Shown here in pieces: positions 1-64,000 of a stretch of DNA of 64,000 bases. Each line of letters starts with the position of its first letter. Within the stretch, counting starts at the first letter, position 1. A program made the translations under genes and the position numbers. The notes under the pieces are model-generated. The model made no database searches, was not told the origin of the DNA, and was given only the letters and a program-made list of their open reading frames with translations. This DNA is from Macrostomum lignano (Eukaryota), in contig NIVC01001338.1 of assembly GCA_002269645.1 (NCBI GenBank), positions 186,001-250,000 of the forward strand, written 5' to 3'.

Positions 1-311
1 TTCAGTCGCAATTTCCTTGTCCTGTCTCTATACTCGACAATTGCAGAACGGGTACTAATCTGCACTCCAGCTTGATGGATTAAGTCTGACTCCCAGTGTC
101 AGGCTGCAGTTGCAGGGCAATTAATTTAGCACTGAATGCCCTTCTGCTTCTATAGAAATTTTCCCCATTCATATTTTACTCTTCTTGACGCTGGAGGCAG
201 AGAAATTTCAAGAAACCGGCGCATTTCCATTATTCTGCTGCAGTTCATCTGATTGAATGAGCTGTTTAATCAGTTTGAGAGCGTTTTGAATGATTTTATT
301 ATCTTGATTTT

Positions 312-1513
<1,202 letters not shown>

Positions 1514-2654
1514 AATCAATATCTCAATCTCCGTCAAGAACAATTATTGAATTTGAGCTATGTTAATTTATTTATTTATCTGTCAATTTGTGATGCAATC
1601 ATATATCTTCTGATTACAGCTAGTAACAGCTAGCATCGAGGAGTTGCAGAACCACTTCAGCAGCCCAGCTTCCTGACTGACAATGTCCCGATGCTGCATC
1701 AGAGAAGAAGCAATACCGCAAGCAGTTGAGGTGCAAATATATAATTTTTTGCTAAACAACAAAATCTCAGCTACTCCAGCCTCTCTTATCGCTCAGCCCC
1801 ATCCTCCTCCCCCATTCCAAGCCGATAAACAGCAGGGAGCCTCTGGTGAGCAAATATTTGAGATTTCCGCTTGGCTCCAAATCAGCAGAGCTTCGCGGAG
1901 ATCTCATTCTCAGCCATGAGACTCTCTCAGCTGACGGAAATTCTGGAAAGCTCGGGCTCATATTCTGTGTACTAATATGGCTCTGCCCATCAGGCGTGGG
2001 TGTGGGTGGATAGATGCCGTTCTCAGGCTTTCCACCTGGTAGGCATGTTGAGTACCGAGAAGTGTCACATTCTTTCTTTGAGCAGCTATTGCTTCTTTTG
2101 AATTTCTTAGAAAACGCCTCGAGAAAAGAGCGGGAGAGACACGCGATTGTGTGTCAAAGGTGTGAGGCTCAGCAAAGCATCCTTTGACAATGAGGATACT
2201 CGTCATGCAAAGCTGGCCTACCCAGAACAATGATCCCTGACACCTAGCAGGTGCTGCTGCTGTTGCTGTGAGCGAGGTGGCGTTCAATAGGTTTTTTGTA
2301 GGTCATAAAAAACTTGTGGATTTCTCTTTCACAATAAAAAATCTTGTTTTCTGATCTGGCATTACGAGATCAGTCAGGTGCAACTGTGTTTCCTCCTGCT
2401 TCGAGTGTTTGCCTGTACCATTTTGCCTGCGGAGCACTTTCTATAGGAGAAGTCAAACTGCTTCATTTTCTACTGCTTAGCCTATCTGAATGAATTGCTA
2501 CTCTTAGTTCTCAGATAATTTCATGAAAGCTTTTTTGTACCAAATTTCTTTTCCTTTAATAATAAACGCCATGCTATTAGTTGAGGTGGATGCGGTTCTG
2601 CAAGATTTTTCAGTGTGCTCGCTTAAGATCAGGTGGAAATGATAAAACATGAGG

Positions 2655-3300
2655 TATAGATAAGATAGAGATGAGATAGAGATGAGATATGGGTGAGATA
2701 GATTTGAGATAGAGATGAGATAGAGATGAGATATGGGTGAGATAGATTTGAGATAGAGATGAGATATGGGTGAGATAGATTTGAGATAGAGATGAGATAT
2801 GGGTGAGATAGATTTGAGATAGAGATGAGATATGGGTGAGATAGATTTGAGATAGAGATGAGATATGGGTGAGATAGATTTGAGATAGAGATGAGATATG
2901 GGTGAGATAGAGATGAGATAGAGATGAGATAGACATGACATAGATTTGAGATAGAGATGAGATAGATATGAGATAGACATGAGATAGACGTAAGATAGAG
3001 ATGAGAAAGAGATGAGATAGAGATGAGACATAAATGAGATATAGATGAGATAGACATGAGATAGACATGAGATTAAGGTGAAATAGAGATGAGATAGACA
3101 TGAGATAGAGATGAGATATAAATGAGATATAGATGAGATAGACATGACATAGACGTGAGATTAAGGTGAAATAGAGATGATATAGACATGATATAGAGAT
3201 GAGATAGACATGAGATAGAGATAAGATAGACATGAGATATTGATGAGAAATAGATGAGATAGAGATGAGATAGACATGAGATAGACATGAGATAGAGACG
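2655..3300. repeat. GAGATA/GAGAT-based compound minisatellite in the GPCR intron
   Basis: Repeated gagatagagatgagatatgggtgagatagattt and variants; explains the SHLYL/ISIS ORFs. Confidence 0.95.
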
Positions 3301-3333
3301 AGCTAGAAACGAAATGCGCAGGCCGTGACTCAC

Positions 3334-3659
3334 CTCTGCGCGGTGGACACGTACAAGGTGTACACCAGCAAGAAGGCGGCATCAACCAGCGCAATGGCCG
3401 CCATGTACTTGTAGGCCTGGCCATCAAACTGCGGCTTGCGCAGCACGCAGAAGTTGACCAAGTTCAACAGGAACCCGGTGCAGCACAGGGCCAGAGGCGA
3501 GTAGAAAGTCAGCGCCAGCTCCCAGCGCAGCTCGCTGTCAAGCAAGCGACAGCCAGACTGATTGGCCAGGTGCTCCACGATTAGTCTGGGCGATGATTGA
3601 CAGGTGAGATTTGTATCCGGCGTGCTGAGCAGCTGGTGAGACTTGGCGCTCGAGACCAT
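3334..3659 (-). CDS. First coding exon of a rhodopsin-class (peptide-receptor-like) GPCR: N-terminus, TM1, TM2; downstream exons not identified
   Basis: ATG at 3659; TM1 LALCCTGFLLNLVNFCVL and TM2 YKYMAAIALVDAAFLL (GxxxN and LAxxD-like motifs); ends at AG|GTGAG donor (phase 2). Confidence 0.7.
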
Positions 3660-4084
3660 TTTTCAGTGCAACTATCTGAGTGACAGCGGGGGAAACTGGC
3701 GGTAGAATCGCCGCATGGCTCTTATAGCCCAAGTCTGCGCGTTCTGATTGGCTGCCTGGGGCGTAGATTCGTGTTGGGGAGTCTGCGGCCGCATGGTACT
3801 GATGTTGATTAAATTAATCTAACAGTAGCTGGCTATAGAAAATGAAATTCGGATCATGTTTTCTATGCGACATATTTTATTGGATTTGGCTGTTTGTACT
3901 TTCTCTGAGAATAGATATCGTATTAAAATGGATGTGCAGGCGTACTGGCCCTGCGATTCTTTCAGATGTAGACTAGCAATCTTGAGCCCCCGCTAATTAA
4001 TGAAGGAAAATAAAACTTTTCACAGTCACAAATACAAACTAAGCTCATTTGAGACAGACCCAGAGACACATCAATACAGGTAAA

Positions 4085-4850
4085 TCCCACCATGGCACAC
4101 CAAGACACACCAAGTCACATCAGGACACATCAAGACACATCAAGACAAAAAAGACACAAGACACATCAATACTCATCAAGACCCACCAAGACACACCGAG
4201 ACACACCAAAGCACACCAAGACACTTTAAGACACACCAAGACACACCAAGACTCACCAAGACAGACCAAAAGACATCAAGACACATCAAGACACATCAAG
4301 ACACGCCAAGACACACCAAAAGACATCAAGGCACACCAAGAACACACCAAAAGACATCAAGGCACACCAAAACACACCAAAAGACATCAAGACACACCAA
4401 AAGACATCAAGGCACACCAAAACACACCGAAAGATATCAAGACACATCAAGACACATCAAGACAAACTAACACACACACCAAAAGACATCAAGACACATC
4501 AAGACACATCAAGACAAACTAACACACACACCGAAAGATATCAAGACACATCAAGACACATCAAGACAAACTAACACACACACCAAAAGACATCAAGACA
4601 CATCAAGACACATCAAGACAAACTAACACACACACCAAAAGACATCAAGACACATCAAGACACATCAAGACAAACTAACACACACACCGAAAGATATCAA
4701 GACACATCAAGACACATCAAGACAAACTAACACACACACCGAAAGATATCAAGACACATCAAGACACATCAAGACAAACTAAAACACGCCAAAAGACATC
4801 AAGACACATCAAGACAAACTAAAACACACCAAAAGACATCAAAACACATT
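4085..4850. repeat. AAGACACATC-based compound tandem repeat
   Basis: Repeated aagacacatc/aagacacacc and ~50-bp higher units. Confidence 0.95.
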
Positions 4851-5219
4851 AGGCCAAGAATTTCACTCTTTTCCTGTTGCCTCCCTAACCAAAAACTCCC
4901 ATAATTATTTGTATATATACATGTAGGCGCTCCAGATGCGGGGACGACAAATGGCCAAATCCCAATCTGCTGTCTGCCTGCAGCTCGAATGCTTCACAGA
5001 CCAATCAACAGAAGAACACAGAGAGATCTGATGGGAAAGTGACAATTTAGGCCGAACTGTCCCGATCGGATTAGGGAATCAGCTTTGTTGACAGCATTGG
5101 GAAATTTGGCAGCTGCTCAAACTCGAGCTGAGTAGCAGCTTTGAGAGCGAGATCAAAGTGCTCGAGCTGGAGCTCTGGTTGCGATTGAAAATGGTTTAAA
5201 TTTGAGTAGAGTGAGCCTG

Positions 5220-8200
5220 AAATCTGAGCTAACTAACAGTGTGCTAATGATTGAGTACAGGAATCTGAGCTAATTAACAGTGTGCTAATGATTGAGTACA
5301 GGAATCTGAGCTAAATAACGGTGTGCTAATGATTGAGTACAGGAATCTGAGCTAATTAACGGTGTGCTAATGATTGAGTACAGGAATCTGACCTAATTAC
5401 CAGTGTGCTAATGATTGAGTACAGGAATCTGAGCTAACTAACAGTGTGCTAATGATGAGTACAGGAATCTGACCTAATTAACAGTGTGCTAATGATTGAG
5501 TACAGGAATCTGAGCTAATTAACAGTGTGCTAATGATTGAGTACAGGAATCTGACCTAATTACCAGTGTGCTAATGATTGAGTACAGGAATCTGAGCTAA
5601 CTAACAGTGTGCTAATGATTGAGTACAGGAATCTGAGCTAACTAACAATGTGCTAATGATTGAGTACAGGAATCTGAGCTAATTACCAGTGTGCTAATGA
5701 TTGAGTACAGGAATCTGAGCTAACTAACAATGTGCTAATGATTGAGTACAGGAACCTGAGCTAACTAACAATGTGCTAATGATTGAGTACAGGAATCTGA
5801 GCTAATTAACGGTGTGCTAATGATTGAGTACAGGAATCTGACCTAATTACCAGTGTGCTAATGATTGAGTACAGGAATCTGAGCTAACTAACAGTGTGCT
5901 AATGATGAGTACAGGAATCTGACCTAATTAACAGTGTGCTAATGATTGAGTACAGGAATCTGAGCTAATTAACAGTGTGCTAATGATTGAGTACAGGAAT
6001 CTGACCTAATTACCAGTGTGCTAATGATTGAGTACAGGAATCTGAGCTAACTAACAGTGTGCTAATGATTGAGTACAGGAATCTGAGCTAACTAACAATG
6101 TGCTAATGATTGAGTACAGGAATCTGAGCTAATTACCAGTGTGCTAATGATTGAGTACAGGAATCTGAGCTAACTAACAATGTGCTAATGATTGAGTACA
6201 GGAACCTGAGCTAACTAACAATGTGCTAATGATTGAGTACAGGAATCTGAGCTAATTACCAGTGTGCTAATGATTGAGTACAGGAATCTGAGCTAATTAC
6301 CAGTGTGCTAATGATTGAGTACAGGAATCTGAGCTAACTAACAGTGTGCTAATGATTGAGTACAGGAATCTGAGCTAACTAACAGTGTGCTAATGATTGA
6401 GTACAGGAATCTGACCTAACTAACAATGTGCTAATGATTGAGAACAGGATCTGAGCTAATTACCAGTGTGCTAAAATGATTGAGTACAGGAATCTGAGCT
6501 AATTACCAGTGTGCTAATGATTGAGTACAGGAATCTGAGCTAATTAACAGTGTGCTAATGATTGAGTACAGGAATCTGAGCTAACTAACAGTGTGCTAAT
6601 GATTGAGTACAGGAATCTGACCTAATTAACAGTGTGCTAATGATTGATTACAGGAATCTGAGCTAATTACCAGTGTGCTAATGATTGAGTACAGGAATCT
6701 GACCTAATTAACAGTGTGCTAATGATTGAGTACAGGAATCTGAGCTAACTAACAATGTGCTAATGATTGATTACAGGAATCTGAGCTAATTACCAGTGTG
6801 CTAATGATGAGTACAGGAATCTGACCTAATTATTACCAGTGTGCTAATGATTGAGTACAGGAACCTGAGCTAACTAACAATGTGCTAATGATTGAGTACA
6901 GGAACCTGCGCTAACTAACAATGTGCTAATGATTGAGTACAGGAATCTGAGCTAATTAACAGTGTGCTAATGATTGATTACAGGAATCTAACCTAATTAC
7001 CAGTGTGCTAATGATTGAGTACAGGAATCTGAGCTAACTAACAGTGTGCTAATGATTGAGTACAGGAATCTAAGCTAATTAACAGTGTGCTAATGATTGA
7101 GTACAGGAATCTGAGCTAATTAACAGTGTGCTAATGATTGAGTACAGGAATCTGAGCTAATTAACAGTGTGCTAATGATTGAGTACAGGAATCTGAGCTA
7201 ACTAACAGTGTGCTAATGATTGAGTACAGGAATCTGAGCTAACTAACAGTGTGCTAATGATTGATTACAGGAATCTGAGCTAATTATCAGTGTGCTAATG
7301 ATTGAGTACAGGAATCTGAGCTAACTAACAGTGTGCTAATGATTGAGTACAGGAATCTGACCTAATTAACAGTGTGCTAATGATTGAGTACAGGAATCTG
7401 AGCTAATTACCAGTGTGCTAATGATTGATTACAGGAATCTGAGCTAATTACCAGTGTGCTAATGATTGAGTACAGGAATATGAGCTAACTAACAGTGTGC
7501 TAATGATTGAGTACAGGAATCTGAGCTAATTACCAGTGTGCTAATGATTGATTACAGGAATCTGAGCTAATTACCAGTGTGCTAATGATTGAGTACAGGA
7601 ATCTGACCTAATTAACAGTGTGCTAATGATTGAGTACAGGAATCTGAGCTAACTAACAATGTGCTAATGATTGATTACAGGAATCTGAGCTAATTACCAG
7701 TGTGCTAATGATTGAGTACAGGAATCTGACCTAATTAACAGTGTGCTAATGATTGAGTACAGGAATCTGAGCTAATTAACAGTGTGCTAATGATTGATTA
7801 CAGGAATCTGAGCTAACTAACAGTGTGCTAATGATTGAGTACAGGAATCTGACCTAATTAACAGTGTGCTAATGATTGAGTACAGGAATCTGACCTAATT
7901 ACCAGTGTGCTAATGATTGAGTACAGGAATCTGACCTAATTAACAATGTGCTAATGATTGAGTACAGGAATCTGACCTAATTAACAATGTGCTAATGATT
8001 GAGTACAGGAATCTGAGCTAACTAACAGTGTGCTAATGATTGAGTACAGGAATCTGACCTAATTAACAGTGTGCTAATGATTGAGTACAGGAATCTGAGC
8101 TAATTAACAATGTGCTAATGATTGAGTACAGGAATCTGACCTAATTACCAGTGTGCTAATGATTGAGTACAGGAATCTGACCTAATTAACAATGTGCTAA

Positions 8201-11200
8201 TGATTGAGTACAGGAATCTGACCTAATTAACAGTGTGCTAATGATTGAGTACAGGAATCTGAGCTAACTAACAATGTTCTAATGATTGATTACAGGAATC
8301 TGAGCTAACTAACAATGTGCTAATGATTGAGTACAGGAATCTGAGCTAACTAACAGTGTGCTAATGATTGAGTACAGGAATCTGACCTAATTAACAGTGT
8401 GCTAATGATTGATTACAGGAATCTGAGCTAACTAACAATGTGCTAATGATTGAGTACAGGAATCTGAGCTAACTAACAGTGTGCTAAGGATTGAGTACAG
8501 GAATCTGACCTAATTAACAGTGTGCTAATGATTGATTACAGGAATCTGAGCTAACTAACAGTGTGCTAATGATTGAGTACAGGAATCTGAGCTAATTAAC
8601 AATGTGCTAATGATTGAGTACAGGAATCTGACCTAATTAACAGTGTGCTAATGATTGATTACAGGAATCTGAGCTAACTAACAGTGTGCTAATGATTGAG
8701 TACAGAAATCTGAGCTAACTAACAATGTGCTAATGATTGAGTACAGGAATCTGAGCTAACTAACAGTGTGCTAATGATTGAGTACAGGAATCTGAGCTAA
8801 TTACCAGTGTGCTAATGATTGATTACAGGAATCTGAGCTAATTAACAGTGTGCTAATGATTGAGTACAGGAACCTGAGCTAACTAACAATGTGCTAATGA
8901 TTGAGTACAGGAATCTGAGCTAATTAACAGTGTGCTAATGATTGAGTACAGGAATCTGAGCTAATTACCAGTGTGCTAATGATTGAGTACAGGAATCTGA
9001 GCTAACTAACAGTGTGCTAATGATTGAGTACAGGAATCTGAGCTAATTAACAGTGTGCTAATGATTGAGTACAGGAATCTGAGCTAACTAACAGTGTGCT
9101 AATGATTGAGTACAGGAATCTGAGCTAACTAACAGTGTGCTAATGATTGAGTACAGGAATCTGAGCTAATTACCAGTGTGCTAATGATTGATTACAGGAA
9201 TCTGAGCTAATTAACAGTGTGCTAATGATTGAGTACAGGAATCTGAGCTAATTACCAATAATTACCAATGTGCTAATGATTGAGTACAGGAATCTGAGCT
9301 AATTAACAATGTGCTTATGATTGAGTACAGGAATTTGAGCTAATTACCAGTGTGCTAATGATTGAGTACAGGAATCTGAGCTAATTACCAGTGTGCTAAT
9401 GATTGATTACAGGAATCTGAGCTAATTACCAGTGTGCTAATGATTGAGTACAGGAATCTAAGCTAATTAACAGTGTGCTAATGATTGATTACAGGAATCT
9501 GAGCTAATTAACAGTGTGCTAATGATTGAGTACAGGAATCTGAGCTAACTAACAGTGTGCTAATGATTGAGTACAGGAATCTGAGCTAACTAACAGTGTG
9601 CTAATGATTGAGTACAGGAATCTGAGCTAACTAACAGTGTGCTAATGATTGAGTACAGGAATCTGAGCTAATTACCAGTGTGCTAATGATTGATTACAGG
9701 AATCTGAGCTAATTAACAGTGTGCTAATGATTGAGTACAGGAATCTGACCCAATTAACAATGTGCTAATGATTGAGTACAGGAATCTGACCTAATTAACA
9801 ATGTGCTTATGATTGAGTACAGGAATTTGAGCTAATTACCAGTGTGCTAATGATTGAGTACAGGAATCTGAGCTAATTACCAGTGTGCTAATGATTGATT
9901 ACAGGAATCTGAGCTAATTACCAGTGTGCTAATGATTGAGTACAGGAATCTGAGCTAATTAACAGTGTGCTAATGATTGAGTACAGGAATCAGACCTAAT
10001 TACCAGTGTGCTAATGATTGAGTACAGGAATCTGACCTAATTACCAGTGTGCTAATGATTGAGTACAGGAATCTGACCTAATTAACAATGTGCTAATGAT
10101 TGAGTACAGGAATCTGAGCTAATTACCAGTGTGCTAATGATTGAGTACAGGAATCTGACCTAATTAACAGTGTGCTAATGATTGAGTACAGGAATCTGAC
10201 CTAATTAACAGTGTGCTAATGATTGAGTACAGGAATCTGACCTAATTAACAGTGTGCTAATGATTGAGTACAGGAATCTGAGCTAATTAACAGTGTGCTA
10301 ATGATTGAGTACAGGAATCTGAGCTAATTAACAGTGTGCTAATGATTGAGTACAGGAATCTGACCTAATTAACAGTGTGCTAATGATTGAGTACAGGAAT
10401 CTGACCTAATTACCAGTGTGCTAATGATTGAGTACAGGAATCTGACCTAATTAACAATGTGCTAATGATTGAGTACAGGAATCTGACCCAATTAACAATG
10501 TGCTAATGATTGAGTACAGGAATCTGAGCTAACTAACAGTGTGCTAATGATTGAGTACAGGAATCTGACCCAATTAACAATGTGCTTATGATTGAGTACA
10601 GGAATCTGACCTAATTAACAGTGTGCTAATGATTGAGTACAGGAATCTGACCTAATTACCAGTGTGCTAATGATTGAGTACAGGAATCTGACCTAATTAA
10701 CAATGTGCTAATGATTGAGTACAGGAATCTGACCCAATTAACAATGTGCTAATGATTGATTACAGGAATCTGAGCTAATTACCAGTGTGTTAATGATTGA
10801 GTACAGGAATCTGACCTAATTAACAATGTGCTAATGATTGAGTACAGGAATCTGACCTAATTAACAATGTGCTAATGATTGAGTACAGGAATCTGAGCTA
10901 ACTAACAGTGTGCTAATGATTGAGTACAGGAATCTGACCTAATTAACAGTGTGCTAATGATTGAGTACAGGAATCTGAGCTAATTAACAATGTGCTAATG
11001 ATTGAGTACAGGAATCTGACCTAATTACCAGTGTGCTAATGATTGAGTACAGGAATCTGACCTAATTAACAATGTGCTAATGATTGAGTACAGGAATCTG
11101 ACCTAATTAACAATGTGCTAATGATTGAGTACAGGAATCTGAGCTAACTAACAGTGTGCTAATGATTGAGTACAGGAATCTGAGCTAACTAACAATGTGC

Positions 11201-13310
11201 TAATGATTGATTACAGGAATCTGAGCTAACTAACAATGTGCTAATGATTGAGTACAGGAATCTGAGCTAACTAACAGTGTGCTAATGATTGAGTACAGGA
11301 ATCTGACCTAATTAACAGTGTGCTAATGATTGATTACAGGAATCTGAGCTAACTAACAATGTGCTAATGATTGAGTACAGGAATCTGAGCTAACTAACAG
11401 TGTGCTAATGATTGAGTACAGGAATCTGAGCTAATTAACAGTGTGCTAATGATTGATTACAGGAATCTGAGCTAATAACAGTGTGCTAATGATTGAGTAC
11501 AGGAATCTGAGCTAATTAACAGTGTGCTAATGATTGAGTACAGGAATCTGAGCTAATTAACAGTGTGCTAATGATTGAGTACAGGAATCTGAGCTAATTA
11601 ACAGTGTGCTAATGATTGAGTACAGGAATCTGAGCTAACTAACAATGTGCTAATGATTGAGTACAGGAATCTGAGCTAATTAACAGTGTGCTAATGATTG
11701 AGTACAGGAATCTGAGCTAATTAACAGTGTGCTAATGATTGAGTACAGGAATCTGAGCTAATTAACAGTGTGCTAATGATTGAGTACAGGAATCTGAGCT
11801 AATTACAATGTGCTAATGATTGAGTACAGGAATCTGAGCTAATTAACAGTGTGCTAATGATTGAGTACAGGAATCTGAGCTAATTACCAGTGTGCTAATG
11901 ATTGAGTACAGGAATCTGAGCTAATTACAGTGTGCTAATGATTGAGTACAGGAATCTGAGCTAATTACAGTGTGCTAATGATTGAGTACAGGAATCTGAG
12001 CTAATAACAGTGTGCTAATGATTGAGTACAGGAATCTGAGCTAACTAACAATGTGCTAATGATTGAGTACAGGAATCTGAGCTAATTAACAGTGTGCTAA
12101 TGATTGAGTACAGGAATCTGAGCTAATTACAGTGTGCTAATGATTGAGTACAGGAATCTGAGCTAACTAACAGTGTGCTAATGATTGAGTACAGGAATCT
12201 GAGCTAATTAACAGTGTGCTAATGATTGAGTACAGGAATCTGAGCTAACAAACAGTGTGCTAATGATTGATTACAGGAATCTGAGCTAATTACCAGTGTG
12301 CTAATGATTGAGTACAGGAATCTGAGCTAATTACCAGTGTGCTAATGATTGAGTACAGGAATCTGAGCTAATTACCAGTGTGCTAATGATTGAGTACAGG
12401 AATCTGAGCTAACTAACAGTGTGCTAATGATTGAGTACAGGAATCTGACCTAATTAACAGTGTGCTAATGATTGATTACAGGAATCTGAGCTAATTACCA
12501 GTGTGCTAATGATTGAGTACAGGAATCTGAGCTAACTAACAGTGTGCTAATGATTGAGTACAGGAATCTGAGCTAACTAACAGTGTGCTAATGATTGAGT
12601 ACAGGAATCTGACCTAATTAACAGTGTGCTAATGATTGAGTACAGGAATCTGACCTAATTACCAGTGTGCTAATGATTGAGTACAGGAATCTGAGCTAAC
12701 TAACAGTGTGCTAATGATTGAGTACAGGAATCTGAGCTAACTAACAGTGTGCTAATGATTGAGTACAGGAATCTGAGCTAACTAACAGTGTGCTAATGAT
12801 TGATTACAGGAATCTGAGCTAATTACCAGTGTGCTAATGATTGAGTACAGGAATCTGAGCTAACTAACAGTGTGCTAATGATTGAGTACAGGAATCTGAG
12901 CTAACTAACAGTGTGCTAATGATTGAGTACAGGAATCTGACCTAATTAACAGTGTGCTAATGATTGAGTACAGGAATCTGAGCTAATTACCAGTGTGCTA
13001 ATGATTGAGTACAGGAATCTGAGCTAACTAACAGTGTGCTAATGATTGAGTACAGGAATCTGAGCTAACTAACAGTGTGCTAATGATTGAGTACAGGAAT
13101 CTGAGCTAATTACCAGTGTGCTAATGATTGAGTACAGGAATCTGAGCTAATTACCAATGTGCTAATGATTGAGTACAGGAATCTGAGCTAATTAACAATG
13201 TGCTAATGATTGAGTACAGGAATTTGAGCTAATTACCAGTGTGCTAATGATTGAGTACAGGAATCTGAGCTAATTAACAGTGTGCTAATGATTGAGTACA
13301 GGAACCTTAG
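5220..13310. repeat. 41-bp satellite, ~8.1 kb (~195 copies), consensus TCTGAGCTAATTAACAGTGTGCTAATGATTGAGTACAGGAA
   Basis: Period 41 measured (aatctgagc at 5221 and 5262); continuous array. Confidence 0.99.
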
Positions 13311-14329
13311 CTCATTAACGGTTGCTCAAAAACCGTATAAATCTAGCAAGCATGTGGGGACAAGAGAAGAAATGAAGGACAAATCTTACTAACGAGCATC
13401 CCACACAATCGATTAGGTCAGAAAAAATGAGTTCAAAGCATCGATTGCCCCTGATATTCGATTCTTTTCAAGATGAAAGAAGAGGTGAAGCAGCTCTCCT
13501 GCCAGCTATCCGACCCACTCGCTGCTCAACGGTAAAAATAGCGAATGAATTTCGGTTTCGAATTTCTCAACTCTCCATCAGTCGAACACGCAGCATCTCC
13601 TCTCTCAGCACTCGAGTAATCCAAGCGTGATCGAGCCGGGTTTAACTTGGGTGGGCCAAGTTTACTGCTCTGGCATTCCCAATAGTCTGCTGCTTCCAAG
13701 CGTCTTTTAACTTGGCAAAAGCAGCTGTCAATTTCCCAGCTGCAGGAGTAGACTGGGAAAGTCAAACAGTAATCTCTCTCCACTTCTAGAGACGGCCGGG
13801 GCAGCTCAGGCAAAGAGAGTCCCGAAACTCTTGACTAGCTCGAAGGTTTTTCTGCTTCTGTTCGAGTGGGGAAAACAGCAAAATGCTCTTTTTGGTCGGC
13901 TTCACTCCGGAGAGCTGCTTGAAAACAAAAGTATTATTGAAAAAAGCTTTCAGAGAATCGCTTGCAGCTCAGAACGCGGCGCGTGTCTGTCTGATTGCCT
14001 CTCTTCAAAATAGAAGCTATTCTTCTTCAAAAGAAAACAGTTGTTGCTCTCAATTAGCGCTAATTGGAAGCAGCGAAGTGCTGAGGTGCAGGTGACCTTG
14101 TATGGGACAGTGCATGGTTGCACCGAGACTCAAAGGTTTCTCGGGATTTTTTTGCTACGGAATCCTGAGCACGGTGGCTTGAGAAGTCCTGGTCAGACAG
14201 CCATCCCTGCAGCCGGGTCAGATTGCTGGTCCCTCTGATTTTTATGGCTTTGAATACTCAGGATCTGCAGATCTGCATGCGAAACCATGAGATGAGAAAG
14301 TTTTTTTGAGTGACTGTTGGTTAAGGTAA

Positions 14330-15205
14330 CTGGGTGAGAGTTGCAGTGAGTGTTATAGAGACAGTTGCCCTGAAAGTTGCGGTGAGAGTGAGAGTGAGAG
14401 TTGCCGTGAGAGTTGCAGTAAGAGTTGCAGTAAGAGTTGCAGTGAGAGTTTGAGTGAGAGTTTGAGTGGGAGTTACAGTGAGAGTTGCAGTGAGAGTTGC
14501 AGTGAGAGTTACAGTGAGAGTGAGAGTTACAGTGAGAGTGAGAGTTACAGTGAGAGTGAGAGTTACAGTGAGAGTGAGAGTTGCAGTGAGAGTTGCAGTG
14601 AGAGTTGCAGTAAGAGTTGCAGTGAGAGTTACAGTGAGAGTGAGAGTCCCAGTGAGAGTTACAGTGAGAGTGAGAGTGAGAGTTGCAGTGAGAGTTGCAG
14701 TGAGAGTTACAGTGAGAGTTACAGTGAGAGTTACAGTGAGAGTTACAGTGAGAGTTACAGTGAGAGTTACAGTGAGAGTTACAGTGAGAGTTACAGTGAG
14801 AGTTACAGGGAGAGTTGCAGTGAGAGTTGCAGTGAGAGTTACAGTGAGAGTTGCAGTGAGAGTTGCAGTGAGAGTTACAGTGAGAGTTACAGTGAGAGTT
14901 ACAGTGAGAGTTACAGTGAGAGTTACAGTGAGAGTTGCAGTGAGAGTTACAGTGAGAGTTACAGTGAGAGTTACAGTGAGAGTTACAGTGAGAGTTACAG
15001 TGAGAGTTACAGTGAGAGTTACAGTGAGAGTTACAGTGAGAGTTACAGTGAGAGTTACAGTGAGAGTTACAGTGAGAGTTACAGTGAGAGTTACAGTGAG
15101 AGTTACAGTGAGAGTTACAGTGAGAGTTACAGTGAGAGTTACAGTGAGAGTTACAGTGAGAGTTACAGTGAGAGTTACAGTGAGATTTGCAGTGAGAGTT
15201 ACAGT
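14330..15205. repeat. 12-bp minisatellite (AGTGAGAGTTAC/GC)n
   Basis: Direct reading; source of the SESY and VRVT pseudo-ORFs. Confidence 0.98.
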
Positions 15206-15622
15206 GATCGAGACTGGGGTTACAGTATCAACAGTCTATGTTTGACAGTAGCAAGTGAAATAACAGCAAGCTGTCAGAATTTACACAATACCAACCAGAT
15301 ACCAGATAAAAGTACTTTTGCAGCATTAGCAAGCCAGTAGCAAGCATTCTGAGTCTGTTAGCAGCAACTGCACAAGGCTTTTGTTGGGATTTTTTCCCTT
15401 CCCAAGTTGCGCCGCTCCCCCCCCCGCTCTGTATCCTGGGGAACGGGCCCATGTATGTAGGTGTTCGCAAAGAGCTCGAGTGTTGTAAATAATAACCATA
15501 ACTCCCATCTAAACATTATGGATTTACCGATACTGATGGAGTGCCAGCCCAGGAAGCTGAGCGTTTATTGGAGTGCTACTACACCAAATTTACTACTGTG
15601 TGAGTTTAGCTGTAAGTAGTAC

Positions 15623-16447
<825 letters not shown>

Positions 16448-16948
16448 AGCAAAGAAATATCCAAGTGACTCAGGGACTCAGGGGTGACTGTGTTGTCTGT
16501 AAGGTACACTGTACACAGTACAGTACAGTTGATCCATGGTATCCTGTTCTTGTCGAGAAAGTTAAGCATTGGTGGCAAACAATTTTACTAGGTGGTGGCT
16601 ACGAGTGAAAATAGCTCGCTAGCACTGTCGGACGACCTAGCAACACACTGAGTTGGGAGTTAGATGTACTTTTCCATAGGAAAATCTAACTGAATAGAGT
16701 GCTTTCCCATGCTAGTGCAATCTGAGTCTAAAAATAGCACACAGACACAGCTAAAAGTCTATTTTTAGCACACATCGTCAGTAAACGTCATACAATGCAA
16801 GATTTATTTAAAGATGTTGTCGTTTGCACAAGGGAGGCTCAGAAACTGCACTACATATACTGAGTATGCAGGTGAGGCTAGTGAGGCCAAGATTCAGTCT
16901 GCTCTGCAACATTGAAGTGTAACTTTCAGAGAGGCTAATAAACTCAGT

Positions 16949-18514
16949 ATGGTGATCGAATACGACAGCTGCTTGGAAGCCGTGCTCAGCAATGTGCACT
17001 CCGGCTGCTCAGTCATGGTTGGCGGCTTCGGTCACTGCGGCTCGCCTGAAGGCCTGCTGGCTCAGGTGCTGCAGAGCGGCGCCGAAGGCCTGACGCTGAT
17101 CTCGGGCACTGGGGGCAGTCCGGACTCTGGGCTCGGCCGGCTCATATCAAGGCGTCGGGTGCAAAGTCTGCTCACCACCTACATTGGCGCCAACCGCGAG
17201 ATCTACCAGCGTCACCTGCTGGACCAGCTGGAGCTGCAGCTCCTGCCGCAGGGCACCTTCGCCGAGAGGATCCGGGCTGGCGGCTCCGGGCTGGCGGCCT
17301 TCTACACCCGCGCCGGCGTTGGCACCGCCATCGCAAACGGCGGCGTGCCGCTCCGATACGGACCCGACGGCGGCGTTCTGGAGGTCACCGCGGCAAAGGA
17401 GACGCGCCTGTTCGACGGGGTGGAGCACGTGCTCGAGACGGCGCTGAAAGCCGATGTCGCCCTGGTGAAGGCCTGGCGCGCCGACCGGGCCGGCAACCTG
17501 CAGTTCCGGATGTCGGCGAACAACTTCAACGGGATCATGTGCCAGGCGGCCCGGGTCGCCATCGCCGAGGTCGAAGAGATTGTCGACTGCGGACAGTTGC
17601 CAGCGGACCAGATCCACGTGCCCTCGGTGTTCGTGCAGGGCCTGGTGCTGGCGGAGAAGCAGCGGCCGGAGGCGAGGCGAGTGCTGAAGCGGGCGACCTC
17701 GCGCCAGCAGCAGCCGGCGTTGATGACCATCGCTCGCCGAGTCGCCGCCGAGTTCAAGGCTGACAGCTTCGCGAACGTCGGCCTGGGCATCCCGATGCTG
17801 GCCGCCAGCTGCGTGCCACGTGGCCTGAACGTCTTCCTGCACTCGGAGAACGGGGTGCTCGGCCTGGGCCCCTACCCCAGCTCGGAGGCGGACTTCGACC
17901 CGGACCTCATCAACGCCAGTCGGGAGAGCGTCACGCTTCGGCCCGGGGCGGTCTGCTTTGACTCGGCCACCAGCTTTGCCATTGTGAGCGGCGGCCATCT
18001 CAGCATGACTGTGCTGGGCGCTAATCAGGTAGAAATTCTCTAAAAATCTGGTTCATAATGTAATTGTTAGCATATGTTGCACGACGGCAGTGGCAGAATT
18101 GGCAACAACCTCATTTTATCTGAATTTCCCTTTCAGGTGTCGCAATTCGGCGACATCGCCAACTGGATCATCCCTGGCGCAGCCGCCGTCGGCATGGGCG
18201 GCGCCATGGAGCTGGTCAGCTGCGGCATCCGCGTGGTGGCCGCCATGCGCCACTGCACTGTGAATGGCCAGCCAAAAATCCTGTCCAGCTGCACCCTGCC
18301 ACTGACTGGCAGACGCTGCGTCGATCTCATAGTGACGGACCTGGCGGTGTTCTCCGTGGACAAGAACCGCGGCCTGACCCTGCTGGAGCTGGCGGACGGC
18401 GTAACAGTGAGCCAAGTGGCCGCCTGTACAGACTGCCATTTCGCAATCTCCGACTCTGTGCAACCCGTGAAGCAGGTGGTTGACTGCACTACTAGCGAGC
18501 TGGCACGAGTTTGA
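16949..18514 (+). CDS. OXCT1: Succinyl-CoA:3-ketoacid CoA transferase (SCOT/OXCT-type, fused A+B); join(16949..18028,18137..18514), 485 aa
   Basis: GGFGxCGxPE, QGTFAERIRAGG, KAWRADRAGN, catalytic SENG, GMGGAM motifs; intron CAG|GTAGAA...TTTCAG|GTG phase 0 restores GANQ-VSQFGDIANW. Confidence 0.93.
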
Positions 18515-18584
18515 ACACTTTTCTTGGTGTTGGATTCATACTTTGTAATGCGATTTCATATTTGCGTCAGATACTACTTACAGT

Positions 18585-19011
18585 CACAGAATAACTAGAT
18601 GGGCCACTCAGGCATCTTAGCAAAACAGCTTTCTACTTCCAGTTCAGTAGCAAAGAAAATAAAGGCAGCTAAAATTACTTTTGATAAGTTTAGAAGCCCA
18701 AAGCTTGCAGGCGTAAACAACTTGCTAATTGGTTCAGCAATAATGTACATTAGCCAGTCCACTGAAATGTACATGGAAGTTTTAGGCTGGAATTCCAAGA
18801 AAGGCAATAAAAATTGGGGGTGGTGCGGGGGGATAGTGTGGAAAGGCGCCGTTGGAAGGGTTTTTAGCTGGGGAGGGGGGGGGGTAAGAGCCAATAAATT
18901 GAGCCTTGGTTTTAAAATACATTAAAACGCTTCTGTTTAACTTACTACTGAACTGAAAATAGCTTACATGCAAATGTGCTGAGTGGCCCATCCAGTTATC
19001 TATTATCTGTG
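18585..19011. mobile_element. MITE-like element with imperfect ~27-bp terminal inverted repeats
   Basis: cacagaataactagatgggccactcag (18585-18611) vs ctgagtggcccatccagttatctattatctgtg (18979-19011); right end recurs at 38189-38266. Confidence 0.6.
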
Positions 19012-20273
19012 CTTACTGCAGTAGACGAAAAGTGTACACCTGTACAGAAATAAATAAACCAAACACTGCAACGCTTTATTCGAATTTAGTTGTTAATAAC
19101 AAAACTGGATTTAAGATTGTTTTGGCCATAAAAAACCCGAACTGCCAAATTCCCGAGCACTGTCGTGTATTACATGCAGCATATACTACTGTTAATAGAA
19201 TGTGCAAACTCCGCGCATAAAAGATTAATTCAGGGCTCCAATACAGTTGCTTAAAAAATCCACGAAAATATGCTCTTCAAAAATAGCGGGAGAAAGAGAC
19301 AGGATATTAATATTATTGATAAAGCAACACCCCAGTATTGTGGGGTGTGAAAGCTTTTAATGGTGCTGCTGGGCATCAAACACTAAACAGCTTTGGCAGC
19401 GCGATATGCTTGCAATTATTGCACCAAAGGAATGGGGTGGAACGCTTGAAAACAGATAATATTATATATTATTAATAAACTGTCTGTCACGTGCAGCAAT
19501 TTTAAACAAGACAATAACAAAAATTCCGATTGCATCAAGATATGCAATTCGCACAGTTGTACTATTAATAATGATACTTGAACAGTAAAAATATGGAAGT
19601 GCAGATCCTGTTCAGCAGTTCCAATATAAAGCCACAACTTTGCCACCAAAACGAATTCCAAACGTATTAAGAAAAATACTCAAACATGAGTAAGCAAAAA
19701 ACATTTCTCTGACATAATAAAATCTTATCTTTCTCAATCTACAGTACATTCTACAATGTACATAGGATGACTCGTACATGTCATGTACATACATACAATT
19801 TAGCATATTCCTGACTGCCAAAGGAAAAATTTTCTAGCTTCGCATTGTACATTGTAGGAATCTCCTATGTACACAACAATATCTTCAAGTACATGGAGTA
19901 CATCTATTATTTTAACAATATAAATCAGTAGAAGGCATTGGTTCCACAAATTCTATCAGCATCAACACATTAAATACAGAGCTAGCGTAGGTAAAAATGC
20001 TGCAGTAAGTCATTTGATAATCAAAACTAATCAATTTTTCTGTCTGATCTACCTGCCTACCAACGTAGCTATAAACCTGCCTTCTAAACTACCTACAATC
20101 CTGCCTACCAAACTATTTATCTACTAACCAACCTACCTACCGACCTATCTACCAACCTACATGACCTACCTACCTGACCAACCTACCAACCAACCTACCA
20201 ACCTACCTACCTGATCAACCTGCCTACCTACCAACCTACCTGACCAACCCAACAACCTACCTACCTGACCAAC

Positions 20274-23200
20274 CTACCTACTACCAACCTTACCACCCAG
20301 GCCTTGAATCTCCCTCCTGCTGGTGGCGGCCAGGCCTCTAGTCCAGAACTTCAGCACCAGTTCGTCGTTACGCGAGCAGCCCAGGCTGTCGAGCAGTTCA
20401 GAGACCTGCGCATTGCTCAGCTGCTGCTGCTGAGCGCCTTGCACGTAGCAGCAGGTGAAAAACTGTCTTGCCCTGTTCAACCAGTCCTCCTTGACGTTGG
20501 TGACCAGCAGGTCCAGAGCTTCATCTGGAAGCTGCTGACTGTCCAGCAGTTTGTCCAGCTCGTCGATAAGTCCGGGCAGTCCCAGCAGGGAGTTGTAGGC
20601 GCTGCTGGGCACGGGGCAGTTGGTGGCGCAGCTCACGGTCAGGTCGTCAACAGAGGCAAAGGATTCGGCTGCCAGGCTGCGAAGGTCAGCGCGGCATTCC
20701 AGCACGAGCATCGGATGGCTGACGGGATCGGTGAGCACAATGTCCGGGATGACCGCCTCCCAGGCCAGGCCAAGGAAGTTGCACCTGCGGTTTGGAAATT
20801 GCAAATTTGTCAGTGACTGACAATGACTGAAAATGAGTCATTGACTGATGATCGATTGAAAATGAGTCATTGGCTGATGATCGATTGAAAATGAGTCATT
20901 GACTGATGATCGATTGAAAATGAGTCATTGGCTGATGATCGATTGAAAATGAGTCATTGACTGATGATCGATTGAAAATGAGTCATTGGCTGATGATCGA
21001 TTGAAAATGAGCCATTGACTGATGATCGATTGAAAATGAGTCATTGGCTGATGATCGATTGAAAATGAGTCATTGGCTGATGATCGATTGAAAATGAGTC
21101 ATTGGCTGATGATCGATTGAAAATGAGTCATTGGCTGATGACCGATTGAAAATGAGTCATTGGCTGATGATCGTTTGAAAATGAGTCATTGGCTGATGAT
21201 CGATTGAAAATGAGTCATTGGCTGATGATCGATTGAAAATGAGTCATTGGCTGATGACGATTGAAAATGAGTCATTGGCTGATGATCGATTGAAAATGAG
21301 TCATTGACTGATGATCGATTGAAAATGAGTCATTGGCTGATGATCGATTGAAAATGAGTCATTGACTGATGATCGATTGAAAATGAGTCATTGACTGATG
21401 ATCGATTGAAAATGAGTCATTGGCTGACGATCGATTGAAAATGAGTCATTGACTGATGATCGATTGAAAATGAGTCATTGGCTGATGATCGATTGAAAAT
21501 GAGTCATTGGCTGATGATCGATTGAAAATGAGTCATTGGCTGATGACCGATTGAAAATGAGTCATTGGCTGATGATCGATTGAAAATGAGTCATTGACTG
21601 ACGATGATCGATTGAAAATGAGTCATTGACTGACGATGATCGATTGAAAATGAGTTATTGGCTGATGATCGATTGAAAATGAGTCATTGACTGACGATGA
21701 TCGATTGAAAATGAGTCATTGAGGCGATTAAAGAGTAATCGATTGGTGACTATTGGTTGAAAATGAGTCATTGATTGATAGTGATTGGTTAAAAATAAGT
21801 TTTTGATTAGGATGATTGATTAAAGATGAGTCATTGATGGGTGATGATTGATTGAAAATGAAAATGAGTCATTGATTTGCGATGATTAGTTGGAAATGAG
21901 TCATTGATTTGCGATGATTAGTTGAAATGAGTCATTGATTTGCGATGATTAGTTGGAAATGAGTCATTGATTTGCGATGATTAGTTGAAAATGAGTCATT
22001 GACTTGCGATGATTAGTTGAAAATGAGTCATTGATTGGTGATGATTAGTTGAAATGAGTCATTGATTGGTGATGATTAGTTGGAAATGAGTCATTGATTT
22101 GCGATGATTAGTTGAAAATGAGTCATTGATTTGCGATGATTAGTTGGAAATGAGTCATTGATTTGCGATGATTAGTTGGAAATGAGTCATTGATTTGCGA
22201 TGATTAGTTGAAAATGAGTCATTGATTTGCGATGATTAGTTGAAAATGAGTCATTGATTTGCGATGATTAGTTGGGAATGAGTCATTGATTTGCGATGAT
22301 TAGTTGGAAATGAGTCATTGATTTGCGATGATTAGTTGAAAATGAGTCATTGATTTGCGATGATTAGTTGAAAATGAGTCATTGATTTGCGATGATTAGT
22401 TGGAAATGAGTCATTGATTTGCGATGATTAGTTGAAAATGAGTCATTGATTGGTGATGATTAGTTGAAAATGAGTCATTGATTTGCGATGATTAGTTGAA
22501 AATGAGTCATTGATTTGCGATGATTAGTTGGAAATGAGTCATTGATTTGCGATGATTAGTTGAAAATGAGTCATTGATTTGCGATGATTAGTTGAAAATG
22601 AGTCATTGATTTGCGATGATTAGTTGGAAATGAGTCATTGATTTGCGATGATTAGTTGAAAATGAGTCATTGATTGGTGATGATTAGTTGGAAATGAGTC
22701 ATTGATTTGCGATGATTAGTTGAAAATGAGTCATTGATTTGCGATGATTAGTTGAAAATGAGTCATTGATCGGTGATGATTGGTTGAAAATGAGTCATTG
22801 ATTTGCGATGATTAGTTGGAAATGAGTCATTGATTTGCGATGATTAGTTGAAAATGAGTCATTGATTTGCGATGATTAGTTGAAAATGAGTCATTGATTT
22901 GCGATGATTAGTTGAAAATGAGTCATTGATTGGTGATGATTGGTTGGAAATGAGTCATTGACTAATGAGGAATGAAAATGACATACCAGACTCACCTGTA
23001 AGGCTCTTCATACACGCTGGAATTCAGCACCTCTTGTACGCAGTTGTGCGGCAAAATCTGTCGCATCAGCTTGAAAAATGAGGCGGCCAGAGCGGGCAGG
23101 TTGGTGCGGAACACAATCTGATTGCCGGTGACCAGGTGGTACAGGAGGAGGAGGAAGATGTGCGGCTGTCTGTGCAGACTCAGCTGCGGCGAGTCCGGGT

Positions 23201-24932
23201 CCAGCACTGACACGGACCTGCGGGGAGATGGTGTAATAGGCTAGATTAGCAATCCGTTTTACAATAGTCAGGTTGGCTAGATTAGCAATCCATTTTAAAA
23301 TCATTAAGTTGACTAGATTAGCAATCCATTTTAAAATCGTCAAGTTGACTAGATTAGCAATCCATTTTAAAATCATTAAGTTGACTAGATTAGCAATCCA
23401 TTTTAAAATCGTCAAGTTGGCTAAATTAGCAATCCATTTTAAAATCGTCAAGTTGGCTAGATTAGCAATCCATTTTACAATCGTCAAGTTGGCTAGATTA
23501 GCAATCCACCAGTTCCTTTGCGCAATGCAGCTTAGCACATTGTACTCCATCATACCTGTCAATCAAGTTGGTAACAGGCACCCGTTTTAGCCGCTGCCTG
23601 ATGTGCCTGAGCGAGTGGAACACGATGCTGACCACCGCGTTACCGCCAGCGGGTTTGCAAACCGTGGGAGCGGTTGGAGTTGGCACCACCGTTCTGGTGC
23701 CCTCGTCCTCGGAATCCTGAGAAGGTTTGAGTAGACAGTAGATTTACAATTGTGCTTACGGTAGCTAAATGAAATTACACTATGACCTATGAGCGATTTT
23801 AAACTATGACCTATGAGCGATTTTAAACTATGACCTATGAGCGAATTTAAACTATGACCTATGAGCGATTTTACACTATGACCTATGAGCGAATTTAAAC
23901 CATGACTTATGAGCGAATTTTAACTATGGCCTACGAGCGAATTTAAATTATGACCTATGAGGAAAGTAAAACTATGACCTATGAGCAAATCTACATTATC
24001 ATTCATGAGTCTGCATAATCCATAACAATCTTGCAGCTAAACCATGACCACTGAAAAGCTCAACTATGACCCATGAGCACCTCGCTATCCAGCAGGCAGT
24101 CCTGATCAGCGGCCATCATCTGCAGTTCCTCCACCAGCTCGTCCTCAGTCGGCCGGCCCACCCGAATCTCCTCCCGTTGCCAGCCGCGCAGCATCCAGGA
24201 GAACCAGAGATGAAGCCGCTTGAACACGGCCGGGTCGCCGGTGAGCTGAGCCAATGACCTAGCTGGATTATCCGACCGGCGCATTCTCAACCAGCTCGAG
24301 CCGTTGATTCGAGTCGCCTTGGCGCTGCCCTGACGCAGCTGCTCAGCTTGAAACTGTGCAGTAGCCATCTGCTTCAATGCGCCGCTAATCCTGCCAATCT
24401 GAGCCACCAGCCAAGGCCAGGCCTGCAACAGCATGCGACTGTCGGTGGACATCACAACGACAGCGTATTGGCTAGTCAGACCCCGAGCCTTGGCATCGTC
24501 CAGTTGAAACGGCGAGCCCATCACGTGACCATTGACCGGGTCGCCAAAGTACATGGCGCTAGTTGGACAAACTTCGCAGGAGTGCACGCGAAGGCAGGCC
24601 TGACGGAGACGGCTGTACAACTGGCTAGGCCAGGTGGGGTGCTGACTGGAGACCAGGTGCACCCCGGCAGAGGCGTCCTCGGTGTGCATAGCCAGAATGT
24701 TTGGCGGCATGGATCGGCAGGAAGGGCAGGCGACAACTGGGAAGCACACGGATGCGGGCGGAGGCTGCTGCTGGGTCAACAGTGTCTCCTCGGCTCGGGC
24801 TGGGGATGGCGGAGTCGGCGCCACCTCCAGCAGTTGACGGGAGCTGCTGGGCAGCTGTTGCATGACCTGCATGCATAGCACTACTGAAGGACCGTGGTCC
24901 TCGCAGAAGTGTGTTAGCGCAATGAGACAGTT
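20274..24932 (-). CDS. FLCN: Folliculin; complement(join(20274..20784,22996..23217,23556..23716,24081..24932)); initiator Met not in the first identified exon
   Basis: N-terminal NCLIALTHFCEDHGP (human MNAIVALCHFCELHGP), FHSLRHIRQ, YHLVTGNQIV, YEEPYR|CNFLGL, LKFWTRGL; splice phases 0/2/2 consistent; 581 codons plus Met is close to the human length. Confidence 0.93.
20820..22962. repeat. Two-family minisatellite (29-bp then 32-bp units) filling folliculin intron 3; shared core GAAAATGAGTCATTG
   Basis: Units gaaaatgagtcattggctgatgatcgatt (20820-21720) and gaaaatgagtcattgatttgcgatgattagtt (21870-22960). Confidence 0.97.
23239..23507. repeat. 36-bp minisatellite (core GGCTAGATTAGCAATCCATT) in folliculin intron 2
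   Basis: About 7 tandem copies. Confidence 0.95.
23775..23990. repeat. ~25-bp minisatellite (AACTATGACCTATGAGCGATTTTAA) in folliculin intron 1
   Basis: Direct reading. Confidence 0.9.
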
Positions 24933-27134
24933 CTGAAAGATTTCGGATTGAGATTTAGAAATAATAAAAACCAATTAAGTGCTCCGGTTTTAAGTGCCAA
25001 TCAAATAGATATTATCAAGTTCTCAAGCTCACTCACTACTTGTCGTAGGGATAAGAAAGAGGGGGTGATGAAGTTGAGAGGAAGACAAGAAAATGATAGC
25101 CACAGGCACACCCTATAGACAGCGATGTAGGTGTGGTTAAGATAGAGGGGTAGGGTTGGACAATGGACAAGAAGATCAATAAAAACAGCACGCGCGATAA
25201 AAAGCAATAAAATGGGGAGGCCCGGCAAGGAGAAAGGGTAGGGTTGAGACTCGAGAGGAAGACCAGTTAACCCCACAGTAGCACAAAAAGTGGGGTTGGC
25301 TAAAATAGGAAAGAGGGTGTGGGTTGAGAGAGCAGATAAGTGAGTGGATCGATAACTACATCACGCGCAATAAAAAGCAATAGAATAGGGTTGGTCAGAA
25401 AAGAAGAAAGGGTTGAGACTAAAGAGGAAGCCAGATAATCGATAACCACAGCAAACATTGTAAAGTAGTAGCGTTAAAGTGAGGTTGGCTGGAATAGGAA
25501 AGTGGGTGAGTTGAGAGAGCCGATAAATGGATCGATAATGACATCACGCGATATAAAAATCAATAGAATAGGGTTGGCCAGACTATTGAGAGGGTTTGGT
25601 TGGCAGAGCCATATAATCGATCATCACAGCACACGCTATAAAACAGCAAAGATAAGCGTTGTCTGGAGTGGAAAGAAGGGGGCGGGGTCGAGAGGCAGAC
25701 CAAATAATCGATAACCATCCCACACGCTGGAGTTGACTGGAATAGGAAGGACAGGGTGGGGTGGGGTTCACAGCACGCGCTATAAAAATCAATAAAATGG
25801 GGTTGGCCGAAAAGGAACAGGAGGGTGGGGCTGAGAGGCCGACCCTATCGGTAATTATCAATAACAACAGGCCTACAGCAGCCCTATAAAAGCGACGAAG
25901 TGGGGTTGATTGTAATACAAAATACGGAATAGACCAGATCGATAAGTTAATATTTATGAATATTAGTACTTTGGATTGGACCAAACAAGCCCTATTTTAT
26001 AACAATATCAAGGAAATGCATACAAAAAACCAACACTGAATAATGACTAATTTGAAATAATACAGTAATTTTGCTTTCCAAGCTTTATACTACAACTAGT
26101 CCAATATATTTCGACCTATATTACAAAGCAGTAATAAATTAAGTGTTGTAGTCATATTCAGCTTTATTGAAGAACTTGATGAAGCACCATACTGACTTTA
26201 AAATAGTTAGATAATTCAAATCAGCTTGTGCGCAACTTGTAGTTTCAAAAAGTTGGTAAAAAAACAAAATATATTGGAGGACAGGCTTTGCATCAGAGAT
26301 CAATAAATTGATTATTATTATTGCAGTTAATAGGAGACTAATTGAGCAGCAGGCAGGTACTAATAACTAGTTAATTAGTTCACTATGCTGAAAATACACG
26401 CTGAACTAATCGAAAATATGTACAGAACAAATTTTGCTTATATTTTATCGTTTGCTGCTAGGGCTCAAAGAGATTACTAAGGTAATTAGCAGCTGGTGAG
26501 TCAAACGAAAACAGAGAGCCAAACTAAGAAGACAATTTACAAATAGATAGGCGTATGTAAAGCAAAAATAGGCCATAAAATACTTCACATACTACTGCGG
26601 TAGACAGGAAGCATTATTAATTAGGTAGTAAGGAAGATAATAGTAGACTTTGTAAAATTTGAATAAACAATAATAATGACTTTGTTTCATAAGTTGGGCA
26701 GCAAAAACGATTGCGATTATAAACAGAAGGCCATTGATGAGAAAAATAAATTATTATTAAAGTACATTTGTTAATTGCGTTGTCAAAATAAATACTAAGT
26801 AATAATATATACAGTACAACGGCATAAGCGGTACAACAAACAATACATATAGCAATAAAAAGCAGGGAAAAAGGAGTACGTTTTGTCCTACTAAAAAATA
26901 GCGCAAACAGACAAACAAAAATATTGTGGTTAAGGGTCTGACTGATAATTGCACAGTCTGACTAATGATTGTATTGCACTAACTATAAAATAAGTTTTTC
27001 TAACAACTATAAACCTCGTTTGAAAATAGTTTGGCAGCAGATAAACTAATACAACAAAATCGGGTATGATCTGTTTTGGAGTTGGAGTCACCTTTAAACT
27101 GCACAACACTCGTTTATCAGTCGCTTTTACTGTA

Positions 27135-28148
27135 GCTCATCCAGGTAAACCCCAATTACTGTAACTCATCAAGGTAAACCCCAATTACTGCAACTCATCA
27201 AGGTAAACCCCAATTACTGCAACTCATCCAGGTAAACCCCAATCACTGTAACTCATCCAGGTAAACCCCAATCACTGTAACTCATCCAGGTAAACCCCAA
27301 TCACTGTAACACATCCAGGTAAACCCCAATCACTGTAACACATCCAGGTAAACCCCAATCACTGTAACACATCCAGGTAAACCCCAATCACTGTAACACA
27401 TCCAGGTAAACCCCAATCACTGTAACACATCCAGGTAAACCCCAATCACTGTAACACATCCAGGTAAACCCCAATCACTGTAACACATCCAGGTAAACCC
27501 CAATCACTGTAACACATCCAGGTAAACCCCAATCACTGTAACACATCCAGGTAAACCCCAATTACTGTAACTCATCCAGGTAAACCCCAATCACTGTAAC
27601 ACATCCAGGTAAACCCCAATTACTGTAACTCATCCAGGTAAACCCCAATTACTGTAACTCATCCAGGTAAACCCCAATTACTGTAACTCATCCAGGTAAA
27701 CCCCAATTACTGTAGCTCATCCAGGTAGACTCCAATTACTGTAACTCATCCAGGTAAACCGCAATTACTGTAGCTCATCCAGGTAAACCCCAATTACTGT
27801 AACTCATCCAGGTAAACCCCAATTACTGTAGCTCATCCAGGTAAACCCTAATTACTGTAACTCATCCAGGTAAACCGCAATTACTGTAGCTCATCCAGGT
27901 AAACCCCAATTACTGTAGCTCATCCAGGTAGACTCCAATTACTGTAACTCATCCAGGTAAACCGCAATTACTGTAGCTCATCCAGGTAAACCCCAATTAC
28001 TGTAACTCATCCAGGTAAACCGCAATTACTGTAGCTCATCCAGGTAAACCCTAATTACTGTAACTCATCCAGGTAAACCGCAATTACTGTAGCTCATCCA
28101 GGTAAACCCCAATCACTGTAACTCATCCAGGTAAACCCCAATTACTGT
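27135..28148. repeat. 29-bp minisatellite (CTCATCCAGGTAAACCCCAATTACTGTAA), ~35 copies, between FoxN and FLCN
   Basis: Direct reading. Confidence 0.97.
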
Positions 28149-28319
28149 CAGCTATTCAAGACCGAATCAAACAAAAACTAATAATAATAGTATTATTACT
28201 ACCTGTGACGATCAGAACAGATAAACGTTTAAAAAGAAAGTAATAAAAAATTCAATGACTCTTTCTCATGCATTCGATCGGGGAAAACCAACGACTAGGT
28301 AAAACAAATAATATCTGAT

Positions 28320-31300
28320 TTAATTCAGGGGTTTACCGGCCAATTTCACTACAATGCCGCTGCCACCATTGGCGATGGAGAATCTGCCAGAGCCAGCGGC
28401 GGAAGCTGAGCGACTCGCTGATGACGTCACAATATGAACTCGAGAGCCAATCAGAGACGACGCAGCTGACGATTTAACGACAATAGGAGAAGCCACTACA
28501 GGTGGCTGCTTGGCGCTGTTGGCGGTGCCGATGGGCTCGCTGCTTGGCTGCGACTCCCTGGTGGCGCCGTTCAATGCCAGACTGGCCAGGACCGAGGCTT
28601 CCTCGATCGGGCTGCGGGTGCGAGCATTAGTGAGTAATAAGCTACTTTCGATACATATCGGCAGTGCAAAGCTGCTATAATAGCTTTTATTAATTTAACA
28701 TAATGGTAAAAGTAACTTTCGATACATATCGGCCCTTAAACTTTGTCTGTAGTAAAAATAAAGTTTCAATAAATATCGATTCTTCAATTTTGCGAAATAA
28801 TTTCGCATACATATCGGCAAATTTTTTACTATCAAGTGAGCTTCGTTTGTCATAAACGCTATGCTTTTTCGATACATATCGTTACAAAAGGTTAAAAAAT
28901 CGCTCACATTTTATCCCGCGTCTCGGCCAATCCGCCAACAGACAGAATAGGCGGCAGTCGTCGCGGCTGCACCGTCGCTTCGCCGGCAGCAGCGTCGGTT
29001 GTCGTTGTCGCCGCCGCAGACGCGTCGTCGCTACTCTGGCATCGATACTTCAAATAGAGCGCGCGAGCGTCGGGCAGCTTAGCTTTGGAAGAGGAAGACG
29101 ATTGAGCAGCGGCGTCGCTAGCCGGCTTGTCATTGGCGGCCTTGGCATTGTCACTAGTATCATTTGAGACAGTGGCAGCACTACTAATAGTAGCATTCGA
29201 AACGGCAGGTTTGGCTTCGGTAGCCGTGGCGGTGGCGGTGGCGGCCGTGGCGGCGGTGGCTGCCCGCTTCATCTGGGCCATCTGGGCGGCGGCGACCAGC
29301 TGATTGACGGACGGCATGCCCGACGATCGGCGCTTGCGCTTCTTTTTCTTCAGCAGGCGCGCGGGCGGCAGCAGGCGGTACATCTGGGCGCAGTCTTTGC
29401 GGGGCCGGCCGCGCGGCCGCTTGATTGGCTGCTCGATCTCTACGTAGCCGTCTTCGTCTTCATCGTCGTCTTCGTCTTCATCGACGTCGACGTCGACAAT
29501 GTCGCCACGTTGTCGGCGAAGTTCGCGCAAGCTGGTGGCATCTGAGCCGGCCAGCTGCTGACCGTCTGCGGCCTTTAGGATGATTGGTGGAAGACGAGTG
29601 AGCTAGATGTATCGCTAGATTAGTCTCTAGATGTATCGCTAGATTTGTCTCTAGATGTATCGCTAGATTAGTCTCTAGATGTATCGCTAGATTAGTCTCT
29701 AGATGTATCGCTAGATTAGTCTCTAGATGTATCGCTAGATTAGTCTCCAGTTGTATCGCTAGATTAGTCTCCAGTTGTATCGCTAGATTAGTCTCTAGAT
29801 GTATCGCTAGATTAGTCTCTAGACGTATCGCTAGATTTGTCTCTAGATGTATCATTAGATTTGTCTCTAGATGTATTGCTAGATTTGTCTCTAGATGTAT
29901 CGCTAGATTTGTCTCTAGATGTATCGCTAGATTTGTCTCTAGATGTACCGCTAGATTTGTTTTTAGATGTCTTTAGCAGCTCACCTGATCCCCAAGGATG
30001 TGCACCAGTCGTTTCATTTTCGCGGCCAGAAACGGGTAGAGATGCGCTGACGGCAGCAAGTCCTGCTTACGGCAGCGCTGGCGCTGCTTGCTCTTGTCCT
30101 CATCTGCCTCATCGAAGGTTTCCGACTTAATCGCAGGCTGCTGCTGTTGCTGCTGTTGCTGCTGCAGCGGCTGGGACTCCGAAGGCGAAGGCTGCTTTAA
30201 AGTCGGCGGCCCTTTGACAGGCGTCACGTGACCTTTGAAACTGTTCACATTGGGGTGATACTGCATTCTCTGCTGCTGCTGCTGCTGCTGGATATCAGAG
30301 ACGCTGGCGAGTTCGTCATCGCAGTTGCTACTGACATTGTCGTCCATTTTGACCATAGCGGAGCTGTGAGCTAGAAGAGCATTGGTGCCTAACACGCTGC
30401 TGTAACTGGAGCCTTGCTGCTGCTGCTGTTGCAGGGGCAGCGGCGACTTGGTTTCGCGTCTCATTCCACCGCCGCCAGTTTTGTACATGGTGCCGGTGGC
30501 GCTGAACATTTGCACCTGAGCGTAGGGATGGTAGGGGGTCTTCTTGAGCGCCTGCAGCATGCCAGCCCTGGCCATGGGGTCGATGGTCCACAGGGAGCCT
30601 TTGGCCGAAGTCTGTGGGCGAATTTATCATTATTATATTATATTCTTAATCCAAAAAATCCCCAAGACAGTACTCGTATGTGAAATCCAAAAAATCCCCA
30701 AAAAATGAAATATAAAATCCTAAAAATTCACATTATACAATATAAAATAATACAAATCCCGAAAATCCCCAATACAGAATATAAAATCTCAAAAGTCCCC
30801 AATGCGCAGAATATAAAATCCAAAAAATCCCTATAATACAAACAATATGAAATCCCAAAATCCCCAATGAACTGAATATGAAATCCCAAAAATTTCCTAT
30901 ATACAGAATATGAAATTTAAAAAATTCCCAATACACAATATGAAATTCCAAAATCCCCAATACAGAATATGAAATCCCAAAAATCCTCAATACACAGAAT
31001 ATGAAATCCCAAAAATCTCCAATACACAAAATATGAAATCCCAAAAATCGTCAATAAACAGAATATGAAATCCAAAAAATCCCTAACGAACAGGATATGA
31101 AATCCCAAAAATCTGCAATACACAGAATATGAAATCCCAAAAATCCCCAATACAGAATATGAATTATGAAATCTAAAAAAAATCCCCAATACACAGAATA
31201 TGAAATCCCAAAAATCCCCAATACAGAATATGAATTATGGTATCCCGAAAATCCCCAATACACAGAATTTGAAATCCCAAAAATCCCTAATACAGAGTAT

Positions 31301-31858
31301 GAATTCCACAAAGATCGCAAATAAAGACTGACATTCAAAAGACCCACAGTGCATGTAACAAAATGAAAGAATGAGTACACAATACACTACTTACATCCCG
31401 CTGCACTTTCGTAAAGCTCTTATTCAGAGACAAGTTATGTCTGACGGAATTTTTCCAGCCGTTCTGAGCCTGGCGGTAGAATGGGAACTTCTGCTCAATC
31501 CACTGGTAGATGCGGCGCACCGGTAGGCACTTGTTTGGCGCCGCCTCAAGCGCCATGAAGATGAGGCAGGAGAAAGAATAGGGCGGCTTCAGCAGCCGGT
31601 CTTTGTGCGGATCGTAGCCGCTGTGAAACCGGTTGCCGCAGCTGGCGAAGGTGGACTGGGGAAACGGTTCCTGGATCCAGAAGGGGAAGAGGGTGAGAAA
31701 AAACGGCTTTGAGAACTCGTAATAGTTATGGTTTTAACTACCGATTTGTTGCCTATTCATGAAACTTTCATAGATAGGTACGAGTAGATAGATGGATAGA
31801 AAGACAGACAGACAGACACTGACAGACACTGACAGACACTGACAGACAGACAGACACT

Positions 31859-31914
<56 letters not shown>

Positions 31915-31972
31915 CTAAGACAGACAGACAGGCAGACAGACAGACAGACAGACAGACAGACAGGCAGACAGG

Positions 31973-32006
<34 letters not shown>

Positions 32007-32582
32007 CTAAGACAGACAGACAGGCAGACAGGCAAACAGACAGACAGACAGACAGACAGACACTGACAGACAGACAGACAGACACTGACAGACAGACAGA
32101 CAGACAGACAAACAGAAAGACACTGACAGACAGACAGACAGAGACACTGACAGACAGATCATAAATTAATCAAAACGCACCTTCTTAACACTGGCCGCCC
32201 CGGCAGCCTCAGCGGCAGGCGGCTGGCCAGTCGCATCCGATTCGCCGAGCCCGGGATTCAGCAGATCCGGGGGCCGGTAGTTCACCAGCCAGTCCAAGTC
32301 GCCCAGCTCGCTGCCGCCGCCGCCCACAGACGGCGAGGCTCGCAGGCTGGCGAAGCAGCTGCGGCTCAGCGGGTCGGCAGCTCCGACAGCATCGTCGTCG
32401 ACGTCGTCAAGCGCCGAAGCTCCTGGCGCGTCGCGTAGCGCGTTGGACAGCGCGGCGGCTGGGTAGGAGGCGGCCAGGCTGTCGCTGAGTGCCAGACGCC
32501 TGGCCAGCAGCTCAGCTGAGGAATCGTCGGAATCGGCAGCCGACAAGGGCGGCGGACTGTCGTCGAGCATTAGGCGGCTCAT
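28320..32582 (-). CDS. FOXN3: Forkhead transcription factor FoxN2/3 (CHES1-like); complement(join(28320..28611,28908..29572,29985..30611,31395..31670,32181..32582)), ~753 aa
   Basis: [15 protein letters not shown]...[15 protein letters not shown]...KGSLWTIDP...[11 protein letters not shown] matches FoxN2/3; N-terminal DLDWL and C-terminal EEASVLASL motifs; splice phases 0/0/0/2 consistent. Confidence 0.9.
29602..29968. repeat. 24-bp minisatellite (TCTCTAGATGTATCGCTAGATTAG) in FoxN intron 3
   Basis: Direct reading. Confidence 0.95.
30645..31310. repeat. Degenerate ~31-bp minisatellite (AAAATCCCCAATACAGAATATGAAATCCC) in FoxN intron 2
   Basis: Direct reading. Confidence 0.9.
31795..32158. repeat. 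(CAGA)n microsatellite in FoxN intron 1
   Basis: Direct reading. Confidence 0.97.
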
Positions 32583-32699
32583 TGCTGATGCTGTGGACTT
32601 TGAATTCCTACTGTTGTTTGTCTCTAAGGGTAAAATAGCTTGCAAATTACTGGAATGGTCAGTATTAAACAGTGAATCCGTTTTATTAATATGTAAAAA

Positions 32700-32875
32700 C
32701 AGGACTGGGGGTCACCACACACCCTCAGTTACCCCAGCTAATGCTGGCACCCATTTTACAGCTGGGCGAACTGAAGCAATGCAGAGTTAAATGCCTTACT
32801 CAAGGACACAAATTGTTCTAAGGCAGTCGAGAATCGAACCAACCACTAGGCTACAGCCTCACCAATCTAGCGCAA
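32700..32875 (-). mobile_element. tRNA-derived SINE with CORE-like central domain
   Basis: Minus strand: TAGCCTAGTGG (A box), GGTTCGATTC (B box), then TGTGTCCTTGAGTAAGGCATTTAACTCT...CTGTAAAATGGG, resembling the MIR/CORE domain. Confidence 0.7.
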
Positions 32876-33087
32876 ATGCAATTTACACTGCTAAGCCTCT
32901 CTGGTGTAATATAACTTGGCCAAAATGTTTAAAATAATTCTATAAAGGCAAAAAATGCTATTTTTGTGAATTTAATAAAAAATAGTGGATTAATACTAAT
33001 TATATAAATAAAAATCAACTAAGTTTATATACTAAATGATTACCTAAAACTAAATGTTGCTTTGTTATCTTTTTGTCGCTTATTTAT

Positions 33088-33347
33088 TACTGGGTGTTGC
33101 AAAAAAACTCAACAAAAAATTGTGATAATTCAGCACCAACAAAAAATAAAGGCAAAAATTTAAAGCCAGTTTAACTTTAAATACATATGAAAAGCAAGCT
33201 TAGTTTGTGTGGTCACCATTGATAGCAAGAACTATCTCTCCAGCCTTGTTTGTGCTCTTCAAAATAAAGTCAAATTTTGTAGTATAAGGGGTCATGCAGA
33301 CCTTTTAAAGATAAAAAATGTGTCAAGTTTTTTTGCAACACCTGGTA
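33088..33347. mobile_element. Tc1/mariner-type MITE, 260 bp, 22-bp TIRs including terminal TA
   Basis: TACTGGGTGTTGCAAAAAAACT (33088-33109) / AGTTTTTTTGCAACACCTGGTA (33326-33347). Confidence 0.8.
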
Positions 33348-34413
33348 TATTTGACAATAAACAAGCAAAAATATTTATAGCAGGACTAGGTAAGGCTAAA
33401 AGTACTAAGAAAATATGATATGCAATCATTTTTACAATAATTCAGTACTTAGTAGGATTATTATATGGGATATTTCACTTTAGTATTTTTAGTAATTTAC
33501 AATTAAATTTTAAATTTTAATAAATACAAAATAGGTTTATGTTTCTAACAACAGATGTAACAACAGACATAAATAGATATATTAAGATTAACACGAAGTT
33601 GTTTTAGAATAAATTTGCCTAAAAAGTTATATACCAAGAACCTTAGTATATGCCATGATTATAAGCTAAGTGCATTAAGGACCTTTAATAATGCTAGAAT
33701 TTTCTATCACAAAGGCATCTTCTTGACTATAATAATATGGAGACTAGGCCTAATAAGGGATTAGTTTGTTTGTTTAGGTTTGGTCTAAACTAATTTCTTC
33801 TTTACAAGCTAATAGGGATAGCCTCAAGCAAAACTATGGCTTATTCTAATTTTCTATATTCTGTAGCCAAAGAGATTCCAATATTACTATATTCTTATAG
33901 TTTCTGTAGCCCTAGCCATATTTTTGACAAAAAAGTCTAAGAAATAAAATACTTTGAATCTAGAAGATAACATAGTATTTAAATGACTGCAAATTAAGAT
34001 AGAAACTTAGACAAACACTTGATTCTTTTGTAAGATTATTAAATGTCTATCAACTACTACTACTACTACTACAACTATTACTATCAATAGAAGATAAAGT
34101 GAATGTTTTCACATTAATAAAAGTTAGAATTTGCTAGTGTTTTATTGTACCATATTAGATATCATTTATAAGTTTTAAATCTATGATATAGTTTACCAAG
34201 TATCTTTGTTTTACTCAATCTGTTTCTATGTGTACTACAACATGATCCTAACTATAGATCTGCCTTAGGATCCCATAGCCATAGCCATAGCTATGGCAAA
34301 ACACTAGTTATTAATAAATTTAATGATTTTGCAAGGTATGCTACCTATGAAATTTTAGAAGAGATAATGATTTGATAGCTTTGGACAAATGTTAGATTGT
34401 TATCAAGCTGTAT

Positions 34414-35720
34414 TACAAGGGGTGCATAAAAAGTTTTTGCAACCTGGTTCCCAATTGTAGATAAATTGTTGATAAACATTTAAATTCTATATTTTTATGA
34501 AATCCTTCAATATAATATCTCTATATATTAGCCATATTCTATGCATTTCTAGTAATGGCAAATCTATGCCTCAAAGTTGGCATGGTATTTAGCTCTAAAT
34601 TGATATAGTAAGCTGGGTCTTAAGGCTATTGAAAATGACATCTAGTTCAGAAGTTTTGGTAATGCCCAAAAGTTGCAAGGTGCCAAGTTAGGATAAGGCC
34701 TTAGGCCTTAATGGATAGTATAATATCATCTTGAGCTTGTTACTGGCAAAAAAGCTTGTTGTCATGGCCACAGTGTGGCTAGAGGCCATACATGCTTAAC
34801 CTTGGGAATCACTTGGCCATTTATATTGGCAACATATACATGTAAGTCACTTTTGGCTGAGAGTAGTCATGTGACTACCATTCTGTCCAATAGCAACTTA
34901 CATGTATATGTTGCCAATATAAATGTCTGGTAAAATCCCTAGGTTACACTTAAGCATGCTAGAAGCATTGTTATAGTGCAAGTAAATTTTACCACTGGAA
35001 GCAAGTTGGCTGCTCTTCCATCACTAAAGCCACAACTTTAGGCAAAACCTTGCCAGCTAGTATAAAATCTGGCATTGACATTCTGTCCAATTGGCATCAT
35101 AACAATTGTCCCTGGCCCATTGATGCTAAAAAAGACAATAAATATCTGTTTCTATGAGCCAAGTGCCAAGGTAAGTCACAAAATACAAAACTTGATAAAC
35201 AAGAAATTGAGAGAAGAAAGGAAAGAGAAAAAGAGAAAAGAAAAAGAAAGGAGAGAGAAAAAAGCAAGAAAAATCATATACAAAGTGAAAATTAAGTTGC
35301 AATTGGGAGAAATTAAGTTGCAATCAAGAGGAACTAAGTTGCAAATCTGGACAAAACTAGGCCCTCCTAAGTTGCACCAGATAGGCCTAGGTGAAATCTT
35401 GAGGTTGGGCATAGATGAAGCAATTTATAATATTTTAAAGTTGTAATTGGGGGAACTAAGTTGCAATCAGGAGGAACTAAGTTGCAATTGGAAGGAACTA
35501 AGTTGCAATTGAGAGGAACTATAGGCCTAAGTCGTAATTGGACATCAATCAATGTGTGAAATTTTGAGGTTTGGGCATATATGCTGGCACTGATCAATTC
35601 AATCCAATGGGCAATAGTGCAGCATGAAGAGGCTTGATCTCCTATAACTTGAACTAGCTTGGCATGAATTTTTGTGGCATTTTCTTTCTCTAAGTATACC
35701 ACTTTAGCTAGGACTAGGTT
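34414..35720 (-). mobile_element. Degenerate mariner transposon relic
   Basis: HTH-like YLEKENATKIHAKLVQVIGDQASSCCTIAHW (35590-35700); PYPNLAPCNFWALPKL (~34650-34698), the decayed YSPDLAPCDF motif; TIR-like end TACAAGGGGTGCATAAAAAGTTTTTGCAACC at 34414. Confidence 0.75.
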
Positions 35721-37339
35721 TTTAAATTTGGTAGAGTAAGATTATTTTATTAAAAAAAATTTGCTTTGCCATTGAATTAGGCTAGGTTGGCTCATTAGGC
35801 TGGTAGGCCCTATCTATGCTATATGCTATAATAAACATTATAATATAATCTATATGTCTAATGTCTTGTTTGAATCAAAACCAAGACAGAGTAGGCCTAG
35901 AATGATGCCACTTTGATTTCTTTTAATAAAAAATTAAATTGTGCCTACAATGAAGTAGTGGTATAGGTCTATTAATTTATATAGTACCAAAAGCCTGGTA
36001 ACAAGGTCAAGCTGCCTAGCCAATTCAGTTAATTGGCTAGCAGATGATGCATGTACTCCCAGCTCTTTAGACTTTTACTTTTGTTAACTTTCCATTTTTA
36101 TATTTCTAAGCAAATAAAATTACAAAAGCTAGGGCCTACACCTTTGCTAAGTCTTAGACTTAGAAGTGCCGGGGTTAGGGTAGAGGCGTAGCGTAGCGTA
36201 GGGTTTAATGTCATTGTGATTTAAGCAAATTAATTTTAACTAGGCCTATTCTAATCCGAAGTCTGAACTTACAGAATTTGATTCAAACGTTTCGAATGAA
36301 ATTTTGCTATGCACATAAATATATTAATGCATTTAGTTACAGATGCTAAAATTCAAAAATAAGGAGCAAATTTCTGCCAAAGCTAGCTCATCATAACCAG
36401 CAGTCAGCAAACCAATAAAGCTTTAAGGTCTGGTCTTTGGGCCTTTTCATATTACCAATTCCAGAACCAGAATCGGTTCGAAATTCCAAGAAAAACAGCA
36501 GTATAACTATTTAACTCTGTTAATATTTGACTGCCTTAACAACCTCACTAAGTACAATTTTCACTTTCTTCTTGGCGATTGTCATTCAATAATAAAAACT
36601 TTATAGCACGTATCTCCCTCTAGTTATGGAGACAAAAAGTTATACTTCACAAATTGGTTCTGGTTCTGGAACCAGAACAAGCAATATGAAAAGGCCCTTT
36701 CACGAGTCCCAAGCTGCTGCGTCGTTAACAACAAATATCGAAAAACTGTTCAAAGTACGACAAATTGAAATAACAAAATGTGTTTTTAAAAATGCTCCTA
36801 AGAGTGCAAACACTTTGAAGGCGTTAAAAAGAAACATAAAATAATTATAATTAAAATAACAGGTCATATTTATTACTGCTCATAAAACGTAAGAACTTAA
36901 CTCGGTTACACCGGGCCCGTGCCATAAAATTAAGGCGATCGGAGCTTGGCTCAAGAATTGTCTTTACGTTTTAATTAAGGTGTTGATGGATTTGTATTCA
37001 TATATTTTATGGTTAAGATCGGGGAGCTAAATGTATATTTGGGAGTTGTTCCAAGGATTGCAGCTAATCATATTTATCATGTCAGCTAACAGTCTAAAGG
37101 TACATGTACATGTATATAGTGAGCGAAAGTTCAAAGGAGGCCAAAGCAAAAGCAGAGAGTTTCAAAAGAAGGTCCATGTGTACTATCTAGTTTTCTCTCG
37201 TAGCCAATTTTGAAACATTCATTACTCTTTCGAAATAGTACATTCTTCCTGCCATGGCTACATATAGCCATTCGATCAGTTGTTGTTTACATGATCATCC
37301 CTTCTCTCCAAATAATTTTACCAGTACACTTTACATATC

Positions 37340-38170
37340 TTAATTTCACGGCGGCCCACGGGCGACGCTGAAGACATGATTGAGCGCCTTCTAGATGAGC
37401 AGCAACAGGCTGCTGTCGACGACGCTGCATTTATGTCTGGTCCATTATCCAGCTGCAGCCGACGTGAAGAGCCGCGCAGTGTGGACGACCGTTCCCACTG
37501 GAAAATACCGCTCCCAGCTGAGGAGGACTTCTGCACCCAAGCCCAGTCACCACGGAAGACATTGCTTTTCGCTCGGAAAACACCGGCCAGGCGGTAAGGC
37601 GTTCGGCCCCGACGAAGTCCCGTTGGTCGAAGCGCTGCGGCTCCGATGTGTGGCCTCCCAGGCGCCATGAACCGCGTGCTTGCTGGCGCCCGTGCGCCTA
37701 CCGAATGGACCATTGCGCAAACCGTGTCGATTCAACGCGGGAACAATGCGGTCAAAGAAAAAAGAAGCCTGGGCGGTATTCCATTCGATCCGGGCCGTCC
37801 TCCAGTCCGAAAAGCTGCCCGACCGCCAGAGGGCTCTGTTGTGGCAGGCGGTGGTCAAAACCGTCTTGCTCTACAACGCCGAGACGTGGACGCTGGCGGC
37901 TACGCTTGAGCGACAGTTGGATTCGACGCACTCAGGGCTGCGCCGTGCGTTCTTTCAAGCTGACGAGAGCGCCAGGACCGAAGCCCTGTACGATCGGGCC
38001 AAGCTGCAGCGCCCATCCTGTACTGGTGGTGACTTCAACTGGCGGGTCACGTGATCCGGGCCGAGAGCTACTGCCCCAAACCTGTTCAGGACGACCTTGC
38101 AGGGCCCATTCAGGTGAGTCAGGCCCGAACACGTCGATACGTTGACTGCCCGCTGTGCGACGCTGGGGCG
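37340..38170 (+). mobile_element. 5'-truncated, frameshifted non-LTR retrotransposon fragment (RTE-like RT C-terminal region)
   Basis: AWAVFHSIRAVL...LLWQAVVKTVLLYNAETWTL...LRRAF, typical of the RTE-clade region after the RT domain. Confidence 0.75.
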
Positions 38171-38758
38171 TAAAATTAATTGCTTTGGTTTAACTTACTA
38201 CTTAGCTGAGAGTAGCTTACACGCAAATGTTGCAGAGTGGCCCATCTAGTTTTTATAATATCTGTGTTGCTAACTGACGCCAGAATTCCGGACTTCATCT
38301 ACAGTCCTAAAGAAGGCACAGGTAAAACAATTCTATCTCTATAGTTCATCTACTTGCGCATAATTACTCGTGCAGTTGCTTTAATTTGGCACCTGGCTAT
38401 ATACATTGTACGAGCTAGAGTTTTTTGTTGTGTCAAGATGCAATGGAGGGCAATGCACATAAAAAGTGAACTTACCCCAGGCACAGGTAATTCTCTCCGC
38501 ATAAATAGATTCAGTTAAAGACAACTTCGCAACTTCGACTCGACAAGTTCGAATGTCTTAAAAACGGAGTTGTTACCAAAAATAAATTATAATATCGTTG
38601 CAAACATATAAACTTATGAAGGTAGGAAGCCTTTTCATTTTTTCTGTAGCTCTTCTGGAAAACTGGGTTGAAGTTCGCTCTAACTCAGCTTAGACGTTCG
38701 AGTACTTGCTAAAATTGCATCTTATTTCTGAGAATAAATCGCTCACTTGTCGTTATCA

Positions 38759-39355
38759 ATGGATGTCCTGAAATGCGTCGTTGTCGGCGACTCAAACGTT
38801 GGCAAGACCAGCCTGATTATGACGTACGTACAGAGCGCATTCTACGAAAATTCAATACCGACAGTGTTTGACTCTCACATAGTCACGGTTAACCATGGTG
38901 AAGCCAACAAAAGCAGGCAGCTGGTTGTGTGCGACACCGCAGGCCAGGAGACCTACGACAGACTGCGACCGCTCAGTTATCCGGACACCCACGTCTTCCT
39001 GTTGTGCTTCTCCGTGAACAACTCGACAAGCTTGAGCAACGTAATAGAGAAATGGCACTGGGAGCTGAAGCATCACTCTCCCAACACGCCAATCATTCTT
39101 GTTGGAACCAAGTCAGATTTGCGAGCGTCTGCTCCAACTGACAAAGCAGTTTCTAGCGAGCGAGGCTGCCAGGTGGCTAGAGAAATCAAAGCCATAAAGT
39201 ACATAGAGTGCTCTGCGCGACATCAGGACGGACTGCATCGCCTCTTTGTTGAGGCCATCGCTGCGGCTGATATGCCCCGAGGCGACAACGGTCGTGCTGA
39301 TGGTGGCAACAGGAACTCTCTGAATGGTTTGAAGACTCTCTGCAGCGTTTTGTGA
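38759..39355 (+). CDS. Intronless atypical Rho-family (Rac-like) small GTPase, 198 aa, CAAX CSVL
   Basis: [40 protein letters not shown] motifs; first ATG at 38759; uninterrupted ORF. Confidence 0.9.
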   Translation: MDVLKCVVVGDSNVGKTSLIMTYVQSAFYENSIPTVFDSHIVTVNHGEANKSRQLVVCDTAGQETYDRLRPLSYPDTHVFLLCFSVNNSTSLSNVIEKWHWELKHHSPNTPIILVGTKSDLRASAPTDKAVSSERGCQVAREIKAIKYIECSARHQDGLHRLFVEAIAAADMPRGDNGRADGGNRNSLNGLKTLCSVL

Positions 39356-42300
39356 CATTCGGGCACACAAAAATACGTCTTACAACCAATATCTACGAGT
39401 TAACGCAAATTGTTACACAGTAAAGCGAGTCACAAATCACATACATGACAGACGTTCAATATTGGTACTTTTTAGACAATTTTGTTTGCATTCTTTTCAA
39501 TATTCACGTGCAGAAATCTGTAGAATTCTTCGCTAAGTCAAACAACCCAGTGTTGCATCGTCCCACTAAATATTGCTTGCATATACTTCAAGTATGCACT
39601 TTGGTAAACCAGGGAAACTGTTAACTAATTTTGTCGAATGAGGGCCAGGTATATACAAATTTACATGTAAAGTAACTTAATTTTTAATTTTAGGACAGGT
39701 ATACTTGTATACCATTTTTGTGTTTTCGGGACCAAGGACCAACTTGATGATACACCTCCATCAATTGAGTAGCGCGATCTGATTTGTGCATATGATTTCT
39801 TCGTCACTTGTGCATTTACATCCGTCTATCCGTCTTCTGCCGGTTAATGGTTCAGTTGATAGCGGTGTAACCGGTGAATCTCTTGCGGGTTAAAATAGAG
39901 TGGAGTGGAGTAGACTAGAGTAGTGGAAGTGGAATACATGTAGAGTGGCGTAGAGTACAGTAAATTTGTAGATCTGAACCTGGGTAGGTCCATGGCAATC
40001 GGTGTTGCACCGTCGGCGACTCCAGCTGGCAGGCCACATCATCCTCGCCATGTCGTACTCTCCACAGACGGTGCAGGAGGGGCTGCTGCTGACGATGCAG
40101 GCGCCATACCGGCGGGGACAGGTAGGCATTTAGCTGCTGGCTGATGCCGACACACACTGTGACGCTGCTCTGATTTTAAGACCTGATTTTGTTGCTGACG
40201 ATGTGATGAGAAGTCGCATTCTGATAGAGTTTGTTACACTTCATCCTGTCACATTCAGCTCGTTCGTCAACCATGCATGTACATACGTATATTTGGTAGC
40301 TAGGCGACTACAGGTAGACCAACATCTATTGATCATCGTCAGTGTTGCATGAGCTAAATGAATTTAGAATTTTCAACTTCTTATGCATTGCAATTACGAA
40401 AACCCAAGGCTGCTATGAAATGACTTATTAATTGCTTCTTTGGTGATGTCACCACGATGTGAAATCTCTTTTTCGAGATTGAAAAATCTCTTGAAATCGA
40501 AATTTCACAACGTTGATATTTTACAAAATCGAAAGGCATACAGCGAGATTCAAACTGTCAATCAAATTAGCTCGTAAATCTGAGATAATTAGATAGTTTA
40601 CCTAGATAATGGAATGTACGAGTATAATTAATAGCTACGGGCTGGACGACTTGGATTAAATATCTAGATGAGGGTGGATAAGATTCGTCGTGAAAGCTAC
40701 CGCGAGTAGTAGTTAAATATACTGCAACAAGAAGTTCAACTTCAGTAGGGAAATTCCTTAATGCTTTGTCGCGTACGCTTAGCGCTGAAGCTCAAATGCT
40801 AAATATAGAAATATGAGTAGAGTCCCTTCAGATTCAACCTCACCTCAGACATTCGACAGAAAAATAATGTATAAATGCCGTAATTGCAAGCAGATTTCTT
40901 TAGCTAGAAGCACTACTTTGTCTTCTTGGCAATGCTTGCATTGTTTATAATAACTGCTGTTTCCCGAAAAGATCTTGGTTAAGTTCATACAAAAAGCCTT
41001 ATTTGTCATCAAACGGTTGGAATTCCGAGCCGACTTTTGGAGCATCGATCGAAATACTCTCCGTGAGTATCATCACTATCAGCATTTTTATTGCAACTTG
41101 TAACGCATTAAATGATAGCTACACATGTAAAGTTATAAGGCAAAGTAAGATAAGACCTAAGACTGAAGACCTAATCGATTTCGTTTAACCACAAGGTAAG
41201 ACAAATTTAAAAGATTCCATAGCGAAGAAGTCTTAGGCTGATGCTCATTCTATAATCCTCAATTGATTACAATATAACTTATCTCCAAGTCTATTTCAAA
41301 TCAATTAAAAAAAATATTCGCAGGACTGCAGACCCTCTAGCACAGCGTCACAACCAGCGCTGGGGCAATTCTGCTCATCTCGCTGATTACATTCCGCGCG
41401 GATACGATAGGCAGGCGAGTACTCATACATGTACACACGCTCACACAGGGTGTACAGCGACCCTGACTTTCTAATCGTCAGGTATGATCACTCTCTGTGC
41501 CTTGGGGGTTATGGCCCTGTGAATCACCCCTTGGTTAATTATTTGTGCCTTGAGGGCTTGAGGATCGGGTTATACATGTATCTGCCAAGCTTGACTCAGA
41601 AAATTAATCTAGTTTTAACATATGACTCGCTGAAGACTACTTAAAGTAAGTTATCGCGCATTTTACAACAGTATGTCTAATTGTCAACTTAGCGTGGGAG
41701 CTTTACAAGCGACAAGTTTCAATTCTGTATTAAACATTTCTAATTTCATTAAGCGATGTCTAATGATAAACTTGCTTATAGAATCTAAATTGCAACTGCG
41801 TAAACAATACACAGTGTTGATTTTTAGCTCTTTAACTAATATGAGTAGAGATTTAGAGCCTGCTCAAAACAGAAAAAAGTATACGCTTTTTTAGGCAGTG
41901 ACGTCATCTAGCTTTGACCAGCCCACTAAAAATGCAGTGCCTTGCTTTCGCATAAGCTCGTATCTAAACTGTACGGCATCACAAGATGTACAGTGTTAGA
42001 GTTACGAGTCTCGGTTTCTATTTTAAAGTAGAGTTGACAAGTACTACAGTATATTCACTGCTTTTGGTTGGCTTTGGTATCTCTATTTTGATTATCATTG
42101 CATATTATAAAGTCTCAGCTGTTAAGTATTGAATTGGCTAGATAACAGCTCAGCGAAGCCACCTCTATTTTTGTTTCAAGTAGCTAACTTAATGATATTG
42201 CGTGTTTTACAGGTACTGTATAATTTTTTCTGCGTAGAACTCTCCCGCAAATACATGCAGTGTAATACTGTACATGTACAAATCTCTCTACTGACCAGCT

Positions 42301-43186
42301 AGTCTTGTTAAACAGTAGGTTCTTGACGTGAACTAACGCTATTTTTCATTTTGCAACAAACCAACTTGTGTCCGCGTCCAATGTAGAATTTACATCGAAT
42401 TCAAAAGTTTGTTGCACATTATGACCAAACCATGTACACTAGTCTAAGTAGCATCACGTGACCCCCCAATATAAGAATCTCGCTGTTCGCGCTGGCTGCT
42501 TCAGCAATTAACTGTCACGGCGTGCACATTCTGCAACCCTTTACTCTTTTAAACTTCACCCCCCCCCCTACAACCCCCGCCAGCCCAAAAGGACAGAGCC
42601 CGGAAAAGAGCGCAACGGCGGAAAGACAGACGACATACACACCATGCCCGAGGTCCGGTCCTGGCGGGGTTGGGGGCTGGGCGGGTGTCGGAAACGAGAG
42701 AGAGAGAGAGGGGTGCAATTAGCAAGACCGAAATGCAAGGCCAGAGAGTGCTGGAGAGAGGTTGCACAGCGGCAAACTGCAATAGAGAATGCAATGATTT
42801 GGTCTCTAGGCTGGAGAGTGGAGACGGACCCAAGCGCCTTGTGACGTGCGTGCGCGCAACTAAAAGGGGGCTAGAAAACTTGCAGATAGAAGACAGCAAC
42901 CCCTCACCCATAGCTCAATTTAGGCAAGAGGTTGGCCGGCCTTTGCTTGATCGAATTGCACTGCAGCACGGTGTTGTTGAATCAATGGCTAATTTTGGTC
43001 GCCAACCCCCCCCCCCGAACCCCACGGCAATATAGTGTGCTTTCCATGTATATAAAATGGAGACGAAATGGAAAAAGCCTTCAATAATATTGCGAAAATA
43101 TCTGCCTCTCTTTCTCCCGTGCCGCGTATTCGGCTTTACTTCTGAGCATTTAATTTGCTAAAGTAAAGTTATAGGCATATAGCTGA

Positions 43187-43882
<696 letters not shown>

Positions 43883-45419
43883 AAATTTGTGAATGGGTTT
43901 TCCTGTGAATGACGCCGATAGCCACAAAACTTATGCGTAACTTCCGATCTGATTGGAGTATGCCCTGCTTTTGTCAGTTCGTTCATTATTATAACTAACA
44001 GTTTGAATTCACGCCAAAATTCGGAAATCATTAAAATCTTATTTTCTTTTACAACGTTTTACTTCTTCATAGTTTTATCTAGCCTATAAAGTAATAAAGA
44101 GTAGAAGTCTATCCGAATATTGATTTCCAAGTTTGGCGCTAATTCAAATTTTTATAATAATTAACGAATGAGACGCGAACATATAGGTGCGTTTGTACAT
44201 GCCCGAGATCAACTGCATGTGATAGCACGTTCATTGCGTTGCCGCGCTTGTTCTTTTTTGCAAAGACTAAAACTCGTGATTATACTAATATTATTTATAA
44301 ATAGGATGTACCAACCGATCCTGGAGCAACTATATGAAACGTACATGTGTACATTGCACTGTACACGCAACGCGTAGCTCGCAACAATCGACGCTCCTCT
44401 GCAGACTGCGTATAAATAATTGCTTTTAAACTTTCAGTAAATTTTGTTATTTTTTATCGAATATCCCTGTTGAAAACAACATATAATTAGCACAACAATA
44501 CATTACGGACTCACTGAACTTACGATTATAAGTGCTCTCTCGAATAATGCTCACTACAAACAACTCAAACATCAGTTGACTTGGAACACTCTCATTGTTT
44601 TGTAGCACATGCCTTACTGTTCTTTTTTACTTTTCTAACCAGCTGCTTTTAGACTCGAATTTCATAAAATTGTGCACATGTGCATGCAGGTGATGCCACG
44701 GTGCAAATTTATTTTGTAGTTTGAGCTGTTTCTACTTGAAACAACAAGCAGACACCTACATGTAACTCTCAGTTAGTTTAGTCTGCAAAAATGTCACTCG
44801 ACATGACAAGCGATCAAGACAAAACATTAGAAAAAGCAAATTATCCGACTTGCCATATTTCTGCTAATGCTTATAAGCAATCCAGTTTTGAGAACAGAAG
44901 GAAGCTGAACACACACACGCCAATCTCCATCAAAAATCTATATTTATGTGACGTGCCCACCATGTGTCGCCAAGTAATTACAGTATGCCTAAAGGATTCA
45001 CATCGCTTCAACCAGAAAATTAACAATCAAATCTGAACAAAACGAAAACAAAATTAATCACATATGGGATTCCAATGCAGCGAGGCTTGGTTTTAATTGC
45101 AAACACAAATATTCAATATAAATATTAACCATAGAATACTATTGCATAATAATATAACAGTAATAATACTTAAGAAGCACAGCTGGGCAGTGTATTGCAA
45201 TATTTTTTTACTGTATGCAAAAAGCAAAACAAGCTGATTAGTACAAAATACAACACCGATTTTGATCAGCACGTGCCGAGGCACCACCAGGGCGCTAGGG
45301 GTTTCGTAGAATTTGAACTCGCATGAAATTGCATGATTAATAAATACGTTGGGCATAGATATGATTATGCTAATGACTGCGGGAGACCAGATGCAAATGA
45401 AATCACAAGGAAAGACGAA

Positions 45420-45455
<36 letters not shown>

Positions 45456-45456
45456 G

Positions 45457-45548
<92 letters not shown>

Positions 45549-45583
45549 GCCAGATAGACAGACAGACAGACAGACAGGCAGGC

Positions 45584-45647
<64 letters not shown>

Positions 45648-45695
45648 GGACGGACAGACAGCCAGATAGACAGACAGACAGACAGACAGGCAGGC

Positions 45696-45726
<31 letters not shown>

Positions 45727-45772
45727 TAGACAGACAGACAGACAGATAGACAGACAGACACTAAGACAGACA
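45420..45772. repeat. (CAGA)n microsatellite
   Basis: Direct reading. Confidence 0.97.
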
Positions 45773-46454
45773 GTCCCGATAAGCAGTAAAACACGGTCAG
45801 TCAGCTACAGGGTCAACTGTAACAAGAGCAGCAACAACAACTAATCGTTTAATTTACAGACGACTCATTGAAAAAGCTCATATTTGAGCAGGTGCCAACA
45901 ATACTACTCGGTACTAATAGACCGGCATGCATCGCTCAATAAGTGGTTAACGGTAAAAGCGGGCATCGGATGCACCAAGCTGATGAGACTGCAGTGGAGA
46001 ATCAATGCGTGCACAGTGGCTAACCAGATTATTAAATAATCAACCAATCATTGCTAACAGATTGAGCCGATAAAATTTTACTATATTGATTGAAATACTA
46101 CTAAAACTGAAAAAAGTAGTATCTACAGACTAAAATGTTAATTGCATTTCATATATTCATATACCCTTAAGTCGAATTCAGATGACAAATTAGATGATAA
46201 TATTAAAGCTAAAATATATTACTTTAGTAAATTTGGAATGCATGGAGAGTGGCATGCGGCTGAGGTATGCGGTAAAACAACGTGAGCTACTCATGATAAA
46301 ATTTTATAGCAGAACAGAATAAATATGATTGAATTCGATTACTTCGAAGACTGACATGAACCCTAGCAATGTAACAGGTACATGTATGATGCTGAAAGTT
46401 GCCATTTGTGAGATTCAAGCCATTGTGGCAACATTCTTCAACTGGATTCTGAGC

Positions 46455-47830
46455 TGCGATTCTCTCAGTGGATTAGGGGCGATTCTCTGGCTGGATTAGG
46501 GGCGATTCTCTCAGTGGATTAGAGGCGATTCTCTAACATAATTAGGGGCGATTCTCTAACAGAATTAGGGGCGATTCTCTAACAGAATTAGGGGCGATTC
46601 TCTAACAGAAATAGGGGCGATTCTCTAACAGGATTAGGGGCGATTCTCTAACAGGATTAGGGGCGATTCTCTAACAGAATTAGGGGTGATTCTCTAACTG
46701 GATTAGGGGTGATTCTCTAACAGGATTAGGGGCGATTCTCTCAGTGGATTAGAGGCGATTCTCTAACAGAATTAGGGGCGATTCTCTAACAGAATTAGGG
46801 GCGATTCTCTAACAGAATTAGGGGCGATTCTCTAACAGAATTAGGGGCGATTCTCTAACAGGATTAGGGGCGATTCTCTAACAGGATTAGGGGCGATTCT
46901 CTAACAGAATTAGGGGTGATTCTCTAACTGGATTAGGGGCGATTCGCTAGCTGGATTAGGGGCGATTCTTTAAGTGGATTAGGGGCGATTCGCTAGCTGG
47001 ATTAGGGGCGATTCTTTAAGTGGATTAGGGGCGATTCTTTAAGTGGATTAGGGGCGATTCGCTAGCTGGATTAGGGGCGATTTCTAACTGGATTAGGGGC
47101 GATTCTCTCAGTGGATTAGGGGCGATTCTCTAACAGGATTAGGGGCGATTCTCTAACAGAATTAGGGGCGATTCTCTAACAGAATTAGGGGCGATTCTCT
47201 AACAGAATTAGGGGCGATTCTCTAACAGGATTAGGGGCGATTCTCTAACAGGATTAGGGGCGATTCTCTAACAGAATTAGGGGTGATTCTCTAACTGGAT
47301 TAGGGGCGATTCGCTAGCTGGATTAGGGGCGATTCTTTAAGTGGATTAGGGGCGATTCGCTAGCTGGATTAGGGGCGATTCTTTAAGTGGATTAGGGGCG
47401 ATTCTTTAAGTGGATTAGGGGCGATTCGCTAGCTGGATTAGGGGCGATTTCTAACTGGATTAGGGGCGATTCTCTCAGTGGATTAGGGGCGATTCTCTAA
47501 CAGGATTAGGGGCGATTCTCTATGTGGATTAGAGGCGATTCTCTCAATGGATTAGAGGCGATTCTCTAACAGGATTAGGGGCGATTCTCTAACAGGATTA
47601 GGGGCGATTCTCTGGCTGGATTAGGGGCGATTCTTTAAGTCGATTAGGGGCGATTCTTTCAGTGGATTAGGGGCGATTCTCTAAGTGGATTAGGAGCGAT
47701 TCTTTAAGTCGATTAGGGGCGATTCTTTAAGTGGATTAGGGGCAATTCTCTAAGTGGATTGGGGGCGATTCTTTCAGTGGATTAGGGGCGATTCTTTCAG
47801 TGGATTAGTGGTGATTTTCTAAGTGGATTA
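46455..47830. repeat. 23-bp satellite (GGATTAGGGGCGATTCTCTAACA), ~60 copies
   Basis: Direct reading. Confidence 0.97.
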
Positions 47831-47969
47831 TAAGTGGAATGAGGGGCGGTTCCTTAGGCATAATAAATGAGCCATGTCCAAGCGAAACTTAGGCCTAAGC
47901 AGACAAATAAGCAGTTACAAAAAGCAAAATTGGACTCAATGAATCAAGACAGCAGACTCAGCAGCGCCA

Positions 47970-50514
47970 TCAGGACAGGACAAACCGGACAGGCGCTCGA
48001 GCCTCATCACCCAGTGAGTTTCCCCGCTTGAGTCGCTTGCCGCCGCTACGCTTCTGTGCTCGACCGGAACTAGTCGATAGGGAGGCCTGCGCCACTGGCC
48101 GCTGGCCAGTAGGTCCAATCAGCTCCAGGCGGTCCGCGCCCTCTCTGCTCAAAGGCACTGGCGATGGCGCCGATGCGGACAATGAGTTGGCGCCGGCCTC
48201 GTGGTTTGACAGCATGGCGCGGATGTCGAAGTAGTACCTGTGCGAATTGGGATTGATGGCGCTAAAGTAGATTAGGTGGCGCCAAAGTGGACTGGGTGGA
48301 CTGGGTGGCGCCAAAGTAGACTGAATGGCGCCAAAGTGAATGTGTGGAGCCAAAGTAGACTGGGTGGCGCCAAAATGGACTGGGTGGCACCAAAGTAGAC
48401 TGGGTGGCGCCAAAGTGGACTGGGTGGACTGGGTGGCGCCAAAGTAGACTGAATGGTGCCAAAGTGAATGTGTGGAGCCAAAGTAGACTGGGTGGCGCCA
48501 AAATAGACTGGGTGGCGCCAAAGTAGACTGGGTGGCGCCAAAGCGGATTAAAAGGCGCTTAAGTAGACTGGGCGGCGCCAAAGTGGATTAGAAGGCGCTT
48601 AAGTAGACTGGGCGGCGCCAAAGTGGATTAGAAGGCGCTAAAGTAGACTGGGTGGCGCTAAAGTAGACTGGGTGGCGCCAAAGTAGACGGGGTGGCGCCA
48701 GAGTGGACTGGGTGGCGCCAGGGTGAATGGGTGGTGCCAAAGTAGACTGGGTGGCGCCAAAGTAGACTGGGTGGCGCCAAAGTGAATGTGTGGCGCCAAA
48801 GTGGACTGGGTGGCGCCAGAGTGAATGGGATGGCGCCAAAGTAGACTGGGTGGCGCCAGAGTGAATGGGGTGGCGCCAAAGTAGGCTGGGTGGCGCCAGA
48901 GTGGATTGGCGCTAAAGTAGACTGGGTGGCGCCAAAGTGAATTTGTGGCGCCAAAGTGGACTGGGTGGCGCCAGAGTGGACTGGGTGGCGCAAAAGCGGA
49001 CTGGGTGGCGCTGAATAGAATCGGGTGACCCAAACTCGCGCGCAAACCCAAAGCAGTTCGCAGTTACTATACCTGGCGTACACTGAGGCGGGCACATTAA
49101 TGTTAAATTGTATCAGCTCCAGGTATTTCCGTTCCAATTCGTTCATATCCTCAACCCTGGCGTCCTTGAGTATCTGGCAGTAGTCAACGTTCCAAACGGC
49201 CTGATCGTCCCACACTTTACTGGCCAGGAGGATGGCGCCAAGGAGGCAGCGGCGCCAGGTGTTTGGCTGCAGTTCGATCTCTGCGGCCGCCATCAGGCGC
49301 TCCAGGTAGACCAGGGAGATGATGGCGCACTCGGCAGTGAGCTGGGCTGAGCAGAACAGAGTGCGGACGAACCTGCCACGGTGCCGAAATCAGTTAAGAA
49401 TTGGGGGCTTCCGGTTTCAACTTTTAATTAGATTTTTTGGCCATCTTATGACCTTCATTTGTGCCTTGATGACCTTTACTTGTGCCCCGATTACCTTAAC
49501 TGCTCCTATGACCTTCATTTGTGCTTCTATGACCTTCTCTTGTGCCCCATGACCTTTACTTGTACCCATACGACCTTCCCTTGTGCTCCTATGACCTTTA
49601 ATTGTGCCCCTATGATCTCCAATTGCTCCTCATGACCTTCATTTGTGCCTTGATGACCTTTACTTGTGCTCCGATTACCTTAACTGCTCCTATGACCTTC
49701 ATTTGTGCTTCTATGACCTTCATTTGTGCTTTTATGACCTTCTTTTGTGCCCCATGACCTTCACTTGTACCCATACGACCTTCAATTGTGCTCCTATGAC
49801 GTTTAATAGTGCCCCTATGATCTCCAATTGCTCCCCATGACCTTCAATTGTGCCACATGACCTTCACTTGTACTAATATACGACCTTCACTTGTGCCCCC
49901 GATGACCTTCACTCGCGCGCCTGCTCGCACCTGTACACAGTCCGATGATCCGGCCGTCGAGTGGCCGCCTCGGCAGCCTCGGCTCCGCGCTGCAGCGGAT
50001 GCCCCAGCTCGTCAAAGATGGCCGCAGCCTCAAAGACTCGATGCTGCTGCTGATGCTGCTGCTGCTGTACATGGTAATAAACGGCCAGAGCCAGGCCTCG
50101 AACCGCCGGCTTGAGCTGCGGCTGCCACACTGTTGAATCGCCTTCGGGCACGATAATATGCGAGCAGGAGCTGCAGGTGCGCAGGCTGGCCCGGCCTAGG
50201 ATAGCTGAGGCCCCAGCAGCCGATGAGGTCATAGCCGCAGGGTTGGTGGGCCTCCGCCGGAGCCCCTTGACAAAAATAGGCTGCACAGTGGGGTTAATAC
50301 TGGGATCCGTGGCGTCTTCAACTGGCTCGCGATCGTTGATGTGCTCAACTCGGGGACTGCCGCTGTTATTGTTGTTGCTGCCCGAGTCCGGCTGGTAATA
50401 ATTCGGCCATTTGCCGTTGCCGCTGAATGTTACGGAGCCGTCTCGGCCGCTGCCGCCACCGCCGCCGCGGCCGCTGCCAGATTTGAATTGGCAGCAGGAG
50501 AGACCGTTGCCCAT
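47970..50514 (-). CDS. CCNY: Cyclin Y; complement(join(47970..48237,49073..49372,49931..50514)), 383 aa
   Basis: MGNGLSCC N-terminus, [55 protein letters not shown]; splice phases 2/2 consistent. Confidence 0.95.
48262..49015. repeat. 20-bp minisatellite (GTAGACTGGGTGGCGCCAAA) in CCNY intron 2
   Basis: Direct reading. Confidence 0.95.
49447..49912. repeat. ~20-bp degenerate minisatellite (ATGACCTTCACTTGTGCCCC) in CCNY intron 1
   Basis: Direct reading; same family at 56035-56335. Confidence 0.9.
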
Positions 50515-50586
50515 GCTCAGTGGCCGCTAGGGGGCTGAGGATTGATGAGATAAGATTGTTTGTTATTAAAGCTGCTTCTTCCGTTA

Positions 50587-50855
50587 AATGCATTGCTTAC
50601 CATAACAACACTGGATAATAGTCTATGGTCTGTCTCACTAGCAACACTGGATAATAGTCTATGGTCTGTCTCACTAGCAACACTGGATAATAGTCTATGG
50701 TCTGTCTCACTAGCAACACTGGATAATAGTCTATGGTCTGTCTCACTAGCAACACTGGATATTAGTCTATGGTCTGTCTCACTAGCAACACTGGATATTA
50801 GTCTTTGGTCTGTCTCACTAGCAACAGTGGATAATAGTCTTTGGTCTGTCTCACA
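50587..50855. repeat. 36-bp minisatellite (CTGGATAATAGTCTATGGTCTGTCTCACTAGCAACA), ~7 copies, just upstream of CCNY
   Basis: Direct reading. Confidence 0.95.
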
Positions 50856-51334
50856 TAGATAGATAGATAGATAGATAAACAGATCGATACGAGCTAGATA
50901 GTCCTTATACTTATTCCCCCTACTTACAGATGTTACTAAGCCAAAACTCAAATCTCTAAGCCAAGAATAAAGCACAAAGGCGGCATTATAAAACTGAAAA
51001 TGGATGAAAATGCAAGGTATATATTACTGCGCATCTTGTTGCATACGCGGTAAAAATATTTCTAAAACACAGGAAGCCATAAAATAGAAATAAATGCACG
51101 CATCTGCTCTTGCAAAGCAGATCAAAACAAATCCGCACTTCTACAGGTAAATAATGGGATACTTTTAAAAATGTCTTAATAAACAAAATAGCAACCAGGA
51201 CAAAATTTTATCACTGCGTGTGTAAAATACAGATACAATAACGAAATGCAACCACTTCATAGTGACGTCATAAAATAAGCGGAGTGATTTACAGAAGATA
51301 AGCTTTCTTTCATCCTTCATTTCTTTTTGTTCTC

Positions 51335-52500
51335 CCTACTCTCTATCTCACCATATCTCTCTGTCGTCTATCTCACCATATCTCTCTGTCGTCTATCTCA
51401 CCCTATCTCTCACTGTCGTCTATCTCACCTTATATCTCTCTCGTCTATCTCACCCTATCTCTCTGTCGTCTATCTCACCCTATCTCTATGTCGTCTATCT
51501 CACCCTATCTCTCACTGTCGTCTATCTCACCCTATCTCTCACTGTCGTCTATCTCACCCTATATCTCTCTCGTCTATCTCACCCTATCTCTCACTGTCGT
51601 CTATCTCACCCTATCTCTCACTGTCGTCTATCTCACACTATATCTCTCTCGTCTATCTCACCCTATCTCTCTCTGTCGTCTATCTCACCCTATCTCTCAC
51701 TGTCGTCTATCTCACCCTATCTCTCACTGTCGTCTATCTCACCCTATATCTCTCTCGTCTATCTCACCCTATCTCTCTCTGTCGTCTATCTCACCCTATC
51801 TCTCACTGTCGTCTATCTCACCCTATATCTCTCTCGTCTATCTCACCCTATCTCTCTCTGTCGTCTATCTCACCCTATCTCTCACTGTCGTCTATCTCAC
51901 CCTATATCTCTCTCGTCTATCTCACCCTATCTCTCTCTGTCGTCTATCTCACCCTATCTCTCACTGTCGTCTACCTCACCCTATATCTCTCTCGTCTATC
52001 TCACCCTATCTCTCTCTGTCGTCTATCTCACCCTATCTCTCACTGTCGTCTATCTCACCCTATATCTCTCTCGTCTATCTCACCCTATCTCTCTCTGTCG
52101 TCTATCTCACCCTATCTCTCACTGTCGTCTATCTCACCCTATCTCTCACTGTCGTCTATCTCACCCTATATCTCTCTCGTCTATCTCACCCTATCTCTCA
52201 CTGTCGTCTATCTCCCCCTATATCTCTCTCGTCTATCTCACCCTATCTCTCTCTCTCGTCTATCTCATTCTATCTCTCTCGTTTATCTCACCATATATCT
52301 CTCGTCTATCTCACCCTATCTCTCTCTCTCGTCTATCTCACACTCTCTCTCTTTTTTCTCACCCACTTTCTTATCTATCTCACCCACTCTCTGCAGTCTA
52401 TCTCACCCACTCTCATCTATTTCACCCACATTCTCCAGTCTATCTCACACACTCTCTCGTCTATCGCACCCACTCACTCTCTCCAGTCTATCTCAACCTG
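51335..52500. repeat. TCTATCTCACCCTATCTCTC-based compound minisatellite between USP8 and CCNY
   Basis: Direct reading. Confidence 0.95.
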
Positions 52501-52621
52501 GTCTATTTCTGATTTATCTCATTATCTCGCAACTCCTATCTCACTTACCCAAATCGGCTAAAATTTACCCAAGAAAACAGACAGTTAAGCGCAAAACTAA
52601 TTTAAAAAAAAATCGAATCTT

Positions 52622-55600
52622 TTAGCTCTGTTGCCGGTAGAACAGAATGTACGCGGCTGCGCTGACGACATTGTCCGGCTCAATTTTCGACACTTGGTCG
52701 TCATCGAAACAGTGCCACTGATTGGTGGGCGCATTCAAGCAGGCGGCAGTGTAGTGGCCGCAGTCCGCCCGGCCGTAGTGATTGCACACCCCGTACAGGT
52801 TGTACACGCGTCTGAAATGTGCATTCAGAAAATTAATTGCAACTGTACAGAAGATATGAATAAAAATAGTGGGTCGGGATAGAGAGGGAAGCAGGTTTTT
52901 AATTTACAGATACTACTACCATATCTAGGATGAATTCTTAGATATTTACTATTCGGTTGTAGCCCAGTGGTTAGAGCGTTGGACTCACGTCTGAAAGGTC
53001 GGGGGTTCGATTCTCGACCCACTCGGACCAATTGATATTTGTGAGCAAAACACAAGGGTGTGTGTGGCGACCCCCCCCCCCCCAGTCCTTGGACTGAACA
53101 GCCGTACGCAGCATTCAGATGCGCCGCGCAATAGCTGCGGCTGAGCTGTCGGTTGCACACCTTGCCCATTAGGGCAGGTGTAATCAATTAGTATTATTTT
53201 AAGGATAAAGAAATTTGTCTTGTACCCTTAAAAGGCCGTTTGAACGAATATTTGTCGCAGAATAGAAACTACAAAATCAAAGTGAGTGGATTTAAAATTT
53301 ACAAAGAGTTGTCTAGATTCTTGGGCCACGACCGATGGTTCGATGCCGTGTTTACTCCTGTGTTTTAATTAACCTAAGCCACGAAGCGTCCCATATAGTC
53401 GTTTTCAGAGTCGTTGCAGGTAACACAGGTAAAATAGGTAAGAAGTGACTCTAGACGACTCTAAAATGACGAGATGTCATGACGGTACAAGTCGCCCCAG
53501 AGTCGGTAGAGTCACTAGTGAGTTGTTTGCAATGACTCTTTAGCGATTCTTGTCACGGGTAAATGATCAGATGCAATGTGGGGCCGTTTTGTTAATCAAC
53601 TCGATGGATGATGCACAATGATGAAAATGCAACCAGCCACACCTGTTGGATTTGAGCGCCTGATTGCGGCAGAACCGATCGAGATCCAAGCCTGCAACCG
53701 GGAACTTCACCAGACTGGAAATCTTTTTGCCGCCGTCGTAGCCGCAAAATCGTTTCAGATGCACCAGCAGGCAAGGCGGCAGGCGCCAGACATCCAGCTG
53801 CTTGGTGGCGTCTTGTCGGCTGTGGCAGGCCGGGCAAAGCCACTGGCAGGCGCCCGTCAGCTGCTCGGGCTGGAGGAACGCCTCCAGGCAGTCCTGGATT
53901 GAAGAGTTTGACAGTGTCGCTGATTTTTTGTGGACCGCCTGCGCAGCTCTGGACCCCGTTTGCACTTCTATGCTCCTCTGTGCTGCCTCCCTTCTGTCCC
54001 TACCTTCCGTTATCTACTCATCTACCCTCGCTTCTATCCCTACCTTCCGTTATCTACTCATCTACCCTCGCTTCTTCATCCCTCAATCTACTTCCCCTTA
54101 TCCAACCCTCCACTTCCTCTTATCCAACCCTCCACTTCCTCTTATCCAACCCTCCACTTCCCCCTATCCAACCCTCCACTTCCTCTTATCCAACCCTCCA
54201 CTTCCCCCTATCCAACCCTCCACTTCCCCCTATCCAACCCTCCACTTGCCCTTATCCAACCCTCCACTTGCCCTTATCCAACCCTCCACTTCCCTCTATC
54301 CAACCCTCCACTTGCCCTTATCCAACCCTCCACTTGCCCTTATCCAACCCTCCACTTGCCCTTATCCAACCCTCCACTTCCCTGTATCCAACCCTCCACT
54401 TGCCCTTATCCAACCCTCCACTTGCCCTTATCCAACCCTCCACTTCCCCCTATCCAACCCTCCACTTCCTCTTATCCAACCCTCCACTTGCCCTTATCCA
54501 ACCCTCCACTTCCCCTTATCCAACCCTCCACTTCCCCTTATCCAACCCTCCACTTCCCCTGATAAAAAATGATTCCGGCCAAGACGGCAGTTTCCACTCA
54601 CATTCAGCGAACAATCAAAATTGTCCACAACCGGCACACTGCAGTACATAAAGGCCTCGTAAGTGACAGACGAGTGCTGGCAGTGCTGGCAGGTGAGGGT
54701 AGACTTGAGCTGGCCCTGTAGCGTAAGAATATGCTATTTATATGGTATATATAGACACAAAACTTATCTGAGATTTCGAGGATTATCAATGCCTTATTAA
54801 CCAAATATGGGCTAATATTATCTAAGGTATTTGAATATAGCCAAACTATCTGGGTTAGAAATACATCTACAAGCATTGCTAAGATTGCTAAGATATTTTG
54901 AAAATCGTGTAGTCATCGCTCATTTTGGCGCCGCGGGTACTCAGTTTAGCGCCACAGGCACTCATTTTAGCGCCACAAGCACTCATTTTAGCGCCACAGG
55001 CACTCATTTTAGCGCCGCGGGCACTCATTTTCGCGCCACAGGCACTCATTTTAGCGCCGCGGGCACTCATTTTGGCGCCGCGGGCACTCATTTTGGCGCC
55101 GCGGGCACTCATTTTGGCGCCGCAGGCACTCATTTTAGCGCCACAGGCACTCATTTTAGCGCCGCGGGCACTCATTTTAGCGCCGCGGGCACTCATTTTA
55201 GCGCCACAGGCACTCATTTTAGCGCCGCGGGCACTCATTTTGGCGCCGCGGGCACTCATTTTGGCGCCGCAAGCAGTCCTTTTGGCGCTATATTTTGGCG
55301 CCCTGAAGAAGAATTATTGATTACCACAACGAGTCACAAGGTGGGGTGGGGGGAGAAAGCATTGGCATGTCCCTTCCTCATAGCTTTTACTGGGGGGGGG
55401 ACATGTCCCCTCTGTCCACCCCCCCCCCGGTGGCGACGCGCCTGAATATAGCATTATATACAGATAGTTGCCAGCGCAAATCACCTGAAACAGGTCCACA
55501 ACAATGCTGTCATTGGTTTGCCTGTGCACCCTCCAAGCCAGGCTGGCCTCGAGATCCTCCTGGTGCTGCTGCTGGCCCGGAGCCGTCGACTCCACGCTGT

Positions 55601-58600
55601 TCACCTCCAAGGACGCCAACGAACTCTCAAAGGCCTTGCCAGTCGAACGCCGGTTGAGATCTTCATGCATGCCGTCGAGCAGGAAGAGCAGAAACTCCTG
55701 CGCATCCTGCTGCTCCTGACCGCCTTCGAAAGCGGAACCGGCGGCGTAGCGACCCACAGCCGTCAGGATGCCGGCGGGGCTCACGCTGGCGAACGCGCCG
55801 CACCACAGCGCCCGGCAGAGCTTCGAGAAGCTCGCGGCGATGTTCAGCTGGCGTGCCTTTCTGCTGTCGGCGTCGTCCAAGACGGCGTCGGAGCCTGCGG
55901 ATTTCGACGATGCAGCGGAGCTCTCGTTGGCAGGTGGTTCCGGCGGCCTGTTGTTAGTAAATTGGCTAGATTAGCAATCCATACTGCAGATTGGCTAGAT
56001 TAGCAATCCATACTGCAGATTGGCTAGCTAGCTCACTTGTACCCCGATGACCTTCACTTGTGCTCCTATGACCTTCACTTGTGCCCCATGACCTTAACCT
56101 GTGCTTCTATGACCTTTATTTGTGCCCCATGACCTTCGATTGTGGCCCATGACCTTTACTTGTACCCATGGCCATACGACCTTCGCTTGTGCTCCGATGA
56201 CCTTAATCTGTGCTCTTATGGCCTTAATTTGTGCTCCTGTGACCTTCACTTGTGCCTCATGACCTTCAATTGTGGCCCATGACGTTTACTTTTACCGATT
56301 CGACCTTCCCATGTGCCCTATGACCTTCACTAGATGAAATCCATTCTGCAGATTGGCTAGATTAGCAATCCATTTGATAAATGGGCTAGATTAGCAATCC
56401 ATTCTGCAGATTGGCTAGATTAGTAATCCATTCTGCAGATTGGCTAGATTAGCAATCCATTTTGCAGATCGGCTAGATTAGCAATCCATTCTGCAGATCG
56501 GCTAGATTAGCAATCCATTCTGCAGATTGGCTAGATTAGCAATCCATTCTGCAGATCGGCTAGATTAGCAATCCATTTGATAGATTGGCTAGATTAGCAA
56601 TCCATTTGATAGATTGGCTAGATTAGCAATCCATTTGATAGATTGGCTAGATTAGCAATCCATTCTGCAGATTGGCTAGATTAGCAATTCATTCTGCAGA
56701 TTGGCTAGATTAGCAATCAATTTGATAGATTGGCTAGATTAGCAATCCATTTGATAGATTGGCTAGATTAGCAATCCATTCTGCAGATTGGCTAGATTAG
56801 CAATCAATTTGATAGATTGGCTAGATTAGCAATCCATTTGATAGATTGGCTAGATTAGCAATTCATTCTGCAGATTGGCTAGATTAGCAATCAATTAGAT
56901 AGATTGGTTAGATTAGCAATCCATTCTGCAGATTGGCTAGATTAGCAATCAATTAGATAGATTGGTTAGATTAACAATCCATTCTGCAGATTGGCTAGAT
57001 TAGCAATTCATTCTGCAGATTGGCTAGATTAGCCATTCATCCTAATCTGTCAACTTACTGAGCTAGAAAGTGCGTTGCCAATAATACGGTATTGCTGAGA
57101 CATTGCAGCACGCAGTTTGCATAGCAACTGTTGCCAAGGTTACGCAGTCCGGTCAGACCAGGACTTGTTGACAGTCGATTTGGCGACAGCTGGTCGAGAG
57201 TCTCTTGATCGAAGCTGTTTATGACGGCGCTGTGATTGGCCAGGATCTGCGACAGAGACTGGCCGGTCCGCCGCTGACTGCAATGTTTTATTAATGGCCA
57301 ACGTTATCGGTTTGAAAGACTGAAAATACTCCTTTAGACAGACATTCATGTTTTTAGCATGCAGCTCTTATAGTTACGTTATCCACAAGTCCCGCAGTCC
57401 CAGCCATCAGTTATTCCGCAGTCCCAGCCATCAGTTATCCCGCAGTCCCAGCCATCAGTTATCCCGCAGTCCCAGCCATCAGCTATCCTGCAGTCCCGCA
57501 GTCCCAGCCATCAGTTATCCCGCAGTCCTGCAGTCCCAACCATCAGTTATCCTGCAGTCCTGCAGTCCCAGCCATCAGTTATCCCACAGTCCCGCAGTCC
57601 CAGCCATCAGTTATTCCGCAGTCCCAGCCATCAGTTATCCCGCAGTCCCAGCCATCAGTTATCCCGCAGTCCCAGCCATCAGCTATCCTGCAGTCCTGCA
57701 GTCCCAGCCATCAGTTATCCTGCAGTCCCGCAGTCCCAGCCATCAGTTATTCCGCAGTCCCAGCCATCAGTTATCATGCAGTCCCAGCCATCAGCTATCC
57801 TGCAGTCCCGCAGTCCCAGCCATCAGTTATTCCGCAGTCCCAGCCATCAGTTATCCCGCAGTCCCAGCCATCAGCTATCCTGCAGTCCTGCAGTCCCAGC
57901 CATCAGTTATCCTGCAGTCCCGCAGTCCCAGCCATCAGTTATTCCGCAGTCCCAGCCATCAGTTATCATGCAGTCCCAGCCATCAGCTATCCTGCAGTCC
58001 CGCAGTCCCAGCCATCAGTTATCCCGCAGTCCTGCAGTCCCAACCATCAGTTATCCTGCAGTCCTGCAGTCCCAGCCATCAGTTATCCAACAGTCCCGCA
58101 GTCCCAGCCATCAGTTATGCCGCAGTCCCAGCCATCAGTTATCCAACAGTCCCGCAGTCCCAGCCATCAGTTATCCAACAGTCCCGCAGTCCCAGCCATC
58201 AGTTATCCAACAGTCCCGCAGTCCCAGCCATCAGTTATCCCACAGTCCCGCAGTCCCAGCCATCAGTTATCCCACAGTCCCGCAGTCCCAGCCATCAGTT
58301 ATCCCACAGTCCCGCAGTCCCAGCCATCAGTTATCCCACAGTCCCGCAGTCTGAACAAGCAACCAATGAAACCAAAGTGCTCACGGGTCACGCGGTGCGT
58401 CTTTAACGCGGACAGTTTCGGACTTGGCGCGACCTCCGCCGCCGCCCTCGAGGCTCAGCACCGCCACCAGCGGCTCGGAGGAATCGTCCAGCGATTCGTC
58501 AATCGGGCCGCTAACCGAGGCGTCCTCGGCCGGCCCGGCGTAGCTGGGATCGGTCACGATGGCCGGGTGCACGGCCGCCAGGCCCTGCAGTCCGGACGCC

Positions 58601-60344
58601 AGATAGCGGAACGGTTGCGGCACCTGGCCGGAGCTTGTCGACGAAGATTTCGCCGCTTCGGACAGCACGGAGCACAGGGCAGCGGCGCAGCTGCCGGGAT
58701 CGCGGGCCAGACGCTCGCTGGCGCCGCGGTGCCAGGCAAGCACCAGCAGCAGCACCAAGTCTTGCGGCGGCGGACTGGCGATCGCCGCTCGCCAGGTGGC
58801 CAGCTGATCCCGCGGCACCAGACGCTCCACCTGTTCCAGGCTGCAGCTGGGATTGGGATGGGGTGCGTTTCTGGGGAAATCAGCTGCGTGTGTTTGCGCG
58901 GATGTGGGAGGCTGGCCCTGAACTGAGGATCTGGGAGGCTGGCCCTGAACTGAGGATCTGGGAGGCTGGCCCTGAACTGAGGATCTGGGAGGCTGGCCCT
59001 GAACTGAGGATCTGGGAGGCTGGCCCTGAACTGAGGATCTGGGAGGCTGGCCCTGAACTGAGGATCTGGGAGGCTGGCCCTGAACTGAGGATCTGGGAGG
59101 CTGGCCCTGAACTGAGGATCTGGGAGGCTGGCCCTGAACTGAGGATCTGGGAGGCTGGCCCTGAACTGAGGATCTTGGAGGCTGGCCAAGCAACTGGGGA
59201 GGATCTGGGAGGCTGGCCAAGCAACTGGGGAGGATCTGGGAGGCTGGCCAAGAAACTGGGGAGGATCTGGGAAGCTGGCCCAGCAACTGAGGATTTGGGA
59301 GGCTGGTGGCTCAGCAACTGAGGATCTGGGAGGCTGGCCAAGCAACTGGGGAGGACTTGGGAGGCTGGCCCAGCAACTGAGGATCTGGGAGGCTGGCCAA
59401 GCAACTGGGGAGGACTTGGGAGGCTGGCCCAGCAACTGAGGATCTGGGAGGCTGGCCCAGCAACTGAGGATCTGGAAGGCTGGCCCAGCAACTGAGGATC
59501 TGGGAGGCTGGCCCAGCAACTGAGGATCTGGGAGGCTGGCCCAGCAACTGAGGATCTGGGAGGCTGGCCCAGCAACTGAGGATCTGGGAGGCTGGCCCAG
59601 CAACTGAGGATCTGGAAGGCTGGCCCAGCAACTGAGGATCTGGGAGGCTGGCCCAGCAACTGAGGATCTGGGAGGCTGGCCCAGCAACTGAGGATCTGGG
59701 AGGCTGGCCCAGCAACTGGGGATCTGGGAGGCTGGCCCAGCAACTGGGGATCTGGGAGGCTGGCCCAGCAACTGAGGATCTGGGAGGCTGGCCCAGCAAC
59801 TGAGGATCTGGGAGGCTGGCCCAGCAACTGAGGATCTGGAAGGCTGGCCCAGCAACTGAGGATCTGGGAGGCTGGCCCAGCAACTGAGGATCTGGGAGGC
59901 TGGCCCAGCAACTGAGGATCTGGGAGGCTGGCCCAGCAACTGGGGATCCGTCAGGAGCAGCCCAGCAGCAGACAGGCAGTTTACCCAGGCGCCAAGTCCC
60001 TGCCGTCCAGACAGACCAGCCTGTCGTGCTTGAGCCGGCACACTGCCTTCTCAGCCGCGGGTCTCAGGTCGAACACAATCGCCGCGCAGCTGCCACCAGA
60101 TCTGTCCAACGTTGGCAGAGTCAGCAGCCGGCGGGCAGCGGTGGCTTCGATCCCCAGCAGCCTCCTCTTATGGCTGGGCGTGGCCGACGTCTCTGCGGTG
60201 GCGACGCTACTGCCGCTGCCGCCGCCTCCGCCGCCGCCGCCGCCGCCGCCGAGTCCAGTTGGCTGCTCACGATCTGCTATGGCGAAATGGCGGGTCAGCG
60301 ACTCGAATCCGCGCAACTCGTCAATTGTCCGGCTGGTTTTGTAG
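52622..60344 (-). CDS. USP8: USP8-like deubiquitinase (rhodanese plus USP domains); complement(join(52622..52811,53643..53893,54602..54715,55485..55947,57059..57277,58385..58846,59985..60344)); 5' end is either the in-frame ATG at 60406 or upstream exon(s)
   Basis: Cys box [21 protein letters not shown] (exon 57059-57277, absent from the ORF track), [20 protein letters not shown], His box [12 protein letters not shown]...FDD; rhodanese VFDLR...LAPG...LVLAW; all six introns phase-consistent. Confidence 0.88.
52955..53190 (+). mobile_element. tRNA-derived SINE (same family as 32700-32875) in the last USP8 intron
   Basis: GGTTGTAGCCCAGTGGTTAGAGCG...GGTTCGATTCTCGAC head; shares GGGTGTGTG-GYGACCCCC-AGTCC with the other copy. 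Confidence 0.7.
53990..54562. repeat. 21-bp minisatellite (CTTATCCAACCCTCCACTTCC) in a USP8 intron
   Basis: Direct reading. Confidence 0.95.
54920..55272. repeat. 21-bp minisatellite (GGCACTCATTTTAGCGCCGCG) in a USP8 intron
   Basis: Direct reading. Confidence 0.95.
55963..57035. repeat. 28-bp minisatellite (core GGCTAGATTAGCAATCCATT) interrupted at 56035-56335 by an ATGACCTT-family array
   Basis: Direct reading. Confidence 0.93.
57390..58350. repeat. 24/33-bp minisatellite (CAGTCCCAGCCATCAGTTATCCCG) in a USP8 intron
   Basis: Direct reading. Confidence 0.95.
58903..59950. repeat. 27/28-bp minisatellite (GAGGATCTGGGAGGCTGGCCCAGCAACT) in a USP8 intron
   Basis: Direct reading; source of several long pseudo-ORFs. 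Confidence 0.96.
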
Positions 60345-60540
60345 CTGAAAATTGCATTTGCGGTGTTGGGCGACTGGCCTGCAGACTGAGTTGTGCTCAG
60401 TGCCATGTAGGGTTTACCGAGAATTAGGGGTCCGGTTAATTAAGACTTAAAGAGAACATGAAGTTTGAAGGCTTAGGGTATAGGACTTAACGATAAGGAT
60501 TTGAGGATAAGGAGTTGAGGTTAAGGATTAAAGGATGTGG

Positions 60541-60588
60541 CTAACCCTAACCCTAACCCTAACCCTAACCCTAACCCTAACCCTAACC
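60541..60588. repeat. Interstitial telomeric tract (CTAACC)8 = (TTAGGG)n on the minus strand
   Basis: Eight perfect units, embedded in a degenerate TTTGAGGATGTGGGA array (60480-61120). Confidence 0.95.
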
Positions 60589-61704
60589 TGGGGCTTGAGG
60601 AATTTGGATTTGAGGATGTGGGGTTTGAGGATGCGGGGCTTTAGGATGCGGGATATAAGGATGTGAGGTTTGAGGATTTTTTATTTGGGGATGTGGGATT
60701 TTAGGATGCGGGATTTAAGGATGTGAGGTTTGAGGATTTTAGATTTGAGGATGTGGGATCTTAGGATGTGGGACTTTAGGATGTGGGATTTTACGATGTA
60801 GGATTTTAGGATGTGGGATTTAAGGATGTGGGAGTTGAGGATGTCGGATTTGAATAGTTAGGATTTGAGGATGTGGGAGTTGAGGGTGGGATTTTAGGAT
60901 GTGGGATCTTAGGATGTGAGATTTTAAGATGTGGGATTTTAGGATGTGGGATTTAAGGATGTGGGATTTGAGGATGTTGGATTTGAGGATGTGGGATTTG
61001 AGGATGTGGGATTTGAGGATGTTGGATTTGAGGATGTGGGATTTGAGGATTTGGGATTTGAGGATGTGGGACTAGAGGATGTGGGACTTGAGGATGTGGG
61101 ACTTGAGGATATGGGATAGTTGATATTGTGAATATTGTGAGTTTATGAATCTTAAAGTTTTAAGGGTATTCGAGGATGTGAAATTTAAAGCGAGATACGT
61201 GTATAAATAAAATGGGGTAAAGAATGATAACTAATAATATTACTATGCAGGAAAAAGCCGAACTAAGCCCCATTTAAAGTACGCAACGCTTAAGCTTGTA
61301 AAGGGGTTAATTAGGTATATTGCAATATAAATAGCTGGTAAACAAAATGCGTAGAAAGCACACCCTGTAAAACTTGCTAGCAAGAGGAAAATGCCCAAAT
61401 TAATAAATAAAAAGAGCCATGATAAATACAAAAGAGTCAGCAGTGTTATTAATTAGACCAACACAATATTCTTCGCTTGTAGGGGCTGCATTTGGCCAAA
61501 TATATAAATAGATTTTGCGCAATTAACCTGCTGCCACTGGTGCAACAGCGCACCTATTCTGCGCTGTACTGCGCTCAACTAATGCGCCTGATTGAAGCGT
61601 TTGGCTGATTATTGGTTCATGGCATTCTTGTAGATTCTATACATGGAAATCACAACGACCAATCTAAGAAGGAGGGCGATGGAGGGCGAAGCTAAATATA
61701 GGGC

Positions 61705-64000
61705 CGATTCTAAGAATGGAATCTAAGGGATTCTAAGAATGGAATCTAAGGGATTCTAAGAATGGAATCTGGTGGATTCTAAGAATGGAATCTGGTGGAT
61801 TCTAAGAATGGAATCTGGTGGATTCTAAGAATGGAATCTGGGGGATTCTAAGAATGGAATCTGAAGAATTCTAAGAATGGAATCTGGTGGATTCTAAGAA
61901 TGGAATCTGGTGGATTCTAAGAATAGAATCTGGTGGATTCTAAGAATAGAATCTGGTGGATTCTAAGAATGGAATCTGGGCGATTCTAAGAATGGAATCT
62001 GGGCGATTCTAAGAATGGAATCTGGTAGATTCTAAGAATGGAATCTGGTGGATTCTAAGAATAGAATCTGGTGGATTCTAAGAATAGAATCTGGTGGATT
62101 CTAAGAATAGAATCTGGTGGATTCTAAGAATGGAATCTGGTGGATTCTAAGAATGGAATCTGGGGATTCTAAGAATGGAATCTGGAGGATTCTAAGAATG
62201 GATCTGGTGGATTCTAAGAATGGATCTGGTGGATTCTAAGAATGGAATCTGGTGGATTCTAAGAACTCAATCTAGGGGATTCTTAGAATGTAATCTGGTG
62301 GATTCTAAGAATTCAATCTAGGGGATTCTAAGAATGGAATCTGGTGGATTCTAAGAATGGAATCTGGTGGATTCTAAGAATGGAATCTGGGGATTCTAAG
62401 AATGGAATCTGGGGATTCTAAGAATGGAATCTGGTGGATTCTAAGAATGGAATCTGGTGGATTCTAAGAATGGAATCTGGTGGATTCTAAGAATGGAATC
62501 TGGGGATTCTAAGAATGGAATCTGGTGGATTCTAAGAATGGAATCTGGTGGATTCTAAGAATGGAATCTGGTGGATTCTAAGAATGGAATCTGGGCGATT
62601 CTAAGAATGGAATCTGGTGGATTCTAAGAATGGAATCTGGGGATTCTAAGAATGGAATCTGGGGATTCTAAGAATGGAATCTGGTGGATTCTAAGAATGG
62701 AATCTGGTAGATTCTAAGAATCAATCTGGGGATTCTAGAATGTAATCTGGGGATTCTAAGAATGGAATCTGGGGATTCTAAGAATGGAATCTGGGGATTC
62801 TAAGAATGGAATCTGGTGGATTCTAAGAATGGAATCTGGTGGATTCTAAGAATGGAATCTGGGGGATTCTAAGAATGGAATCTGGAGGATTCTAAGAATG
62901 GAATCTGGGGGATTCTAAGAATGGAATCTGGTGGATTCTAAGAATGGAATCTGATGGACTCTAAGAATGGAATGTGGTGGATTCTAAGAATGGAATCTGG
63001 GGGATTCTAAGAATGGAATCTGGTGGATCTAAGAATGGAATCTGGGGATTCTAAGAATGGAATCTGGTGGATTCTAAGAATGGAATCTGGGGATTCTAAG
63101 AATGGAATCTGGATTCTAAGAATGGAATCTGGGGATTCTAAGAATGGAATCTGATGGACTCTAAGAATGGAATGTGGTGGATTCTAAGAATGGAATCTGG
63201 GGATTCTAAGAATGGAATCTGGTGGATCTAAGAATGGAATCTGGGCGATTCTAAGAATGGAATCTGGTGGATTCTAAGAATGGAATCTGGGGGATTCTAA
63301 GAATGGAATCTGAAGAATTCTAAGAATGGAATCTGGTGGATTCTAAGAATGGAATCTGGTGGATTCTAAGAATGGAATCTGGGGGATTCTAAGAATAGAA
63401 TCTGGTGGATTCTAAGAATGGAATCTGGGCGATTCTAAGAATGGAATCTGGGCGATTCTAAGAATGGAATCTGGAGGATTCTAAGAATGGAATCTGGTGG
63501 ATTCTAAGAATGGAATCTGGTGGATTCTAAGAATGGAATCTGGTGGATTCTAAGAATCAATCTGGGGATTCTAGAATGTAATCTGGTGGATTCTAAGAAT
63601 CAATCTGGGGATTCTAGAATGGAATCTGGTGGATTCTAAGAATGGAATCTGGGGATTCTAAGAATGGAATCTGGGGATTCTAAGAATGGAATCTGGTGGA
63701 TTCTAAGAATGGAATCTGGGGATTCTAAGAATGGAATCTGGATTCTAAGAATGGAATCTGGTGGATTCTAAGAATGGAATCTGGTGGATTCTAAGAATGG
63801 AATCTGGTGGATTCTAAGAATGAATCTGGTGGATTCTAAGAATGGAATCTGGGGATTCTAAGAATGGAATCTGGGGATTCTAAGAATGGAATCTGGTGGA
63901 TTCTAAGAATGGAATCTGGTGGATTCTAAGAATGGAATCTGGTGGATTCTAAGAATGGAATCTGGGGATTCTAAGAATGGAATCTGGTGGATTCTAAGAA
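61705..64000. repeat. 23-bp satellite (GATTCTAAGAATGGAATCTGGTG) running off the window end
   Basis: Direct reading, ~100 copies. Confidence 0.98.

What the first reader, a model, noticed from the sequence alone, without database searches (positions are those of the whole stretch)
24900..24975. Folliculin lacks its own start codon; a spliced-leader AUG may supply Met1
The exon begins after TCTTTCAG| with AAC TGT CTC ATT GCG (N-C-L-I-A), phase 0, aligning to residue 2 of folliculin (MNAIVALCHFC). The ORF-track 'M' upstream is a non-ATG codon. Adding only ATG gives 582 aa, close to the human length. Flatworm spliced leaders end in a conserved AUG, which is known to serve as initiator in some mRNAs. 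Inference: this conserved mTORC1/AMPK regulator would depend on SL trans-splicing to be translated. Only weak cis ATG|GT junctions (25714-25718, 26186-26190) were seen upstream.
Basis: partly seen in the sequence, partly recalled or inferred. Interest (0 to 1): 0.8.

Follow-up and report, generated by a model that had tools for sequence, protein, structure and literature searches.

The report
Folliculin start codon supplied by trans-splicing
In the flatworm Macrostomum lignano the folliculin gene has no start codon of its own and almost certainly gets one from the AUG at the end of the spliced leader; this mechanism is already known in flatworms, so this is a clean new example rather than a new principle.

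Summary
On the minus strand the first folliculin (FLCN) coding exon starts at 24932 (AAC TGT CTC ATT GCG), directly after TCTTTCAG. Its first residue aligns with residue 2 of human FLCN. There is no in-frame ATG upstream, and an in-frame TAA lies 15 codons up.

The window is Macrostomum lignano (assembly Mlig_3_7, NIVC01001338.1). Its published 35-nt spliced leader (SL) ends in ATG. GenBank already holds this gene as a 5'-partial CDS of 581 aa (PAA69252.1, BOX15_Mlig027378g2) that starts exactly at 24932. The upstream same-strand forkhead gene is BOX15_Mlig027378g1. The two therefore share one transcriptional unit, of the kind the annotators cut using SL-read and poly(A) signals.

Three near-identical copies and an old paralogue (dS about 1.35) all have AG|AAC TG(T/C) and no genomic ATG. 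Codons 2-21 are under strong purifying selection (dN/dS about 0.05). The two upstream ATG|GT sites are weak and no more frequent than chance.

SL-AUG initiation has been known in flatworms since Cheng et al. 2006, so this is a new member of a known kind and of modest interest.

The parts
24933..24940 (-). 3' splice acceptor TCTTTCAG, inferred to be the SL trans-splice acceptor. Its last six bases, TTTCAG, fit the [T/C]TNCAG motif reported to be enriched at M. lignano trans-splice sites.
   Evidence: Sequence. Motif from PMC8629364. Identical in the three near-identical copies.
24081..24932 (-). FLCN coding exon 1: 284 codons in phase 0, starting at codon 2 (AAC = Asn). Donor is GAG|GTGCTC.
   Evidence: The GenBank CDS of PAA69252.1 begins at 24932.
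23556..23716 (-). FLCN exon 2
   Evidence: The spliced product is identical to PAA69252.1.
22996..23217 (-). FLCN exon 3
20274..20784 (-). FLCN exon 4 with the TAG stop (GenBank model). UniProt models instead splice after 20289 to a terminal exon.
19982..19999 (-). Alternative terminal mini-exon, ctgcag|CAT TTT TAC CTA CGC TAG (HFYLR*), used in UniProt models A0A1I8IEM2 and A0A1I8HNV0.
24975..24977 (-). In-frame TAA 15 codons upstream of codon 2. It closes the frame, and no ATG lies between it and the exon.
24874..24876 (-). First AUG downstream of the junction. It is out of frame with FLCN and opens an 83-codon ORF.
24870..24872 (-). First in-frame internal AUG (codon 22). It is not conserved in the paralogue, which has ACC at this position.
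24933..28319 (-). Outron or intercistronic region between the forkhead stop codon and the FLCN acceptor (3,387 nt). It holds a 29-bp x 35 minisatellite (27127-28148) and about five degenerate ~180-bp repeat units (25170-25840).
25714..25718 (-). ATG|GT site with a weak donor (GTTATC, 3 of 6 matches to GTRAGT), lying inside the degenerate repeat. Rejected as a cis start exon.
26186..26190 (-). ATG|GT site with a weak donor (GTGCTT, 4 of 6 matches). Rejected as a cis start exon.
28320..32642 (-). Upstream same-strand forkhead gene, PAA69253.1 BOX15_Mlig027378g1 (773 aa). It carries the same transcriptional-unit name as FLCN (g2). Exons: 32642-32181, 31670-31395, 30611-29985, 29572-28908, 28611-28320.
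   Evidence: the reconstructed protein is an exact match in the collection.

Best explanation
The window is Macrostomum lignano, and the gene is a folliculin (FLCN) orthologue. The proposed mechanism has five steps.

1. Its pre-mRNA is made either as part of a forkhead-FLCN transcriptional unit or from a promoter of its own with a long outron. Which of the two applies is inferred, not shown.
2. The 35-nt SL (...UUAUUGCAUG) is trans-spliced onto the acceptor at 24933-24940, so the mature mRNA reads ...GCAUG|AAC UGU CUC AUU GCG. This is inferred from the annotation. No junction read was seen.
3. The SL's terminal AUG is then in frame and directly adjacent to codon 2, giving MNCLIALTHFCEDHGP..., a 582-aa protein colinear with human FLCN from Met1. 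The frame and the alignment are shown.
4. Without the SL there is no way to make the conserved N-terminus. The genomic frame is closed by TAA 15 codons upstream, and the first AUG after the junction is out of frame. This is shown.
5. That ribosomes really start at the SL AUG is inferred, by analogy with Schistosoma (Cheng et al. 2006).
For: - Organism and SL: searches identify Mlig_3_7. PMC8629364 gives an SL ending in ATG and reports about 30% of genes as trans-spliced.
- Annotation: GenBank PAA69252.1 is marked 'partial', is 581 aa long, and its CDS is 20274-24932, so it begins at the first base after the AG. Two further copies begin identically.
- Same unit as the upstream gene: forkhead is Mlig027378g1 or g4, and FLCN is Mlig027378g2 or g5. 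Wudarski et al. cut such units into genes with SL-read and poly(A) peaks.
- Where the transcript model starts: this pipeline starts the forkhead CDS right after an in-frame stop in L002. The FLCN CDS starts 42 nt downstream of its in-frame TAA, so the transcript model itself must start at the acceptor.
- Paralogue B (60% aa identity, exon-1 dS 1.35) has ctctcag|AAC TGC CTA GTG GCG. An in-frame TAA lies 4 codons upstream with no ATG, and its models are also 'partial'.
- Codons 2-21 show dN 0.068 against dS 1.46, so they are translated in both paralogues.
- Exon residue 1 aligns with residue 2 of human FLCN and of 27 other representatives.
- The SL AUG is in frame. The next AUG is out of frame, and the internal in-frame Met is not conserved.
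- Neighbouring genes (OXCT, Josephin, Branch/Xylo) all have their own ATG, so FLCN is a specific case and not an annotation habit.
Against: - No SL-containing read, cDNA or contig spanning the junction could be reached.
- Two of the six annotated loci start 6 and 9 nt downstream of the AG, so model 5' ends are not always exactly at the acceptor.
- The SL AUG sits in a poor Kozak context (U at -3, A at +4), so some leaky scanning is possible.
- The forkhead-FLCN gap of 3.4 kb is long for an operon. The published threshold is 1 kb after subtracting repeats. I identified only about 1.0 kb of clear tandem repeat plus about 0.7 kb of degenerate repeat.
Confidence: 0.85

Rival explanations
1. A small, unannotated cis exon ending in ATG lies upstream and is spliced to 24932, so the start codon is genomic.
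For: The acceptor sequence alone cannot tell cis-splicing from trans-splicing. Two ATG|GT sites exist upstream, at 25718 and 26190.
Against: - Both donors are weak (3/6 and 4/6 matches to GTRAGT, against the GT[G/A]AG consensus of the species), and one lies inside a degenerate repeat.
- Two sites in 3,387 nt is about the chance expectation.
- No upstream exon appears in any of six RNA-seq-guided gene models.
- The upstream regions of paralogues A and B share no conserved block.
- The paralogue-B candidates are all weak except one, which is absent from the sister copy.
- The next upstream gene belongs to the same transcriptional unit.
Confidence: 0.05
2. Translation starts at an internal AUG (codon 22 or 25), and the first 20 codons are 5' UTR that only resembles the FLCN N-terminus.
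For: In-frame ATGs exist at 24872 and 24863. One UniProt model is N-terminally truncated.
Against: - Codons 2-21 have dN/dS of about 0.05 between paralogues whose synonymous sites are near saturation.
- These codons align residue for residue with human FLCN 2-21.
- Codon 22 is ACC in the paralogue.
- An out-of-frame AUG at 24876 precedes the internal Met.
- With the SL attached, an in-frame AUG lies upstream in any case.
Confidence: 0.03
3. Non-AUG initiation occurs on an RNA that has not been trans-spliced, for example at the TTG at 24974.
For: The ORF is open for 14 codons upstream and begins with TTG.
Against: - In paralogue B only three codons (CCC TCT CAG) separate the in-frame TAA from codon 2, and none is a near-cognate start.
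- The upstream extension is not conserved between the paralogues.
- The region is polypyrimidine and AG acceptor sequence.
Confidence: 0.02
4. The locus is a pseudogene or an assembly artefact that has lost its first codon.
For: GenBank flags the CDS as 'partial'.
Against: - Six loci on six contigs carry intact ORFs of 544-581 aa with both Folliculin domains.
- Purifying selection is strong.
- The window is identical to the public contig over the overlap checked.
Confidence: 0.01

Closest known systems
SL-AUG-initiated mRNAs of flatworms (Cheng, Cohen, Ndegwa & Davis 2006, J Biol Chem 281:733; called 'slORFs' in PMC9851317)
   Same: The SL ends in AUG. The acceptor lies in phase directly before the second codon of a conserved protein. 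No genomic initiator exists, so the N-terminus matches orthologues only if the SL AUG is used. This is the criterion used for Schistosoma and Echinococcus.
   Different: This case is in Macrostomum lignano, a free-living macrostomorph. None of the papers I retrieved reports SL-AUG use in this species. The gene is FLCN. The state is kept in two old paralogues, whereas Schistosoma mansoni FLCN has its own ATG. Translation from the SL AUG is not demonstrated here.
Human and other metazoan folliculin (FLCN; PDB 6ULG, 6NZD)
   Same: The protein is colinear from residue 2. It has the Folliculin N-terminal (longin-type) domain and the Folliculin_C domain, and is 582 aa against 579 in human.
   Different: Met1 is not encoded in the gene. 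The region between residues 25 and 90 is divergent and low in complexity.
Downstream genes of M. lignano operons or transcriptional units (Wudarski 2017; Ustyantsev & Berezikov 2021)
   Same: There is a same-strand upstream gene with the same transcriptional-unit name (g1 and g2). The 5' end lies at an AG acceptor, and the spacer is rich in repeats.
   Different: The CDS-to-CDS spacer is 3.4 kb. I could not show that it falls under the 1-kb repeat-adjusted threshold used to call operons.

Membership tests
Folliculin (FLCN) protein family | N-terminal Folliculin domain (Pfam PF11704) | tested here: met
   E 1.3e-39, 136 bits against a cut-off of 23.3, covering residues 92-250 of exon 1.
Folliculin (FLCN) protein family | C-terminal Folliculin_C (DENN-like) domain (PF16692) | tested here: met
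   A precomputed Pfam hit is listed for the 581-aa product. My spliced model is identical to that product.
Folliculin (FLCN) protein family | Colinear alignment with an experimentally characterised FLCN from the N-terminus | tested here: met
   Exon residues 1-272 align to human FLCN residues 2-289, E 1.9e-36.
Flatworm mRNAs that use the SL 3'-terminal AUG as initiator | The organism's SL ends in AUG | tested here: met
   The window is M. lignano. The published SL is ...TTATTGCATG (PMC8629364). No SL RNA gene lies in the window, so this rests on the literature.
Flatworm mRNAs that use the SL 3'-terminal AUG as initiator | The mRNA is SL trans-spliced at this acceptor | tested here: inconclusive
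   The evidence is indirect only. The GenBank CDS and transcript model start at the AG| in 4 of 6 loci. FLCN is g2 of a transcriptional unit that was cut using SL and poly(A) signals. No junction read could be reached.
Flatworm mRNAs that use the SL 3'-terminal AUG as initiator | The SL AUG is in frame with the main ORF, with no stop between them | tested here: met
   SL plus exon 1 gives AUG|AAC UGU..., reading MNCLIALTHFCE....
Flatworm mRNAs that use the SL 3'-terminal AUG as initiator | No genomic AUG can yield the conserved N-terminus, so the SL AUG is required | tested here: met
   An in-frame TAA lies 15 codons upstream with no ATG. The next AUG is out of frame. Exon residue 1 aligns with orthologue residue 2. 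Codons 2-21 are under purifying selection.
Flatworm mRNAs that use the SL 3'-terminal AUG as initiator | Initiation at the SL AUG demonstrated in vivo | not testable with these tools
   This needs ribosome profiling, a reporter assay or N-terminal proteomics.
M. lignano operon (polycistronic unit), downstream gene | Same strand and same annotated transcriptional unit as the upstream gene | tested here: met
   Forkhead is BOX15_Mlig027378g1 and FLCN is BOX15_Mlig027378g2 on this contig. On NIVC01000440 they are g4 and g5.
M. lignano operon (polycistronic unit), downstream gene | Repeat-adjusted intergenic distance of 1 kb or less (Ustyantsev & Berezikov 2021) | tested here: inconclusive
   The distance is 3,387 nt from CDS to CDS. 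About 1.0 kb is a 29-bp array and about 0.7 kb is degenerate repeat. The length of the forkhead 3' UTR is unknown.

The most novel reading that the evidence does not exclude
Making FLCN protein strictly dependent on SL trans-splicing may be a selected regulatory device rather than a neutral accident. On this reading, both old M. lignano paralogues keep the ATG-less junction so that output of this mTORC1/AMPK-pathway regulator follows the activity of the trans-splicing and SL-specific cap-dependent translation machinery, for example during feeding, starvation or neoblast proliferation. Schistosoma, which has its own ATG, would lack this coupling.
Probability: 0.07. Interest if true: 0.6.

Novelty: new member of a known kind. 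Interest (0 to 1): 0.3.

Why it matters
This case shows, for a conserved growth-control gene, that a flatworm gene can be complete even though its genomic CDS has no start codon. That has three practical consequences.

- Annotation: GenBank calls the protein 'partial' and one UniProt model is truncated, yet the true product is very probably M plus 581 aa.
- Experiments: transgenic or knock-in FLCN constructs in M. lignano must supply an ATG or keep the trans-splice acceptor.
- Taxonomic range: the evidence extends SL-AUG initiation from parasitic flatworms (Neodermata) to a basal free-living flatworm.

It also gives a small evolutionary data point. The ATG-less junction has persisted in two paralogues with dS above 1, while Schistosoma keeps a genomic ATG.

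Tried and rejected
- Homologue search with exon 1 returned nothing, although the protein is in the collection. This is a limit of the word index, not biology.
I therefore could not search Logan or ENA transcript contigs for an SL-FLCN junction. The M+581 sequence is not in the protein collection.
- Rfam and tRNA scans of the window found nothing. No SL RNA gene or SL-like sequence lies in the window at up to 3 mismatches.
- Searches for Mlig027378 or FLCN in the main text of papers and in the supplements of three M. lignano papers gave no trans-splicing flag for this gene. FLCN appears only in GO-term gene lists of the 2016 eLife paper.
- Cheng et al. 2006 is not held, so it is cited through papers that summarise it.
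- Comparing the three near-identical copies was uninformative for finding constrained upstream elements, because they are about 98% identical throughout.
- My first two attempts to rebuild the forkhead gene model failed or timed out. A search constrained on L002 succeeded.
- Rejected readings: a cis start exon, an internal-Met start, a non-AUG start, and a pseudogene (see the rival explanations).
Full report
**1. What is in the sequence**

The feature lies on the minus strand. Read 5'->3', the region is ...ttaattggtttttattatttctaaatctcaatccgaaatctttcag|AAC TGT CTC ATT GCG CTA ACA CAC TTC TGC GAG GAC CAC GGT CCT, with the A of AAC at window position 24932. The mechanical ORF that covers it (24060..24974) starts at a TTG. 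The codon before that TTG is TAA (24977-24975). There is therefore no in-frame ATG upstream of the exon.

Exon 1 (24932-24081, 284 codons) matches Pfam Folliculin PF11704 at E 1.3e-39. It aligns with human folliculin (PDB 6ULG chain L, 6NZD chain H) at E 1.9e-36, with exon residue 1 (Asn) opposite human residue 2. A full HMMER scan of 1.84 billion representatives found 490 relatives. In 27 of the 150 listed, exon residue 1 again aligns to their residue 2, which means they begin M-N/D/E-A-[IV]-[IV]-x-L-C-H-F-C-E.

Four exons (24932-24081, 23716-23556, 23217-22996, 20784-20274) give a 581-aa product, or 582 with an added Met. Their donors are GTTATC and GTGCTT, neither of which resembles the species' GT[G/A]AG consensus. 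Two sites in that length is about the chance expectation.

**2. Whose genome it is**

The convergent neighbour at 16949-18514 (+) is a succinyl-CoA:3-ketoacid CoA-transferase. It is 100% identical to BOX15_Mlig014012g1 of Macrostomum lignano. The contig that carries it, GCA_002269645.1 NIVC01001338.1 (assembly Mlig_3_7), is identical to the window over the 21.6 kb fetched. Window position equals locus L001 position plus 6948.

M. lignano is a free-living flatworm. Its single published spliced leader is the 35-mer CGGTCTCTTACTGCGAAGACTCAATTTATTGCATG, which ends in ATG. About 30% of its genes are reported as SL trans-spliced, and about 15% lie in operons (PMC8629364). All reported flatworm SLs end in AUG (PMC12582326).

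**3. What the public annotation says**

On that contig a gene is called at exactly 20274-24932 (-), with a 581-residue product carrying Folliculin and Folliculin_C. My spliced model is that protein letter for letter: GenBank PAA69252.1, 'hypothetical protein BOX15_Mlig027378g2, partial'. It begins with N, not M. The same sequence with a leading M is not in the collection.

The annotation was built from RNA-seq. Genome-guided 'transcriptional units' were cut into genes by the TBONE pipeline, using peaks of SL-containing reads and poly(A) reads. ORFs were then called with TransDecoder (PMC5730564).

I rebuilt the upstream same-strand forkhead gene, and both reconstructions are exact GenBank matches. 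The window copy is PAA69253.1, BOX15_Mlig027378g1. The copy on NIVC01000440 is PAA82964.1, g4, and the FLCN next to it is g5. Forkhead and FLCN share no sequence, so a shared name prefix means they came from one transcriptional unit that was cut between them.

The position of the cut can be inferred. In L002 the same pipeline starts the forkhead CDS directly after an in-frame TAA. The FLCN CDS instead starts 42 nt downstream of its in-frame TAA, exactly at the AG| boundary. The transcript model itself must therefore start at 24932. This is what is expected of an SL-read peak, and not of a ragged assembly end. It is inference from the annotation. I did not see the reads.

**4. Replication within the genome**

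Two further contigs carry copies about 98% identical over more than 4 kb upstream, with the same junction (L002, L003). These are too similar to be informative about constraint.

A second paralogue group is more useful (PAA74221.1, PAA61881.1, PAA63135.1; loci L004-L006). It is 60% identical in protein, and its exon-1 divergence from group A is dS 1.35, dN 0.35. It also has a forkhead gene upstream on the same strand.

- Its first exon reads ...cccctaaccctctcag|AAC TGC CTA GTG GCG CTG ACC CAC TTC TGC GAG.
- An in-frame TAA lies only four codons upstream, with no ATG.
- All three GenBank models are 'partial'. One begins exactly at the AG|. The other two begin 6 and 9 nt downstream, which shows that model ends are not always exact.

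The upstream sequences of groups A and B share nothing alignable except the last 7 nt plus the exon. No upstream exon is conserved, while the AG|AAC TG(T/C) junction is.

**5. Are the first codons translated?**

Between the paralogues, 10 of codons 2-22 are identical, 8 differ synonymously and 3 differ non-synonymously (I/V, L/M, M/T). For codons 2-21, dN is 0.068 and dS is 1.46, a ratio of about 0.05. This is much tighter than the whole exon, where the ratio is 0.26. These codons are therefore read as protein in both genes.

The first in-frame internal Met (codon 22, 24872-24870) is ACC in the paralogue. It is preceded by an out-of-frame AUG at 24876-24874 that opens an 83-codon ORF. An initiator must therefore come from upstream of the acceptor.

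With the SL attached, the mRNA reads ...UUAUUGCAUG|AACUGU..., the SL AUG is in frame, and the product is MNCLIALTHFCEDHGP....

**6. Mechanism, with status of each step**

- Shown: the gene lacks a genomic initiator, its frame is closed upstream, its first codon is orthologous to codon 2, codons 2-21 are under purifying selection, and the published SL would supply an in-frame AUG.
- Inferred from the annotation and literature: the acceptor at 24933-24940 is a trans-splice acceptor. Its TTTCAG fits the [T/C]TNCAG motif reported at M. lignano trans-splice sites.
- Inferred by analogy: ribosomes start at the SL AUG. In Schistosoma mansoni the SL AUG is in frame in 28% of trans-spliced mRNAs, and more than 40 cDNAs need it (Cheng et al. 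2006, as summarised in PMC9851317). In Echinococcus granulosus 143 of 187 SL-bearing clusters are full-length only with the SL ATG, and SL-AUG use is conserved among neodermatans (PMC3510090).
- Open: whether FLCN is a true downstream operon gene of forkhead. The 3.4-kb spacer holds a 1.0-kb 29-bp minisatellite and about 0.7 kb of degenerate repeat. The published operon threshold is 1 kb after subtracting repeats.
- A caveat: the SL AUG context is weak (U at -3, A at +4).

I put the overall explanation at 0.85.

**7. Rivals**

- A hidden cis exon ending in ATG (0.05). It is disfavoured by the weak, chance-level ATG|GT sites, by six RNA-seq-guided models without such an exon, by the lack of conserved upstream sequence, and by the shared transcriptional unit.
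- An internal-Met start (0.03). The selection pattern and the non-conserved Met contradict it.
- Non-AUG initiation at the upstream TTG (0.02). It is impossible in paralogue B, where only CCC TCT CAG separate the stop from codon 2.
- A pseudogene or assembly artefact (0.01). Six intact, constrained loci exclude it.

**8. Comparison with other flatworms**

The Schistosoma mansoni orthologue (UniProt A0A3Q0KTE0) begins MDAIVVLCHFCEQHGP. In its genome the first coding exon starts at ttttcag|ATCACGATTATTAGATGGCGTGAAAAGAACT ATG GAT GCC..., so a genomic ATG lies 31 nt downstream of an acceptor. Other long FLCN homologues from unnamed sources (P0137 from MetaClust, P0139 from Logan), whose sequences resemble the schistosome protein, also start MNA[IV]VV....

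Dependence on the SL AUG for FLCN is therefore not shared with Schistosoma mansoni, the one other flatworm whose genomic locus I examined. It is a state of the Macrostomum lineage that arose before the A/B duplication, or arose twice. Neighbouring M. lignano genes (OXCT, Josephin, Branch/Xylo) have ordinary ATG starts, so FLCN is a specific case.

**9. Novelty and verdict**

The kind of mechanism has been known for twenty years, the SL of this species is published, and the gene model is already in GenBank, labelled 'partial'. Two things appear to be unreported in the literature I could search. One is that M. lignano FLCN, in both paralogues, is one of the genes that need the SL AUG. The other is that this extends the phenomenon to a macrostomorph.

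I rate it a new member of a known kind, with interest 0.3. It is a correct and neatly supported reading with practical value for annotation and transgene design, but it would not surprise a specialist.

The most novel reading not excluded is that the dependence is a selected coupling of FLCN output to trans-splicing or SL-specific translation. I give that about 0.07.

Noticed in passing
window 32640-32651 (-); L002 1592-1606: The forkhead gene upstream of FLCN is also annotated 5'-partial. Its model begins 7 nt (window) or 3 nt (L002) after a ccag| acceptor that is followed by TAA. If the SL is spliced there, its AUG would be followed at once by UAA, an AUG-stop mini-ORF. That would be the opposite outcome to FLCN. 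Trans-splicing at this site was not verified.
   Followed up: partly
window 16918-16951 (+): The OXCT gene has an acceptor-like aactttcag 19 nt before its ATG at 16949. An SL joined there would give AUG AGA GGC UAA, a 3-codon uORF. This is a hypothetical trans-splice site and was not checked.
   Followed up: no
window 19982-20290 (-): Two 3' ends exist for FLCN in public models. GenBank reads through to TAG at 20274 (...GGKVGSR*). UniProt models A0A1I8IEM2 and A0A1I8HNV0 end ...GGKHFYLR*. This fits a donor AAG|GTTGGT after 20289 and an acceptor ctgcag| before 19999, with an intron made mostly of (ACCT)n. Which end is used is unknown.
   Followed up: partly
window 20127-20290, 21551-22961, 23239-23508, 23771-23990, 27127-28148: Each FLCN intron and the upstream spacer is largely filled by its own minisatellite: 24-bp x 9, 36-bp x 7.5, 32-bp x 38, 29-bp x 35, and (ACCT)n at the 3' end. 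Together with the degenerate ~180-bp units at 25170-25840, repeats make up most of the non-coding sequence of this locus.
   Followed up: partly
L002, L003 (group A); L004-L006 (group B): The forkhead-to-FLCN arrangement is present three times at about 98% identity and three more times as an old paralogous segment (FLCN dS about 1.35). Downstream, group A has a convergent OXCT gene and group B has a Josephin gene. This is consistent with the known hidden polyploidy of M. lignano.
   Followed up: partly
L007 3001-64836 (Schistosoma mansoni NW_017385993.1): RefSeq model XP_018645191.1 (863 aa, named 'eukaryotic translation initiation factor, putative') fuses an eIF3g N-terminal segment to FLCN through the acceptor 31 nt upstream of the FLCN ATG. 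It is probably a chimeric model of two adjacent genes. The newer UniProt model starts at MDAIVV.
   Followed up: partly
(tool behaviour): The word-indexed homologue search returned no hit for FLCN exon 1, although the identical 581-aa protein and three cluster mates are in the same collection. A negative result from that tool is not evidence of absence.
   Followed up: yes
window 38738-39352 (+), 43187-43930 (+), 48661-50526 (-), 53570-57303 (-): Other genes in the window, by Pfam on ORF segments: two Ras-superfamily small GTPases (by eye Rho/Rac-like), both with their own ATG (MDVLKCVVVGD..., [12 protein letters not shown]...); a cyclin-domain gene whose likely first exon begins MGNGLSCC (by eye; that segment has no Pfam hit); and a UCH-type ubiquitin hydrolase. 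None was examined for trans-splicing.
   Followed up: partly
PMC5173321, supplementary file 3: The M. lignano FLCN homologue is listed within GO-term gene sets of the 2016 neoblast and germline transcriptome study. I did not establish which expression class the list belongs to.
   Followed up: no
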